DNA from: Eubacteriales bacterium
Lineage (GTDB): Bacteria > Bacillota > Clostridia > Oscillospirales > CAG-272
Assembly (NCBI GenBank): GCA_045644805.1
Contig: JAZRHO010000043.1
Location: 4,193 to 68,192 of the forward strand
Direction: 5' to 3'
DNA: 64,000 bases
Below are positions 1 through 64,000 of the stretch, piece by piece. Each line of letters starts with the position of its first letter. The stretch's first letter is position 1. A model generated the notes under the pieces. That model saw nothing but the letters and a program-made list of their open reading frames with translations, searched no databases and had not been told where the DNA came from. A program made the position numbers and the translations under genes.

Positions 1-350
1 TTGCTTTTTTTGCTGCCGTTATTGCAACGACAGCGGTTATGCTAATACTTAATATTTTTGTTACGCCGCTTTATCTTATTAAGATGCTCGGAATGCCAAA
101 GACAGTGGCAACAGAAACGGTTATGGGTATGCTTGCGAAGATTCTTTTACCCTTCAACTCAGCGAAGGCTCTTTTGAATAGCGCAGTAGCGATGCTGTTA
201 TATAAACCGCTGACAGTCGCGCTTTCAAAAGCAAGTATCATAGAAATGAAGGCAAAGAGTCTCTCTTTTAATAAGTATTCGGTTATAATATTGATAGTTG
301 GAACGCTTGCGCTTATAACGTCGATAACTGTGTTCCTTTTGATAAGCTGA
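1..350 (+). CDS. ECF transporter S component, 5'-truncated by the window edge
   Basis: Hydrophobic C-terminal part with N..TP.Y and ILLPFNSAKALLNS..LLYKPL pattern typical of ECF S components. Confidence 0.7.
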   Translation, partial: AFFAAVIATTAVMLILNIFVTPLYLIKMLGMPKTVATETVMGMLAKILLPFNSAKALLNSAVAMLLYKPLTVALSKASIIEMKAKSLSFNKYSVIILIVGTLALITSITVFLLIS

Positions 351-406
351 CAGTTTAAAAAGTTAGTATTATAAAATCTGAAAAATTGACCCTTAGTGTC
401 TGAAAT

Positions 407-452
407 AAAAAATCCCGATGTGCTCTCAAAACGAGAGCCTCGGGATTTTTTT
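407..452. terminator. Bidirectional intrinsic terminator
   Basis: aaaaaatcccga...tcgggattttttt inverted repeat between convergent genes. Confidence 0.8.
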
Positions 453-473
453 ATAAATTTAACACGTAAAAAA

Positions 474-1451
474 TTACATTAACATTATTATCAGCGGCAT
501 TGTAACGATTGAAAGAATTGTCGATACAGTAACAAGTCTTGAAACATATGCAGAATCGCAGTCATATTTTTCGGCAAACATAGTTGCTGATGATGCCGCA
601 GGAGCGGAAGCAAGAATAACCACGACCATAGAAACTACATATGGAACTTCAAGTCCTATTAATCCAAGGAGCTTTATTAATGCAATGATTATTCCGGGAA
701 GAATAAAGTGACGCATTGATAAAAACAAATACATATACTTGTCTTTAAAAATACCGGAGAGATCTATGTCGGCAATACGTATTCCTATAACAACCATTGA
801 AAGAGGAGCGACCAGATTTTTTAGCATTATCAATGACTCTGTCATCAATTTTGGAATGTATCCGTCAATTGGCAGTATAAAGAATAAAAGACCGAGCAGT
901 GCTGCTATTGTTACGGGGTGAATAATCGCCTTGGAAAAGGATGCTTTTTTGACTTCGTGATGGTCATCAATACCGTTTTCATTCTCGTCACGGCCCTTGT
1001 TGCATATCAATACACCGATAGACCAAAGGAACAAATTGAAGGTTATATTGTATATAGATGCGTAGAGAGTAGCTCCGGGATAGCTTTCCTCAAGAACAGC
1101 AGCAATAAGCGGAATTCCCATAAATGCCGCATTTGAGAAGATAGTCGCGAAACGTAGCATGCGCTGCCTTTCGTCCGGAGTTCTCTTGTACATAACCCAT
1201 GATGCAGCTGTAAATATACTATGTGCTACTATTGAAAAGGCAAAAACATATAGTGAGTTTATAAGTATTTCCTTGTCAAAAGGTTTTAGATAGGCAAGGA
1301 AAATAAGAGCCGGCTGTGCTATATAAAGCACAAGATTTGACAGACCTTTACTAAATCCGTCGGAAATCATATTGCATTTTTTTAAAATAATACCCGGCAC
1401 CATCATTACAAACAAAAGCGCAACGTTATATATTATCTGAGAAACTATCAT
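474..1451 (-). CDS. AEC (auxin efflux carrier) family transporter
   Basis: Multi-TM 325 aa; FSNAAFMGIPL, PLSMVVIG and APAASSATMFAEKY motifs. Confidence 0.88.
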   Translation of the reverse strand: MIVSQIIYNVALLFVMMVPGIILKKCNMISDGFSKGLSNLVLYIAQPALIFLAYLKPFDKEILINSLYVFAFSIVAHSIFTAASWVMYKRTPDERQRMLRFATIFSNAAFMGIPLIAAVLEESYPGATLYASIYNITFNLFLWSIGVLICNKGRDENENGIDDHHEVKKASFSKAIIHPVTIAALLGLLFFILPIDGYIPKLMTESLIMLKNLVAPLSMVVIGIRIADIDLSGIFKDKYMYLFLSMRHFILPGIIIALIKLLGLIGLEVPYVVSMVVVILASAPAASSATMFAEKYDCDSAYVSRLVTVSTILSIVTMPLIIMLM

Positions 1452-1471
1452 ATTAATTACAAAAACTTTCT

Positions 1472-2173
1472 TTAGTATTCACGGCAAAATGCCTTTGTGA
1501 TTTCTATACTGTTAGCTGCCGCAATAGTAAGAAACTCCATATAATCCATAGAGCTTCCTTCGTCAGCAGAGTCGGAAATTGCGCGTATAACACAGCACGG
1601 GGTACCGTTAACGTAAGCTACATGAGCTATTGCCGCGCCCTCCATTTCGCAAACGTCAGCAGAAAATTCTTTCTTTATATAATCCTTTTTTTCTTTGTCC
1701 GAAACAAAAAGGTCGCCTGATGCAATTGTTCCCGTATGGCAGGTTATCGAAAGTTCCTTTGCGGCCTGCCTTACTATCTGACGTGCCCTTTTGTCGGTTT
1801 CAAAGTATATAACGTTTATACCCGAAATCAATCCCTTGGGATCTCCCAGTGCAGAGGTGTCCATATCGTGTTGAACGAGTTTTTCCGCAACAACGACATC
1901 GCCCACCTTTATGCCCGTCGCGAGCCCTCCACCGACACCTGTGTTAATAATAATCGATGGGGAGTAGGTAAGTATCATCGCTTCTGTGCAGAGTGCCGCA
2001 AACACCTTGCCTATTCCGCATCTTGCAATAGAAACGAGCTTTCCTTCGAGTGTTCCTACGTGAAACGTTATAGATCCGGCTGTTTCCTCCTTGTGCTCTT
2101 TAAGAGAAGCAATAAGAGCGTCTACCTCTGTGTCCATAGCACCGATGATGCCTATGTCAACCTTTATTTTCAT
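1472..2173 (-). CDS. mtnN: 5'-methylthioadenosine/S-adenosylhomocysteine nucleosidase
   Basis: IGIIGAM..E, CGIGKV.AA, EMEGAAIAHV and RAISDSAD motifs. Confidence 0.95.
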   Translation of the reverse strand: MKIKVDIGIIGAMDTEVDALIASLKEHKEETAGSITFHVGTLEGKLVSIARCGIGKVFAALCTEAMILTYSPSIIINTGVGGGLATGIKVGDVVVAEKLVQHDMDTSALGDPKGLISGINVIYFETDKRARQIVRQAAKELSITCHTGTIASGDLFVSDKEKKDYIKKEFSADVCEMEGAAIAHVAYVNGTPCCVIRAISDSADEGSSMDYMEFLTIAAANSIEITKAFCREY

Positions 2174-2185
2174 TTTTTGACTCCT

Positions 2186-2662
2186 TTATGTGGTTGGATA
2201 ATCAAATCTTTTGGGATTGCAATGAAGAGTTTTAAGATATATTTCACATTCTTTTTTTGCTGCATTGAGACTAAGGTTCTTGTAATTGCCGCATTCCTTG
2301 CGCACTGCTCCAAACATTTCGCCGTCGTGGTTTATAATTTTTTCAAGCACGCGGATAATAGTGTTATAAACAGTCTCTTTTGATGTATCGCGAACCAAAA
2401 GATAAAAACCTGTCTGGCAACCCATAGGTCCGAAATATATTACTTTATCGGATATTTCGCTGTTTCGTATAAAAGTAGCAAACATATGCTCTACAGAGTG
2501 CATTGTGATATTATCCATATAATCGCCTGCGTTCGGCTTTCTTGTTCTGAGATCGTACGTTGTGATATCTCCGTCTATTCTGGAAATATAAATACCCGGC
2601 ACAATATAATCATGATCAACTGAAAATGAAGCTATTCTGGATATATCTTTTTTTGAATTCAT
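2186..2662 (-). CDS. luxS: S-ribosylhomocysteine lyase (AI-2 synthase)
   Basis: SFSVDH, HSVEH (HxxEH), GPMGCQTGFY and CGNY motifs. Confidence 0.96.
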   Translation of the reverse strand: MNSKKDISRIASFSVDHDYIVPGIYISRIDGDITTYDLRTRKPNAGDYMDNITMHSVEHMFATFIRNSEISDKVIYFGPMGCQTGFYLLVRDTSKETVYNTIIRVLEKIINHDGEMFGAVRKECGNYKNLSLNAAKKECEIYLKTLHCNPKRFDYPTT

Positions 2663-2688
2663 ATTTTACTCCTTTAAAAGATTGAATT

Positions 2689-2722
2689 CGCCTAAAAGCG
2701 ATGAAAACAAAGCTTTTAGGCG
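2689..2722 (-). terminator. Hairpin downstream of glyQS
   Basis: cgcctaaaagc...gcttttaggcg 11-bp inverted repeat. Confidence 0.55.
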
Positions 2723-2767
2723 CCTTCAATTTGTTTTTAGGAACGTTCTTGCTGATTGAATATAAAA

Positions 2768-4159
2768 TTAAAATTCGAGTCTTTCTTCGATGTATGACTT
2801 AACGTCGGAAATCGGAATTCTTACCTGTTCCATGGTATCTCTGTCACGAACTGTTACGCAACCGTCGTTCTCGCTCTCAAAGTCGTATGTGATGCAGAAG
2901 GGAGTGCCTATTTCATCTTCGCGGCGGTATCTCTTACCTATTGATCCCGTCTCATCAAAATCAACAGCGAAATACTTAGCAAGAGAATCGTAAACCTCAA
3001 GCGCCTTATCGGAAAGCTTCTTTGAGAGAGGAAGTATCGCAGCTTTATAGGGTGCAAGCGCGGGATGAAGGTGAAGAACAACTCTTGTATCTCCTTCACC
3101 GAGCGTTTCTTCATCGTACGCGTCGACGAGGAACGCAAGCGCAACTCTGTCCGCACCAAGCGAGGGCTCTATAACGTAAGGTGTGTATCTTTCATTAGTT
3201 TCAGGATCGAAGTATTTCATATCCTTTCCTGAGAATTTCTCGTGCTGGCTGAGGTCATAATCTGTTCTGTCAGCAATGCCCCAAAGCTCACCCCATCCGA
3301 ATGGGAAGAGAAACTCGAAGTCTGTGGTGGCCTTTGAGTAGAAGCAAAGCTCTTCCGGGTCATGATCGCGAAGACGGAGATTTTCGTCCTTCATTCCGAG
3401 ATCAAGGAGGAATTTATGGCAGTAATCCTTCCAATATGCGAACCATTCAAGGTCTGTGCCGGGCTTGCAGAAGAATTCGAGCTCCATCTGTTCAAACTCA
3501 CGTGTTCTGAATGTAAAGTTACCCGGAGTAATTTCGTTTCTGAAGGATTTACCTATCTGAGCAATACCGAAGGGAAGCTTTTTTCTTGTAGTTCTCTGTG
3601 CTGCAGGGAAGTTTACGAAAATACCCTGAGCAGTTTCGGGACGAAGATAAACTGTGCTTGTAGAGTCCTCGGTAACACCTATAAAAGTTTTAAACATAAG
3701 ATTGAACTTCTTTATATCCGCAAAATCGCGTCCTCCGCAGATAGGGCAGGTAATATCCTTTTCTTTGATATAAGCCGCCATTTCCTCGAAGCTCCATGAT
3801 GCAGGATTGTCATTAAGACCGTTTGCAAATGCATAGTCCTCTATAAGCTTGTCCGCTCTGTGACGGGCCTTGCAGCCCTTGCAGTCCATAAGAGGGTCTG
3901 AAAATCCGCCAACGTGACCGGAAGCTACCCAAGCCTGGGGATTCATGATTATAGCGCTGTCAAGTCCTACGTTATAGCGCGATTGCTGTACAAATTTTTT
4001 CCACCAAGCGCGTTTCACGTTGTTCTTGAATTCAACACCTAAAGGACCGTAATCCCATGAGTTCGCAAGACCGCCGTAAATTTCCGAGCCGGGGAAGATG
4101 AAACCTCTGGTCTTGCACAGAGCAACTATTTTGTCCATTGTCTTTTTGCTGTTTTCCAT
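2768..4159 (-). CDS. glyQS: Glycine--tRNA ligase (homodimeric type)
   Basis: YDYGPLG-like [34 protein letters not shown] and SIGKRYRR motifs. Confidence 0.97.
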
Positions 4160-4195
4160 TTTATATCTCCGTTTTGTAAATAATTGTTATCAATT

Positions 4196-5512
4196 TTAAA
4201 TGATTCTGCCTTTTATTACACCATCGTCGAGGCTTTCAGGCATAATAGATTTAATCACGCCATGTAAATTTTCATCTGATTTGACCATAACCTCTACGAA
4301 GTTGTGCGAATGACCAAACCAAAAATCTCCGCGTTTCTCTTCAAATATGGATGGCAAAGCCTTTTGTGCTTTTACAATATCCAAAAGAACCTCGGTTTTA
4401 ATTTCGTTTACATATCGTATAAGCTCTTCGCTTCTTTGATGCTTTATACATTCCGAAACTTGATCGGGGTATTTCTCAGCGGGCGTGTTTTTTCTTTTTG
4501 AATATGCGAAAACATGCGCATCTAAAAATCTTGCTTCTTTTACGAAGCGAACCGTGTCAAGAAAATCCTCGTTGGTTTCTCCCGGAAATCCCACCATAAT
4601 GTCGGTTGTAAAGGTTGCATCGGGAAAGGTTTCACGTAATCTTTTGATTGTATCCAGCGCTGAAGCTCTGTTATATCGGCGCTTCATCGCGCGAAGTACT
4701 GAATCAGAACCGCTTTGGATTGAAAGATGAAAGTGAGGCGCAAGAATTTTTAAATCTTTGACCTTTTCAATGAAGTTTTTGCCTATAAGCTCCGGAGCGA
4801 GAGATCCGAGCCTTATGCGCTCAGCGCTTTTTCTGCTGTCAAGCTCACAAAGCAGATCCGCCAAGCGGTAATTATCTTTAAAATCAGCACCATAAGAGCC
4901 GGTTTCGATACCGGTAAGCACTATTTCGCGCACTCCGCTTTTTGACAGTGCTTCAACTTCGGATATGACATCTTCCTTTGCTTTTGACCGAACTCTTCCC
5001 CTGGCAGACGGAATAGCGCAATACGTGCATTTTGATTCGCATCCGTCTTCTATCTTAACATATACACGGGTACGGGGACCTTTGGTTATAGTCATTTTTT
5101 CAAAGGGCTCTGAGTCAATGTCTGTAACGTTAATATGCTTCTCGTTTTGTGAAAAGAGATGATCTGCTATATCGGCAAGCTTCATTTTGCCGGCAGATCC
5201 TATAACAGCGTCTACATCCGGAATAGAACTTACTTCTTCGGGGGAGCGTTGTGAATAGCATCCGCAGACAAGCACCTTTGCACTCGGATTCCTTTTCTTT
5301 GCGCGTCGAATTATCTGCCGCGATTTTCTGTCGGCCTCAGCGGTTACGGTACACGTGTTTATAACGTAGACATCACATTCACGCGAAAAATCCGCAATCT
5401 CATATCCGTGTGCTTCAAAACTCTCTGCAATAGCCTGTGTTTCATACTGTGAAACCTTGCATCCAAGAGTATAAAAACCGACACGCCTTGTCGGGTATGC
5501 GCTATTTGTCAC
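4196..5512 (-). CDS. mtaB: tRNA t6A37 methylthiotransferase
   Basis: TLGCKVSQYE, INTCTVTAEAD and radical SAM motif GCESKCTYC. Confidence 0.93.
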   Translation of the reverse strand: MTNSAYPTRRVGFYTLGCKVSQYETQAIAESFEAHGYEIADFSRECDVYVINTCTVTAEADRKSRQIIRRAKKRNPSAKVLVCGCYSQRSPEEVSSIPDVDAVIGSAGKMKLADIADHLFSQNEKHINVTDIDSEPFEKMTITKGPRTRVYVKIEDGCESKCTYCAIPSARGRVRSKAKEDVISEVEALSKSGVREIVLTGIETGSYGADFKDNYRLADLLCELDSRKSAERIRLGSLAPELIGKNFIEKVKDLKILAPHFHLSIQSGSDSVLRAMKRRYNRASALDTIKRLRETFPDATFTTDIMVGFPGETNEDFLDTVRFVKEARFLDAHVFAYSKRKNTPAEKYPDQVSECIKHQRSEELIRYVNEIKTEVLLDIVKAQKALPSIFEEKRGDFWFGHSHNFVEVMVKSDENLHGVIKSIMPESLDDGVIKGRII

Positions 5513-6066
5513 TTTGAATAGACCTCTGGCTTTAAGATTCCTACGAACGGAAGGGCGCGATACATTTCGGCATAATCAAGGCCGTAGCCTATAACGAATT
5601 CGTCGGGTATTTCTACACCGCAGTAATCGGGCGTAAAGCTTACTCTTCTGCGTGAGGGCTTGTCAAGAAGCGTGCATGTTTTAACACTCTTTGCTCCCTT
5701 GAGCGCAAGATATTTTGTAAGATGCGAAAGAGTAATACCGCTGTCTATAATATCTTCAATAATCAAAAAGTCACAGGTATCAATATCAGGTCTGAGAAGG
5801 TCAAGAGCGATATGTATCTGACCGGTTGATGCAGTTCCCACACCGTAAGATGAAACCTTCATGCAATCTATTTCGACGGGCACGGTTATTTTCTTCATCA
5901 GGTCACCCATGAACACGAGAGAACCTTTGAGAATGCATACCAGAACCAGCTTTTTATCAGAACCGCTGTAATCGCGGTCTATTTCTTTTGCTATTCTTGT
6001 AACTATTCTGTCAAGTTCGTCTTCACTTATCATAATTTCTTTGATATCGTCCTTGATGTTCTTCAT
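5509..6066 (-). CDS. hpt: Hypoxanthine phosphoribosyltransferase
   Basis: ILKGS, IIEDIIDSGITL, LLDKPSRR and FVIGYGLDY motifs. Confidence 0.96.
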   Translation of the reverse strand: MKNIKDDIKEIMISEDELDRIVTRIAKEIDRDYSGSDKKLVLVCILKGSLVFMGDLMKKITVPVEIDCMKVSSYGVGTASTGQIHIALDLLRPDIDTCDFLIIEDIIDSGITLSHLTKYLALKGAKSVKTCTLLDKPSRRRVSFTPDYCGVEIPDEFVIGYGLDYAEMYRALPFVGILKPEVYSK

Positions 6067-6103
6067 TATAGCAAATCCTTACCATTCTAAGTTTGATTTA
6101 TAT

Positions 6104-6132
6104 ATTTTATCATAAAGCTTTGATAAAGTCAA
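6104..6132 (-). promoter_or_regulatory. Sigma-A promoter for hpt-mtaB-glyQS
   Basis: TTGACT-N17-TAAAAT on the minus strand. Confidence 0.65.
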
Positions 6133-6219
6133 CACCTTGTCAAAAAATGTATTCTGTCTTCAGCATCGTATGATGTAAATATCATAAAAATAAAATTAAA
6201 ATCACTTTTCAAAAAACAC

Positions 6220-6248
6220 TTGACAAACTTAAAAAATTGTTATATAAT
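6220..6248 (+). promoter_or_regulatory. Consensus sigma-A promoter of rpmH
   Basis: TTGACA-N17-TATAAT, perfect consensus. Confidence 0.88.
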
Positions 6249-6321
6249 ATATTCTGCTTTCGTATGGTCGTCTGAAGTGTACGAAAAAAGACGTTAGTAA
6301 TTCAACAAGGAGGTGCAGATC

Positions 6322-6456
6322 GTGAAAAGAACATATCAGCCTAAGAAGAGACAGAGAAAAAAGGAACATGGCTTTAGAAAAAGAATGGCTACAGCTAATG
6401 GTAGAAAAGTTCTTAAGAGAAGACGCGCCAAGGGTAGAGCTCGTCTCACCTATTAA
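6322..6456 (+). CDS. rpmH: 50S ribosomal protein L34 (below the ORF-track cutoff)
   Basis: AAGGAGGT RBS, GTG start; [44 protein letters not shown]. Confidence 0.98.
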
Positions 6457-6491
6457 TTCGGTCACATAGTTGGAAGTGACATACAAATCCT

Positions 6492-6530
6492 CCGATAAGC
6501 AGCGCTCTTAAGTGCATTATCGGGGTTTTT
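6492..6530 (+). terminator. Hairpin plus U-tract between rpmH and rnpA
   Basis: ccgataa...ttatcgg followed by ttttt. Confidence 0.55.
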
Positions 6531-6564
6531 GTTTAATAAGGATTTTCACTTTGCGGAGGCAAAA

Positions 6565-6942
6565 ATGAAATTCAGAGCAATAAAGGAAAATCATCTTTTC
6601 GGGAAAGCGTATAATAAAGGCAAAAGAGCGGTGACGTCGGCTCTTGCAGTTTATATATTACCTGACTACGCGGCGAAAAGGCTTGAAAGAAGCGACACCA
6701 GAAAGCAACTGAAAAACCGTTACGGAATAACGGTATCTACAAGAGTAGGCGGTGCTGTTGTAAGAAGCAGATGCCGAAGAATTATCCGCGAGGGACTCGC
6801 AGCTATTGAGAAAAAAGGTAATCTTAAGACAGGATATCTTGTTGTAATAGCGGCAAGGAGCGCCCTTGTAAAAATGAAAAGCACGCACGTTGAGCGTGAG
6901 CTGGATGCGGCTTTTTCGAAACTCGGAATTTATAAACAATGA
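6565..6942 (+). CDS. rnpA: Ribonuclease P protein component
   Basis: [21 protein letters not shown] (RNR-like motif); synteny; GGAGG RBS before ATG 6565. Confidence 0.93.
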
Positions 6943-7286
6943 AATATGTGATGATAGGTTTGGTAAAATTTTACCAAAAATTCATTTCTCCTCTCAAACC
7001 GACCTGCTGCAGGTTTACTCCGACCTGCTCTGCCTATGCTATTGAAGCATTTAAAAAACGAGGCTTTTTCGTAGGTTTTATACTCATGGTATGGAGAATT
7101 TTGAGGTGTAATCCCTTTTGCAAAGGCGGTTATGACCCTGTTCCCGAACGAGGACTTAGAAACCCGAAGCGCAGACTAGAGGAGAATGACTCCGAGGAGA
7201 ACGGCTCCGAATATATTGATTCGGAAATTGAGCAATCAGAAAATATTAAAACAGAAAAGGAAATATCAAATGACAAAGAGACATAA
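6939..7286 (+). CDS. yidD: Membrane protein insertion efficiency factor
   Basis: [18 protein letters not shown] and [14 protein letters not shown] motifs. Confidence 0.95.
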
Positions 7287-8820
7287 TAAAAGGTTACACA
7301 GAGTTGTATCCTTGTTTGTCATGATTTTTATCATAGCAACCGCAATATTCACTCTTTCCGCATGCTCCGGTAGCAAAAAGATCGAAGCGCAGGGTGATAA
7401 GGAAAGTGATATTGAATTCGTTGCCCGTGTTGTGGCTTCAAATGAAACCTTAAAGCTCAGGTTTGTCGCCGCTTCCCGCGGATATGATACCTCGGCAGAG
7501 AGCTTTGATGATTCGAAAATTGATAATATGGTTTCCAAAGCCCCCGACGTAGAAGCGGCTAAAGCCGCTCTTGCGGAAATTATTGATGACAGCAAATTTA
7601 AAAAGAGCGAAAGCAGAGATTTTCTAAACAGCTTTAATGAAACTCTCACCGCGGGTCAGATTCTTGAAATCGTTGATGAAATGAGTGTAGAGTACGACCT
7701 TGACGTTGAGCACGGATTCTTTGAATATATTCTTGTGGGTATAGGAAAAGCGCTTGGCTGGATGACGAAAATATTCGGTCAGCAGTACATTGTGGCTATT
7801 TTGGTATTCGCTCTTGTTGTGGAAATACTTATGCTTCCCGTATCTATTAAGCAACAGAAGAATTCGGTAGGCATGGCAAAGCTCCGTCCTAAGATGGCGA
7901 AGATAGAGAAGAAGTATGCCGGAAGGACCGATCAAGCGACCTTACGTAAAAAGCAGGAAGAAATAATGGCGCTTCAAAAAGCAGAGGGATACAGTCCCTT
8001 CTCCGGCTGCCTGCCTCTTCTCCTTCAGCTTATTATAGTAGGTTTCATTCTCTATCCTATTATTCAAAACCCACTTCGGTATATGCTTGACACTTCAACA
8101 GGCTTCTCCGAAGCATTGCTTTCTTATGCAACTTCATCGAAAGCTTTGGGTGGTCTTGGACTCACACTCAGCTCGAAGAGCAACGTAATTGAGCTCCTTT
8201 CAATACTCAATGCCGAAAACATTCAAGGCATTAAGACCTTCCCTCTCATTGCGAACGGTAATGCATGCTATGAGGCGTTTATGAGTCTTAGCATTCCTAA
8301 CTTTGCACTTTGGGGAATCAACCTCGGTAAAGTACCGCAGATACTTGATATTCTCGTTATCGTTCCTATCCTTAACGTTGTGCTTCAATGGGTATCCATG
8401 AAGCTTACGAGAAAATGGACAGGAAATACCATGGCTATGAGCGGTGCGGATGCTCAGACAAACGCATCTCTTAAGATGATGGACATAGTGATGCCTCTTA
8501 TGACACTCTTCATTATGTTCCAAGTGCCTGCGCTTATCGGTATATACTGGCTGTTCCGTTCTGCACTCTCTCTTCTTAAGCAATTTATTATGAAAACCGT
8601 TTTCCCGATTCCGACGTATACAGAAGAGGAAATTCGCGAAATGGAGAAGCTTGAGAAAGAACGTCAGAAAGCTGAAAAGGCAATTATCAAGTCTCAACCC
8701 AAATACCGTTCTCTTCATTATATAGATGAAGACGATTATGAGGAATTACCTGAGATTAAGTCAAAAAACAGCACAAGTAATAAAAATATTAGCTCGGATA
8801 AGCCGGAAATCAAAGATTAA
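7270..8820 (+). CDS. yidC: YidC/Oxa1 membrane protein insertase with lipoprotein-type N-terminus
   Basis: [18 protein letters not shown] and PALIGIYW motifs; LSAC lipobox; synteny; start codon inferred. Confidence 0.9.
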
Positions 8821-8846
8821 GCTTGACAAAAAAGAAAGGCATTATT

Positions 8847-9917
8847 ATGTTAAAAGAAATAATTGCAACAGGTAAAGATATTACCATAGCTAAAGAAAAC
8901 GCAAGAGCAGCCCTCGGCGCAGGTCCTCTTGATGATGTTAATTTTGAAATAATCGATCTTGGAAGCAAAGGATTCCTTGGATTTATGGCAAAGCCTGCCA
9001 AGGTAAAAGCAACCATCGAAATTCCTGATGTTCACGAGCCCCGCCAAAGAAAAGAGCGCCCTGTCAGAGAGAAGGACGCTAAAGCTGAAGGCGGCGAGGA
9101 AGCAGTAAAGGAAAACCGTGCTCCTAAGAACAACAATCATAAAAAGAACAATCGTAAGAAAAATGACAGTAAAAAGCCTCGCGATACCGAAATCGAAGTT
9201 AAGTCTGCAACGGTCGTAGAGCCGTTGAAGATGGAGCGACGTGAGGTCGCTGACGGAGAGGATATGTCTTACGAATTTGTAAAAACAGTTCTTTCCGACA
9301 TCGGACTTGATGCGTCGGCAGAGCTTTACGCTTGCGAAGACGGAACAAGAAGAATTGTTATTGTCGGAAACGATGCGTCAACGCTTATCGGTCATCACGG
9401 TGATACTCTTGATGCGCTTCAATATCTTGCGAACATTGCATCTTCGAGAAAAAATGTTAACGGTGAGCGCGACAAGAGCCGTGTTACTATCGATATTGAA
9501 GGATACAGAGCAAAGAGAGAAGAGACTCTCCGCGCACTTGCACGCCGTATGGCAGCTAAGGCACTTCGCAACAAAAGAAGTGTTATGCTTGAGCCTATGT
9601 CCGCTTATGAGAGAAGAATAATTCACTCTGAAATTCAAGGAATTGAAGGCGTTAGCACAAATTCCGTAGGCTCGGATTCGAACAGAAAAATCGTTATATT
9701 CCTTACTGATAAAAAGCCTCAGGGTATTTTTGAGGAAGAAGAAACCGTAACTTCGCTTAAGACAGAGTTTGCGAAGGACGCAGATGATGTAACCGAAAGC
9801 ATTGCGGCTGTTGAAGCACCTATAACTGTTGCTGAAGAAAGCGATAGCGAAACGGTTCTGCTTGAGCAGACTCATCCTGCCGAAGACTCCGTCGATGAAG
9901 ACGAAGATATCAAGTAA
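8847..9917 (+). CDS. jag: Jag/EloR RNA-binding protein (Jag-N, KH, R3H)
   Basis: LIGHHGDTLDALQYL (KH) and LEPMSAYERRIIH (R3H). Confidence 0.93.
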   Translation: MLKEIIATGKDITIAKENARAALGAGPLDDVNFEIIDLGSKGFLGFMAKPAKVKATIEIPDVHEPRQRKERPVREKDAKAEGGEEAVKENRAPKNNNHKKNNRKKNDSKKPRDTEIEVKSATVVEPLKMERREVADGEDMSYEFVKTVLSDIGLDASAELYACEDGTRRIVIVGNDASTLIGHHGDTLDALQYLANIASSRKNVNGERDKSRVTIDIEGYRAKREETLRALARRMAAKALRNKRSVMLEPMSAYERRIIHSEIQGIEGVSTNSVGSDSNRKIVIFLTDKKPQGIFEEEETVTSLKTEFAKDADDVTESIAAVEAPITVAEESDSETVLLEQTHPAEDSVDEDEDIK

Positions 9918-9918
9918 T

Positions 9919-11316
9919 ATGGTATTTGCTACAACCATTGCAGCAATCTCAACCCCACCCGGAAAGGGTGGGGTTGCGGTTATAAGAATATGCGGCAAAG
10001 ACGCGCTTTTTATATGTGATAAAATGTTTTTACCAAGAGGGGCGTCGGTGCTTAAAGATAAACCGAGATTTCAGATATATGGAGATATTCTTTATCAAGG
10101 CGAAGTTATTGATGACGGTCTTGCAACCTATTTTCCGGCTCCCAATTCATACACGGGTGAGGATATTGTAGAGATAAGCTGCCATGGAGGTATGCTTATT
10201 TCACGTATGGTATTGGAATCTGCGCTGATTTGCGGCGCATCATTGGCGGCTCCCGGTGAATTTACAAAAAGAGCGTTCGTAAACGGAAAACTTTCGCTTA
10301 CGGAAACTGAAGCCGTAGCTTCGCTTCTTGAAGCTGAAAGCGATTGGCAGGTAAGGCTATCAAGACCTTCTTCACGTACGAAGCTTGCTTTTCGCATTGC
10401 TGAAATAAGGGAAGAGCTTACATCTGTTCTTTCTTCTATATATGCGCGCATAGACTATCCCGATGAAGATCTCGGAGAGCTTACAGATAAAGAAATTATG
10501 GATTTGATATCCGTCTGCATGTGCTCGATAAGTAAACTTATGTTGACATATAAAACAGGAAGAGCTGTAAACGAAGGCATTAACACTGTTTTGTGCGGCA
10601 AACCTAACGTTGGAAAAAGCACACTTTATAATCTTTTGCTTGAAGAAGATGCCGCTATTGTTACAAATATTCCGGGTACAACACGTGATGTGCTTGAAAA
10701 GCGAATATCTCTCGGAAAAGTAATGCTGAAGCTTTTTGATACGGCGGGTATAAGAGATGATGTTAAAGATACTGTAGAATCAATAGGAATAAGTCGTTCG
10801 CGTGAAAAAATAGATTCGGCAGACCTTATATTTGTTCTGTTTGATTCGTCAGGAGAGCTTGATGAAGAGGACGAAAAAATACTTGAGTATGTAGATAAAA
10901 AATCCGCTGCGAAGGTAGCCGTTATTACAAAATGCGATTTAGCTGAAAAAAAGAATGAAAAAATGCGCTCCTACCTTTCAGAGCGCGGTTTCGAGTATAT
11001 CCTTGAAATATCCGCAAAACGTGACGGTGATGACGCAAGAGAATTACTCGCAAGGCTTTGCGATAATCTTTTTATTGATGAAAAAATAAAAATTGGAGAT
11101 GACGCTGTCATATCCTCGGCGCGCCAATATGCTGCTCTTGTAAAGGCATCGGAATTTTTGAGGACGGCATACGATGCCTATTCTATCGGACTTCCGTCAG
11201 ATGCTGCGAGTTCAGATATAGAGCTTGCTTTGGGTGCGATATCCGAGCTTGACGGACGCGCTGTAAGCGAGACTGTTGTTGCGGATATTTTTTCAAAGTT
11301 TTGCGTGGGAAAATAA
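9919..11316 (+). CDS. mnmE: tRNA modification GTPase
   Basis: TIAAISTPPG, GKPNVGKS, DTAG and C-terminal FSKFCVGK. Confidence 0.97.
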   Translation: MVFATTIAAISTPPGKGGVAVIRICGKDALFICDKMFLPRGASVLKDKPRFQIYGDILYQGEVIDDGLATYFPAPNSYTGEDIVEISCHGGMLISRMVLESALICGASLAAPGEFTKRAFVNGKLSLTETEAVASLLEAESDWQVRLSRPSSRTKLAFRIAEIREELTSVLSSIYARIDYPDEDLGELTDKEIMDLISVCMCSISKLMLTYKTGRAVNEGINTVLCGKPNVGKSTLYNLLLEEDAAIVTNIPGTTRDVLEKRISLGKVMLKLFDTAGIRDDVKDTVESIGISRSREKIDSADLIFVLFDSSGELDEEDEKILEYVDKKSAAKVAVITKCDLAEKKNEKMRSYLSERGFEYILEISAKRDGDDARELLARLCDNLFIDEKIKIGDDAVISSARQYAALVKASEFLRTAYDAYSIGLPSDAASSDIELALGAISELDGRAVSETVVADIFSKFCVGK

Positions 11317-11317
11317 A

Positions 11318-11422
11318 TTATTTTATCACCAATGTGGTTATGCCTTCAAACTCTTCTGTGAGACTGAGTCCAAGCGCTAAACAAATCAGCACGACGGCAC
11401 CGATGCCTAAGATTCTTTTCAT
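11318..11422 (-). CDS. Small 34-aa single-TM peptide
   Basis: AGGAGG RBS then ATG; MKRILGIGAVVLICLALGLSLTEEFEGITTLVIK. Confidence 0.6.
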   Translation of the reverse strand: MKRILGIGAVVLICLALGLSLTEEFEGITTLVIK

Positions 11423-11498
11423 ATAAAAATCCTCCTGTTTTGGATTGATTGTCTTTAGTCTTCCCAAGTGTTGGGAAATCATACAAAAGGAAAACTTT

Positions 11499-11825
11499 AT
11501 GGAGAACAAAAGATTTTCTAAAAACGATAACGGCTTTATTTGTCAAAATTGCGGAGAAGAGGTATTGCCTCTTGGATATACCTCGCGAAATCATTGCCCA
11601 TTTTGTCTGTGCTCGCTCCATGTGGATATAAATCCGGGAGACAGGAAGAATCCTTGCCAAGGAATTCTTCGTCCCATAAGCGCGCTGCCAGACCCTAAGA
11701 AGGGCTATGTTATAATACACCGTTGCGATAAGTGCTCGGCTACAGTAAGAAACAAAGCAGCTCATGAGGCTAAGGTACAGCCTGACAATTTAGACCTAAT
11801 AATAAAGTTAACAGCTATGCATTAA
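11499..11825 (+). CDS. RNHCP domain protein
   Basis: F.C..CG...RNHCPFCLCSLHVD..PGDR signature. Confidence 0.9.
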   Translation: MENKRFSKNDNGFICQNCGEEVLPLGYTSRNHCPFCLCSLHVDINPGDRKNPCQGILRPISALPDPKKGYVIIHRCDKCSATVRNKAAHEAKVQPDNLDLIIKLTAMH

Positions 11826-11831
11826 TAAAAT

Positions 11832-11867
11832 ACCGACTTCGGATTTAACGCGAGGTCGGTCTTTTTT
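11832..11867 (+). terminator. Intrinsic terminator
   Basis: accgacttcg...cgaggtcggt followed by tttttt. Confidence 0.8.
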
Positions 11868-11926
11868 GTGTAAACAAGACAAATAATGTCGTAAAAACTG
11901 TTATCAATTTGTTTACAATCGCTCTC

Positions 11927-11956
11927 TTGACAAGTTTACTGCGCCTACTATATAAT
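11927..11956 (+). promoter_or_regulatory. Sigma-A promoter of the VWA lipoprotein gene
   Basis: TTGACA-N18-TATAAT. Confidence 0.75.
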
Positions 11957-12007
11957 AACCGTAGAGAGGCAAAAGCCTATCGATCTATCAAAGGGGGAGT
12001 TTTTCGT

Positions 12008-13306
12008 ATGAAAATCAAAAACGTATTTATCTCGCTGATACTTGTAGTTCTTATGGTATTTTCATTTGTATCCTGCTCCTACGAGGGCGGTTCCGAAGAT
12101 TACGGAGGCGGATCTGGCTCCGGAATGGATTCCTTCGGAAGCAGCGAAGGTAAGGGGTCAGCAGACGCTGAAATAGGAGATACCTCTGATAGCACAGAGC
12201 CTTCGGACGAAAAAACAGAAGATGATAACTCTGTTCCTGCCGGACTTATAACCGCAGGAGCTTGGAATGACAACGATAACTATGAGTATTGGAAACAGCT
12301 TTTTGAACAAGGCGACGAATCCAACGGTAAATTTTTTAATTATTCAGGCGATAATTCATGGGGATTCTCTTCTTATAGGAGAATTAAGGTAGTTGTAAAA
12401 AACGGAGATAACACAGTCGCAGGAGCAAAGGTTATCGCAAAATCCTCCGGTGATGAGACACTTTTTAGCGCTGTTTCTGATGCAAGCGGAGTTGCATATC
12501 TGTTTGTCTCGGAACAGAACGGTAAAATAAAAGTGACCTCATCGGATTATTCGTCAGATGCAGAATTTTCGGAACAGACAACAGAGCTCACGGTTAACCT
12601 TAACGGAGCTGAGGAGAAGAAAAATATAATAGACATTATGTTCGTTGTAGATGTAACGGGCTCAATGGGAGACGAGCTGTCTTATCTTAAAGCCGAGATA
12701 GCCGACGTAATAAACAGAGTATGCACAAATAATAGTGAGACCGTTGTAAACCTCGCGTTTCTTTTCTATCGTGACAGCGTTGATGCCGAAGAATTCAAAT
12801 ACTATGATTTTGTTAACGTGACTGCACCGGAAGGACTTGCTATTCAGCAAAGTGCGCTTGATTCGCAACACGCCAAGGGTGGTGGAGATTTTCCTGAATC
12901 TGTAGACGAGGCACTTATTATGGCTATGGAAAAGCAATGGAGCACAGGCGCTACCACAAAGCTTATATTCCACGTTCTCGATGCTCCGCCACATTCGACA
13001 CAAGCAGATAAAACGAATTATAAGGCTGCAGTAGATGCCGCTGCCGAAAAGGGAATAAGGATATGTCCGATTCTTTGCAGCGGATCCGATACTCTAACTG
13101 AATATCTGGTTCGTCAAGCGGCCATATATACAGGAGGAACATTTATATATATAACCGATGATTCGGGAATTGGAAATTCTCACCATGATCCAAATCTTCC
13201 TAACGTTACGATAGAAGCACTTAATTCCTTGCTTGTGCGTCTGATAAACGGATACCATAGCGGTACGTTTGCGGATCCGGTCGATTGGAGACAAGAGGTT
13301 AAATAA
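12008..13306 (+). CDS. VWA-domain lipoprotein
   Basis: Lipobox FVSC, Ser/Gly/Asp linker, MIDAS motif DVTGSM, GGGDFPE. Confidence 0.85.
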   Translation: MKIKNVFISLILVVLMVFSFVSCSYEGGSEDYGGGSGSGMDSFGSSEGKGSADAEIGDTSDSTEPSDEKTEDDNSVPAGLITAGAWNDNDNYEYWKQLFEQGDESNGKFFNYSGDNSWGFSSYRRIKVVVKNGDNTVAGAKVIAKSSGDETLFSAVSDASGVAYLFVSEQNGKIKVTSSDYSSDAEFSEQTTELTVNLNGAEEKKNIIDIMFVVDVTGSMGDELSYLKAEIADVINRVCTNNSETVVNLAFLFYRDSVDAEEFKYYDFVNVTAPEGLAIQQSALDSQHAKGGGDFPESVDEALIMAMEKQWSTGATTKLIFHVLDAPPHSTQADKTNYKAAVDAAAEKGIRICPILCSGSDTLTEYLVRQAAIYTGGTFIYITDDSGIGNSHHDPNLPNVTIEALNSLLVRLINGYHSGTFADPVDWRQEVK

Positions 13307-13318
13307 AACAATATTAAA

Positions 13319-13353
13319 GAGGGTAGCTCAAGTTCAAAACTTGAGCTACCCTC
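13319..13353. terminator. Hairpin closing the phage-like operon (convergent genes)
   Basis: gagggtagctcaagtt-caa-aacttgagctaccctc, perfect 16-bp stem. Confidence 0.8.
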
Positions 13354-13375
13354 AAATGCACCAAGGGTACAGTAA

Positions 13376-14212
13376 TTATTTCACTCCATTCGAGATATAA
13401 GCTTCAATAATATTCGCCTTGGTCTCCATCCACAGAGATAAAGAGTGCTTGGAGTATGAATAACCTGCGCTGTAACCGCGGAAGCCTATAATAGGCAAAG
13501 CAGAGAGCTTCAGAATACCGTTTAGGACATCCGATAAGGTCATACCGTCTTTTGCGCTTAGCATGACAGATACCGTTACAGTCATGCAAATTGTAGAGGG
13601 TATCATTTTCAAAAGAAGTATCGGAATTTTTCTTTTGTCCGGATTTTCAAGCTCGCTTCGCCCGGAATCGCGTTCGCGGCTGAGAAGAGTTTTAACGTTC
13701 AAGTTCGCGGGCTTTATTCTTTGCGCGCGTCGAAGAGCCTTAAGACTTTTTTTATCAAATTTTTTGCCGTTTTTATATTCTTCAATTGATTTAAGCGATA
13801 ACCCGTGTGAAAAAAGAATTGAGTTTTTTCGTGATTGTGCTTCACGCTCGGCATAGCTTTTGCAAAATGCGCGCAGACTTTCGATATCTTCGCCTTTGAT
13901 AAGGGAACGAACGTTATCGTACCGGTCCTTGGCACGCATATATTCTTCTGTTTCCGTGCCGCTTCGTTCTCCGGCGTCTTCAAGAGAAAAATATATTATG
14001 TATGAGGAAGTCATTAAAAGAAGTAACGTGCCTAAAAATTCTTCGGTTATAAATCCTGTAAAGCTTATATCGGTGAACGTTACGGCAATCATAACAATTG
14101 CGACGACTGCCGCTATAAGCTTACCCATATTGTCAATTGCCGTTTTTGTAACCTTCTTCATAAGCTCTTCGGAATCAAGAAGCTTGTCCTCAAAGTCGGA
14201 AAAGTTTTTCAT
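13376..14212 (-). CDS. Hypothetical membrane protein (about 4 TM), last gene of the phage-like operon
   Basis: Two TM pairs flanking a basic soluble region; overlaps the upstream gene by 4 nt. Confidence 0.7.
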   Translation of the reverse strand: MKNFSDFEDKLLDSEELMKKVTKTAIDNMGKLIAAVVAIVMIAVTFTDISFTGFITEEFLGTLLLLMTSSYIIYFSLEDAGERSGTETEEYMRAKDRYDNVRSLIKGEDIESLRAFCKSYAEREAQSRKNSILFSHGLSLKSIEEYKNGKKFDKKSLKALRRAQRIKPANLNVKTLLSRERDSGRSELENPDKRKIPILLLKMIPSTICMTVTVSVMLSAKDGMTLSDVLNGILKLSALPIIGFRGYSAGYSYSKHSLSLWMETKANIIEAYISNGVK

Positions 14213-14571
14213 TTGTTTGTATCGCCTGCCATTCTTGAAAGCTTAAAGAATATCGCTGCTAAAGCATTTGAAATAAAACCGATAAAGGATATGACCGTCA
14301 TTTCATCTGCTATTTTTGAAAGAGTGAAAAAAAGAATAAAAATTATAAGCCAAATCGACCATACCGCAGGGGAAGAGAATATGCGTTTAAGCATTTTCCA
14401 CAGCGGAGACACGCATATAAGAAGCAAAAGAAGAGTAAACCCCGAAACGGCCGCACCTTCGCCTCTTTCAAGCCAAAGGGGGAAATAAGAAAGAGTTGCC
14501 AAGGTAACCGGGATGACCGAGAGGGCAAAGCCTATTAAGAAAAACAGGATTTTTTTAGTCCTCAATGTCAA
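14209..14571 (-). CDS. Small 4-TM membrane protein (holin-like size and position)
   Basis: 120 aa, almost entirely hydrophobic, TTG start. Confidence 0.6.
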   Translation of the reverse strand: MTLRTKKILFFLIGFALSVIPVTLATLSYFPLWLERGEGAAVSGFTLLLLLICVSPLWKMLKRIFSSPAVWSIWLIIFILFFTLSKIADEMTVISFIGFISNALAAIFFKLSRMAGDTNK

Positions 14572-15214
14572 GGTTAACCTCTCCTTCCGAAAGCTCTGCT
14601 TTCATCGCGCTTATTTTTTCTCCGACACGGTCTTTTAGATATTGAGGAAGAGTTGCGGACATAAATATTTCATATAACATTTCTATTTCTGTGAGAAGCA
14701 CTGCTTTTAAGCTCTCACTTTTTGCGAGGACTTTTTCTTTTTCTTCCTTTGACTCGTAAAGCTGTATGGCTATCTTTTCAAGCTTTGTGACAATTTCTTC
14801 TGTGCTTTGCAGCTTTTGCGTTAATTCATTTGAGATTCTCTTTGAATCCGAGCCGATATTTTCAGTTTTTTCGCCAATGCTTTTTACACCGGAAGAAAGA
14901 GCGGATAAGGCTTCCTTAATAAGCGGTATAAGCCCCTTCTTGTAGCAAAGCATAATTATTATAGAGCCAATAAAGGCTAATGCCGAAAGAATCTGAGGAC
15001 TGTTTTCTAAAAAAGTGTTGAAAATAACGCTATACGGATTTTCCGTATCCGTATTCTCTAAAGGTTCATTCGGGGCGACCGAATGTTCTTGTCTAGTATC
15101 TTCGCTTATGTCTGTAGCTTCTGCGCAAAACGCTGAAAACGGAAGCACGAACACAAGTGATATTGCTAAAAGAATAATGACAGAAGCCTTTTTAATTGTT
15201 TTTTTGTGTTTCAT
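14555..15214 (-). CDS. Signal-peptide + TM + coiled-coil protein
   Basis: Basic/hydrophobic N-terminus ending SAFCA, internal TM ILSALAFIGSIIIMLCY, heptad-rich C-terminus. Confidence 0.7.
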   Translation of the reverse strand: MKHKKTIKKASVIILLAISLVFVLPFSAFCAEATDISEDTRQEHSVAPNEPLENTDTENPYSVIFNTFLENSPQILSALAFIGSIIIMLCYKKGLIPLIKEALSALSSGVKSIGEKTENIGSDSKRISNELTQKLQSTEEIVTKLEKIAIQLYESKEEKEKVLAKSESLKAVLLTEIEMLYEIFMSATLPQYLKDRVGEKISAMKAELSEGEVNLDIED

Positions 15215-15229
15215 AAAATCTCCTTTATG

Positions 15230-15658
15230 TTATGAAAATGTAAATAATTCTTTGTTTTTTACCTGCTCTTCCAGCAATAATATTGATTTTTCCAGCTTGG
15301 AGATTTTTTCATCAAGCTTAGTTATCGCGGTGAGAATTTTATCAAAATCCGTTTCGCTCGAAGAAATTCTTGAAACTTCGGATTCTTCAAAAAGGAATGG
15401 GGAGAGAGAATAGGTTTTATTTTTGCAGATAAGGCATGGAGATAATACACCTTCTTCAAGCTTTGCCTTTTCTATCTTGCAGCTTCCGTCTTTTAATTCA
15501 AACGTACGCTTTCCTAACGCAATCTTGCCTGAAAATGACGGAGGAAGTAAAAACATAATACTGGACTCTCCCAACGCGCTTTTTATCTTTGAGAGAAGAA
15601 ACATGGGTTTATCAGAAAAAAGTCCCGAACTTATGTATTTATAAATTAGTGAAGTCAT
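15230..15658 (-). CDS. Hypothetical protein with C-terminal coiled coil
   Basis: AAAGGA RBS, in operon, C-terminal heptads. Confidence 0.65.
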   Translation of the reverse strand: MTSLIYKYISSGLFSDKPMFLLSKIKSALGESSIMFLLPPSFSGKIALGKRTFELKDGSCKIEKAKLEEGVLSPCLICKNKTYSLSPFLFEESEVSRISSSETDFDKILTAITKLDEKISKLEKSILLLEEQVKNKELFTFS

Positions 15659-15672
15659 AAAAATTCCTTTCT

Positions 15673-16821
15673 TTAAGCGTATTCTGCGTAAAACTTACGT
15701 GGTGCAACATCGGTAAGGACTTCTATCGTGGTCATTCCTTCGCGGTACGGGATGCTTACAGAGGTCTGCTCGTATTCAGCATTTTGCAAAACATAAGTAA
15801 ATGCCATAGGGGTAGAGGTTAAATATTCACGAAGCGTATCTTTATCGGTGAATAAATTCGTATCCTTTAAATAAACGTAAGTTCCGTCATCTCCCTCGGC
15901 TATACCGCACTCGGCATCTGTAAGCTCGGAAAGACTTAACTTTTCGTAAAGCGATATAAAGCTTGATTTTTTACGCATAGGTTTTGAAAGGAATATTTTA
16001 AATATACCTTCGATGTCGCTTTCTTCTATCCCTGTCTCTGCGTTAAAGTATACAGAATTTATTTTTCTTTTTATAATACCTGCGGATAAATCAAACTCGT
16101 CCATGCTGTTTCCTATTCTTAGCAGTGGTTTTTCGATGAGTATTTCTGTGTTCTCGCCGTCGTATTTTTCAAACACACTATTAAAGTCGGTATGCTTACC
16201 TTCAAAAATTCCGAATTCAACAATCGAAATTCTGACGAACATATAAGAGTCTGCATCAGATGAAATAGATACGATAGTTTTTCCTTCTTCGCTGGGAATA
16301 CAATAATAAAATCTATAGTCTTTTGTTGGTATTCTCATTTGACTTGAAGTTCCATCCGAATAATCAAAGCAAATACCGAAATTTCTATCTGTGAATGAAG
16401 TGTTGCTATACCAAAAATAAGCGCACAGACTGTATACCGTGTTCTCTTTGAAGCGTATTTTGCTTTTATCGAGAAATACAGTTCCGTCTTTCTCAGCGTT
16501 GTAAATAGCCGTATAATACGTGTCACTTAAGGTTGTGCTGTTAGTCACTCCTGCATTCATATGGGCATTGGCATAGTCTATTCCGCTTAAAACGTTTTTT
16601 CCGTGGCACCGTAAGGCAATCTTATACTTTCCTGTCTCTTCGTCGTAATTGCCGACACCGTATACCTCTGCCGAAGGCCCGAGTGTATAGTTCCCAAACA
16701 TTTTTATCGTGCTCACCGTGTCAGAGCTTGCCTTTGCCGGAAGCTCAAGAATGTAATCACCGTTTTTTCGATGAAGCCAATTCTCGGTTTTCTTTATAAG
16801 CTTTGATACATCCTTACGCAT
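15673..16821 (-). CDS. Putative tail fibre/receptor-binding protein
   Basis: Position after the nozzle; beta-rich aromatic composition; GKN...YD...DE.D...G.IKR..FTYVL pattern seen in Firmicute phage fibre-associated proteins. Confidence 0.5.
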   Translation of the reverse strand: MRKDVSKLIKKTENWLHRKNGDYILELPAKASSDTVSTIKMFGNYTLGPSAEVYGVGNYDEETGKYKIALRCHGKNVLSGIDYANAHMNAGVTNSTTLSDTYYTAIYNAEKDGTVFLDKSKIRFKENTVYSLCAYFWYSNTSFTDRNFGICFDYSDGTSSQMRIPTKDYRFYYCIPSEEGKTIVSISSDADSYMFVRISIVEFGIFEGKHTDFNSVFEKYDGENTEILIEKPLLRIGNSMDEFDLSAGIIKRKINSVYFNAETGIEESDIEGIFKIFLSKPMRKKSSFISLYEKLSLSELTDAECGIAEGDDGTYVYLKDTNLFTDKDTLREYLTSTPMAFTYVLQNAEYEQTSVSIPYREGMTTIEVLTDVAPRKFYAEYA

Positions 16822-17497
16822 TTGGCAAACCCCTCACCACTCCTTGCACGTCACCGTCATACCAAAGGAATATAGTATAATGAGTATTATCCTTTGGCAA
16901 AAGCTCTTCGTCAGCTACGTCATCTCCGGAAAGACGTATTTTTGACAATGTACTGAATACCGTCGCATCTTCTCCGGAATCAAAGCTGAGTTCAGAATAG
17001 TACTCGTTTTTTAATTCTTCGGGAAGTGATATTACGAGCTCCTTAAGAGTTCCGAGGCGGTATATTTTCGCATTTTCCATTATGATTTCGCAACTGTCGG
17101 TAATTACCGTTTTCGGAAGACTTGAGATAGCGTCATCGGTTTTTTTCATCTTTTCCTCGAGATTGATAATATATTCAGAAAGACTTTCTTCGCCAAGAGA
17201 TAATATTTCGGCAAAAGCTCCGTTGGTTATATCTTCAAAAAGCGATGCCAGAGTGTGACCGTCATAAAGTCCGGTAGGAAGTGATGATGCGAGTGAATTT
17301 TCGCCGGTTGATGAAATGTCATCGAGGAGCGTGTTAAATTTTTCGATAATAAATAAAGGTAATTTGTCAAACGCTTCCTTCATATCCTTTGCCGTATATC
17401 CGCGACCGCCAAAGGCAGAGGGTGCGGTAGGGCGCGAGGGAAGAGAGGCGATTTTCAAATCGGATATTTCCGAATCAAGTATTTTTTTTGTATTCAT
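16814..17497 (-). CDS. Hypothetical tail-associated protein
   Basis: In operon; N-terminal SLPSRP...YTAKDMKEAFDKLP segment; function inferred from position only. Confidence 0.55.
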   Translation of the reverse strand: MNTKKILDSEISDLKIASLPSRPTAPSAFGGRGYTAKDMKEAFDKLPLFIIEKFNTLLDDISSTGENSLASSLPTGLYDGHTLASLFEDITNGAFAEILSLGEESLSEYIINLEEKMKKTDDAISSLPKTVITDSCEIIMENAKIYRLGTLKELVISLPEELKNEYYSELSFDSGEDATVFSTLSKIRLSGDDVADEELLPKDNTHYTIFLWYDGDVQGVVRGLPNA

Positions 17498-17515
17498 TTT
17501 TGTCCTTTCAAGATT

Positions 17516-20236
17516 TTATCTGCATTTTTTTATTTTTCCCTTGATGGCAAATCTGTAAGCAATTGTGTAAATGCCGAATGGGGAAGCATATTCATCGGTA
17601 TAAAGTGTGATTTGCTTTTCGACCCATCCTTTGGCTTTTTCGGATATGGGAATGGTATAAATGTCACTTGTGGTAAGGCAAAGAGATGAAAAATCCATAT
17701 CGGCAAAGCTCAAATCTCTGTTAGGGAAGGTGCATATCTCGGAATATCCGTCTTTTTCTGTTCCTACTTCGCAACGGATGTGCCCCGAAGCCACAGCCCG
17801 ACATTTTAAGGTTAGAGAATGCTTGACCGTGTTTTTCAAAAGGTGCGGTATTCCGCAATTGTCCTTCGCAGTTTTTACAGCGTATCTTGGAGCATGCCCT
17901 GCAAATGAATAATAATAATGATGAATACGTCTGCCGAATGCGCTGGTGTAGTCATCTGCGTCATAATCGGACGAATCTGTAACGCTCGGCGGAGCTATGC
18001 CTCGTTTGTCATTATTGAAGACGTAAATGCAGCCTTTGCTTGTTGAAAAGAACAAAAGATCTCCAACGCTCAGAATATGTGTTGCGGGATAAAAGCTTCC
18101 TTTCGTTTTTTCTTCCGTAGGATAGACCTCGTAATTTATACCGTTATCAGTTACGTAATAAATATATTCCTCTCCGTTGTATGCGCTTATAACTTCTCCG
18201 TTTGCAATCGTGTCGCACTTTTCATGAACCGTATATCCCTCGTGTGCAAAAGAGGCATATCTGTAAACGGTCTCATCATCCTTGTAAGTGCCAATACCCG
18301 AAAGGAAATACCATTCGTATTCCGGGTTGCCTTCTTTGCCCGTAAAGATATCTCTTGAATCTGCAAGATAAATATTACCCCCGACTGCAACAACGAGATA
18401 TCCCCGCCACACGGCAAGCTTGGCTGATGCTATATCCTCCGTCAAAAATTTAGGGTTAATATTGTTTGAACGGGTAACGATACTTCTTTCAAGATTTATG
18501 GCTTGCTTTTCAAATGCTGATATACCTTTTTCGCTGATAAATATGGGATCATCAAAAAATGATATTGAAGCTCCTTTTGCGCAAAAACCGTGATGTGTAT
18601 AGGAGACAGGATATATTTTTGGCATAATATCGCTGTTTGCAGACCAGGGAGTGTGGTAGAAAATACTTCCTGCCCCATCATCGGCTTCTTTAAATACCGC
18701 GAGTGAATCGCTCGTTCTTAACATTGATATTACATTGATATTTCCGGCACCGTCGCGAAAATAATTAAGCTCTCCGAAATAAAGAGGGTTGCTTTCACCG
18801 TTTTTATCAAAAGAAGAATAGAAAACATAGCCGGGATAATAGGGGTTTCCCGAAAGAAAAACTCTTCCGTCAAATATTGCGGCAACCCTGCATTTGCTTA
18901 TTATTTCATTTACATCGCAATTTGCGGTTGAATGAACTGATTTTATAAATCCATCCCATCTCAATTCATAGTATTGAGGCAATGAAGTGAGAATTCCTTG
19001 GAAAATCAAGGTTTTTCCTTCTGCATCGGCCCTGTCATCAAGTGAGATTTTCAGCATTGAGCATAATCCGTCTTGCGTTATCGTTTTATACGCAATATCC
19101 TGACCGTCAAGCTTTACGTTTTCAATACCGATACAAGGATTGTTTATAGGTATTCCAATTACGGCAGAATTATTGCTTACGTTATAAGAAACGGTTATAG
19201 AACCGAGAGAGTTTGTGTTTTTGACAAGGGCAAAATCAGTTTGGCTGCCGGCGTATGTTATGCATTTAAGCTCATAGCAGGTGCTGACTGTATTCAGTCC
19301 TAAATCGGAAAGACCGAGTCCTAGGTGCAATGCATTAAGAACAGAACATCCGGAAAAGACCGCATCTCCAAGTTTGTATACCGAATCGGAAAAAATAACG
19401 GAAGTTAAAGATGTGCAATCGGAGAAAGCCATAGCACCGATTTCCGATACACCGTTAGCAATAATACATTCTTTTATAACTGTATTTTTCGCAAATGCGG
19501 AGGCACCTATTTCGGTTACTGTATAATACTCATCGCCTATCTTTGTTTTTGAAGGAATACAAAGCTGAGTTTCAAGCTCGTTGTCTATACCCGTCACCTT
19601 GCAGTATTTCTTTTCCTCGTTAGTGATAACGTATTTAAGTCCGCGGCTTCCGTAAGAAACTGATTCGCAGGATCCTATAACGTATTTTTCATAAAAAAGT
19701 CTGGTCAAAAGATTCCGCTGCTCGGCTTCTATTCCGTTTATATGAGTTGTGGGTATATATATGCCGCCATCCGTGTCGCTTATTTCACCTCGATAGGAGG
19801 AAGAGAGCTTGAAAATTTTAAAGCCGTCAAGTATGTATATTGCATCTCCGAAGACGAAGGATGTGCTTTTTTGGTGATTGATTCCGCTTGTGACTGTATA
19901 ATTTTCAATAGAATCAATATCATTCTTTTTGAATTCATATAGCTTATTCAGTATGTGCGCAACTATTATTTCATCTCCGGATTCGTTTTTGTATGAATAC
20001 AGACCGTTGCATGACGCACCAAAATCCGCAATCTTCCTGTATCCGGGTATGCTTTCGATAATTCCGGCTCCGTCGCCTTCATAATCACGGTACATATTTT
20101 CAAGGTAAGAAAAGCGTTTCCTTGAAATGTTTGAGCCGTCACCTGAAAAATCAACTCCGCCCATACCCGAATAAATAACGCTGTATTCCGATTTTGAGAG
20201 AAAATTGTTTTTACTGATAGAATTCATTTCGCCCAC
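17516..20236 (-). CDS. Putative podoviral tail nozzle/stabilisation protein with inserted BspA-type LRR domain
   Basis: N-terminal GMGGVDFS...ENMY, AIFDGRVFLSGNP and propeller-like repeats; internal IGASAF/IGAMAFSDCTSLTSV/LGDAVFSGC repeats. Confidence 0.65.
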   Translation of the reverse strand: MGEMNSISKNNFLSKSEYSVIYSGMGGVDFSGDGSNISRKRFSYLENMYRDYEGDGAGIIESIPGYRKIADFGASCNGLYSYKNESGDEIIVAHILNKLYEFKKNDIDSIENYTVTSGINHQKSTSFVFGDAIYILDGFKIFKLSSSYRGEISDTDGGIYIPTTHINGIEAEQRNLLTRLFYEKYVIGSCESVSYGSRGLKYVITNEEKKYCKVTGIDNELETQLCIPSKTKIGDEYYTVTEIGASAFAKNTVIKECIIANGVSEIGAMAFSDCTSLTSVIFSDSVYKLGDAVFSGCSVLNALHLGLGLSDLGLNTVSTCYELKCITYAGSQTDFALVKNTNSLGSITVSYNVSNNSAVIGIPINNPCIGIENVKLDGQDIAYKTITQDGLCSMLKISLDDRADAEGKTLIFQGILTSLPQYYELRWDGFIKSVHSTANCDVNEIISKCRVAAIFDGRVFLSGNPYYPGYVFYSSFDKNGESNPLYFGELNYFRDGAGNINVISMLRTSDSLAVFKEADDGAGSIFYHTPWSANSDIMPKIYPVSYTHHGFCAKGASISFFDDPIFISEKGISAFEKQAINLERSIVTRSNNINPKFLTEDIASAKLAVWRGYLVVAVGGNIYLADSRDIFTGKEGNPEYEWYFLSGIGTYKDDETVYRYASFAHEGYTVHEKCDTIANGEVISAYNGEEYIYYVTDNGINYEVYPTEEKTKGSFYPATHILSVGDLLFFSTSKGCIYVFNNDKRGIAPPSVTDSSDYDADDYTSAFGRRIHHYYYSFAGHAPRYAVKTAKDNCGIPHLLKNTVKHSLTLKCRAVASGHIRCEVGTEKDGYSEICTFPNRDLSFADMDFSSLCLTTSDIYTIPISEKAKGWVEKQITLYTDEYASPFGIYTIAYRFAIKGKIKKCR

Positions 20237-21072
20237 CCCGTGACGTCGGAATAATGGGAATTTATGTTTTTAGGCACCGTAAAACTCATTCTTCCAGATT
20301 CCTCGTGATATATCTGCATATAATAGGATGCCTTTTCGGCATCGTCGTCAAGCCAGATATAAGCCGCAGTCAGAATAGGACATAAATGCTCACATCTTTT
20401 GGGTACGTCTATGTCGGCATCGCGCTCATCAATACTCAATGCCTTCGGCAGGCCTTTGTATGATATAAAAACTTCTCCAAAGAAGGATGACGGCAAAGTT
20501 AGAATGTTACCGAGTATTTTCGCTCCTTCAATTGGATTTCCATTTTTGTCATAAGGAGAGCGCGTTGCATAAAGAAAGTTAGAAATAAAGTCGGTTATGG
20601 TGTATTCCGATGTATCTTTTATAATTGGTATATCATTCTCTGATTCGGATCTTACAGAGGAAAACGCATATAAATCCAAAATTGTAAAAGCAGTATCTGA
20701 AAAGAATGTAAGTGTGGCTTCTTCTCCGCTTATAAATCCGCGTATGTTCACCGTTCCGCAAGAGAATGAACGGCTTTTTGTACCGCTTGAATCCTTTATG
20801 CTGCAAGAACCCTTTCCGTAAACTCTGAAGCTGTATGCAACGGCGGGGGGAAGCTTAATAACAATGTCATTGCCTGGGGTGTACTCGTATGACGAAAGAT
20901 GAAATACCGTATTATGTTTAGGAACAAAAACAATCCCGGTTTTCTCGTCGGCATGCTCGTTGTTTATAAATCTTATTGCTCGGTTGGCAGAGAAAATAAA
21001 ATCTTCGCTGAGTTCTGTAGCTTCTTCGAATCCGAGGGCATATGTTTCGGATAAAAGTTGGTTTAATGTCAT
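20224..21072 (-). CDS. Putative head-to-tail adaptor
   Basis: Follows MCP; helical N-terminus MTLNQLL..ANRAI and C-terminal IDVP...L.P...A..IWLDDD..KASYYM..Y. Confidence 0.55.
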   Translation of the reverse strand: MTLNQLLSETYALGFEEATELSEDFIFSANRAIRFINNEHADEKTGIVFVPKHNTVFHLSSYEYTPGNDIVIKLPPAVAYSFRVYGKGSCSIKDSSGTKSRSFSCGTVNIRGFISGEEATLTFFSDTAFTILDLYAFSSVRSESENDIPIIKDTSEYTITDFISNFLYATRSPYDKNGNPIEGAKILGNILTLPSSFFGEVFISYKGLPKALSIDERDADIDVPKRCEHLCPILTAAYIWLDDDAEKASYYMQIYHEESGRMSFTVPKNINSHYSDVTGWAK

Positions 21073-21111
21073 AAGAACTCCTTAAAATTATTATAATGAA
21101 AACTATAGTTT

Positions 21112-21149
21112 GCAAAAGGGCTGGTTTTGTAAAAGTGCAGCCCTTTTGC
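21112..21149 (-). terminator. Internal hairpin just downstream of the major capsid gene
   Basis: gcaaaagggctg...cagcccttttgc 12-bp inverted repeat 6 nt after the MCP stop. Confidence 0.75.
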
Positions 21150-21155
21150 TGCTTT

Positions 21156-22211
21156 TTAAAGCGCTTCTGCTTCGGATACAGCTGTTGCCGAATCTACTGC
21201 GAGAAGGATGTGTTTATAAGTTCCAAAACCTACACCGAAACGGCATCTGCCGCCCCAAATATAGTTTCCTGTGTGATGATCTACCCAGTTTGATACAGTA
21301 AGGGGAACGCGATTGAAGAACATATTACCGGAAAGGTTCTTATTAGCCTCAGACGACATAATCATGAGTCTGTCATCGTTCGTCTGCCAGTTGGGCATAA
21401 CGATAATATTCCAGTTGCCGTACTGAAGGTTAATATCGTTATAACCGTTTCCAAGCGCGCCTTCCGAGCCGCAAACCTTCTTTGCTACCGCTTCAGCGAG
21501 AGGACGGTTGCCGGGAAGAATAATAGTATCAGCGGTATAACCTAGCACCTCACCGTTTTCGTCCTTCATATTGCGGAGCTTGACTGCAAGCTCACCGAGT
21601 GCCTCTTCAAATACAGCGGTTGTTGCACGCCGTCCGTCAGTACCCGTGCCAAAAATATCACCCCAGAAATAATTGGATTGAGTAGAGAGAGAATTTCCTA
21701 TTCCGTATGTATGATTGGCAGAGAAGAGCGCAAGGCCGTCGGGGGCTGTAAGATCAAGATTTGCCTTTGCAAAGGTGCCGGTAGTTTTCGTACCGTTTGA
21801 AAGAGCATATTCGCATATCTTATGCATTGTTTTGTAATAGGCGCGGGTGAAGTTTTCCGCGCGGCGCTTTGCGTCTTGAGCAACGCCGTAATTAGCGTCC
21901 TCCATCATTTCGGCTGTGATAGTGAATTCCTTCATGAACTGAATGTGCTCAATGAATTTGCGGTAGGTCTCCGAAATGGTGTCGTTTTCGCCGCCTGCGC
22001 CTTCTGCTGCTGCTCTGAACACATCAAATTCGTTCTGACCTATGATGGTTTCACCAAATTTGTTACTGCGTTCAACGTTAAAGAGCCAGTCACAGATACC
22101 GCCCTTTTTAGTCTGCATATCGCTTTCGTGCTCGATTACCATTTTGATGGGCGTTTCAAGCTTGCCTACAGCGCTGTTTGCAAGACCTGAAGATTTAGAA
22201 TAAATTATCAT
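21156..22211 (-). CDS. Major capsid protein (Mu gpT-like/HK97 fold)
   Basis: 351 aa after scaffold and decoration genes; FTITAEMMED, DGLALFSANH, ADTIILP and GRCRFGVGF motifs. Confidence 0.8.
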   Translation of the reverse strand: MIIYSKSSGLANSAVGKLETPIKMVIEHESDMQTKKGGICDWLFNVERSNKFGETIIGQNEFDVFRAAAEGAGGENDTISETYRKFIEHIQFMKEFTITAEMMEDANYGVAQDAKRRAENFTRAYYKTMHKICEYALSNGTKTTGTFAKANLDLTAPDGLALFSANHTYGIGNSLSTQSNYFWGDIFGTGTDGRRATTAVFEEALGELAVKLRNMKDENGEVLGYTADTIILPGNRPLAEAVAKKVCGSEGALGNGYNDINLQYGNWNIIVMPNWQTNDDRLMIMSSEANKNLSGNMFFNRVPLTVSNWVDHHTGNYIWGGRCRFGVGFGTYKHILLAVDSATAVSEAEAL

Positions 22212-22229
22212 ATAAAATCCTTTCCTTAA

Positions 22230-22634
22230 TTAAAATTTAACCGTTATGTTATTTCCTGCTTCGATAACATCGTTTATCTCAGCTATTGTGGCGACACCGG
22301 ATGCAGTGGTTGCCGTAACATAAGCTGCACAGCTGTCACTGTCAAAATCAAGAGTAACCTTGTCGCCTGCTTTAAGAGCAGCAGGATCTGCATTTACTTT
22401 TGTTTCAAACAGCATATTAGGATATATCTCATAGCAGAGAATCTTTTTTTCTTCAAGAGCTGCGTTCTCAAGTGCAATATGTGTAGGAGTTTCGGTAGCA
22501 CCGGCAGACTGAACTATGCCGTTTTTGAGAATGAGAGCTGTCCCGATATTAATTTTTGCAGAGGTATTTTTACTCATTTTTACAGGTTCGGGAACGTTAA
22601 CTCCCGTATTTTGAATTTTTATAAGCTTAAACAT
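22230..22634 (-). CDS. Putative capsid decoration/cement protein
   Basis: 134 aa, Ala/Thr/Val-rich beta-type, between scaffold and MCP. Confidence 0.6.
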   Translation of the reverse strand: MFKLIKIQNTGVNVPEPVKMSKNTSAKINIGTALILKNGIVQSAGATETPTHIALENAALEEKKILCYEIYPNMLFETKVNADPAALKAGDKVTLDFDSDSCAAYVTATTASGVATIAEINDVIEAGNNITVKF

Positions 22635-22646
22635 ATTGTTCCTTTC

Positions 22647-23141
22647 TTATTTTGTGACTTTTTTATATAGCTTTTGAATGTCTCTGTCTGAAAGGTCAGA
22701 GAATATCATTCGCGCGGCTTCCAGATCGCTGCTTGAAAGCACATCCTGAGAGGAGGAAGCTCCGCGCGGAGCTGAAGCGGTAATATGGCTTCGGTTGTCA
22801 TAAACCATTCCTATATCAGAGCAGGCGAGGTAAGCTTCCTTCGGAGAAAGACCGAGATCTCTTAAAGCCGCATAACGAAGAGGATTATCGAGCTCGCGTA
22901 TGCTTGTCTTTCCGCTAAGGTGAGGAAATAGCGAGAGTAGCTCCTGCATATCTTTACGCATTATTTCTTCGTAATCCTTAGCGCCGACAAAGTCCTCACA
23001 TGAATCCTTCCCTTCTATATCGGAAGCGGTACTGTCTGCAGATGAATCCGATGTTTCTATAATAACGCTTTCGGATTTGTTGTTCTCATGTAAAACGGTA
23101 TCGTTTTCGAGGTTTGTCAATTGCTCTGTCTTTTCACCCAT
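22647..23141 (-). CDS. Putative capsid scaffolding protein
   Basis: Acidic disordered N-terminus, helical core (GLSPKEAY) and C-terminal helix hairpin; upstream of MCP. Confidence 0.6.
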   Translation of the reverse strand: MGEKTEQLTNLENDTVLHENNKSESVIIETSDSSADSTASDIEGKDSCEDFVGAKDYEEIMRKDMQELLSLFPHLSGKTSIRELDNPLRYAALRDLGLSPKEAYLACSDIGMVYDNRSHITASAPRGASSSQDVLSSSDLEAARMIFSDLSDRDIQKLYKKVTK

Positions 23142-23145
23142 AGCG

Positions 23146-23277
23146 TTAGCCTCTCTTCACTCTTAAGTCGTTGCCTTCACGTTTTGTCGCGCGGGGATCG
23201 TCCTTTGATGCGGACTTGGGACTTTCAATTTTGCCGCCCTTGTTAGTTGCATAAGGTGAGTATTTCTTTTCTTTCAT
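23146..23277 (-). CDS. Small basic 43-aa protein (below the ORF-track cutoff)
   Basis: AAAGGA RBS; MKEKKYSPYATNKGGKIESPKSASKDDPRATKREGNDLRVKRG fills the gap between its neighbours. Confidence 0.75.
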   Translation of the reverse strand: MKEKKYSPYATNKGGKIESPKSASKDDPRATKREGNDLRVKRG

Positions 23278-23297
23278 TGTAAAAATCGTCCTTTCGT

Positions 23298-24005
23298 TCA
23301 GTTAGATGATTGTGATAAAATATAATCGTAATATTGGTCAGCGCTCATAGATGCAAAGTATTCTTTTTCGCCTTCGTTATAAACAGACATTGCTTTATAA
23401 ACCTTTTCGGCATAGAATTCCGAGAGCCCTAACGACAGCGCGTATTTTTTTGCCTTGTAAGCGCTGAGGGAATTTAGCTTTGCGAAGGAAATTGCGCGTT
23501 CAATGGTATTGTTTAGTGCGGCATCTACACCCTTTGTGGCAGCATACATAGCGTAGTTTTCATTAAGGCCGGCAGAAACGGCCTCTTTGTATGCATCCTC
23601 AATGCTAAAGTTATTACCCTTACCGAATGAATCTATAAATCCTTGGCTGATTTCATTCTGCAGCTTTTCGTAATTCGTCAAATACTTTTCATACCCGGAG
23701 TTGTTTTTGTATTCCGAGGTTGCTTTTTCTCTTTCGGCAGCGTCCATTTTGTCGGAATATGTTTTGTAATTTTGAGCCGACAAATAATCTGCATATCCCG
23801 ATTTAGAAAGTCCTGAGGATGAAAGAGAGTCTGAAACGCTTCCTCTTTTTGAACTTGAAAGCTCTCTTGAAACTGCGGCATTTGCGGCAGAATCAAGATA
23901 ACTGTTTTTGTTTTTGATATCACTTTTTGCAAGGTATTGATTATAAGAGTCAGCCGCATTGCTTTTCAGTTTCTCGTCATATGATTTGGTTTGCTTCGAT
24001 TTCAA
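23298..24005 (-). CDS. Hypothetical protein, possible internal virion/ejection protein
   Basis: 235 aa, K/S/A/Y-rich and helical, L...GLSKSGYADYL segment; TTG start overlapping the portal gene. Confidence 0.55.
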   Translation of the reverse strand: MKSKQTKSYDEKLKSNAADSYNQYLAKSDIKNKNSYLDSAANAAVSRELSSSKRGSVSDSLSSSGLSKSGYADYLSAQNYKTYSDKMDAAEREKATSEYKNNSGYEKYLTNYEKLQNEISQGFIDSFGKGNNFSIEDAYKEAVSAGLNENYAMYAATKGVDAALNNTIERAISFAKLNSLSAYKAKKYALSLGLSEFYAEKVYKAMSVYNEGEKEYFASMSADQYYDYILSQSSN

Positions 24006-25704
24006 CCTTTTCTTCTCCTTTCATGAGATCTTGAAAATATTCTACATTATCCCTTGCATGAGGATAATGCGCCCTTTCCTGATATTGCCAGTAGCGAAGA
24101 AGGGTAGAGGGATCTGTGGGATCGCCGAGAGTGCCCGCCTTAAGATTTTCAAGATTCTTTTCCCAAAGTGCCTCTCTTTGATATCCACTTCCTCCATTCA
24201 GATCTACCGAGAACAAATATCCGTCATCGTATGAAAGCCTCTTTTCATTTGGGTTAAAGGAAAGAAATTCATAACGGTTGAAATACAAGTCGTGAATTCT
24301 TCCAAAGGAATCCTTATATGAAAGAGTACGTGGCTCATCCGCGAAAGCAAGATAGTGCTCGAAAATCAACCTGTCTATATGCGAGTAGGCTGTGTATTTC
24401 ATCTTTTTTTTAGATTCAAGCCTGCCGCCCGATTGAGAAATTCTCAGCTGACGCGCATAGCCTGATTCATTTGTAGAGCCTCCGATTCCTTGGTATGCGT
24501 CGGTTATGCCGAGTATGCGCTTTGAGTGCTCATATAAACGCTCTGCTTCGGTAATATCCTGTGAGATGTCGGGGGTCGTGTCGACTTTTCCATACTGTGC
24601 CATGGTTTCGCCGGGCTTCATTTTTATTATTTGACCGAATACCGAGTTGTTAAGGCTGACAGTAGCATCCTCAGGCACGATGGGCGTTATTCCGGCGCGA
24701 AGGAGTTTTTGCAGAATTCTTGACTCGATCTTGTTTATTGCTTGTTGCTCCGGGCGTATGTATTCGCAGTCCGACTGACCGAGCAAGGAATTTTCTGCTG
24801 AAGTGTTTTTTCTTATGACTATCGGGAATTTCTTCGGTGTGTAATAAGGAACACGGAGTGCCTTTGCGGAGTTATCCGGAACTATATACTCAAAATCAAC
24901 GTTCTTCATTATGAAAGTACGTTTACCTTCGCATTGGCATAAGTTTTCTGTTCTTTCGCATTTTTTGCAAACTTTTATTTTCCTTTTGTAGTAATTTTCC
25001 AGATCGAGAAGAGTCAATGCTCCTGAAAAAACGAATTTTCCTACATCGCCGTTTTCGTCTCGGTAAAAACAAACTATAAGATTTACTGTGTCACCTCCGT
25101 CAAAGAAGCCCTCTTCACTTTCGCAGTCCATAAGATAAATATCTTCATCCTTTATGCCGTAAGTATTGCAAACTTCGGTTCGGGTTGTTGTGAACTTTAG
25201 AAAGCAGTATTCCATATTTTCAATATCGAATATGTTAGGTTGAGGAATGAAGTTTTTTGGAGAAATAACTTTTGCTTCAGCTCCTCCTGTCACCATTCCC
25301 GTTTTCAGAGCGTTATTCCATTCTACAAGCCAAATACTTCCGCCGTAAATATACGTATATCTCTCATCCAGGTCATTAAGCTCCTCAAAAGGAAGTCTGT
25401 CGCGAAGTGAACGGCAAAGCGATTCTATAACCTGCGCTTGTCTTTCTCTTTTCTCGCTATACGAATCGGCGTCTGTTTTCGGCATAGGTATATCCGAGGA
25501 TATTTGGCTTTCTATTATTTCGTATGTGATATTTCTCACCGTAAGCGCCTCTTCCTTGCCTCCGTCGATTTCTTTTGAACCCTTGTACTGACGCATATAT
25601 TTGTCAAGCTTTTCAAGTGTATCGGCATAGTAGGTTTTCGCATTCTCGTATAGCGAACGGAAAAACTCAAGGCGTGCGGTGCCGTTTTTCTTTTCTGTTT
25701 TCAA
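23977..25704 (-). CDS. Phage portal protein (podoviral-type)
   Basis: 575 aa directly after TerL; F.PQP, LGQSD.E.IRP.Q.AIN and GITDAYQG...ESG.A patterns. Confidence 0.8.
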   Translation of the reverse strand: MKTEKKNGTARLEFFRSLYENAKTYYADTLEKLDKYMRQYKGSKEIDGGKEEALTVRNITYEIIESQISSDIPMPKTDADSYSEKRERQAQVIESLCRSLRDRLPFEELNDLDERYTYIYGGSIWLVEWNNALKTGMVTGGAEAKVISPKNFIPQPNIFDIENMEYCFLKFTTTRTEVCNTYGIKDEDIYLMDCESEEGFFDGGDTVNLIVCFYRDENGDVGKFVFSGALTLLDLENYYKRKIKVCKKCERTENLCQCEGKRTFIMKNVDFEYIVPDNSAKALRVPYYTPKKFPIVIRKNTSAENSLLGQSDCEYIRPEQQAINKIESRILQKLLRAGITPIVPEDATVSLNNSVFGQIIKMKPGETMAQYGKVDTTPDISQDITEAERLYEHSKRILGITDAYQGIGGSTNESGYARQLRISQSGGRLESKKKMKYTAYSHIDRLIFEHYLAFADEPRTLSYKDSFGRIHDLYFNRYEFLSFNPNEKRLSYDDGYLFSVDLNGGSGYQREALWEKNLENLKAGTLGDPTDPSTLLRYWQYQERAHYPHARDNVEYFQDLMKGEEKVEIEANQII

Positions 25705-27062
25705 ATTGGTTCTCCGTATTTACGTTTTAGATATTTTCTCTCACTCTCGCACGCACCGTTATAATCTTCCCACATATCGGAAGTCCATCTCGTGTATTTA
25801 AGCTTGTAGGTTGGTTTTGACGGACGGGTATAGAATATAGCAAATCCTCTAAGAGCATCAGGGGCGTGTGTTATTTCATGAGGCTCGTTTGCGCAGTCTG
25901 ATGGACGAAGCTTGTCGACCGTCAAAGCGGGCAAGCATTTTATAAGCTCTCTGCAAGTTGAAAATATTTTCAGTCTTGGTTCGGTATCTTTTATTTGCAG
26001 TAACTCCTTGATAGCAAGCCATCCGGTTTCGCGCTCATTTGAAGTTTTTGTAAAATTGACACCGTGTTCAGAAAATATTGATGCTTTTGTTTTTCCGGTT
26101 TCCTGCGTGCGGGAAAAAAGGTCGGGGGGAGCTAAGGTTGCGTATATATCCTCTGATTGCGGTGTTCTTTCGCACATGGCCTTAGCGGCTGCGCTGATCG
26201 GTAAATTCGACTCGCAAAACTCGCGATACACTACCACACGGCATTCAGGACTCACGGCTATCCAAAGGCACACAAATCTATCAAGTCCATAGTCAATTGT
26301 TCGGTATTTGCGCCAAGAGGCGGGAATCTCAAAGGGATGGCATATATGCCTTTCATTGAATTCGTTAAAATACTGACCCTCAAAAATATTCCAATCACCG
26401 TAAAGAAGAGCTTTTCTTTCTCGTTCGGGCAGAGCAAGCAATCGGTTTTTATACTCCGGATCCGACTTAGAAAGAAAAGAGTTGTCATCGAGGAATGAAG
26501 GAATAAATACTCTATCCATGCCATTGCTTGAATAAAATTTTGTTCCTGCAGGTGCCGGATCAATGAATCTGGACTTAACCCACGAATGACCGACACCGCC
26601 GGGATTTGTAGATGATTTTATTTGTTTTGGATATCCGTTCGCGCCTCTTACGCGAGAGATGAGATAGACATATTGCGCTTCGGTAAAGTGAGTAAGCTCA
26701 TCAAAACGTATGCAGTCATATTCTGCACTTTGATATTGATAAACGTCATTTTCCGTGGCGCAATAGCCAAAATCAATGCAGGAGCCGTTTTTGAATTTTC
26801 CCGTGTGGGAGGAGGAATTAAAGGAATAAATATCCTTTGGGAATATGGAAAGAGCCGTACGTATGAGAGATTTATCAAGCTCTGCGAAGGTACGCCTAAG
26901 AATAAGCTGCTTTGAGCGTGGAAATTTAAGAGCGAAGATGAATGCGTCAACCATCTGACCGTATGATTTGCCTCCGCCCGCAGCGCCTCCGAAAAGAACC
27001 TCCGATTCGGTAGCGTTCATAAAAAGCTGCTGCTTTTTTGTTACCGAAAATCTTATGTCCAT
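25701..27062 (-). CDS. Terminase large subunit
   Basis: Walker A GGAAGGGKS, Walker B IRFDE, coupling motif STNPGG, nuclease residues in IDYG and HAPDALR. Confidence 0.95.
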   Translation of the reverse strand: MDIRFSVTKKQQLFMNATESEVLFGGAAGGGKSYGQMVDAFIFALKFPRSKQLILRRTFAELDKSLIRTALSIFPKDIYSFNSSSHTGKFKNGSCIDFGYCATENDVYQYQSAEYDCIRFDELTHFTEAQYVYLISRVRGANGYPKQIKSSTNPGGVGHSWVKSRFIDPAPAGTKFYSSNGMDRVFIPSFLDDNSFLSKSDPEYKNRLLALPERERKALLYGDWNIFEGQYFNEFNERHICHPFEIPASWRKYRTIDYGLDRFVCLWIAVSPECRVVVYREFCESNLPISAAAKAMCERTPQSEDIYATLAPPDLFSRTQETGKTKASIFSEHGVNFTKTSNERETGWLAIKELLQIKDTEPRLKIFSTCRELIKCLPALTVDKLRPSDCANEPHEITHAPDALRGFAIFYTRPSKPTYKLKYTRWTSDMWEDYNGACESERKYLKRKYGEPI

Positions 27063-27397
27063 TATTCTTCCACCTTGATAGTTACCGAAATATCCTCATT
27101 GTTATTTATATCATCACTAACGCCAAACTCAATTCCGAGGAGAAATTTTACGAACGAGGGATCAAAGCGTCTTGTGAGCGCCGAGTCGGTAAGGTAATCC
27201 CTTCTGATTTCATTTGTTTCTTTCCATGCTTTGTCGAACTCTGTGTGCTTTCTGAAACTATTGAGATCCTCGACCGTAAAAGCTGTATGGCGTGCGAATT
27301 TCGATATACTTGGAATTTCTCCGTTGTTTATCGAATTGATATAAAAGGTATATAGGAGTCTCGGTAAATCCTTAGTATACTTTTTTCCTTGTTTCAA
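27062..27397 (-). CDS. Terminase small subunit (putative)
   Basis: 111 aa abutting TerL; HTH-like PSISKFAR, helical core and C-terminal beta strand ISVTIKVEE; AAGGAG RBS, TTG start. Confidence 0.72.
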   Translation of the reverse strand: MKQGKKYTKDLPRLLYTFYINSINNGEIPSISKFARHTAFTVEDLNSFRKHTEFDKAWKETNEIRRDYLTDSALTRRFDPSFVKFLLGIEFGVSDDINNNEDISVTIKVEE

Positions 27398-27427
27398 AAT
27401 CGATCTCCTTTTCTTTTGCGAACATTA

Positions 27428-27502
27428 TCACCGTTGCTTAAATCGCTTTTCTTCATATATATTGAATGGTAGAAAAGCGCGTTGCTTTACGGTAATTTGC
27501 AA
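27428..27502 (-). CDS. Possible 24-aa leader peptide upstream of terS
   Basis: GGAGGTG-N5-TTG; MQITVKQRAFLPFNIYEEKRFKQR. Confidence 0.4.
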   Translation of the reverse strand: MQITVKQRAFLPFNIYEEKRFKQR

Positions 27503-27545
27503 ATTTTCACCTCCGCGGCAGGTGTCCTTCTGTGTTCGCAAATCC

Positions 27546-27554
27546 ATTATATCA
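27546..27554 (-). promoter_or_regulatory. Extended -10 promoter element for the phage-like operon
   Basis: TGATATAAT (TGnTATAAT) on the minus strand; -35 is weak. Confidence 0.55.
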
Positions 27555-27632
27555 AAAACACCGAAAAAAGTAAGTACAGTCGAAATACGAAAAAAATCTC
27601 TGAAAATTTCTTTTTATTTGTGAAATATAAAC

Positions 27633-27659
27633 AAAAAATCCCTTCTTTTCGAAGGGATT
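27633..27659 (-). terminator. Terminator of the ABC-F operon, insulating the phage-like operon
   Basis: aatcccttc...gaagggatt stem with a T-run on the minus strand. Confidence 0.75.
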
Positions 27660-27714
27660 AAATGAATAGGTATAATTTTGATAAAAAATAGTTTTTCGCG
27701 CTTAAAATCAGCGG

Positions 27715-29655
27715 TCACATGATTAACTCATATAGCTTCATAAGCTCTTCCTCTATCTCGGATTTACGAGTCTCGATTTCTGCTGCGCGAACGTAATTTG
27801 TCGCAGCCTCACCGAAAAGCTCCGCTTCAAGCGCTTCGAGCTCTTTCTCAAGCTCTTCTGTTTTTTTCTTGGCATCTGACAGTCTTTTTTCCTCTGCGCG
27901 TCTGTCGGCATTTTCACGTTTTCGTTTTTCGTAATCCTCTTTGGAGCTTCGCTTTGCTATCGACGCTTCATTTAACGCAGAATTTATCTTTGCTTCCCGA
28001 AGAAACTCTCTTATGCGCATATATTCTGTATATGCGTCATCGTATTCTTCTAAAGAGTAATCGTAAAGACCTCTTTCGGAATCGCGGTCTATTTCAATTA
28101 TTCGTGTTGCTATACGGTTGATGAAATATCTGTCATGCGAAACGGCTATTATCGTGCCGTCAAATGCCAGTAAAGCGTTTTCGAGCGCTTCTGCCGAACC
28201 TATATCAAGATGGTTGGTAGGCTCGTCCATAACAAGAAGATTAACCTTTTTCAGCATAAGCTTTGCAAGCGTCAGTCTTGCTCGCTCTCCGCCCGATAGA
28301 ACGCTTATGGGCTTGTCTATATCCTCTGCACCGAATAAAAACAGTGCAAGCGTTGAACGAAGCTCAACGTCTTTTTTGTCGGGATACTCGTCGCGCATTT
28401 CTTCAAAAACCGTCTTGTTTACGGAAAGACCGCGGTTTTCTTGATCATAATAACCGATTTTTATGTTATAACCGAGTGTAAGCTTACCTTCGGTGGGAGT
28501 AAGCATTGAATTTATCAGCTTCATCAGCGTGGATTTGCCACATCCGTTCTTTCCTAAAAATAAGACTCTTTCGTATCTGCGTACTAGGAATGAAATGTCT
28601 TTTATAATAGGTGTATCCGAATATGAGAATGAAAGTCCTTTAACCTCAAGCACATCTGTCGCGCTTTCTTCCTCAGAATTAAATTTCAAGCGGATATCCT
28701 TGGGGGCAGGCGGAGCAAGCTCAACTTTTTCCATCCTTGCGAGCTGTTTTTCCTTTGAGCGTATGGTAACGAAATTGTGCTCACGGTTACAGCGTCGTTG
28801 GAATTCAATGTTGGCACGTATCTTTGCGATTTCCTTTTGTTGCTCCTTATAACGCTTTTCAAGAGATGCACGTTCTGCTTCTTGCATATCCTTAGTTGCT
28901 GTGTAATTTCCGTTATAAAGGCGCGCGCCCGCATATTGTATATGAAGTGTTTTGTTTGTTGTTCTGTCGAGAAAATATCTGTCATGCGAGATAATTATAA
29001 CCGTTTTTTTATAAGATGCTATAAACGATTCAAGCCATGCAAGCGCATCAATATCCAGATGATTTGTAGGCTCGTCAAGCATAAGAATATCCGGCTCGGT
29101 AGCAAGCAGTCTTGCAAGAGCAAGTCTTGTGTACTGACCTCCCGATAGCGTTGAAATTTGTCTTTCTATTAGCTCCTCCTCAAACCCAAGACGCAAAAGC
29201 ATGCTCCGAGAACGGGCTCTGAATTCTAGTCCGCCTCCTTGTGCGTATCGGCGATTCAGTTCTGTAAGCTCTTCTGTTTTTCTTACAGCTTCATCATGTC
29301 GTCCAAGGTCAGACAGGTAGGATATTTCTCCTTCGAGTGCCGAAATTTTATTTTCAATTGATAAAAGAGCGGGGAATGCCGAGTACATGTACTGAAGCGC
29401 CGTCATACTTCCCGGAAGCGCGGTAAGATCGGGATTTTGCTCAAGACATCCGATTTCATATCCGCGCTGAATATAAACGGCACCCGTGTCGGGTTTATAC
29501 GCGCCGGTAATGACCTTAAAAAGCGAGGTTTTTCCGGCTCCGTTGACTCCGATAACGCCGACTTTATCTGAGTCGTTAACGGCAAATGATATATTTTTTA
29601 ACACCGTCTCTGTTCCAAAAGACAGGGTGATATCTGATACCGATAGTGCAATCAT
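27715..29655 (-). CDS. ABC-F family ATP-binding protein
   Basis: Two NBDs (GVNGAGKT, GKNGCGKS, LSGG, DEPTNHLD x2), no TM, C-terminal coiled coil. Confidence 0.95.
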   Translation of the reverse strand: MIALSVSDITLSFGTETVLKNISFAVNDSDKVGVIGVNGAGKTSLFKVITGAYKPDTGAVYIQRGYEIGCLEQNPDLTALPGSMTALQYMYSAFPALLSIENKISALEGEISYLSDLGRHDEAVRKTEELTELNRRYAQGGGLEFRARSRSMLLRLGFEEELIERQISTLSGGQYTRLALARLLATEPDILMLDEPTNHLDIDALAWLESFIASYKKTVIIISHDRYFLDRTTNKTLHIQYAGARLYNGNYTATKDMQEAERASLEKRYKEQQKEIAKIRANIEFQRRCNREHNFVTIRSKEKQLARMEKVELAPPAPKDIRLKFNSEEESATDVLEVKGLSFSYSDTPIIKDISFLVRRYERVLFLGKNGCGKSTLMKLINSMLTPTEGKLTLGYNIKIGYYDQENRGLSVNKTVFEEMRDEYPDKKDVELRSTLALFLFGAEDIDKPISVLSGGERARLTLAKLMLKKVNLLVMDEPTNHLDIGSAEALENALLAFDGTIIAVSHDRYFINRIATRIIEIDRDSERGLYDYSLEEYDDAYTEYMRIREFLREAKINSALNEASIAKRSSKEDYEKRKRENADRRAEEKRLSDAKKKTEELEKELEALEAELFGEAATNYVRAAEIETRKSEIEEELMKLYELIM

Positions 29656-29694
29656 AACTAAAAATTCCTTTTTGGAAAATGCGAAATAAGGTTG

Positions 29695-30645
29695 TTAAGT
29701 GTTATCGTTTTCTAATATACGGACTAGCTTCGAAAAATCTTCGGGCAGTGAAGACTCAAAGGTCATTCGTTCGCCTGTGCGAGGATGGGTAAGTGTTAAT
29801 TTTTTTGCGTGAAGCGCTTGACCTGAAAGAAGCTTTGCATGCTCACGCTCAAACCGGCTCTTACCTCCACCGTAAACCGTATCGCCGAGAAGCGGATGCC
29901 CCATATGCGACATATGCACTCTTATCTGATGCGTTCTGCCTGTTTCAAGCACGAGCTTAAGATAGCTGATATTTCCGTATGAGCATATAACCTCGTAGTG
30001 TGTTATGGCATGCTTAGTGTGCGCTGACGGCGAAAGAAGAACCGCCATTCTCTTTCTGTCAACGGGATGCCGTCCTATCGGTAAATTTACAGTACCGCGC
30101 TCTTCCTTGAATGAACCGCTGACAAGAGCGTGATATTCACGTACGATTCCGTGATGCTCAAGCTCTTCGGACAGCGCGCGATGGGAAAAATCATTTTTCG
30201 CGCAAACAAGAAGTCCTGAGGTATCTTTGTCGATTCTATGCACAATACCCGGTCGCATAACGCCGCCGATTCCCGAAAGTGAACCCTTGCAATGGTAAAG
30301 AAGCGCATTTACGAGAGTGCCGTCTGCGTTTCCTGCGGCAGGGTGAACAACCATTCCCGAAGGCTTGTTTATAACGATAATATCCGAGTCTTCATAAATG
30401 ACGTCAAGCGGAATATTTTCCGGCTTAGCTTCGTATTCCGTGATCTCGTCGGGGATAAATTCGATTTTGTCGCCTTCTTTAACAGCATATTTTTTATCGA
30501 TTTTTTTAGGCGGATTATCTCCGCCTATATTGACGCGTCCGTATTCTATGGCACGCGTCGCGGCGCTTCTTGATTCGCCGCTCATTTTGGCAATATAAGA
30601 GTCAAGACGGATGCCCGCATCCGTCTTTTCAACAATAAATATCAT
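29695..30645 (-). CDS. rluD: RluA-family pseudouridine synthase (RluD-like)
   Basis: S4 domain, NKPSGMVVHP, HRIDKDTSG and TGRTHQIRVH motifs. Confidence 0.9.
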   Translation of the reverse strand: MIFIVEKTDAGIRLDSYIAKMSGESRSAATRAIEYGRVNIGGDNPPKKIDKKYAVKEGDKIEFIPDEITEYEAKPENIPLDVIYEDSDIIVINKPSGMVVHPAAGNADGTLVNALLYHCKGSLSGIGGVMRPGIVHRIDKDTSGLLVCAKNDFSHRALSEELEHHGIVREYHALVSGSFKEERGTVNLPIGRHPVDRKRMAVLLSPSAHTKHAITHYEVICSYGNISYLKLVLETGRTHQIRVHMSHMGHPLLGDTVYGGGKSRFEREHAKLLSGQALHAKKLTLTHPRTGERMTFESSLPEDFSKLVRILENDNT

Positions 30646-31166
30646 TTTTTCTCTTCGTCTTTCTTGCTTTCCTTTGCGGCAGCGGCTTCTCGCCTTATAT
30701 CTTGAATCATGGCTATGGCAAGCAAAGCTGCACCAACGCATACAAATGAATCTGCTACGTTAAAAACCGCAAAGTTTATAATTCTGAAATCAATAAAGTC
30801 AACAACGAAACCGAAAGCCAAACGGTCGATCATGTTTCCGATACCTCCGGAAATTATCATAGCAACCGCGGCTGCGCAAAGTTTTGTTTCTGCATATCCG
30901 AAATAAAGATAAACGGCCAATCCAACGATCATTACAGATGAAGTGACCATAAATATCCAGCGGTGGTCCTTAAATGAACCGAATGCAGCCCCCGTGTTTT
31001 CTACGTAAGTAAGGTGAATAACTCCTTTTATTATAGGGCATGTTTCAACTTTTGTAAGGAATTCCGAGGCCAGCCATTTAGTTATCTGGTCAAATATAAT
31101 ACCGAGTGATATTATGGAAGAATACAGAGCATATTCGAGGAGAGTTCTTTTTTTGATTTTAAGCAT
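30642..31166 (-). CDS. lspA: Lipoprotein signal peptidase
   Basis: DQITK, NTGAAFG, GNMIDR, VVDFID and FNVADS motifs. Confidence 0.95.
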   Translation of the reverse strand: MLKIKKRTLLEYALYSSIISLGIIFDQITKWLASEFLTKVETCPIIKGVIHLTYVENTGAAFGSFKDHRWIFMVTSSVMIVGLAVYLYFGYAETKLCAAAVAMIISGGIGNMIDRLAFGFVVDFIDFRIINFAVFNVADSFVCVGAALLAIAMIQDIRREAAAAKESKKDEEKK

Positions 31167-31173
31167 TTTAAGT

Positions 31174-31578
31174 TTATTCCTCGTCAGAAACATCAACGTC
31201 GCTGGGCGTTATAATATATGTATTCTGAGCTACGGCATTGATATATCCGTCGGTAGTATAGGTAACTCCGTTTAAGAAATCGAGCATTCTCATGCATACT
31301 CCGCGCTCAAGAAGCTCGGTGTTAAGAACTACCGTGCATCCTTCAATAAGGAAATCCGCTATCTTGCTCACTTCATTAAAGGATTCCGGGCGCACGACCT
31401 TAAATTTGATGCTTCCTTCTCTGTCCGCATTATCAACACTGACATTTACACCTTGACTCGCTGCCTCGGTTTTCTGAGGCTTTATATCCTCTTCAACCTC
31501 ATCAAAATTTTTAAAAACTATTTCCTCATCCGTGCCATGAAGCTTACGGTTTATTTTTCCTGCGATTTTTTCAAACAT
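31174..31578 (-). CDS. sepF: Cell division protein SepF
   Basis: P.SF.E...IAD, VVLN, RMLDFLNG and YIITP motifs; follows yggS. Confidence 0.9.
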   Translation of the reverse strand: MFEKIAGKINRKLHGTDEEIVFKNFDEVEEDIKPQKTEAASQGVNVSVDNADREGSIKFKVVRPESFNEVSKIADFLIEGCTVVLNTELLERGVCMRMLDFLNGVTYTTDGYINAVAQNTYIITPSDVDVSDEE

Positions 31579-31590
31579 TGAAAATACCTC

Positions 31591-32310
31591 CTAATCTTTC
31601 ACAAAAAGTCTGCGTCCGACCCGTATCATAGTCGAACCCTCTTCGATTGCAGCCTCATAGCTGTCACTCATACCCATTGAAAGGGTAGCGTCTGCACCGA
31701 AGTTATAACGCGAATTCAAATCATCAAAAAGTTTTTTCGTAAGAGCAAAATATTTGCGGAGCTCTGAAATCGGAATATCTGCCGGACCCATTGTCATAAG
31801 CCCCTTTACGTCAAGACTTGGATAATTCTTCAGTGAACAAAGAAATTCTTCGGCATTCTGCGGTAAAACCCCGCTTTTTTGAGGCTCGCATGCCGAGTTG
31901 ATTTCGATGAGTACCGGAATTTTTTTGCCAAGCTTTTGACCTTGCTTTTCAAGCTCCTTTGCAAGTGAGAGTGAATCAAGCGAGTGAATAAGCGACGCGA
32001 TAGGCGATACGAGCTTCGCCTTGTTCGACTGAAGAGTTCCTATCTGGTGAAGTTCGGTAGCAAACCCGCCTTCTTTGAGGAGCTCTCCTCTGCGCAAAAG
32101 CTCTCCCGGACGGTTTTCACCTATGGCAAAGCTTTCATATTCCGAGCCAAATGAAGCGAGTGCCATAAGCTCTCCATCGCTTCCGCTTTTTGTAACGCAA
32201 ATGAGCCTTGGTGCTTTGGTGCCGACCTTCATCGACGCACGTGATATTTCTTCATTAAGATTTTCAAGATTTCTCCTGATATAATTGAATTCATTCATAG
32301 ACAATACCAT
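31591..32310 (-). CDS. yggS: PLP homeostasis protein YggS/PROSC
   Basis: VTKS, GENR, IGTLQSNK, GLMTM and LSMGMS motifs. Confidence 0.93.
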   Translation of the reverse strand: MVLSMNEFNYIRRNLENLNEEISRASMKVGTKAPRLICVTKSGSDGELMALASFGSEYESFAIGENRPGELLRRGELLKEGGFATELHQIGTLQSNKAKLVSPIASLIHSLDSLSLAKELEKQGQKLGKKIPVLIEINSACEPQKSGVLPQNAEEFLCSLKNYPSLDVKGLMTMGPADIPISELRKYFALTKKLFDDLNSRYNFGADATLSMGMSDSYEAAIEEGSTMIRVGRRLFVKD

Positions 32311-32457
32311 TTTTACAATATTCCGTTTATAATTATATCATATATATATAGCCAATTGCAAGTGTTTTTTAAATATTTTCAGTGAGAAACTTACTTGTAC
32401 CTATTGATTTTATACAGCGGATTTGTTATACTATATTAAATAAAGGACGGTACTTAT

Positions 32458-32868
32458 ATGCACGATAAGATAAAGGGAGCAAGTCTGCCATCGGTGGCAT
32501 CGCTTGCATATATAGGAGACGCGCGTCATTCGCTGTATATACGCACGATGCTTGTAAAAGGCGGAGCGTGCAAATCGGGTGAGCTCAACGAGCTTTCTTT
32601 ACAGTATGTTACAGCATCATCTCAAGCAAAAGCTTTTTCGCGTATTGAGCCAATGCTTGCAGAGGATGAGAGGGACGTGTTCAGACGCGCTTATAATTCT
32701 ACGCATTTGAATAAGCCGAAGAAGGCTTCGGGAAAGGATTACCGAACGGCTACAGGATTTGAAGCTGTCATCGGAATGTTGTCATATATCGGTGATGAGG
32801 ACCGTATTGAAGAACTTATGAAGATTGCCCACGAGGACGGAGGACTTGAAAATGATACAGAAAATTAA
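32458..32868 (+). CDS. mrnC: Mini-ribonuclease III
   Basis: LAYIGDA and YRTATGFEAVIG motifs. Confidence 0.88.
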   Translation: MHDKIKGASLPSVASLAYIGDARHSLYIRTMLVKGGACKSGELNELSLQYVTASSQAKAFSRIEPMLAEDERDVFRRAYNSTHLNKPKKASGKDYRTATGFEAVIGMLSYIGDEDRIEELMKIAHEDGGLENDTEN

Positions 32869-34093
32869 AGGAACGATGGATATTTTGCCCGACGAAACAC
32901 CACTGTTTCGCCATATAGAAAGCATAATGCGTGAAGAGGCTGAAAAGTATGGATACGGTGAGATTCGCACTCCTACTTTTGAAAATACAGAGCTTTTCGT
33001 ACGCGGAGTGGGAGATACCACCGATGTTGTTCAAAAGGAGATGTATACTTTTGCAGACCGAGACGAGGGAAGGTCAATATCGCTTCGTCCCGAAGGCACG
33101 GCATCCGTCGCAAGAGCTATTATAGAAAACGGCAAATGCTCGGATACCATGCCATTGAAGTATTATTATATAATTTCCTGCTTCCGCCACGAGAAGCCGC
33201 AAGCAGGCAGAAGCCGTGAGTTTTTCCAATTCGGAACTGAAATGTTTGGCTCGGAGAATCCTGCATCTGACGCTACCGCAATAGCTCTTGCAAATTCGGT
33301 AATAAGGCGTCTCGGACTTCGCAACGTTAAGCTTCACTTGAATTCCATAGGCTGTAAAGAGTGCCGTCCCGAGTACCGTTCTGCACTTGTTTCCTATTTT
33401 GAAAGCCACAAGGACAAGCTTTGTGACACTTGCAAGGAGCGTCTTCTTAAAAATCCACTCCGCCTTTTGGACTGCAAAAACCCGGATTGTCACAATGTAG
33501 CTAAGGGAGCGCCGAAGACTGTGGAGCACCTTTGCCAGTCCTGTAATTCCAAGTTTGAAATGCTTAAGTCGTCTCTTGACGCTATGGGCATAGAGTATAC
33601 TGTTGACTCATCTATTGTAAGAGGCTTAGATTACTACACGGGCGCTGTATTTGAGTTTATTGCTGAGGGAATCGGAGCGCAGTCAACCGTATGCGGCGGA
33701 GGCCGTTATGACGGACTCGTTGAGTCGCTTGGCGGACCTAAGCTTACCGGTATAGGCTTTGGTATGGGTATTACCCGTGTCATTTTAGCAATGAAGGAGC
33801 AGGGAGTTGCTGATATTGCTCCCGTATGCCCGATGCTTTACGTTGCTGCACTTGGCGCGCCTGCCCAGATTAAGGGGCTTGCCATTGTGGAGCGTCTTCG
33901 TTCGGCAGGCAGATATGCCGAATGCGATATTGTTGGCAGAAGCCTTAAAGCACAGATGAAATACGCTAATAAGATAGGCGCAAAATATACGCTGATTATT
34001 GGAGATAGTGAAATTGAGGTGGGCAAAGCTCAACTCAGAAATATGAGTGACGGAACTCAAACTGAGGTCGAACTTGACAATTTTGTAATCTAA
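32852..34093 (+). CDS. hisS: Histidine--tRNA ligase
   Basis: KEMYTF, LRPEGTA, PQAGRSREF, RGLDYY and GGRYD motifs. Confidence 0.97.
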   Translation: MIQKIKGTMDILPDETPLFRHIESIMREEAEKYGYGEIRTPTFENTELFVRGVGDTTDVVQKEMYTFADRDEGRSISLRPEGTASVARAIIENGKCSDTMPLKYYYIISCFRHEKPQAGRSREFFQFGTEMFGSENPASDATAIALANSVIRRLGLRNVKLHLNSIGCKECRPEYRSALVSYFESHKDKLCDTCKERLLKNPLRLLDCKNPDCHNVAKGAPKTVEHLCQSCNSKFEMLKSSLDAMGIEYTVDSSIVRGLDYYTGAVFEFIAEGIGAQSTVCGGGRYDGLVESLGGPKLTGIGFGMGITRVILAMKEQGVADIAPVCPMLYVAALGAPAQIKGLAIVERLRSAGRYAECDIVGRSLKAQMKYANKIGAKYTLIIGDSEIEVGKAQLRNMSDGTQTEVELDNFVI

Positions 34094-34123
34094 AGGTTAC
34101 ATTTATACAATATTTACTTTGTT

Positions 34124-34182
34124 TGGGACATTTAGAAACATAAGAACAAGTATTTGAATGTGCTTGGTTTCCAAATGTCCCA
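34124..34182 (+). terminator. Extended hairpin between hisS and the YgiQ-family gene
   Basis: tgggacattt...aaatgtccca outer stem with inner pairing. Confidence 0.45.
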
Positions 34183-34226
34183 TTATTTCCTGTGACAGTC
34201 AGCTTGCTATGAAAGGAGTCCTTGAT

Positions 34227-36257
34227 ATGAAGCCGAGAGAGAGCTTTTTACCGGTGACGGCGGAAGATGTAAAAGAAAGGAATTGGTCTTGTGTTGATTT
34301 TGTTTATGTAAGCGGTGATGCATACGTTGACCATCCCTCATTCGGAGTATCAATAATCAGCAGAGTGCTTGAAGCTGAAGGATTTCGTGTAGCTATTCTT
34401 GCGCAGCCTGATTACAAGAGTTCCGAGGACTTCAAGCGCTTCGGAAAACCGCGTCTTGGTTTCCTTGTGACAGCGGGAAATATTGACTCAATGGTAGCTC
34501 ACTATACCGTGTCCAAAAAGAAAAGAAGCTACGATTATTATAGTGTCGGCGGAAAAATGGGCAAGCGTCCTGACAGAGCAGTAATTGTATATTGCAACAG
34601 AATAAGAGAAGCTTATGGGGACGTGCCTATAATTATAGGAGGGCTTGAGGCATCGCTTCGGCGCTTTGCGCATTATGACTATTGGGATGATAAGGTAAGA
34701 AGGAGTATTCTTGTTGATTCGAGAGCCGATATTCTTGCCTACGGCATGGGAGAGAATATTCTTATACGTATTGCAAAGCTTATGGATAAAGGTGTTCCAA
34801 TAAAAAAGATACGTGATGTACGCGGTACTGCTTACTTATGTAAACGCGAGGATAAAATTAACTTTGATTTTATACCTACATTCGACTATGACGTTTTAAA
34901 ATCGGATAAATCGTCGTATGCAAAGTCATTCGCTGTACAGTATAAAAACACCGATTCGGTACATGGAAAGGCTATCGTCGAATTTTACGGTGATAAAATG
35001 CTTGTCCAAAATCCTCCGATGGCTCCGCTTGAGAGAGAGGAGCTTGACAGAGTTTATTCTCTTCCGTATGCGCGTGACTATCACCCTGATTATGAAAAGG
35101 AAGGCGGTGTGCCCGCCATAACCGAAGTGAAGTTTTCGATAACGCATAACAGAGGATGCTTCGGAGCATGTAATTTCTGTGCTATTGCGTTTCATCAAGG
35201 CAGAGCGGTTCGCTCAAGAAGTGAAGAGAGTGTTATAAAAGAAGCTGAGCTTATCGCGAAAATGCCGGATTTCAAAGGCTACATAAATGACGTCGGCGGA
35301 CCTACCGCCAACTTCCGATACCCATCCTGTGATAAGCAGGCGGAGTGCGGTGTGTGTCCCGGCAAAAAGTGCCTTGCGCCAAATCCGTGTAAAAATCTTA
35401 AGGTAGATCATTCTGAATATATGAATATGCTATCAAAGATAGAGAAGATAAAAGGCATAAAAAAGGTATTTATACGTTCAGGTATACGTTTTGACTATCT
35501 CATTTATGACGATGATGATTCGTTTTTCAGAAAGCTTGTCCGCGATCACGTTTCAGGTCAGCTTAAGGTCGCACCGGAGCATTGTGCGAATAACGCGCTT
35601 TTGATGATGGGAAAGCCCAATGTTTCGGTGTATGAAAAATTCCGCAAAAAATACTTTGATTTGTGCCGAGAGGCAGGTCTTGAGCAGTATCTCGTTCCTT
35701 ATTTGATGTCAAGCCATCCGGGAACAACCATGAACGACGCTGTGGAAATGGCACTTTGGCTTAAGAAATGGGGATACTCTCCCGAACAGGTTCAGGATTT
35801 CTATCCTACTCCCGGAACTATATCTACCGTAATGTATTATACAGGAATCCATCCAATGACAGGAAAGACTGTAGCAGTAACTACCGATTACCATGAAAAA
35901 ATACTTCAGCGCGCCCTTTTGCAGTATTCTCGCCCTGAAAATGCAAATCTCGTAAGAGAGGCATTGAAGCTTGCCGGCAGGGAAGATCTTATTGGGTATG
36001 AAGAGGGATGCCTTGTTCGTCCGGCATTTGCTCAAAGCGCAAAAGGCCGATACTTCCAAAATGAACAAAAGTCCTCGCGCACATCACGGAAAAGTCATTC
36101 TTCAAATATGAATAACTCTACCACATTTGGGAAAAGCAAAGTTTCCTCGAATCAAAAAAAATCACCGTCTAAATTGCGTAGCGTAAAAAAATCAAAAACT
36201 ATGTCGAATCTACGTGATAAGTCTGTGCGCAAACTTAACAAAAAAGGTGCGAAATAA
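34227..36257 (+). CDS. YgiQ family radical SAM protein
   Basis: GDAYVDHPSFG, RGCFGACNFC, DVGGPTAN and QVQDFYPTP motifs; basic C-terminal tail. Confidence 0.92.
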   Translation: MKPRESFLPVTAEDVKERNWSCVDFVYVSGDAYVDHPSFGVSIISRVLEAEGFRVAILAQPDYKSSEDFKRFGKPRLGFLVTAGNIDSMVAHYTVSKKKRSYDYYSVGGKMGKRPDRAVIVYCNRIREAYGDVPIIIGGLEASLRRFAHYDYWDDKVRRSILVDSRADILAYGMGENILIRIAKLMDKGVPIKKIRDVRGTAYLCKREDKINFDFIPTFDYDVLKSDKSSYAKSFAVQYKNTDSVHGKAIVEFYGDKMLVQNPPMAPLEREELDRVYSLPYARDYHPDYEKEGGVPAITEVKFSITHNRGCFGACNFCAIAFHQGRAVRSRSEESVIKEAELIAKMPDFKGYINDVGGPTANFRYPSCDKQAECGVCPGKKCLAPNPCKNLKVDHSEYMNMLSKIEKIKGIKKVFIRSGIRFDYLIYDDDDSFFRKLVRDHVSGQLKVAPEHCANNALLMMGKPNVSVYEKFRKKYFDLCREAGLEQYLVPYLMSSHPGTTMNDAVEMALWLKKWGYSPEQVQDFYPTPGTISTVMYYTGIHPMTGKTVAVTTDYHEKILQRALLQYSRPENANLVREALKLAGREDLIGYEEGCLVRPAFAQSAKGRYFQNEQKSSRTSRKSHSSNMNNSTTFGKSKVSSNQKKSPSKLRSVKKSKTMSNLRDKSVRKLNKKGAK

Positions 36258-36451
36258 AACAGAATTTTATATAAAAAACAGAAAAAAACGCAATATTTTA
36301 TAAATCCATTCGTAAAAATACCGAAATAAAATCCTCAAAAAAACAAGCAGAAAGTTTCATATCGAAAAAAGTCGAAAAAAACCGTCATAAGCTTTAAATA
36401 CTTGCAAAAATCCATCAAAAAACGGAAAAAGAATATTTCTTTACGAGGAGA

Positions 36452-36587
36452 AGTTTTCCACAATACCAACGTTTAAAAGTGTGGAAAACTACGGCTTTTG
36501 GTACTGTCAGCTTGGAAAAGCCTTGAAAAATCGGAGAATTCTGTCTAAAGTTTTCCACAATGCTAACATAAGAGCCTGTGGAAAACT
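36452..36587. repeat. Two units of AGTTTTCCACA-N17-TGTGGAAAACT (four DnaA-box-like sites)
   Basis: Units at 36452-36490 and 36549-36587; TTTTCCACA fits TTWTNCACA. Confidence 0.75.
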
Positions 36588-36768
36588 CATGAATTAAAAA
36601 AAGGACAATCTTTCAAAAATCAAGGAAAAGAAGAATTTTTTATTCAAGATTTTTTTCGTTTCATTTTTGTAATGGATTGTAATAAACAAAAAACGAGCCG
36701 AAAAGTATTAGCAAAAATTACGAATTGAATAAAAACATTGCCAAAATTACAGAAGGTAATAGAATTTT

Positions 36769-39174
36769 ATGGGAATTTTAGAACAAGAATATACACGGGC
36801 AAAGCGCAAGCTTTTTGATAAGGTTTACGCAGAACGTCTGAATCCCGAGCAGTGCCGTGCGGTCTTTACTGCAAAAGGTCCTCTTCTTGTTCTTGCGGGA
36901 GCAGGAAGCGGAAAAACTACTGTTTTGGTGAATAGAATAGAATACCTTATTCGTTACGGAAATGCATATTTTTCCGAGACTGTTCCGGATACAGTTACAG
37001 CTGAGACTGTGGAAGCCTTGCGCTATGCGGAGAATTTTCCGATAGAAGAAATAGAGGAAATACTCCCCGAATTTATCACAGAGCCGTGCCCGCCGTGGTC
37101 AGTGCTCGCGATAACATTTACAAATAAAGCGGCATCAGAGATGAAGGAGCGTCTTTCAAGAACGTTTTCTGATAAGGATGTAACCGAGTCGATATGGGCA
37201 GGAACATTCCATTCCGTCTGTCTTCGTATACTTCGCAAGTGGGGAGAACGTTTAGGTTACAGAAGCGGATTTACAATCTATGATACCGATGATTCAAAAA
37301 GAATGATACTTTCCTGTATGCGTGAGCTTGAAATAGACGAAAAACGTCTCTCTCCCAAGGCGGTTGCTAATATTATCAGCCGTGCAAAGGATTCTTTGAA
37401 GAATCCTCATGAAATAGAGACCTCTCACGATCCCAGGAGTCGTGACGTTCAGCGTATTTACGAGCTGTATATGAAAAAGATGATGGCGAATAATGCTGTC
37501 GATTTTGATGATATAATTATGAAAACGGTAGAGCTTCTTTCGAGTGATTCCGAAGTAAGGGAATATTACCAGCATAAATTCAAATACGTTCTTGTGGACG
37601 AGTATCAGGATACAAACTATGCGCAGTTCGTCTTAACGTCTATACTTGCGTGTAAAAACAGAAATATAATGGTTGTCGGCGACGATGATCAGAGTATATA
37701 CAGATTCAGGGGCGCGACTATTGAAAATATTCTTAATTTTGACAAAACATACCCCGACGCTACCGTTGTCAAGCTTGAGCGGAATTACCGTTCAACCGAG
37801 ACGATTCTCGAAGCTGCAAATTCTATAATTCACAATAATGAAAAGCGTCATGATAAAACTCTTTGGAGCGATAAAGGAAAGGGTGAAAAAATAACTTTAC
37901 GTGAGGCTGCCGACCAAAACGAAGAGGGAAGATACATCATTGACCGCATTAATATCGGTGTTAAGAATAAAGGACGGAAATATTCCGATTATGCTATTTT
38001 GTACCGAGTAAACGAGCTCGCACGCTCTTTGGAAACGTCTTTCGCTAAAAGCGGTGTTCCTTACAGAATTTTGGGAGGAACAAGGTTTTATGACAGAAAA
38101 GAAATAAAAGACATTATAGCATACCTTTCGCTCATTAATACCGCAAGCGATTCTTTGCGTTTGAAACGTATCATTAACGAGCCGAAACGCAAAATAGGAA
38201 ATGCGACAGTTGAAGCTATTGAGTCAATAGCCAATACTGAAGGGCTTTCGATGTTTGAGGTTATGAAAAGATCCGAAAGCTATACAGCTCTTGATAAGAG
38301 CCGTGACAGACTGTTGTCGTTTTGCAGCATGATAGAAAGTATTAGAGCTAAAGAACTCAAACCGTCAGATACTATTGCGCAGTTGTTTGATGTCAGCGGT
38401 TATCATGAAATGCTGATATCGGAAGGCTTTGAGGGAGAAGGTAAGATCGATAACGTAAACGAGCTTATTGCAGGTGCGCTTGAATATGAAAAAAGGTGCG
38501 CAGAAGCTGACACGGAGCCGACACTCTCGGGTTATCTTGAAGATATTGCGCTCGTCAGTGACGTTGATAAGTACGATTCTGAAGCGGATGCGGTCGTAAT
38601 GATGACTGTTCATTCAGCTAAGGGACTTGAATTTCCCGTAGTGTTTCTTGCGGGAATGGAGGACGGAATCTTCCCCTCCGAGCAAAATATGCATGCGGAA
38701 GAGGAAATGAGCGAAGAGAGGCGCCTTGCATACGTAGCTATAACTCGGGCAAAGGAAAAATTATATATAACCTATGCAAAAAATCGCATGATGTACGGCA
38801 AAACCAATTTCAATATGCTATCTTGCCTCATAAGACGTGAGGTTCCGGACAATCTGATAGAAAAGGATATGCCAAAGCGCGAGCCTCCGAGAAACGCGCC
38901 CGGCTATTATATTCCAAGGGGATCATATGATTCTACAAGACGCGCGGAATTTAACAGAATGCCGGATATGTTTTCTCAAAAGAAGAGAGTTACTTCTTCA
39001 AGCTTTGGCATCGAGAAGCTTGAAGTGGGAACATTGGTATCCCATACTATGTTTGGAGACGGAGTAATAGTTTCTGCTAAAGAAATGGGCGGAGATGTTT
39101 TATATGAGGTTGATTTTGTATCTTCAGGGAAGAAAAAACTGATGGCTACTTTCGCTAAATTAACTAAAAAGTAA
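36769..39174 (+). CDS. pcrA: ATP-dependent DNA helicase PcrA/UvrD
   Basis: AGAGSGKT, TFTNKAA, DEYQDTN, KGLEF and EERRLAYVAITRA motifs; C-terminal Tudor-like domain. Confidence 0.95.
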   Translation: MGILEQEYTRAKRKLFDKVYAERLNPEQCRAVFTAKGPLLVLAGAGSGKTTVLVNRIEYLIRYGNAYFSETVPDTVTAETVEALRYAENFPIEEIEEILPEFITEPCPPWSVLAITFTNKAASEMKERLSRTFSDKDVTESIWAGTFHSVCLRILRKWGERLGYRSGFTIYDTDDSKRMILSCMRELEIDEKRLSPKAVANIISRAKDSLKNPHEIETSHDPRSRDVQRIYELYMKKMMANNAVDFDDIIMKTVELLSSDSEVREYYQHKFKYVLVDEYQDTNYAQFVLTSILACKNRNIMVVGDDDQSIYRFRGATIENILNFDKTYPDATVVKLERNYRSTETILEAANSIIHNNEKRHDKTLWSDKGKGEKITLREAADQNEEGRYIIDRINIGVKNKGRKYSDYAILYRVNELARSLETSFAKSGVPYRILGGTRFYDRKEIKDIIAYLSLINTASDSLRLKRIINEPKRKIGNATVEAIESIANTEGLSMFEVMKRSESYTALDKSRDRLLSFCSMIESIRAKELKPSDTIAQLFDVSGYHEMLISEGFEGEGKIDNVNELIAGALEYEKRCAEADTEPTLSGYLEDIALVSDVDKYDSEADAVVMMTVHSAKGLEFPVVFLAGMEDGIFPSEQNMHAEEEMSEERRLAYVAITRAKEKLYITYAKNRMMYGKTNFNMLSCLIRREVPDNLIEKDMPKREPPRNAPGYYIPRGSYDSTRRAEFNRMPDMFSQKKRVTSSSFGIEKLEVGTLVSHTMFGDGVIVSAKEMGGDVLYEVDFVSSGKKKLMATFAKLTKK

Positions 39175-39195
39175 ACTTAACTTATCAAATATGGA

Positions 39196-39876
39196 GTGAA
39201 AATGATTAAAGCTTGTATTTTTGATCTTGACGGAACACTTTTAGATACTCTTGAGAGCATTCGTTTTTATCTTAATAAAACCCTTGCAATATACGGCATT
39301 CGTCCTATCACAAAAGAAGAGACTAAGGTTTTTGTCGGAGAAGGCGCATTAAATCTTACCAAACGTGCCATGAAAGCAGGAGGCATAGACGTGCAAACCA
39401 TAGAGGGAATGTCTTTGTCTCATAGAATATGCGAAGAGTATTCAACTGATTATGATAGCGATCCCTACTATCTCACTGTTCCTTATCCCGGCATTATCGA
39501 GGCAATATCCGCACTTAAGGGATATGGGATAAAGCTTGCGGTTATATCAAACAAACCCGATCCTACCGTGAAGCAGCTTATAAAGAACAATTTTCCGGAT
39601 ATGTTCGATATTGTGGAGGGAGCGAAACCGGGGATAGCACTGAAGCCCGATCCCGTGTCGGTTTTAAGGATTTGCGAAAAGCTTAACGTTGCTCCTTCCG
39701 ATACTGTTTATTTCGGTGATACCGCTACCGATATGAAAACCGCGAAAAATTACGGCGCCGGCCTTACCGTCGGTGTTCTTTGGGGCTTCAGAGAACGAGA
39801 GGAGCTTTTGAAGAACGGTGCTGATGTTCTTATCGAAAATGCCGATAGGATACTGACGATTTCAGGCTGTGTTTAA
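39196..39876 (+). CDS. HAD family hydrolase (phosphoglycolate phosphatase-like)
   Basis: FDLDGTLLD, SNK, KPDP and GD...D motifs. Confidence 0.9.
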   Translation: MKMIKACIFDLDGTLLDTLESIRFYLNKTLAIYGIRPITKEETKVFVGEGALNLTKRAMKAGGIDVQTIEGMSLSHRICEEYSTDYDSDPYYLTVPYPGIIEAISALKGYGIKLAVISNKPDPTVKQLIKNNFPDMFDIVEGAKPGIALKPDPVSVLRICEKLNVAPSDTVYFGDTATDMKTAKNYGAGLTVGVLWGFREREELLKNGADVLIENADRILTISGCV

Positions 39877-39928
39877 TTCATATTTGTAAAACTTTAACAA
39901 AAAGATAAAATTGCTTTTGTATAAGTGG

Positions 39929-39968
39929 GAGAAAGAGTCTTTTAACGGGCTTTTTCTCTTTTCTTTTT
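39929..39968 (+). terminator. Intrinsic terminator
   Basis: gagaaagagtc...ggctttttctc followed by T-runs. Confidence 0.6.
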
Positions 39969-40042
39969 GAAATATTTATGATAAAATTGATTTGTAAAAT
40001 TTATGATAAAACTGATTTGTAAATATTTTGGAGGTGCCTTTT

Positions 40043-42397
40043 ATGAAATACTTGAAGATAATGTTTATTCTTTTGATTTCGATATCCTTGCTTTGCGGTT
40101 GCCTTGGAGGCGGCGGATATAATGATAAAGCAGGCGCTTCCCATGAAAAAGGCGATATTAAAGTAATGATATCAGCAGATTCAGGCATAACCGTTAAGGG
40201 AGAAAACCCAATATACGTAAATGAAGGAGAAACGGCTACCTTTGAGATAGAGGTAGGCTCAACGTCTATTATCACTTCGGTTGACGGCGGTACTCTTTCG
40301 GGAAATACTGTGACTTTGGAAAACGTTACGCGCGATACTGTTATTAAAATAACCACAATAGACCTTGGATATGATACTACCGTTGAATACCGCTATTACT
40401 TTAACGGAACAGATAAAGATAAATCCACTCTGAACGGAGGAAGTGTTGCTAAAGCGGGAACAGAGGTTACTGTAACCGCCGGAGGCACTTCGGGAGCGTT
40501 TATAGGCTGGAGTCTTAACGGATATTCTACCGATGCGTCAACGATGATTTCGTCGGAGCGAGAATATACCTTTAGACTTTCTCCTACCCTCGCGGATTCA
40601 AACGGTATGATCAAAATTTATGCAAACTATAAGGATCCCTCATGCTATTATTATGACCCTAACGGAGGAGTGATAACAACAGGAACGGCTCTTGCGTCGA
40701 ATTGTGATTATTACACGGTTGCTAAAGCCGAAAACAGACTTAAAATAACAACGTCATCTGTTTATCGCGGGGTGTATGAATCTGTTCACCTGTTCTATGA
40801 CGACGGTACGTTTACGAGAAGCGGATACGTGCTTGCGGAGTTCAACACAAAGGCTGACGGAAGCGGTACGTCATATAGCTTAGGCTCGATGTATTATCCT
40901 GATCCCAATTCATCTGAGGAATCGGTGCTTTACTGCATTTGGAAAGAGGAAACTGCGGCATCTGAATTTACATATGAAATTGTTCAGTATGATATTCCTG
41001 CATCTACCAATGCGACCAAAGCTTCAAATTGGAATACGCTTGGAGTAAAGATAACCTCGTATAGCGGAAACGCGGATACGGTAGTGATACCGCAAATGAT
41101 TGGTGAATATCCCGTTACGGCTATCGGTGCGGGAGCTTTCGTGAATAAGGATATGACAGTTCTTGTGCTCTCAAAAAATCTTCTCGCTATTGAAGACGGT
41201 GCTTTTTCAGGATGCTCAAAGCTTGATACCGTATATTACTCTGATGCCATATACTACATAACCAACAATGCGTTTGACTCGGCTACGTATAAAAACTTCA
41301 AGCATCTTTACGTCAACGCTACAATAGCTCCGAGATACGCAAATTCGGATTCAGGAGCTTTCTCCGTAAAGCTTTCTCGCATTCTATCGAGCATGGGCGA
41401 TAACAGAATTATTACTATTGCCGGCTCGTCAACCTATCAAGGCTTCGCTTCTGCTTATATGGAAGCGCTCCTCGGCGGTGAATACCGTGTTGTGAACTTC
41501 GGTACTACAAGAACTACCCACGGTGCTATATATCTGGAGGCTATGAAGCATTTAGCCGCCGAAAATGATATTATTCTTTACGCTCCCGAAAACAGTACGT
41601 ATATGATGGGAGAATCCGAGCTTTATTGGAAAACGTTAAGAGATATGGAAAGTATGTATAATTTTTACCGATACATAGACATATCGAATTATACTAACGT
41701 CTTCTCAGCATTTGCTGACCTTAACCAGAATTACAGATATAACAGAAACGCAACCCGTTATGAGGACTCATATAACAGGATAATGAGTACTTACGGTATA
41801 AACGAATACGGTGAGTACCAGCAGTCTAACAGGGGTTCGCTTGTATCTTCATATTATGATGTTTATTACATAACGCTCAATAACAGATTCAAGTCAAAGT
41901 ATGAGGGAGAATGGGAAAATAAAGAATTCCAGGACGCAAATAAAAACTACGCTGATGAGCAAAACGTGACTTGGCAAACAATAGACGATCCTAAATTGCT
42001 GGCGCTGATGAATCACGCTATTGACAGCGCTAAGTCGAGCGGCGCAAAGATATATTTCTCCTTCTGTCCAATGGACGCTGATAAAGTCGTAGAGGAAGCA
42101 CGGAATTCCCAGTGGCTTGCGGCTTATGATGCACTTATTAAAAACATCTATCACTTCGATGGTGTTCTTGGTACTTGCTCGGATTATATATTTGCTCATA
42201 AATATTTTTACGACAATGCTTTCCATCCGAATGATATAGGAAGGGCATACCGTACATATAGAGTTTACGTGGATCTTTGCGGTATTCTCGGAAAAACGCC
42301 TAACGGATATCTATCAGTCGGTACTGAATTTGAGGGATGCATATTTGAAAGCGAGTCGAATGGCAACCCACTTACCTCGGTTGACTATTTAAACTGA
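40043..42397 (+). CDS. Lipoprotein with beta-repeat modules, BspA-type LRR and C-terminal SGNH-like domain
   Basis: Lipobox LCGC; IGAGAF/IEDGAFSGC repeats; AGSS, VVNFG and YDNAFHPN motifs. Confidence 0.75.
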   Translation: MKYLKIMFILLISISLLCGCLGGGGYNDKAGASHEKGDIKVMISADSGITVKGENPIYVNEGETATFEIEVGSTSIITSVDGGTLSGNTVTLENVTRDTVIKITTIDLGYDTTVEYRYYFNGTDKDKSTLNGGSVAKAGTEVTVTAGGTSGAFIGWSLNGYSTDASTMISSEREYTFRLSPTLADSNGMIKIYANYKDPSCYYYDPNGGVITTGTALASNCDYYTVAKAENRLKITTSSVYRGVYESVHLFYDDGTFTRSGYVLAEFNTKADGSGTSYSLGSMYYPDPNSSEESVLYCIWKEETAASEFTYEIVQYDIPASTNATKASNWNTLGVKITSYSGNADTVVIPQMIGEYPVTAIGAGAFVNKDMTVLVLSKNLLAIEDGAFSGCSKLDTVYYSDAIYYITNNAFDSATYKNFKHLYVNATIAPRYANSDSGAFSVKLSRILSSMGDNRIITIAGSSTYQGFASAYMEALLGGEYRVVNFGTTRTTHGAIYLEAMKHLAAENDIILYAPENSTYMMGESELYWKTLRDMESMYNFYRYIDISNYTNVFSAFADLNQNYRYNRNATRYEDSYNRIMSTYGINEYGEYQQSNRGSLVSSYYDVYYITLNNRFKSKYEGEWENKEFQDANKNYADEQNVTWQTIDDPKLLALMNHAIDSAKSSGAKIYFSFCPMDADKVVEEARNSQWLAAYDALIKNIYHFDGVLGTCSDYIFAHKYFYDNAFHPNDIGRAYRTYRVYVDLCGILGKTPNGYLSVGTEFEGCIFESESNGNPLTSVDYLN

Positions 42398-42412
42398 TAA
42401 GAGGAACATCTT

Positions 42413-42718
42413 ATGATTCTTTTCTCAACCATGCCTGTTCTTCTTGCGCTTGCGCTGCTCGTGCTGCTGCATCTTTTATCAACGCTTTTTGAAGGAATAG
42501 TATCAAAAGTTTTAACGTACATAAATATATCGCTGCATGTTTTTTTGGTAATTCCTTTGTTGATATATGATTTTTCGTTTGAAGAAGGCGTACTTGTTTA
42601 TATGATAAGCATTACCTTCTACACTCTTTTCGGATTTATTCGTTACCTCTATGAAAAAAAGCAAAGAGAAGCGTCAAAGCGTTATTTCGATAAGAAGAGG
42701 GAGGATAAAGCTGTATGA
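42413..42718 (+). CDS. Small 3-TM membrane protein
   Basis: Hydrophobic 101 aa; ATGA overlap with the MBOAT gene. Confidence 0.7.
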   Translation: MILFSTMPVLLALALLVLLHLLSTLFEGIVSKVLTYINISLHVFLVIPLLIYDFSFEEGVLVYMISITFYTLFGFIRYLYEKKQREASKRYFDKKREDKAV

Positions 42719-44175
42719 CATTTAATTCAGCCGAATTTCTTCTCTTCTATCCAATAGTTACTCTTTTGTACTTCATATTGCCAAAGAAGCTTAAGTGGCC
42801 TATGCTGCTTGTCGCGAGCTACTATTTCTATATGTGCTATCAGGCGAGCCTTGTTTTCCTTATATTCGGGACGACTCTCGTTTCATGGCTGATGTCAATG
42901 GTAATTGATAAATGCCGACGTCAGTGTATCAAAAAGATTTGTCTTGCCGTAACGCTTATTTCATCTCTCGGAGTTCTGTTTTTCTACAAATACTTTAATT
43001 TTCTATCGGGTAGCTTTTCCGGTCTGGCTTCGCTTTTCGGAGCAGAGATACCTCCCTTGATTCTTGATTTGGTCCTTCCTGTCGGCGTGTCATTCTATAC
43101 GTTCCAGACGCTTTCTTACGTTATAGACGTATATAGAGGGGATATAAAAAACGAGCGTAATTTCTTCTTTTATGCTCTCTTTGTTTCGTTTTTCCCGCAG
43201 CTGGTTGCAGGACCTATCGAAAGACCGTCGAATCTTATTCCGCAGCTTAAGGAAATTCGTAAATGGAACTCGGATGATGCAATAAAGGGTGCAAAGCATA
43301 TGATAGTAGGATTCTTTAAGAAGGTATGCGTCGCCGACCTTTTGTCGATTTACGTAGATGCGGTCTATAATGATGCTCAGAACGCAACCGCGTGGGGCAT
43401 AATAATAGCGACTGTATTTTTCGCTGTTCAAATATACTGCGATTTTTCAGGATATACTGATATAGCGATAGGCTGCGCTCGAGTTATGGGCATACGCTTG
43501 ATGAAGAATTTTGATCACCCATACCGTGCTACTACTATCAAGGAATTTTGGGCAAGATGGCATATATCCCTATCAAGCTGGTTCCGTGATTATCTGTATA
43601 TTCCTCTCGGAGGAAGCAGATGTAAAAAGTGGCGTCATCTTTTCAACCTGTTTGTTGTTTTTCTTGTTTCAGGACTTTGGCACGGAGCAGCGTGGACGTT
43701 TGTCATCTGGGGAGCAATACACGGTATTTACCAGATAGCAGGAAATCTTACCGCAAAGGGTAGACGCAAAATAATTGAAGGCATAGGACTTAAAGAAAGC
43801 AGCGTGCCTGTTGTCCTTTTGCGCCGTGTTGTTGTATTTGTGCTTGTTTGCTTTGCGTGGCTGTTCTTCAGAGCCAATTCAATGGCGGATGCAATCACGC
43901 TTTTAGGGGCTTTGTTTAACACGGGGTGGACCGTAAGTCTTTCGGAAACGCTTTCCATAATTGGTCTTGACACGGTCGGCATCTTGATGTCCCTATGCTC
44001 CATAACAACGCTGGTTATGATGGATAATCTTCTTCACTATGAGGATGATAAGGACGGCTCGGATATTCTTTGTAAAAACGGTACATTTATATACTATGTT
44101 TGGATCATATTATTTGCTTGGGCTATACTTCTTTCAAAAGGTATTGGTTCAACGTTTATATACTTCCAATTCTGA
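42715..44175 (+). CDS. MBOAT O-acyltransferase (AlgI/PatA/DltB-like)
   Basis: LPVGVSFYTFQ, FFPQLVAGPIER, DFSGYTDIA, FWARWHISLS and GLWHGA motifs. Confidence 0.95.
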   Translation: MTFNSAEFLLFYPIVTLLYFILPKKLKWPMLLVASYYFYMCYQASLVFLIFGTTLVSWLMSMVIDKCRRQCIKKICLAVTLISSLGVLFFYKYFNFLSGSFSGLASLFGAEIPPLILDLVLPVGVSFYTFQTLSYVIDVYRGDIKNERNFFFYALFVSFFPQLVAGPIERPSNLIPQLKEIRKWNSDDAIKGAKHMIVGFFKKVCVADLLSIYVDAVYNDAQNATAWGIIIATVFFAVQIYCDFSGYTDIAIGCARVMGIRLMKNFDHPYRATTIKEFWARWHISLSSWFRDYLYIPLGGSRCKKWRHLFNLFVVFLVSGLWHGAAWTFVIWGAIHGIYQIAGNLTAKGRRKIIEGIGLKESSVPVVLLRRVVVFVLVCFAWLFFRANSMADAITLLGALFNTGWTVSLSETLSIIGLDTVGILMSLCSITTLVMMDNLLHYEDDKDGSDILCKNGTFIYYVWIILFAWAILLSKGIGSTFIYFQF

Positions 44176-44193
44176 TAAAGGAGGGGAAATGTA

Positions 44194-45639
44194 ATGAAAT
44201 GTTTACTTAAAACTATATCGGCTCTCCTTGTTATAGTGCTTCCGATGATAATAATACTTTCTATTGCAATCTTGATACCGGCGCAATACAGTGATACATT
44301 TGTCGGTGCGCTTGATGAAAAATTTGAAAGACTCACTTCTATTGATGAAGAAAAAATAGTTGTTGTCGGAGGTTCTTCCGTTGCCTTTGGACTCGAGAGC
44401 GAGCTCATAGAAAAATACATGAGAATGCCCGTGGTTAATTTTGGACTCTATGCAGCACTTGGAACAAAGGTTATGCTTGACCTTTCTCGCAAGGGAATAA
44501 ACGAGGGGGATATTGTCATACTGTCTCCAGAGCTTGATGCCCAGACGCTCTCTCTTTATTTCAATGCTGAAACGGTGCTTCAAGCAACGGATGATGATCC
44601 TTCAATGCTCTTTCATACCGATATGGCAAATTGGGGTGAGCTTGCATCCTCCATGTTCTCGCACGTGTCAAAAAAATGCGGATATTTAAAGGAAGGATCA
44701 CCGAATCCCGACGGTGTTTATAACAGTAAAAATTTCAACGAATACGGTGACTTGGAATATACACGTGAAGAGAATATAATGGAGCTTTATTATGACCCGA
44801 ATAAGATAATCACCCTTGATGAGTCTATCCTTGACGACGGATTTTTCGACTATCTCAATGATTATATTCGTTATTGTGAATCCAGGGGAGCTACCGTTTA
44901 TTTCTCTTACTGCCCGATGAATTCACTTGCTCTTGCCGACGGTACGACAAATGAGAGTATATCAGACTTTGAAAGCGAGCTTGAATCCCGTCTTGTTTGT
45001 AAAATCATAAGCTATATAGACGATTACATAATGCTTCCTGAATATTTTTACGATACTAATTTTCACCTTAACGATGCAGGTTCTCTTTGGCGCACTATAA
45101 GGCTATGTGAGGATATGCTTCTTGCAACGGATAATCCCACGCTGGTTACTGAGCCTTATCCTGATGCTCCGGAGCTTGACACCGGTATGATAACCGTTTA
45201 TGAGGACATAATAGGGCAAGAGTATTTCACCTATGAAAGACTTGAAAACGGCAATTATATGATAACAGGACTTACCGATATCGGAAAAGAACAAAAAAGT
45301 CTTACAATACCTCTGGGAGTTACCCTTGACGGACTCGGATATGCGGCTGCGGTAACTCTTGTCGGACAGGGCGCGTTTATCGGCACGTCTGCTACCGAGA
45401 TAATAATTCCTGAAAATACTTATCTTACACAAATGAATAACGGTGCTTTTTCAGGTGCTTCGACGGTAAAGGCTCTTTATATTTACAAAAAAGATGCCGA
45501 AACGTTAAATCCTCCTGCAAATTTTGCGGGAGTTGCGGAAGGCTTTGTTATTCACGCGCCCGAAAATTCGGAATATACAACAGGCTATTACTGGAGTCAG
45601 CTTAAAAATGTAACGATAAAGCTCGATATCGCGGATTAA
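44194..45639 (+). CDS. Membrane-anchored SGNH-like MBOAT partner with C-terminal LRR-like region
   Basis: VGGSSVAFG, VVNFG and YDTNFHLN motifs; C-terminal VGQGAF/NGAFSG repeats. Confidence 0.75.
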   Translation: MKCLLKTISALLVIVLPMIIILSIAILIPAQYSDTFVGALDEKFERLTSIDEEKIVVVGGSSVAFGLESELIEKYMRMPVVNFGLYAALGTKVMLDLSRKGINEGDIVILSPELDAQTLSLYFNAETVLQATDDDPSMLFHTDMANWGELASSMFSHVSKKCGYLKEGSPNPDGVYNSKNFNEYGDLEYTREENIMELYYDPNKIITLDESILDDGFFDYLNDYIRYCESRGATVYFSYCPMNSLALADGTTNESISDFESELESRLVCKIISYIDDYIMLPEYFYDTNFHLNDAGSLWRTIRLCEDMLLATDNPTLVTEPYPDAPELDTGMITVYEDIIGQEYFTYERLENGNYMITGLTDIGKEQKSLTIPLGVTLDGLGYAAAVTLVGQGAFIGTSATEIIIPENTYLTQMNNGAFSGASTVKALYIYKKDAETLNPPANFAGVAEGFVIHAPENSEYTTGYYWSQLKNVTIKLDIAD

Positions 45640-45721
45640 AAAGAGTCGACTTCATTGCTAAAAGATACCGAAGTCTTTGCATACAAAAACTTCTTAACTA
45701 AAGAAACGGATGGTTACAAAA

Positions 45722-46237
45722 ATGAAAAAAATACTCGCAGCTTTTCTTATACTATTAGCTCTTTTAAGCGTACTTGTATCGTGCGGATCGATTTATAAGG
45801 ATGTAAATTACAAAGAGAACGGTATAGCATTCACCTTACCCAACACAATGCGCCGCGTAACAAACTCGGACTATGATTTTTATTTTACAAATACCGTAGT
45901 TGTTTTTACGGCTAATGAGCTTGATGAAGAATATTACGAAGAATTGTCACTCGATCCCAATATGACGGCAAAAGAATATTTGGATCATTTGATGAAATCA
46001 AATAATATGGATCTTGATCAGATGGAATATAAATACGATTCCGAAAAAAACATTCATAATTTCAGATATACCTCAGAAAGTGAAGAGAACAATTTGTTTT
46101 ATTACGTTGTCATAACCGGTGAGCCAGGAAATATATGGTATATTGAAATGTGCTGCGAAGAAGATTATTACGAGGATTATCTTTCGACCTTCGGAGAATG
46201 GAAAAGAAGTATATATGCATATAATGAGACGGAGTAA
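45722..46237 (+). CDS. Hypothetical acidic lipoprotein
   Basis: Lipobox LVSC after a signal peptide. Confidence 0.75.
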   Translation: MKKILAAFLILLALLSVLVSCGSIYKDVNYKENGIAFTLPNTMRRVTNSDYDFYFTNTVVVFTANELDEEYYEELSLDPNMTAKEYLDHLMKSNNMDLDQMEYKYDSEKNIHNFRYTSESEENNLFYYVVITGEPGNIWYIEMCCEEDYYEDYLSTFGEWKRSIYAYNETE

Positions 46238-46255
46238 ATAAAAGCGTAATAAAAA

Positions 46256-46289
46256 TTGAGGAAAACCATAGACCGTAGGTTTTCCTCAA
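46256..46289. terminator. Hairpin terminator
   Basis: ttgaggaaaacc...ggttttcctcaa 12-bp stem. Confidence 0.7.
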
Positions 46290-46300
46290 AATTGAACTTT

Positions 46301-46369
46301 TTATATAGAGGTACTGTGTTTTTTACACAATACCTTTGTTTTTATTCGGTTACGTCTAAATACGAAAGC
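46301..46369. repeat. Dispersed ~70-bp repeat, copy 1
   Basis: Matches 61471-61540 with about 7 substitutions and one 1-nt indel (hand alignment). Confidence 0.9.
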
Positions 46370-46422
46370 CTCTTTTTCATTTTGTTATGCCGTAAATGAA
46401 GCAGCCAATTAATGATGAAAAA

Positions 46423-47796
46423 TTATTCTTCTGCACTGTCGCAGCATTCAAAATCGTTGTCAATATAATTGGCAATAAATTTTGCGCGAAGATTTCTTAC
46501 GTTGCAAAGAGCGTTTGGCGTATCTGCCAGATCAAGGTCTTCGGGGAGAACAAATTTTACGCAACGGATAAGAATATCACGACAAGATTCAGAATTGTGA
46601 GCGGGCACAGTCATCGTTTTTATTCCGCGCTTGTATTCAATGTCATTCTCATCAACCTCGTAAAGCAATATAGCGAGCGCTACGCGTTTTCCGGGGCAGA
46701 TGTTTTGTAAGGTAACGTCAAGCATAACTATACGTCCGATTGAGTCGAGCTGAATGTCTCCCGCATCAAACACTATGGTGTCGGAGCAGCCCTCTGCGGC
46801 ATAATCAACAGCGGTTGGGCACGGCTCGGTGATAACCGTTTCGCACTCAACGTTTATTACAGGAGAAGGGAAGGATACGACGTTTCCTTCATTGTCGCTA
46901 TATTCAATGCTTTCGTTCACGGCTACGTCACCTGTGCAGGGACCGATATGCTCAACGGTAAATTCAAATGCCGCGCCTTCGCTTGCATTGACTCCAAGCT
47001 CATCAATTTCCCACTTAACTGTCTGCGAATCAAGAAGCGTTGCACTTCCTTTTGTGGGTGTGGTCAGAGTAACTATACGAAAACAAGGGGAGACTCTGTC
47101 TATAATCGCAATATTGGTTGCTCCCGGATTTGATATATTTTCCGCAAGATCCTCAAATAAATCTTCAAGATCTGAAGCATCGGGGGCAATCGCAACGTAT
47201 GCGCTGTCAGGGTCGGATGCCCAGTCGCGAAGCGCCTGCTCGTCAAGTCCGCCGTTTCCGTCAAGTCCAATAGAGTATATTACAACGCCCTGTGCCTTTG
47301 CCGCTGTCGCCACCGTGTTGGGATCGCCTCCGGCAGTTGTGACACCGTCGGTAAAAATAATCATAATCTTTGCATTTGTCGATGATGGGTCAAAGAGCGC
47401 AAGTCCCTTAGTGAAAGCGTCTGCATGATTTGTTGATCCGCCTGCGCTGAGAGCGTCTGTGGCGCTTTTTAACTCATCTACTGAGGTTATAAGTCCTGTA
47501 TCCTGAGTCGCGGTTTCGGAGAAGCTTACAATGCCTATACGGCTTCCCGATCCTATCTGACCGTCTGCTGAGCTGTCGGTTGCTTCATCTATAATATCAA
47601 TGAACTTGTTTACCGCAACTTTTAGACTTTCGAGCGGAGTTCCGCTCATACTTCCCGAGCGGTCAAGGAGTAAAACAATGTCCACGGGATTAGACGTGAT
47701 ATTAGGCTCTGCGGTAAGGGATAACCTTACTTGTAATCTGCCGCCGCAATCAATGTTTGATAAACTTATTTCTTTGTTAGAATTTGTAACACCCAT
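46423..47796 (-). CDS. Acidic VWA-domain protein with Cys-rich C-terminal domain
   Basis: MIDAS motif DRSGSM, GGST, FTDG; no signal peptide. Confidence 0.85.
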   Translation of the reverse strand: MGVTNSNKEISLSNIDCGGRLQVRLSLTAEPNITSNPVDIVLLLDRSGSMSGTPLESLKVAVNKFIDIIDEATDSSADGQIGSGSRIGIVSFSETATQDTGLITSVDELKSATDALSAGGSTNHADAFTKGLALFDPSSTNAKIMIIFTDGVTTAGGDPNTVATAAKAQGVVIYSIGLDGNGGLDEQALRDWASDPDSAYVAIAPDASDLEDLFEDLAENISNPGATNIAIIDRVSPCFRIVTLTTPTKGSATLLDSQTVKWEIDELGVNASEGAAFEFTVEHIGPCTGDVAVNESIEYSDNEGNVVSFPSPVINVECETVITEPCPTAVDYAAEGCSDTIVFDAGDIQLDSIGRIVMLDVTLQNICPGKRVALAILLYEVDENDIEYKRGIKTMTVPAHNSESCRDILIRCVKFVLPEDLDLADTPNALCNVRNLRAKFIANYIDNDFECCDSAEE

Positions 47797-47924
47797 TTTT
47801 TTATCCTCTTTCATTTTTATTGTCCTTTTTTGTTTCGGTGGACTGTTTTTATTCTATGAGAATATGTCGAAAAATGTTAAATCAAGAGATAAGATTATAA
47901 TTGTTTTTTTGATTGAAAAACGCA

Positions 47925-47950
47925 AAAAATCCCCGGTTTCGGGGATTTTT
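47925..47950. terminator. Intrinsic terminator after ylmH
   Basis: aaaaatccccg...cggggattttt. Confidence 0.8.
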
Positions 47951-47966
47951 CTTTGAATAGTACCAT

Positions 47967-48734
47967 TTATACGTATTTTTTTAACTCGACGTTAAGCTTT
48001 CCTTTTTTCGTAAGTCCTATAGATCCGCAGTAAATGAATCTTCCGTATCCACGTACGCTTACAATATCGTTTATCTTTGGTGCGTATGAATTATTCTCGC
48101 ATATTTTTCCGCATACGAACACAAGTTTTTTCTTAAAGAGGGACTGAGCATCGTCTCTTGATAGTCCAAAAGCTTTCGCTACTGCGGCATCAATTCTTTC
48201 GCCCGAAAGCTGTATTTTGACCGTTTCGGTTTTAAAAAACTCACCTTTCGGAAGCTCCGGAATTGTCTTTGCATTTATATCGGTGTGCTTTATGCGCGTG
48301 AGGCTTTCACAAATATAGTCCGTCATTTCTTCTTTTGCGAAAATATATCCCACGTTATCAATTATGACAATATCTCCAAGGCAGGAGCGTTCAATTCCGA
48401 GATTCATGAGCGAGCCGAGAAAGTCACGGTGCGAAAGCTTGTCAGCAAATTTTGACGCCTTTGGCTCTGCCTTTATAACAGATATCGGGAAAGGCTCTTC
48501 ATATCCAAGCTCTTCAGGATCGCCAAAGCGTACCATAACCCGTTCGCATCCGTCAGTGCCTCCGAACATGGTGTATCTTGTGCCTCTTGGATAGGAGTTT
48601 TTCGCTTCCGTAAAAACAGATTGCTCCGAAAGACCTAAAAAGTCGGTGAATACATAATATCCGTGCTCAGAACTCTTTTGCGCCAATTCAATGAAGCGTT
48701 TATATAGAAGCTCTTCTTCGCTATTCAGTGCCAT
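47967..48734 (-). CDS. ylmH: YlmH-like S4 RNA-binding protein
   Basis: TDFL, FGG...ER, LSHRDFLGSLMNLGIER and SVRGYGR motifs. Confidence 0.88.
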   Translation of the reverse strand: MALNSEEELLYKRFIELAQKSSEHGYYVFTDFLGLSEQSVFTEAKNSYPRGTRYTMFGGTDGCERVMVRFGDPEELGYEEPFPISVIKAEPKASKFADKLSHRDFLGSLMNLGIERSCLGDIVIIDNVGYIFAKEEMTDYICESLTRIKHTDINAKTIPELPKGEFFKTETVKIQLSGERIDAAVAKAFGLSRDDAQSLFKKKLVFVCGKICENNSYAPKINDIVSVRGYGRFIYCGSIGLTKKGKLNVELKKYV

Positions 48735-48738
48735 TGTA

Positions 48739-49488
48739 TCAGATAAGATCTACGGGGTATAGGATTTTAAGCTGATTGATCTTGCTCTCATATGCCGCGC
48801 GCTGCTTTTCATTTTCAAGCATTGAGCGTATGCCCTCTTTAACTTCGTTAAGAGGAGCGGTTTTAGCTTCGCTCTTGGAGTTAAGCTTTATGAGGTGATA
48901 ACCGAATTGAGTCTTTACGGGTGTCTTTGTTATTTCTCCGACCTCCATAGAGAAAACTGCGGTATCAAATTCGGGAACCATCTGACCGCGTGAGAAGTCG
49001 CCAAGAGAACCGCCTCTTTCCTTTGAAGGGCAGGATGAGTGTTCCTTTGCGGCATCCTCGAATGTTATCTTTCCAGCTTTGATATTTTCATAAATTTCGA
49101 TAGCCGCCTCTTCGGTCTGCACAAGAATGTGGCTTGCATTGACGGTTTCGTCTTCCATGAACTTGCTCTGATTCTCAGAATAGTATGTTTCAATTTCCGA
49201 GTCAGTTACCTTCGCAGCCGAACGTATAGCTTTTTCTGCCGCATAGTTAGCCAGCAGATCGTCTTTAAGCTTTGCCAGCTGAGCGCGGAACTCTGGCTCA
49301 CCTTCCATAAGATTTCTTTTTGCGTCAAGAAGAAGGAGCTTTGAATTAATAATCTGCGTAAGTATCATTTTGCGTCCTTCAGGGGTGTTGTAGCTTTGTC
49401 CTCTTTGACCAAGGGTCATAAGGAACTCATCTACTTCGGAAGCCGTTATAGGCTGACCTCCTACTGTTGCAAGAATTTTGTTTTCCAT
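48739..49488 (-). CDS. Parvulin-type peptidyl-prolyl isomerase
   Basis: ASHILV, SSCPS..RGGSLG, MVPEFD and TQFGYHLIK motifs. Confidence 0.93.
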   Translation of the reverse strand: MENKILATVGGQPITASEVDEFLMTLGQRGQSYNTPEGRKMILTQIINSKLLLLDAKRNLMEGEPEFRAQLAKLKDDLLANYAAEKAIRSAAKVTDSEIETYYSENQSKFMEDETVNASHILVQTEEAAIEIYENIKAGKITFEDAAKEHSSCPSKERGGSLGDFSRGQMVPEFDTAVFSMEVGEITKTPVKTQFGYHLIKLNSKSEAKTAPLNEVKEGIRSMLENEKQRAAYESKINQLKILYPVDLI

Positions 49489-49534
49489 AAATATATCTCC
49501 TTAAAAATTGATAACCCGTATAATTGAATTCGCG

Positions 49535-50908
49535 TTACTTTAGCCGTAACCCTTTGGGGTAATGATTTTTTATTTTTCCACCGCTCGCTTTGCCTCCGCC
49601 CATAACCGATCCATGCCAGAGCACGGAGCAAAATCCGTTTGATGTAAACGATGAAGCATCTATTTCCTCACCGGAAAGATATTTTTCTGCGATGCTCACT
49701 TCGGTTATGTTTTCTTGTCTTACAAAGAGCTTGCCGTAGGCGGAGTAAAATTGATGAGAGGGAATAAGTGTCTTTCCTTTTAGTTCGCCTATGAGCACGC
49801 CTGCGCAAAATACCCCATATTTTGGAATGGGACATTCGTGCGGAATGAGAACAAGGTTGTCCCCGTGCTTTGCTAGCCGTCCGTTCGGTATATTTGTGAG
49901 ATTTTGTCTGAAAAACTCGGTAACCGTGTTAAGCTCTTCCTTGGACAGAGACTTTGTACTATCCTTGAAGCTTATAGACGGATTGTCACATGAGGTCTTT
50001 TCCAAAAGAGCTATAAATTGACCTTCACCTGCGGTTTTATGAGGATAAAACCTGCGGCATTTGTTTAATTCTGCAGTTCTTGCGCCTTCATAAACTATAC
50101 CGTCAGATGTTACGTCATAAAGAGCCTTCGGAACATCGATAAGCTTGAATTCTTTATGTTTTGAAAGAAATTCGTCTATGATCATTTCATTTTCTTCGAT
50201 AGAGTATGTGCAAGTCGAATAGAGAAGCTTTCCTCCTGACTTTACAATATGAGCCGCATTGTTGAGAATGTTCTTTTGCCTTGCAGAGCATGTTTGAACG
50301 TTCTCTTCGCTCCATTCTTCTATTGCAGGCACGTCCTTTCGGAACATGCCTTCTCCTGAACACGGAGCATCAGCAACAACAATATCAAATACCGAATCAA
50401 AAAACTCGGCTATTTTTGCCGTATCAAGTGAGGTTACCATACCGCATTTTATTCCCATACGCTCGAAATTCCCTACGAGAATTTTTGCTCTTTTAGGCAC
50501 ATATTCGTTTGCGAGTATAAAACCGCCTTTCCCAAGAAAGGACGCTAGCTGTGTTGACTTGCCGCCCGGAGCAGCGCACAAGTCTGCTATCCACATATTT
50601 TCTTTTATTTCAAGCGCGGATACGCTCGCCATAGCGCCGGGGTCTTGAATATATATCTGCCCCGCATGGTGCATCGGTGTATTACCTATACCGATTATAT
50701 CGGAGAGAGGCAAATATCCGTGTTGAGCGTAGGATAAAGGTTTAAGTTCTATATCCGAGTGCATAATAAAATCATCATCTGATGTGCATTTCAGCGGATT
50801 TACTCTGATTCCCCGCACTGCATTCTCTTCGGTCAGAGCTTTTTCAAAAAGTGCGTATTCATCACAGAGAAGCTTTTTCATACGTTCTTTGAATTTTTCA
50901 GGAAGCAT
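49535..50908 (-). CDS. RsmF/NOL1-NOP2-Sun family RNA m5C methyltransferase
   Basis: DLCAAPGGKS, DAPCSGEGMFRK, YSTCT and KNHYPKGLR motifs. Confidence 0.92.
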   Translation of the reverse strand: MLPEKFKERMKKLLCDEYALFEKALTEENAVRGIRVNPLKCTSDDDFIMHSDIELKPLSYAQHGYLPLSDIIGIGNTPMHHAGQIYIQDPGAMASVSALEIKENMWIADLCAAPGGKSTQLASFLGKGGFILANEYVPKRAKILVGNFERMGIKCGMVTSLDTAKIAEFFDSVFDIVVADAPCSGEGMFRKDVPAIEEWSEENVQTCSARQKNILNNAAHIVKSGGKLLYSTCTYSIEENEMIIDEFLSKHKEFKLIDVPKALYDVTSDGIVYEGARTAELNKCRRFYPHKTAGEGQFIALLEKTSCDNPSISFKDSTKSLSKEELNTVTEFFRQNLTNIPNGRLAKHGDNLVLIPHECPIPKYGVFCAGVLIGELKGKTLIPSHQFYSAYGKLFVRQENITEVSIAEKYLSGEEIDASSFTSNGFCSVLWHGSVMGGGKASGGKIKNHYPKGLRLK

Positions 50909-51051
50909 ACCTCGTCCTCCTTTCGGCATAGCATTAACTATTCTACAACATTTTTCCTCTTTAGTCAAGATAAAATATTTAAAAGCATTGACTTTAAATA
51001 GATAAAATGATAAAATGAAATCACAGACGAAGACTTAAATGAGGTGAGCTT

Positions 51052-52329
51052 GTGGCAGAATGTGAAGTGTTAAGAAAAAGCAAAAACGGAATAGAAGTGT
51101 ATTCCTATAAAAATCCTGCGTTGCATAGCTTTTATATATCGCTTTTCGTTAAATCGGGATGCATGTATGAAGACGGTGAAGCTTCGGGGATAACTCATTT
51201 CCTTGAGCATGCTCTCATAAGGAACGTAAATAAGCTTTATGACATGAAGCTTTATGCGCTTCTTGATAAAAAAGGACTCGAATTCAATGCGGGTACTTAC
51301 AGCGAAATGGTTCAGTTTTATGTCAGCGGAGCATCTTCTAATTTTGGAGTGGGTGCTGAAATAATTTCAAAGCTGTTCTCACCGATAGTCCTTACCCGTG
51401 CTGAGCTTGACTCGGAGCGAAAACGCATAAAAGCTGAAATAAGAGAGAGTGATGATAAAACGTCGCTCGCTACGTTCACAAATAAAATAGTTTTTGAAAA
51501 AACTGCACTTGCTTCATCAATAGTCGGTACAAACAAAACGGTAGATAAGGTCACTCTTAAGTCTTTGGAGGCATACAGAAGAAGTGCTATGAGTGACGGC
51601 AATATATTCCTTTATGTCACCGGCAACTTCACGGATTTGGATATTGATAAGCTCATTTTTGAACTTGAAATATGCAATCTGATGCATAAAAGTGGAAATG
51701 GCAATATCGCGCCGATACCCGAAAAATTCGGCAAAAGGCAAACAGAAGTTTACATTAAGAATTCTGATTATACTATGATGCGCTTTACCTTTGATCTCGA
51801 TATGACGAAATATTCTGTCGCTGAAACCGATCTTCTTTACGATATGCTGCTATCGGGATACAATTCCAAGCTGTTCATAGAAATGAGCGAAAAGCGAGGA
51901 CTTTTTTATGATATAAGCGGCTCTTGCGAGAGATATAAAAACATTGGAACCATGTACTTTTCTTTCGAGGTTAAGGAAAAGGATGTTTATGATGCTGCAC
52001 GGATTGTTGTTGAGATTTTGAATTCCGTAAAAGAGGAGTCGGGTGCGGAATCTGAATTTATCAAGGCGGGCTACGTAGATAATGCGTATATGCTTTACGA
52101 TGACGCAAGAGAATTGAATTTCACCTTTGCCTATGATAATCACATAATGAATGAAACATATGCTTCAGTTGAAGACAGACGCTGCCGTTACGATAAAATA
52201 GACGCAAAGCGCTTGGCTTCTATGGCAAAAGAGATATTTACGCCGGAAAATCTTACCGTTACCATGAAATCAAATAAAAAGCATATAGACACGGAAAAAA
52301 TCAAAAAGATAGTAGGTAATTTGATATGA
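51052..52329 (+). CDS. M16 family metallopeptidase
   Basis: GITHFLEH (HxxEH), FNAGT and SKLF.E..EKRGL.Y motifs. Confidence 0.88.
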   Translation: MAECEVLRKSKNGIEVYSYKNPALHSFYISLFVKSGCMYEDGEASGITHFLEHALIRNVNKLYDMKLYALLDKKGLEFNAGTYSEMVQFYVSGASSNFGVGAEIISKLFSPIVLTRAELDSERKRIKAEIRESDDKTSLATFTNKIVFEKTALASSIVGTNKTVDKVTLKSLEAYRRSAMSDGNIFLYVTGNFTDLDIDKLIFELEICNLMHKSGNGNIAPIPEKFGKRQTEVYIKNSDYTMMRFTFDLDMTKYSVAETDLLYDMLLSGYNSKLFIEMSEKRGLFYDISGSCERYKNIGTMYFSFEVKEKDVYDAARIVVEILNSVKEESGAESEFIKAGYVDNAYMLYDDARELNFTFAYDNHIMNETYASVEDRRCRYDKIDAKRLASMAKEIFTPENLTVTMKSNKKHIDTEKIKKIVGNLI

Positions 52330-55100
52330 ACTTCAAAAACGTAGAAAAGAAATACCGACCCATACCATTCTGGTCATGGAACGAAAAGCTTGATATCGAG
52401 GAAACGCGCCGTCAGGTAGCGCTGATGGATGAGGCCGGAATCGGGGGGTACTTTATGCACGCAAGAGGAGGACTGCTGACAGAATATATGTCTGATGAGT
52501 GGTTTGATAACGTAAAAGCGGCATGCGATGAAGGAAAGGCCCGTTCTATGTACCCCTGGGCATATGATGAAAACGGTTGGCCATCCGGCTTCGGTGGCGG
52601 CAAGGTCAACGGTCTTGGGGAAGAGTATCAGCAAAAATATGTTATGGTCGAGTCCTTCGACGGTGACGCTGAGAAGAAAAAAGCATATAATACTCTTCTC
52701 GTAAAAAACGGTTACCGATACTATTATCTTGTCAATGAGTTTTATGTTGACACTATGAGTCATGAAGTCGTTAAAAAATTTATAGATGAAATATATGCCG
52801 AGTACGAAAAGCGTATGGGCAATTCTTTTGAAGGCTTCTTTACAGACGAGCCGCAGATAATGCGTACTGGCTCATATCCGTGGAGCTTTCCTATGCCGAA
52901 AATATTCTCGGAAAAATACGGCTATGATTTGGTGGAGCGTTTAAATGAGCTCTTCTTTGATGAAGGCGATTACAAACGCACCCGTGTTGATTATTGGAAG
53001 CTTGTTACCGAGCTTTTCTCGAAAAATTACTTTAAGCAGATATATGATTGGTGCGAGAGCAGGGGTTATAAGTTCACAGGTCATCTTCTTCTAGAAGAAA
53101 GCCTCATCTCAAACCTTCGTGCAAGCGGTGCTTCCATGCCTCACTACGAGTATTTTTCCATACCCGGGATGGATTGGCTCGGAAGACCTATACGCGATTG
53201 CCTTACACCGACGGCTCTTGGTTCAGCAGCCGCTCAGCTCGGTAAAAAGCAGGTTCTTTCCGAGACGTTTGCTCTTGCAGGACATAACGTATCTCATAAT
53301 GAACTTAAGAGAATATACGAGTGGCAAATGGTCAGAGGCGTGAATCTGCTTTGTACGCATCTTGAAGGCTATTCGCTAAGAGGTATCAGAAAGCGCGATT
53401 ATCCGCCTGCAATGTACTATCAGCAGCCATGGTGGGATGATATGAACATCTTCTTTGATTCTATGTCGAGAATCGGTAAGCTTTTAGCGGAGGGAAAGCC
53501 TTCTGCCGATACGCTTCTTATACATAATCAAACCACAGCATGGTTGCTCTACCGAGGCGACGCTATGGACAGCCGCGACGAGGTGCGCCGTCAGATAGGC
53601 CATTATAATAAAGCGCTTCTTAGCGATATGAAGGCGCTCGAAAGAAAAAATATTCTTTATCATCTTGGAGATGAAATCCTGATTGAACGTCATGGTAAGG
53701 TAGTAGGTAATGAATTCATAATAGGAGATATGCGCTATACTAGAGTAATAATTCCCGAAAATCTCGGCCTTCTACCCAATACGGAAAAGCTCCTTGCCGA
53801 ATTCCGTAAAAACGGGGGCGTAATAACTACTTCTTGCGATATTGCTCCAAACCCAATTACCGAGGAAAACAATCTTACGTACACTAAGCGTCAGTTTGAA
53901 GATTTTGATGTGCACTATTTTGTAAACAGCACAGAATCGTCCGTCTACGCAACCTTTACAAGAGGAAACCTTGTGCTTGATATCTCAACAGGCGAAACAA
54001 AACCCTTCTTCGGAAGTCATAGCTTCGCTCCGTTTGAAAGCCTTGTTCTCATTGATACGCATGAGCCTCGCTCTCGCATGCTTGGTCAAAGAGAGCTCGA
54101 AAATCTTTCTCTTTCCGGTGTGTGGAACGTCAAATCGTCATCTATGAACTCGATAACGCTTGACAGATGCGATTATTATATCGACGGAGAACTAATATCC
54201 AAAAATACGTACGTGCTTGATATATTACCGAGAATAAACGAGCAAAGACGGCCGGTTAATCTAAAGGAGGTATTCAAATTCCAAGCAGAGTACCTGCCTC
54301 GAAAGCTTGCATTGTGCACGGAAACACCGGAAATCTTTGATATCACTCTTAATGGTAAAAAGGTAAGCGGTACAACAATAGGAGAGTTCAGGGATAAGAG
54401 CTTTAAGCTCCTTGATATTGCCGAACATGTGCTTCTTGGAGAAAACGAGCTTGTTATGGAGTCAAAAATAGTTCAAAGCGATAAGACATACGAGCATCTT
54501 TCCAAATCATGGGCATTTGAAACCATGAAAAACTCACTTGCTTACGATATGGAAATAGAGCCTATATACATCGTTGGAGATTTTGGTGCAAAAATAGTGG
54601 GAGAAACCGATGATTTTGAAGACGCATCTTACCGAATCTCGGACCTACCCGTAATAACCGAGCCGCCAAAGACGGTATTGGCAGAATCGCTTGATTTTTC
54701 AGGATATCCGGAATTTGCAGGAGAGCTTGTGCTTGAACGTAAAGTTAACGTTTCGGATACAAACAAGAAAGTAAGCCTTCAGGGCCGCGGAATGAATTCC
54801 GTAAGTATAACGGTAAATGGAACGAAGGTAGCAACTAAAATGTTTGCCCCGTACGATGTGGATATATCCGATTATCTTATCGCGGGAGAAAATCTTATTG
54901 AGCTTAAGATTTTAAACAATCTTCGCAATATGCAAGGACCTCATCATTTAAAAGAAGGGGATAATGCAAGAATAGTGCCCGGCTCCTTCTATCGTGAGTC
55001 CAATGTTTTTGCTCATGCTTCCGGCAATGGTGAATCTTGCCACGATATGCTTGCGCATTTCGATGAACGCATATCTCTTGTTCATTTTGGCATAAAATGA
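52326..55100 (+). CDS. Glycoside hydrolase (GH106-like alpha-L-rhamnosidase family)
   Basis: RPIPFWSWN, WAYDENGWPSG, FFTDEP, PGMDWL and LSETFA motifs. Confidence 0.72.
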   Translation: MNFKNVEKKYRPIPFWSWNEKLDIEETRRQVALMDEAGIGGYFMHARGGLLTEYMSDEWFDNVKAACDEGKARSMYPWAYDENGWPSGFGGGKVNGLGEEYQQKYVMVESFDGDAEKKKAYNTLLVKNGYRYYYLVNEFYVDTMSHEVVKKFIDEIYAEYEKRMGNSFEGFFTDEPQIMRTGSYPWSFPMPKIFSEKYGYDLVERLNELFFDEGDYKRTRVDYWKLVTELFSKNYFKQIYDWCESRGYKFTGHLLLEESLISNLRASGASMPHYEYFSIPGMDWLGRPIRDCLTPTALGSAAAQLGKKQVLSETFALAGHNVSHNELKRIYEWQMVRGVNLLCTHLEGYSLRGIRKRDYPPAMYYQQPWWDDMNIFFDSMSRIGKLLAEGKPSADTLLIHNQTTAWLLYRGDAMDSRDEVRRQIGHYNKALLSDMKALERKNILYHLGDEILIERHGKVVGNEFIIGDMRYTRVIIPENLGLLPNTEKLLAEFRKNGGVITTSCDIAPNPITEENNLTYTKRQFEDFDVHYFVNSTESSVYATFTRGNLVLDISTGETKPFFGSHSFAPFESLVLIDTHEPRSRMLGQRELENLSLSGVWNVKSSSMNSITLDRCDYYIDGELISKNTYVLDILPRINEQRRPVNLKEVFKFQAEYLPRKLALCTETPEIFDITLNGKKVSGTTIGEFRDKSFKLLDIAEHVLLGENELVMESKIVQSDKTYEHLSKSWAFETMKNSLAYDMEIEPIYIVGDFGAKIVGETDDFEDASYRISDLPVITEPPKTVLAESLDFSGYPEFAGELVLERKVNVSDTNKKVSLQGRGMNSVSITVNGTKVATKMFAPYDVDISDYLIAGENLIELKILNNLRNMQGPHHLKEGDNARIVPGSFYRESNVFAHASGNGESCHDMLAHFDERISLVHFGIK

Positions 55101-55214
55101 AAATGTCAATATAGTGCAATAAAAAGGCAATAAATCCATTGAAATTCAAAATATTGTTATGTATAATATATTTGAATGGCAATGAAGCCAAAAAGTTTTG
55201 CGGAGGATTGTAAA

Positions 55215-56390
55215 ATGGCAAATGTTCTTGATGCATTCAAAGAAAATCAAAATGTTGAAAAAGTGGACGTTACTAAAAAAATCAAAGTAGGTATTATTGG
55301 TACGGGCTGGATAGCAGACGCCCATATCGCTTCATATCTTAAACAGCCTGACGTCGAAATAGTTGCGGGAGCTGATATTGTTCCCGGAAAAGCGGAAGCA
55401 TTCTTTAAAAAGCACGGAATAGAAAATGTTAAATGCTATAATTCGGGCGAGGAGATGGTTAACGATAAGTCTCTTGAGCTTGATGCCGTTTCGATTTGTA
55501 CATATAATACGCAGCATGCTCCCTGTGCTATTCAAGCGCTTAATGCAGGAATTAACGTTCTTCTCGAAAAGCCCTTCACGGTAACCACCGAAGAGGCTGT
55601 TGAAGTAATGAAGGCTGAAAAGGCAAGCGGCAAGGTTCTTTCAATCGGATTCCAACCCAGAATGGACGATAACATGAAGATGGTTAAGGATATCGTTCGC
55701 TCAGGCGAGCTTGGACATGTTTATTATGTTCAGACAGGAGGCGGCCGCCGTCGAGGTATTCCTACACCGTTTGGAACATCGTTTATTGAAAAAGACACTG
55801 CAGGTCTTGGAGCGCTTGCGGATATCGGTTGCTATTCTCTTGATATGGTACTTAATGCCCTTGGTTATCCGAAGCCTCTTACCGTATCGGGCGTTAAATC
55901 TGACTTCTTCGGCAAAGATCCGAATTACATCGGTTATAAAAAGTGCGGACATCCGGAATATCACAAAAAGTTTGGTGTTGATGACTTTGCCGCAGCATTT
56001 ATTCGTCTTGAGGGCGGTATCATAATCGACTTCCGTATAGCATGGGCAATGAATCTTGATACGTCGGGAGATACGATAATATACGGAACCAAAGGCTCTC
56101 TTAGAATTCCTTCTACTGAATGCTGGAACGGATCTGTCGGCGGTGATCTTACCATTTATCATGAGGTTGCGGGCCATCAGGTAGAAACAAAAATGCCGAT
56201 GATTCCCGAAAAGAAAGGCGCTCCCTCTAACTTCGATAAAAAAATACGTACATTTATTGATGCATGCAAGAATGGTACTGCGGCACCCGTTCCTTCGAGC
56301 GAGATACTTTATAACCAGGCTATCCTTGATTCTATTGCGAAATCCTCGGATCTTGGCAGAGAAGTAGAGGTTGTCATTCCTGAGATATAA
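55215..56390 (+). CDS. Gfo/Idh/MocA family oxidoreductase
   Basis: GIIGTGWIA, LEKP and GALADIGCY motifs. Confidence 0.92.
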   Translation: MANVLDAFKENQNVEKVDVTKKIKVGIIGTGWIADAHIASYLKQPDVEIVAGADIVPGKAEAFFKKHGIENVKCYNSGEEMVNDKSLELDAVSICTYNTQHAPCAIQALNAGINVLLEKPFTVTTEEAVEVMKAEKASGKVLSIGFQPRMDDNMKMVKDIVRSGELGHVYYVQTGGGRRRGIPTPFGTSFIEKDTAGLGALADIGCYSLDMVLNALGYPKPLTVSGVKSDFFGKDPNYIGYKKCGHPEYHKKFGVDDFAAAFIRLEGGIIIDFRIAWAMNLDTSGDTIIYGTKGSLRIPSTECWNGSVGGDLTIYHEVAGHQVETKMPMIPEKKGAPSNFDKKIRTFIDACKNGTAAPVPSSEILYNQAILDSIAKSSDLGREVEVVIPEI

Positions 56391-56417
56391 TTGTTTAATT
56401 GTGAAGGAGAATTTACC

Positions 56418-57257
56418 ATGAAAAAATTTAATGTTGGAATTCAGCTTTACGGAGTAAAAAATACGCTTGCAAATGATTTTGAAGGTACACTGCGTGCCAT
56501 AAAAGAAATGGGCTATGATTACGTTGAGTTCGCCGGATATCACGGTAAAACATCTGAGCAAATAAAGCTTATACTCGAAAATTTAAATCTTAAATGTGTA
56601 TCTGCTCATCAAAACCTTAACTTTTTTGAAGAAGACCCCATTAGCGCAGTTAACTTCCTTAAAGGATTTGGAGTAAAATACGTAGTAATTCCATGGTATG
56701 AAAAAAGCAAGCTTGCGGGTTCGGATAAATGGGAGGATACGGTTAAATACTTTAATAAGTACGCAGATATATTTGCCGAAAACGGTATGATGCTTGGTTA
56801 TCATAACCATGATTTCGAGTTTGAAACAGCCGATGGTAAATATCTTCATGACCATATATTTGCCCGCGTTCCGGAGGATAAAATATTCCCCGAGATAGAT
56901 ACGTGTTGGGTTCGTTATGCGGGACTTGATCCCTCGAAAAAAATACGAGAGTTCACCGGCAGAGTACCGCTAGTTCATCTGAAAGACTTTGTGGCTAAGC
57001 GACTTGGTGGCGGACCCGTGTATGACCTTATAGGTGCTTCGGGTGAGCAGGCAAAGAAGGCGTCAAACGAGGAGAATGATTTTGAATTCAGACCGCTCGG
57101 CAAAGGTATTCAGGACTTTAGCCCCATTCTTAAAGCGTGTGAGGAATGTGGATGCGATACTGTTATAGTTGAGCAGGATGAAACCTACGGCGGCATGAGT
57201 GAGCTTGAGGCAGCAAGAATATCCAGAGAATATCTCAAAGATACATTTGGTTTATAA
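56418..57257 (+). CDS. Sugar phosphate isomerase/epimerase (TIM barrel)
   Basis: GIQLY, VEFAG, YHNHDFEF, EIDTCW, HLKD and VEQD motifs. Confidence 0.9.
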   Translation: MKKFNVGIQLYGVKNTLANDFEGTLRAIKEMGYDYVEFAGYHGKTSEQIKLILENLNLKCVSAHQNLNFFEEDPISAVNFLKGFGVKYVVIPWYEKSKLAGSDKWEDTVKYFNKYADIFAENGMMLGYHNHDFEFETADGKYLHDHIFARVPEDKIFPEIDTCWVRYAGLDPSKKIREFTGRVPLVHLKDFVAKRLGGGPVYDLIGASGEQAKKASNEENDFEFRPLGKGIQDFSPILKACEECGCDTVIVEQDETYGGMSELEAARISREYLKDTFGL

Positions 57258-57275
57258 AAACTAAACACAAAAAAC

Positions 57276-57301
57276 CGCAAGGCGTTTTGCCTTGCGCTTT
57301 T
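57276..57301 (+). terminator. Intrinsic terminator
   Basis: cgcaaggc...gccttgcg followed by tttt. Confidence 0.7.
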
Positions 57302-57402
57302 CGCTTTTAGTAAAAAAATCCTAATTCGTGGAATTTGCTAACCAATATTGTCATTTTGATAGTTTTATGGTTTGATTTTCCTTTTAATCCATATCTTTTA
57401 CA

Positions 57403-57431
57403 TTGACGAAGAGTGTGGAAAAGTGTATAAT
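57403..57431 (+). promoter_or_regulatory. Sigma-A promoter of the cell wall hydrolase gene
   Basis: TTGACG-N17-TATAAT with TG extension. Confidence 0.8.
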
Positions 57432-57526
57432 TTTTGTATCAGAGCGATTTTGTCTCTTTTGATTCAACTCTTTTGATTCAATATGAGTTGAAAACGCTTT
57501 GATAATACATAAGGAAAGGAGAATAA

Positions 57527-58423
57527 ATGAAGCTTTTAAAAAGAATCAGTACAGCCGCGCTTTTATCAATGATCATATTTTTGAGCGTTACCCGTGTTCA
57601 TGTCAGCGCTGCTACTGTCAATATCACCAAGGAAGAACTTCAATATTTTGTCAGCATTAAGGAGAAAGATACAGGGAAACATCCCACCGTTGCATTGTAT
57701 CTTGGCAACCGTTCCATAAAAGAGAAAGCATATCTTATAAATGATACGACCTACATACCGCTTCGCACAACTACGGAAATAGCCGGTGCTACTGTTACAT
57801 ATAATGCAAATACCAGAACGGCTACCGTTACAATGGATGGACTTTATATGACCGTTACCGACGGATCGTATATCATTTATGCAAACGAGCGTCCTATTCT
57901 ATCTAAAACGCCGGCAGTAATACTTTCTGACGGTCGAATGTATGTACCCGTGCGCAGTATTGCTAAGGCACTCTCGCTTGATGTAGAGTGGCTTCCCAGC
58001 CGTGAAGTTATTCTTTCGGGTAATGCAACACCGCTTGTGCATGCCAAGAATTATTATCGTTATGACGAGCTTTTATGGCTTTCGCGTATTATCAGCGCCG
58101 AGAGTCAGGGAGAGTCGCTTATAGGTCAGATAGCCGTAGGAAACGTTGTTCTTAACAGAGTCGCTCACCGCGATTTCCCGAATAGCATATACGGTGTTAT
58201 TTTTGACCGCAAGCACGGTATTCAATTTACGCCGGTTGCGAACGGTACGATATATAACGAGCCTACCTACACTGCAACCTTAGCAGCGAAGATATGTCTT
58301 GAGGGTGTTTCTTTGAATTCTAACGTGCTCTTCTTTATGGAGCCTAATAAATCGACCTCGTCGTGGATTAAGAATAACCGCAAGTACGCTTTCAGCATTC
58401 AAAATCACGATTTTTATTATTAA
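57527..58423 (+). CDS. Secreted SleB-type (Hydrolase_2) cell wall hydrolase with copper-amine-oxidase N-terminal-like domain
   Basis: Signal peptide; TYIPLR/MYVPVR repeats; LSRIISAESQGE..GQIAVGNVVLNRV..FPNSI and QFTPV motifs. Confidence 0.88.
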   Translation: MKLLKRISTAALLSMIIFLSVTRVHVSAATVNITKEELQYFVSIKEKDTGKHPTVALYLGNRSIKEKAYLINDTTYIPLRTTTEIAGATVTYNANTRTATVTMDGLYMTVTDGSYIIYANERPILSKTPAVILSDGRMYVPVRSIAKALSLDVEWLPSREVILSGNATPLVHAKNYYRYDELLWLSRIISAESQGESLIGQIAVGNVVLNRVAHRDFPNSIYGVIFDRKHGIQFTPVANGTIYNEPTYTATLAAKICLEGVSLNSNVLFFMEPNKSTSSWIKNNRKYAFSIQNHDFYY

Positions 58424-58428
58424 GCTAT

Positions 58429-58478
58429 AGAAAAGCTGCTGCACAACGAAAAAAATGCGGTAGCTTTTCTCATTTTTT
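58429..58478 (+). terminator. Intrinsic terminator
   Basis: agaaaagctgc...gtagcttttct followed by a T-run. Confidence 0.6.
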
Positions 58479-58567
58479 AATTAATCACTTGCAAATTATA
58501 ATTCTGTATTGTATAATATTAGGTGTGATATTTACACTACAATTTTTCCGAAAGCGAGGAATTTTAT

Positions 58568-59119
58568 ATGATATACAGAATTAAAGTTGCAGGACTTGAA
58601 AGAGATCTTCCTCTTTGTCCGATAGGCGAAAATCTTAACATAGGAGCTTTCGTTCTTTTCGGCGATGTTGAACTGACGGAAAGGTGTGCCGAAGCACTTT
58701 ATGCAAAAGCTCCCGAGCATGACGTTATGATTACCGCGGAGTCCAAGGGCATACCGCTAATTCACGCAATGTGCCGCCTTTCGGGTAAAAACCGTTATGT
58801 TCTTGCACGCAAATCGGTTAAGCTTTACATGAAAGACGTTGTTGCTTGCGAAACTCAGTCGATAACTACGGCAGCTAAGCAGACGCTTTATATAGACGGA
58901 AACGATGCTGAATACATAAAGGGTAAGCGCGTTCTTATTGTCGATGACGTTATATCTACCGGCGGCTCGCTTGAGTCTCTTGAAAATCTTGTAAAGCAAT
59001 CGGGCGGTGAGATAGTAGGAAAAATGACTATCTTGGCGGAAGGTGACGCTACGGAGCGTGACGATATAATTTACCTCGAAAAGCTCCCGCTGTTCGACAG
59101 TAGGGGAAATGCTATTTAA
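58568..59119 (+). CDS. apt: Adenine phosphoribosyltransferase-like purine PRTase
   Basis: AESKGIPL, ARK and PRPP motif VLIVDDVISTGGS. Confidence 0.75.
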   Translation: MIYRIKVAGLERDLPLCPIGENLNIGAFVLFGDVELTERCAEALYAKAPEHDVMITAESKGIPLIHAMCRLSGKNRYVLARKSVKLYMKDVVACETQSITTAAKQTLYIDGNDAEYIKGKRVLIVDDVISTGGSLESLENLVKQSGGEIVGKMTILAEGDATERDDIIYLEKLPLFDSRGNAI

Positions 59120-59131
59120 TTTATTATGTTT

Positions 59132-59191
59132 TATACGGATAGTAAAAGGGCAGAGAATTTGTATGTTCTCTGCCCTTTTACTATCCGTATA
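59132..59191. terminator. Long perfect hairpin between convergent genes
   Basis: 26-bp arms at 59132-59157 and 59166-59191, 8-nt loop. Confidence 0.8.
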
Positions 59192-59297
59192 TTTAACATA
59201 CAACTATACGCCATAGCGACTATGTACATAGTTTCAAATAGATTATTGGAAGTTTTTAGTTCATAAAGCGAAAATGAAATTACAGTGCACTCTTTAA

Positions 59298-59963
59298 TCA
59301 AGCTTTTATTACTTCGTCGACTGCCTTTAGCATTTTTTCTTTTGTATCACTGTCAAGGTTTATAAACGACGTATCCTTGGGAATTGATCCGAACAGTCTC
59401 TTATAATGAGCAAGCGCGGAAAGTGAGCTTCCGATGTAATTTGGATGTATCATATCCTTATCGTATATGTCAATATCGGGATTTTGCTTTTTGAAAAGCG
59501 TGAATAGAGGTCCAACCTCTGTAATTTCTGCTGACAGTGTATTAGCAAGATTCCGATAAGCGTCGGTGAGCTTTGCTTCCATTTCATCACTTGTCATATT
59601 ATTTTCACTGAGCCAGGCGTGTCCATCCTTGTATCCCCATGTAGAGTATAGGATAACTCTATCCGCATTAACCCACTTTGAAACCTCGTTGAATCCGAAA
59701 GTGAAGGCAGAGTTATCTGTGATAGGAGTGTGACTTTGCTCTTGGAGTATAACTGCGTCATAATGATTTGTTTCTAAAAGCTTCTTTATTCTATTATGAT
59801 GCTCGTCACCGGCGGTAAGATTTTCAATCATGCGTCTTCCGCCTTTTATGACGGAATCCTGTGAGACGTCAATACCGTTTTGACGTGCCAGCTCTTCGAC
59901 CATTTTGGGAATGCCGAAGAAAAATGTGAAGCTGTTTCCAATAAATAAAATCTTCATTTTCAA
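59298..59963 (-). CDS. SGNH/GDSL hydrolase-like protein
   Basis: ILFIGNSFT, LQEQS and DMIHPN motifs. Confidence 0.85.
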   Translation of the reverse strand: MKMKILFIGNSFTFFFGIPKMVEELARQNGIDVSQDSVIKGGRRMIENLTAGDEHHNRIKKLLETNHYDAVILQEQSHTPITDNSAFTFGFNEVSKWVNADRVILYSTWGYKDGHAWLSENNMTSDEMEAKLTDAYRNLANTLSAEITEVGPLFTLFKKQNPDIDIYDKDMIHPNYIGSSLSALAHYKRLFGSIPKDTSFINLDSDTKEKMLKAVDEVIKA

Positions 59964-60150
59964 AATCTCCTAAAATAAATATTAACACCTAAAGTATAGC
60001 ATATATCATAAATTATTTCAACATAATTTTGTCTTGAATAATAACACTTTTGAAAATTTTCAATATGTTTTTCAATATTTTTAATCAGTTGCATTTTATC
60101 TGGGTGTATGATATAATTTACACGTAAATAATATTTTTTCGAGGTGCTTT

Positions 60151-61443
60151 ATGAACAGTACGGTAAGATACGAAAAAGAAATAAAAACCATAGGTCACTA
60201 TGATCTTGTCGTTCTCGGCGGCGGACCTGCAGGTGTTCCTGCGGCAATAGAAGCTGCAAGAGAGGGACTCAAGGTGTTGCTTGTTGAAGCTACGGGTATG
60301 CTTGGAGGTATGGCAACCGCGGCACTCGTCGGTCCTTTCATGACAAACTATGACAGAGAGGGTAACCGTCCTGTAGTGGGAGGTTTGTTCCGTGAGATAA
60401 TAGAGCGTCTGGCTTCGCGCTGTGGAGCAATTCTTCCTGAAAATCTCGACTCTCCTACTGTTTATACGTCCTTCATAGCTCGTTACCATCGTCACGTTAC
60501 TTCATTTGATTCCTTCCTTCTTCAAGTTGTGCTTGATGAGATGGTAAAGGAAGCCGGAGTTGACGTTATGCTTTATACACGCTTTGCAGATTGTATTATC
60601 GAAAATGGGGTGATTAAACACGTTATTCTCAACGCTCTTGAAGGACTTGTTTGCGTAGATGCTGAAGTTTTCATTGACGCGACGGGTAATGCCGATGTTG
60701 CACATGCTGCAGGGGTTCATACATGGAAGGGCGATGAATCAAGCGGCGTTCCTCAGCCGGGTACGCTTATGTTTGAGGTTGATAACGTTGAGGATGAAAA
60801 GTATGCAGCCTATGCTTCCCGTCCTACACAACCTATAAAGGCTTACCTATGCCCTGATAAGGGGACTTATAAGGTAAATCACCTAAGAGTTTTTGATACG
60901 GATGCTACCGATTCAAGAAGCATGACAAAGTCTCACATGGAAGCGAGGCTTCAGGTTATAGAGTCATATAACACTCTTAAGGAAACTCCCGGCTTTGAAA
61001 ATGCAAGACTATCTCAAGTCGCGCCCGTGCTCGGAGTACGCGAGAGCCGCCATATAGAAGGAAAATATAAAATAACCGTAGCCGACGTTTCAGGAGGAGT
61101 AAGATTTGAAGACCGAATAGCCGCATATGCCTTTGGAATGGACGTTCATCCCAGAAATTCCGAAATGAAGGGCAATTTCAGAATTGAAGTGGCAGAGGTA
61201 TATTATATTCCGTACAGAGCAATGCTTCCCGTCGGTTGCAATAATCTTATTGTGGCAGGTAAAACCGTAAGCTGCGAATCGCAGGCAGCAGGCGGTTTGC
61301 GTGTTATGCCGTGCGCGGCAGCCATGGGGCAGGCGGCAGGTGCCGCAGCTGCAATAGCAATAAAAGATAAGCTTTCGGTTGAATCTATATCAATAAAAAA
61401 GCTTCAGGATATGCTTTTGGCGCATGGCGCAATACTTGATTAA
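60151..61443 (+). CDS. FAD-dependent oxidoreductase
   Basis: GGGPAG, IDATGNADVA, VRESR and IPYRAMLP motifs. Confidence 0.9.
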   Translation: MNSTVRYEKEIKTIGHYDLVVLGGGPAGVPAAIEAAREGLKVLLVEATGMLGGMATAALVGPFMTNYDREGNRPVVGGLFREIIERLASRCGAILPENLDSPTVYTSFIARYHRHVTSFDSFLLQVVLDEMVKEAGVDVMLYTRFADCIIENGVIKHVILNALEGLVCVDAEVFIDATGNADVAHAAGVHTWKGDESSGVPQPGTLMFEVDNVEDEKYAAYASRPTQPIKAYLCPDKGTYKVNHLRVFDTDATDSRSMTKSHMEARLQVIESYNTLKETPGFENARLSQVAPVLGVRESRHIEGKYKITVADVSGGVRFEDRIAAYAFGMDVHPRNSEMKGNFRIEVAEVYYIPYRAMLPVGCNNLIVAGKTVSCESQAAGGLRVMPCAAAMGQAAGAAAAIAIKDKLSVESISIKKLQDMLLAHGAILD

Positions 61444-61470
61444 TCTTGGTTTACACATAAATTACACTTG

Positions 61471-61540
61471 TTATATAGAGGTACTGTGCTTTTTTGCACA
61501 ATACCTCTGTTTTTATTCGGTTATGCCCAAATACGACAGC
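61471..61540. repeat. Dispersed ~70-bp repeat, copy 2
   Basis: Matches 46301-46369. Confidence 0.9.
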
Positions 61541-61617
61541 TTCTTCCGCTTTTTCATAATATGTAAATCGGTTAAATTTCAATCTCTCAACCGAGAATAC
61601 AGCATCTTCAGTATAAC

Positions 61618-62409
61618 TTAAACTTGTATTATCAGACCGTCATATGCTACCTCGGCGCCAAACTGATGCGCGATTTTTACAGTTTCCTTGTGTGGTTTGT
61701 GTAAAGACGGGGCGAGGTGGGAGAGATAAATTTTTGTGCTCTCATCAATTGCACCGATAGTTTTAAGAGATGGAAGAAGAAGCCTTATCATAGGAATACT
61801 GTTGTGCTCGGCTATGCGAAAATCTCCGAGATAGTCGCCTGTAGTGCAGTCAAGCACAGCGAGAGAAAGCTTTGCTTTTTTCATAAATTGATAGGTTTCA
61901 TTGAGAAACCAACCGCCATCGCATCCGTAAAAGAATTTCTTTCCATCACGCTCAAAAATAAAGTGCTGAGGATAAGATTTTGGAGAATGATTTGCGGGCA
62001 TACCTATAACCGAAAATTCGTTGTTAATATCATACCGCTCGAATTTTTTCATTCTTATAATCTCAACGTTTTCCATATCATCGAAAACAGCATCTTCTCT
62101 TACGTAAAGACGAAGCGGCTCACCTCTGTCTTTAGCCGAGCTTTTTGCTATCTCCTCGATATTGTCTTTATTGAAATGATCTCTGTGAAAATGAGTTATA
62201 AGAATGTCAGTTATGACCCGTGTCGGTTTTTGCGCAATTCTTAATGAATCAAGCGCATGCAGTCCGCAGTCTATGAGAATGCTTTCATTCATCAAAACGC
62301 AAGAAGCGCGCCTTGCGTCAAAATCAAAGCAGTCCTTATATTCGTTTTCAAGCTTTGGAGAAAAATCGCAGGCACATGTGCCTAAAAATGTTAAACTAAA
62401 AGTACTCAT
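61618..62409 (-). CDS. MBL-fold metallo-hydrolase (PhnP-like)
   Basis: FLGT, IDCG, THFHRDH and YLSH motifs. Confidence 0.85.
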   Translation of the reverse strand: MSTFSLTFLGTCACDFSPKLENEYKDCFDFDARRASCVLMNESILIDCGLHALDSLRIAQKPTRVITDILITHFHRDHFNKDNIEEIAKSSAKDRGEPLRLYVREDAVFDDMENVEIIRMKKFERYDINNEFSVIGMPANHSPKSYPQHFIFERDGKKFFYGCDGGWFLNETYQFMKKAKLSLAVLDCTTGDYLGDFRIAEHNSIPMIRLLLPSLKTIGAIDESTKIYLSHLAPSLHKPHKETVKIAHQFGAEVAYDGLIIQV

Positions 62410-62442
62410 AAGATCACCGTCCGTTGCACTTCATTATATTTC

Positions 62443-62664
62443 CTAACGTTTTTTAAACAAATTAACTACGATATATATAATTATGATAACCAATAATATA
62501 ATTCCACAACCTACAAGTGTAGCTAAATCATAATCAATATTTTCACTTTCTGCACCGCAAGATCGGAATATGAAAAATCCTATTGCAAGTGCAAATAATG
62601 TAAACAATATTTCACAAATTATTTCTAAAATTCCGTATATAATACGTTTCTTTTGGCTTTTCAT
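62443..62664 (-). CDS. Small 2-TM membrane protein
   Basis: 73 aa with two hydrophobic segments; AT-rich. Confidence 0.6.
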   Translation of the reverse strand: MKSQKKRIIYGILEIICEILFTLFALAIGFFIFRSCGAESENIDYDLATLVGCGIILLVIIIIYIVVNLFKKR

Positions 62665-62703
62665 TTGAGCCCTTCTTATAATGAAAATTGTATAGATTTG
62701 TTT

Positions 62704-63345
62704 TTAATCAAGCAACTCTGTGAAAGTTTTAATATATCTGTCTGACTGCATCTGCATTTCATCAATATAATCTTTTGATGATTCATCGAAGATACCGTAT
62801 GAGATCATTCCGGCGGCTTTAGCTGTTTTTACCGCGTTAACGTTATCGTCAACGAAAATTATATCTTGAATAGGCTTTCCTATTCTTTGAGCCGCCATTT
62901 TATATATTTCGGGATTTGCTTTAGTTGTATTAAAATCGTCGCAGGACCAAATGTTAGTAAAAAGCTCCCATATACCGTTTCGCTTTAAGCACGGATCTAA
63001 AGCTGCATGCGGACTTGCGGTAAGTATGTTTAAATCCGCACCGCGTTTTTTCAGTTCTTTAAGCGTTTCGGTTACACCTTCCTTAGCGATAATGTGCAAT
63101 GAATAATCTTCTTTTGCATATCTATGCATTGTTTCAACCAGGCGTTCTGTTGGAGTTGATATACCAAGTGTACGGTAATACTCTGCGGTGCCTTGATAGC
63201 CGAGAGGCGTTATGATTTTTATAATTTCATTATCGTATTTTATTCCATGCTCATCGAGTATTCGGAGCATAACAGAAATATATGAAGGCATTGAATCAAC
63301 CAGCGTTCCGTCAAAATCGAATAAATACGTTTCATTAATTTTCAT
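62704..63345 (-). CDS. HAD family phosphatase
   Basis: FDFDGTLVDS, K.NPEIY and FVDD motifs. Confidence 0.9.
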   Translation of the reverse strand: MKINETYLFDFDGTLVDSMPSYISVMLRILDEHGIKYDNEIIKIITPLGYQGTAEYYRTLGISTPTERLVETMHRYAKEDYSLHIIAKEGVTETLKELKKRGADLNILTASPHAALDPCLKRNGIWELFTNIWSCDDFNTTKANPEIYKMAAQRIGKPIQDIIFVDDNVNAVKTAKAAGMISYGIFDESSKDYIDEMQMQSDRYIKTFTELLD

Positions 63346-63437
63346 TTGTTATTTTCTTTCCTTTACATAAAACTGATAATAAACGATTGATACCGGGTAA
63401 TTGTATTATCCGTGTGTATCAATCAATTTGAATTTCG

Positions 63438-64000
63438 TCAATATCCTATATTGCCTTTTGAATATTTTTCGGGTGCGAAGTTTTCAATATTGACGTATGA
63501 AGGCGAGATCGAAAGCTCATCGCAGATAAGAGATATGACTTTGCCTCCTATAATTTCCGTACCCTTATCTGTATAATAGTGAACAGCGTCACTATGGCAC
63601 TCTTCGGGAAGGGAGGCGGTCAAGGCATAAAGATCGTTGATAACAGTGTCGGTACCGGCAAGTGCTTTTATCGCTGCTTTATTATATTTTTGGATAATAC
63701 TGTTATGGCGTCTGAAGTTTGGATTGCATCGTTCTTCTAAAACAGCGGTTGAAGTAGCGAAAACAATTTTTGCCTTAGGAAAAAGCATACGCAGTCGTTT
63801 ATCAATTCTTGCTACTGTGCTCTCATAGTGCTCAACCGTGCAAAGCGGATCATCACCGAAAAGCTCGATAACGTCCCATAATCCTGCATTCCAATGAACA
63901 AGATCTATATCGTCAGTCCATTCACCCTTTTCCTTCCATTCATGAACAAATCTAAGAACATATGAGGAAAATCTGCAATTTTCACTTGGATAATAAACCT
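63438..64000 (-). CDS. SGNH/GDSL hydrolase, 5'-truncated by the window edge
   Basis: Frame open to the edge: ENCRFS..HWNAGLWD..FATST..YN..DAVHY. Confidence 0.85.
   Translation of the reverse strand, partial: VYYPSENCRFSSYVLRFVHEWKEKGEWTDDIDLVHWNAGLWDVIELFGDDPLCTVEHYESTVARIDKRLRMLFPKAKIVFATSTAVLEERCNPNFRRHNSIIQKYNKAAIKALAGTDTVINDLYALTASLPEECHSDAVHYYTDKGTEIIGGKVISLICDELSISPSYVNIENFAPEKYSKGNIGY

Follow-up and report, generated by a model that had tools for sequence, protein, structure and literature searches.

The gene block at positions 13376-27397 on the minus strand of the window is probably the remnant of a temperate short-tailed phage that was domesticated by its host, a podovirus-like gene transfer agent (GTA; viriform) comparable to FpGTA of Faecalibacterium prausnitzii, the element from which this kind first became known. 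It is a likely GTA because its genes are inherited with their hosts throughout a genus of uncultured gut Clostridia, itself known only from MAGs, and come without genes for replication or integration. The domestication in this reading is well supported, and packaging of host DNA is putative. On this reading, the hosts would have maintained the block as one operon from a time that predates the diversification of the genus. Genus-wide conservation, co-divergence with the host, purifying selection and host-like composition all agree with the original prediction of a host-maintained element that encodes only a particle. The window is the whole 64,000-nt stretch that was analysed (positions 4,193 to 68,192 of contig JAZRHO010000043.1, assembly GCA_045644805.1), and all coordinates are positions in it.

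The block measures ~14 kb and consists of 16 ORFs in one orientation, whose coordinates give overlaps of at most 29 nt or gaps of at most 83 nt between neighbours; the tight, co-oriented packing that had been described was found for every ORF. It contains terS, terL and genes for a portal, a scaffold-like protein, a major capsid protein (MCP), an adaptor-like protein, a 906-aa leucine-rich repeat (LRR) protein, fibre-like proteins and three membrane proteins. It is flanked by core host genes at either end: ABC-F, rluD, lspA, sepF and yggS on one flank, and rnpA-yidD-yidC-jag-mnmE with genes for an RNHCP and a VWA protein on the other. The features are as follows, in the direction of transcription.

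27546..27659, minus strand: upstream control region; terminator hairpin of ABC-F (27659-27637), then extended -10 box TGATATAAT (27554-27546)
27062..27397, minus strand: g01, small terminase, 111 aa (phrog_3064, PF16677)
25701..27062, minus strand: g02, large terminase (ATPase and nuclease), 453 aa (phrog_979, E 4e-49; PF03237, E 1e-8)
23977..25704, minus strand: g03, portal, 575 aa (phrog_156, E 2e-31; weak P22_portal and SU10_portal matches)
23298..24005, minus strand: g04, 235-aa protein, in 67/80 named loci
23146..23277, minus strand: g05, 43-aa ORF, no family match
22647..23141, minus strand: g06, scaffold-like protein, 164 aa, directly upstream of the MCP gene, no family match
22230..22634, minus strand: g07, head-associated protein (decoration candidate), 134 aa (phrog_24113, a family without assigned function, E 4.5e-14)
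21156..22211, minus strand: g08, MCP, 351 aa (phrog_371, E 1.8e-7)
20224..21072, minus strand: g09, head-to-tail adaptor candidate, 282 aa, weakly like N4 gp67
17516..20236, minus strand: g10, tail structural protein, 906 aa, BspA-type LRR insertion at about residues 194-350
16814..17497, minus strand: g11, fibre or receptor-binding candidate, 227 aa, conserved N-terminal part and variable remainder
15673..16821, minus strand: g12, variable tail-end protein, 382 aa, in 15/80 named loci, no family match
15230..15658, minus strand: g13, 142-aa protein, in 44/80 named loci, no family match
14555..15214, minus strand: g14, membrane protein, 219 aa, two hydrophobic segments and a coiled-coil-rich tail
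14209..14571, minus strand: g15, membrane protein, 120 aa, four hydrophobic segments, weak phrog_27618 match
13376..14212, minus strand: g16, membrane protein, 278 aa, three hydrophobic segments
13353-13319, minus strand: terminator-like hairpin (stem of 16 bp), separating the block from the convergent VWA gene

The boundaries of the block are close to those first described. Its distance from the yggS-sepF-lspA-rluD-ABC-F operon, earlier given as ~320 bp, is 317 nt when measured between the stop of ABC-F and the start of terS, and the clean hairpin reported at its end lies 3' of the last gene. The extended -10 box is followed by a terS leader of ~150 nt with the ribosome binding site AAAGGAG, and 11 of 32 genomes have a TGnTAnAAT box ahead of terS; the box may be the block's own promoter, as had been claimed. 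The GC content of the block is 40.9% (genome, 41.7%), and in codon usage the block lies at a distance of 0.042 (random gene sets, 0.040 +/- 0.013), a match to the source genome on both of the measures proposed as checks. TerL is present in one copy in this genome.

Among the gene labels given earlier, family matches sustained terS, terL, portal and MCP; "adaptor" is weak, and "nozzle", "decoration" and "scaffold" were not confirmed. The product of g01 matches the terminase family phrog_3064 (E 1.8e-6) over profile positions 75-166 of 175 only, and PF16677 at E 2e-4, under the family cut-off; the gene is intact in all 62 of 62 named loci. In TerL, the residues that we take to be Walker A, Walker B (DE), the SST coupling motif and the two nuclease aspartates, all noted previously, are kept in 59-64 of 64 aligned proteins, and dN/dS is 0.03-0.06. 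The portal carries an insertion with four almost invariant cysteines (C246, C249, C256 and C258) and had no match among PDB sequences. No family in Pfam, PHROGs or NCBIfam matched g04, which by its position is possibly a minor head protein. The short ORF g05 has counterparts of 44-67% identity in 15 of 33 relatives and, at E 1e-5, in 17/80 named loci. The scaffold-like g06, whose position suggests that role, is found in 80/80 named loci (dN/dS 0.40), and g07 in 64/80. By tblastn the MCP (dN/dS 0.04-0.08) is 22-25% identical over 84% of its length to annotated capsid proteins of PK1, 023Pt_psg01 and HTVC023P; the homologue in Bacillus phage PK1 is annotated as Mu gpT-like.

Residues 199-268 of g09 resemble residues 145-219 of N4 gp67 (PDB profile search, E 0.0037; hhalign, probability 61%, E 8e-5), which is the head-to-tail adaptor of N4 according to the available text of PMC13434306. 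The g10 protein matches PF13306 (BspA-type LRR, E 1e-14) and phrog_3287 ("virion structural protein", E 5e-6), is intact in 71/71 loci and showed no similarity to T7 gp12 or N4 gp53; its PDB matches are confined to the LRR part. Relatives of g11, a protein that matched no family in Pfam, PHROGs or NCBIfam, align to 27-88% of its length, with 27-56% in 13 of 14 loci, and are encoded by ORFs of 116 to 1122 aa. Identity across relatives is 22-58% for g09-g11 and 56-90% for the MCP; the fibre-like and LRR proteins diverge fastest. Tape-measure, tube and sheath families were not matched by any of the 16 products. Hydrophobic segments, none of which occurs in g09-g13, are restricted to the last three products. 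Of these, g14 (63/80 loci) has a weak phrog_1009 match, g15 (intact in 60/60 loci, dN/dS 0.10) may be holin-like to judge from its size and topology, and g16 is intact in 59/59 loci (dN/dS 0.21). The three membrane proteins probably help particle release. Family scans of the 16 products found no endolysin. The sole Amidase_2 gene of the source genome lies in an unrelated siphovirus-type prophage on contig C30, where neighbouring ORFs look like a recombinase, repressors and SSB by size and N-terminal sequence; two Amidase_3 genes are present, and GH25 was not found in this genome, which is 84% complete.

Of the 36 species genomes of the genus, 34 carry an intact TerL gene uninterrupted by stop codons; the full-length matches are 61-79% identical. 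The block was not found in G009 and G022, whose genomes are 72% and 76% complete, and in G009 a defence island follows ABC-F in its place. A wider search returned 262 relatives in 185,579 species genomes. All but two of the best 80 of these 262 loci have MAG titles, mostly of uncultured Clostridia, Eubacteriales, Oscillospiraceae and "Ruminococcus sp.", with several ruminant gut sites. Gene order is conserved in 77 of the best 80 loci, and three loci are circularly permuted; in relatives that were compared over the whole block, it is colinear and host genes directly adjoin its ends; the conserved gene order without integrase that was to be checked holds across the genus. Counted for each gene, 56-80 of 59-80 loci have an intact ORF. 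About half of the species carry the block at another chromosomal position; in 25 of 51 callable loci the host homologue closest to it on the upstream side is ABC-F. The MCP was found, within the family, only in this genus and in a single genome from another one; 22 genomes of 12 further genera yielded none. Autonomous phages as the nearest homologues would have spoken against the original prediction, and INPHARED contains no close one (MCP at most 28% and TerL at most 46% identical), and the 14 IMG/VR matches are all fragments of the block. The locus was detected in only three sequencing runs, all of gut-metagenome DNA and none of them VLP or RNA.

The block is inherited vertically with the host lineage, under purifying selection. 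Identity to the source genome correlates between TerL and the host marker PcrA with a Spearman coefficient of 0.78 (n=27), and for the portal with 0.59; the host-marker control, YgiQ against PcrA, gave 0.84. Normalised Robinson-Foulds distances were 0.60 for PcrA-TerL and 0.48 for PcrA-portal, compared with 0.69 for PcrA-YgiQ and 0.99 at random. TerL and portal trees match host-marker trees as closely as two host markers match each other. The concatenated TerL and portal tree shares 13 of 24 splits with that of PcrA and YgiQ, a number reached in 0 of 1000 label shuffles, which bears out the expected congruence of TerL and host. MCP distances do not track those of the host (Spearman -0.28; Mantel r -0.16), and this mismatch could reflect rate shifts or module exchange. 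Between G019 and G021, dN/dS (NG86) is 0.06-0.40 per block gene and 0.06-0.08 for the host flanks, the sole exception being a g05-like ORF of 40 codons (0.79); between G030 and G036 it is 0.03-0.06 for TerL, portal and MCP. Values well below 1 had been anticipated and were obtained for every gene except that ORF. Recent transfer of one sequence among the MAG loci is excluded because their identities are 56-90%. These selection data already contradict the reading of the block as a decaying, functionless prophage fragment kept by chance, which is hardly credible. Such a fragment would fit the lack of autonomy genes, the absence from G009 and G022 and the defence island at the G009 site. However, dozens of species with host proteins of only 53-78% identity have 14-16 intact genes, dN/dS stays at 0.03-0.40 outside the 40-codon ORF, and the catalytic motifs of TerL are maintained.

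Functions for autonomy were not recognised, as the original prediction had stated. Pfam, PHROGs and NCBIfam scans gave no integrase, repressor or replication/primase gene in the block or its flanks, there is no tRNA or Rfam match at the locus, and no flanking direct repeat or att site was found. In 38 of 48 non-permuted loci the distance between terS and a host homologue is below 700 nt, so that an integrase has no space there. One species of the genus (G004) carries a related, apparently complete temperate prophage (loci L140, L028 and L169), in which genes for a CI-like repressor, a RecE-like exonuclease, RecT, an ERCC4 nuclease, a primase and a primase-helicase precede terS. Its TerL is 67% and its portal 42% identical to those of the block, its MCP matches by profile at E 8e-132, and it also has homologues of g06, g07, g09 and g10 and a 613-aa relative of g04. 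In TerL trees the prophage is placed, with weak support, as the sister of the block clade, and it probably resembles the ancestor of the block. The finding of a full prophage in relatives had been named as evidence against the original prediction; this prophage goes part of the way, and the co-divergence still stands. Since a phage of this type still circulates in the genus, some horizontal input is possible.

It was also considered that the block is a defective prophage or satellite-like selfish element, for which a helper of the G004 type provides replication, lysis or mobility. The relationship to the G004 prophage with its full early region, shared MCP family and sister TerL would agree with this, as would the species-dependent position, the circularly permuted loci and the departure of the MCP tree from the host tree. 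However, most species have one copy per genome, TerL and portal co-diverge with host markers, and a helper-like second copy was seen in G004 only, among 36 genomes. In addition, host genes abut a block that lacks integrase, primase, replication gene and att site and that, unlike capsid-forming satellites, has tail genes of its own. We therefore regard a selfish element as quite unlikely.

If the block is a GTA, the operon would encode all the parts of a DNA-filled head with a short tail. A subpopulation of cells would switch it on from its own promoter, procapsids would assemble, and TerS and TerL would cut and package whatever DNA is present, that is, the chromosome, because the element can neither replicate nor excise. 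The cells would then release the particles, which may adsorb through the fast-evolving fibre and LRR proteins. The particles of a GTA are by definition filled with near-random host DNA, without favouring their own locus, and deliver it to recipients, and their heads hold less DNA than the genes for the particle occupy; the same would be expected here. Several observations count against the GTA reading: no endolysin was found in the block, its position varies and three loci are permuted, the MCP distances do not follow the host, a related temperate phage still circulates, and the MCP has a narrow distribution in the family. It is also conceivable, though unlikely, that the domesticated particles serve another purpose of the host, as PBSX-like killers, in adhesion or as decoys, and that gene transfer is absent or incidental. 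The evidence for domestication applies equally to such particles, the fast divergence of the fibre-like and LRR proteins fits an arms race in surface targeting as well as delivery, and the available text on FpGTA shows that its authors left the same alternative open (PMC12946183). However, family scans recognised no toxin-like or contractile component, and the strongest constraint in the block is on the TerL motifs and the portal, which indicates that DNA packaging itself is selected.

The putative GTA differs from several other phage-derived elements. Capsid-forming satellites of the cf-PICI-like kind have an integrase, a primase/replication module and capsid genes and no tail genes; the block has neither integrase nor primase and possesses adaptor-like, large tail and fibre-like genes, and was not assigned to this class. 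Nor was it classed as a temperate prophage, as it has no integrase/recombinase, repressor, replication module or att sites. Autonomous phages (41-70 kb) resemble it distantly and in a few proteins: TerL is 39% and MCP 25% identical in PK1, MCP is 22% identical in Pelagibacter podophage HTVC023P, and the C-terminus of g09 resembles the adaptor of coliphage N4. PBSX of Bacillus subtilis is a defective phage-like element, fixed in the chromosome of a Gram-positive host, that packages host DNA; its tail is contractile, and it brings along repressor and lysis genes. No such tail, repressor or lysis genes were recognised in the block. PBSX acts as a killer particle, according to the available text of PMC12946183.

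RcGTA genes have no detectable relation to those of the block. RcGTA is siphovirus-like and under CtrA/GafA control; besides its accessory loci it occupies ~15 kb, and it packages ~4 kb. The block shares with alphaproteobacterial GTAs, RcGTA included, a cluster of head and tail genes that derives from a phage and lacks autonomy functions, co-evolution with the host and purifying selection, as described in the accessible parts of PMC9662315, PMC10883770 and PMC6821227.

The original prediction knew of no described system of such architecture in Clostridia, a statement now outdated by FpGTA and by a candidate in Coprocola (Anaerotignaceae). Compared by description, the latter is, like the block, found in a gut Clostridia MAG and has no integration or replication genes; its available report gives a core cluster of 14 kb, made up of structural genes and those for the small and large terminase, and, unlike the block, a separate 3.6-kb holin/endolysin cluster and VLP coverage data (bioRxiv 10.64898/2026.07.08.737213). 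FpGTA is a podovirus-like GTA with 40-nm particles that contain ~9 kb of host DNA, and its proteomics has been done (Borodovich et al., Nat Commun 2026, PMC12946183, as far as the text is available). By description rather than by sequence, the block resembles it in its Clostridia host, the order terS-terL-portal-scaffold-MCP with putative short-tail genes next, the lack of replication and integration genes, near-ubiquity in the genus and an inferred podovirus-like morphology (PMC12946183, available text). No Faecalibacterium record is among the best 80 of the 262 loci. FpGTA occupies two loci ~125 kb apart, operon I of 10.5 kb and operon II of 5.5 kb, the second with baseplate, fibre, RBP, holin and endolysin (same text of PMC12946183), whereas the block is a single 14-kb operon that includes the tail-end and three membrane proteins, with no endolysin found. 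FpGTA was demonstrated by particles, proteomics and packaged DNA in that account, and the particles of the block are predicted from its genes.

The block comprises 16 co-oriented ORFs on the minus strand of the window (13376-27397), whose neighbours overlap by no more than 29 nt or are separated by gaps of no more than 83 nt, as calculated from their coordinates. The genes with profile matches or selection estimates are as follows; dN/dS was calculated by NG86 for the relatives G019 and G021 (dS 0.4-1.2), more distant pairs being saturated.

Genes of the block (minus strand), their profile matches and dN/dS between G019 and G021
g01, terS, small terminase: phrog_3064 (E 1.8e-6), PF16677 below its cut-off; dN/dS 0.20
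g02, terL, large terminase: phrog_979 (E 4e-49), PF03237; dN/dS 0.06
g03, portal, window 23977-25704: phrog_156 (E 2e-31); dN/dS 0.11
g04-like: dN/dS 0.20
g05-like, 40 codons: dN/dS 0.79
g06, scaffold-like: dN/dS 0.40
g08, major capsid protein (MCP), window 21156-22211: phrog_371 (E 1.8e-7); dN/dS 0.08
g09, adaptor candidate, 282 aa: dN/dS 0.31
g10, 906 aa: BspA-type leucine-rich repeat (LRR) PF13306 (E 1e-14), weak match to phrog_3287 (virion structural protein); dN/dS 0.19
g11-like, fibre candidate: dN/dS 0.29
g14, membrane protein: dN/dS 0.39
g15, membrane protein: dN/dS 0.10
g16, membrane protein: dN/dS 0.21
Host flank genes: dN/dS 0.06-0.08

The remaining products matched no informative family in Pfam, PHROGs or NCBIfam, the last of which gave no match for ten block proteins. 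Hydrophobic segments were confined to the last three proteins (2, 4 and 3). tblastn matched 84% of the MCP's length, at 22-25% identity, to capsid proteins annotated in Bacillus phage PK1, phage 023Pt_psg01 and Pelagibacter podophage HTVC023P.

Host genes flank the block on both sides: rnpA, yidD, yidC, jag, mnmE and genes for an RNHCP protein and a VWA protein on the left, and ABC-F, rluD, lspA, sepF and yggS on the right. The 317-nt gap 5' of terS holds the terminator hairpin of ABC-F, an extended -10 box (TGATATAAT) and a strong ribosome-binding site, and a hairpin with a 16-bp stem follows the last block gene, in agreement with the promoter and terminal hairpin predicted for the block. The tRNA target and att-like repeat described as missing were indeed not found: there was no tRNA, no Rfam match in the window and no direct repeat bracketing the block. 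ORF positions, profile matches, host flanks and these absences confirm the tight 16-ORF block with clean edges of the original prediction. Elsewhere in the window, the strand switches between hpt (minus) and rnpA-yidD-yidC-jag-mnmE (plus) at 5509-11316, and the cumulative GC skew reaches its minimum at 5-6 kb. This probably puts the replication origin some 7 kb away from the block, and transcription of the block would then be head-on to replication. In several species, a co-oriented DinG/XPD-like helicase gene (PF13307, PF06733) abuts the last block gene (L024:15649-18057 and the loci L021, L035, L037 and L066). It has this position also in 8 of the named loci (the best 80 of a species-wide scan), and its homologue in G000, the genome of the window, is on another contig.

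Several structural labels were re-examined. The C-terminal 70 residues of g09 resemble gp67 of coliphage N4 (E 0.0037 in a PDB profile search; hhalign probability 61%, E 8e-5), which PMC13434306 describes as the head-to-tail adaptor of N4; hhalign detected no similarity of g09 to N4 gp54 or T7 gp11. The label "nozzle" for g10 is without sequence support, as its PDB sequence matches are restricted to the LRR part and hhalign detected no similarity to T7 gp12 or N4 gp53. PDB sequence searches gave no match for the MCP or the portal. g11 aligned to its relatives over 27-88% of the query (27-56% in 13 of 14 loci), and the related ORFs range from 116 to 1122 aa. This pattern is typical of fibres whose anchor is conserved and whose receptor-binding part varies, and g11 is a candidate fibre. 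Nine variable tail-end ORFs of relatives had no Pfam match except LRR. In the portal (window 23977-25704), the cysteines C246, C249, C256 and C258 (residues 246-258) are nearly invariant among 21 portals, and they hint at a zinc-ribbon-like insertion, an uncommon feature for a portal. A 122-aa antisense ORF within the MCP gene (window 21822-22190, plus strand) recurs in relatives with dN/dS above 1 (e.g. 2.7-2.8), and it is a by-product of MCP conservation, not a gene.

The block is a regular component of its genus. TerL is single-copy in G000, and an intact TerL was found in 34 of 36 other species genomes of the genus (61-79% identity for full-length matches); the two genomes without it are 72% and 76% complete. 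Loci from 33 genomes show colinearity over the entire block as far as their contigs allow, with identities of 56-90% for the MCP, 60-79% for TerL, 49-68% for the portal and 21-58% for the tail and membrane proteins; the presence of g07, g12 and g13 varies. Within the order, the MCP profile matched 28 of 401 genomes. Among these are the two genus members in the sample and the only genome sampled from another genus of the family; the 22 genomes that represent 12 further genera of the family gave no match, and matches elsewhere were scattered and much weaker. A one-genome-per-species scan of 185,579 species with a profile from a narrow MCP alignment found 262 relatives, the best 80 of which are all close relatives (74-91% identical). 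Apart from two, these 80 bear titles of MAGs, mainly from uncultured Clostridia, Eubacteriales, Oscillospiraceae or "Ruminococcus sp."; gut sites of goat, sheep, deer, yak or buffalo are mentioned in several titles, and no Faecalibacterium record is among the 80. The conserved gene order that had been anticipated was seen in 77 of the 80 loci, and the other three share one circular permutation. In the permuted loci (G014 and two named MAGs), the order runs from g06-MCP-g09-g10-g11 through g13-g14-g15-g16 to terS-terL-portal, with host genes on both sides. These loci (L135:12587-19937 and L023:1436-7235 in G014, and L206, L213 and L218) form a small subclade, and the permutation could have arisen via tandem duplication and loss, or via circularisation and re-insertion. 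The stretch was present in three DNA gut-metagenome runs of one study, and no RNA run was listed with it.

Autonomous phages had been considered as possible nearest homologues. The nearest INPHARED records are remote (at most 28% identity for the MCP and 46% for TerL), and all 14 matches in IMG/VR proved to be short pieces of this block; some include host flanks, and none carries further phage modules.

Three lines of evidence agree in pointing to vertical inheritance. Identity to G000 correlated with that of the host helicase PcrA for TerL (Spearman 0.78), for the portal (0.59) and for the host marker YgiQ (0.84; n=27), and the Mantel r against PcrA was 0.74, 0.61 and 0.49, respectively. Normalised RF distances to the PcrA tree were 0.60 for TerL, 0.48 for the portal and 0.69 for YgiQ, compared with 0.99 for shuffled labels. 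The congruence with the host tree that had been proposed for TerL was found, its RF lying below that of the host-host pair; concatenated TerL-portal and PcrA-YgiQ trees of the 27 genomes have 13 of 24 splits in common, a number reached in none of 1000 label shuffles. It was considered that the varying flanks reflect mobility of the block. Of 51 callable loci, 25 have ABC-F, in the same orientation, as the nearest upstream host homologue; the remaining junctions form small groups. By our own count, a host homologue lies within 700 nt of terS in 38 of 48 non-permuted loci, and in G035, G010 and G029 TerL, YgiQ and PcrA lie on one contig within about 8-20 kb, as in the window. The mobility reading was dropped because the ABC-F junction recurs in 25 of 51 loci and the trees agree.

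The MCP is an exception in that its distances show no coupling to those of the host (Spearman -0.28, Mantel r -0.16), with small clades still recovered. The MCP is 56-59% identical in the close relatives G026, G007 and G020, whereas it is 78-81% identical in the distant G011, G019 and G017, and its much faster evolution in some close relatives results in this uncoupling. We read the departure of the MCP from the host as either rate shifts or module exchange.

Purifying selection acts on the block as anticipated: dN/dS was 0.03-0.40 for block genes except the 40-codon g05-like ORF (0.79), and for TerL, portal and MCP it was 0.03-0.06 in a second pair (G030 and G036). Among loci in which the contig end spares the ORF, full-length ORFs were found for terS in 62/62, terL in 60/63, portal in 62/68, MCP in 78/79, g10 in 71/71, g15 in 60/60 and g16 in 59/59; g09 occurs in two length classes. 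The catalytic motifs of TerL are retained in 59-64 of 64 sequences. The composition is host-like, as had been expected, the GC content (40.9%) and codon usage being indistinguishable from those of the genome.

The original prediction had also raised the case of relatives that carry a full prophage. One genome, G004, does hold a related prophage, but it also keeps the block. Its second TerL (67% identical) and portal (42%) are preceded 5' by genes for a CI-like repressor, an IS transposase, a RecE-like exonuclease, RecT, an ERCC4 nuclease, a primase and a primase-helicase, and the matching MCP module is on another contig. This second locus represents a temperate phage related to the block, and in the best tree its TerL branches as sister to the 33 TerLs of the block, with weak support (48/63). 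The prophage loci are L140:3309-11701, L028:1356-10788 and L169, and the IS transposase (phrog_506) is inserted beside the repressor.

A second, lysis-type locus was sought in G000 through Amidase_2 and GH25. The Amidase_2 match belonged to an endolysin gene of an unrelated siphovirus-type prophage on contig C30 (L267, G000:C30:18391-21750); GH25 was not found in G000. By size and N-terminal sequence, other ORFs of this prophage look like a 754-aa tape measure, a large serine recombinase, two HTH repressors and an SSB, and it also has a small membrane protein. In G009, a close relative that lacks the block, neither TerL nor MCP was found. A defence island occupies the site after ABC-F there (L277:7036-18538); it encodes a 1570-aa fusion of an Eco57I-type methylase with a ResIII helicase, a protein of 1183 aa, a Thoeris ThsB TIR protein and TnpV. 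Other families of the order have modules with TerL, g09 and g10 in common with the block and with a different portal and a smaller MCP; some have the whole head module in common, inside larger regions without G000 homologues. Three compact examples (L030, L032 and L033) run terS, TerL, a small ORF, portal (about 520-570 aa), scaffold, MCP (about 270-290 aa), a g09-like and a g10-like gene; they have just TerL, g09 and g10 in common with the block and may be prophages or further GTA-like elements.

These data fit the domestication of a short-tailed temperate phage before the radiation of the genus, in which the phage would have lost its early region and become a host-kept operon before the genus diversified. 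The strongest constraint falls on the packaging ATPase-nuclease, portal and MCP, an argument for the continued production of DNA-filled heads. Since the element is unable to replicate or excise, what the terminase can draw on is the chromosome, which it would package. Particle-surface proteins evolve fastest, as expected if particles must bind cells. No endolysin gene was found within the block, and the three membrane proteins may be holin-like release factors. On this reading the block would fit the definition of a gene transfer agent (GTA), and we infer packaging, release and delivery. As a tentative and, in its entirety, rather doubtful extension, the block would be a self-contained single-operon podovirus-derived GTA, domesticated separately from FpGTA of Faecalibacterium, in which a membrane-protein release module replaces the endolysin; its fixation next to ABC-F would predate the radiation of an uncultured gut genus with more than 80 species, and it would still exchange head modules with a temperate phage lineage in the same hosts. 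Such exchange with a circulating temperate phage would explain the MCP tree.

Few GTAs are found outside Alphaproteobacteria, and the first podovirus-like one, FpGTA, was described in 2024-2026. The block is a concrete candidate GTA cluster in another lineage seen in gut MAGs. Co-divergence, purifying selection and a shared junction are evidence that until now had mostly been assembled for alphaproteobacterial GTAs, and an ancestor-like prophage is present in the block's own genus; the main interest lies in the strength of this evolutionary evidence and in the coexisting ancestor-like phage. If functional, the block would open a path for gene flow through gut communities and serve as a model of the transition from temperate phage to host-owned particle. 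If its domestication was separate, GTAs would have arisen repeatedly in gut Clostridia, and a single clade in which ancestor-like and domesticated forms coexist could reveal how a phage evolves into a host organelle.

The view that no such system had been described in Clostridia no longer holds. According to PMC12946183, the only paper found on FpGTA by name, the genes of FpGTA lie in two operons, one of 10.5 kb with terS-terL-portal-scaffold-MCP and one of 5.5 kb for tail and lysis; host DNA of about 9 kb is carried in 40-nm particles, and the authors regard FpGTA as the first podovirus-like GTA-like element. The paper places the two operons of F. prausnitzii APC918/95b at 2536737-2546346 and 2672270-2677176 of CP030777, and lists RCH50849.1 (MCP) and RCH50851.1 (portal) for ATCC 27766. 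It also reports GTA-like packaging in Oscillospiraceae, other Ruminococcaceae and Christensenellaceae, with gene clusters not located, and a 2026 preprint (10.64898/2026.07.08.737213) presents a 14-kb candidate core cluster in Coprocola. Among titles and abstracts of the GTA literature on Clostridia and Bacillota, we found no published description of the element of this genus. FpGTA as described has two operons including lysis genes, whereas the block is one operon ending in membrane proteins. The block is best filed as a further example, possibly an independent one, of a kind of GTA now known, set beside FpGTA by description.
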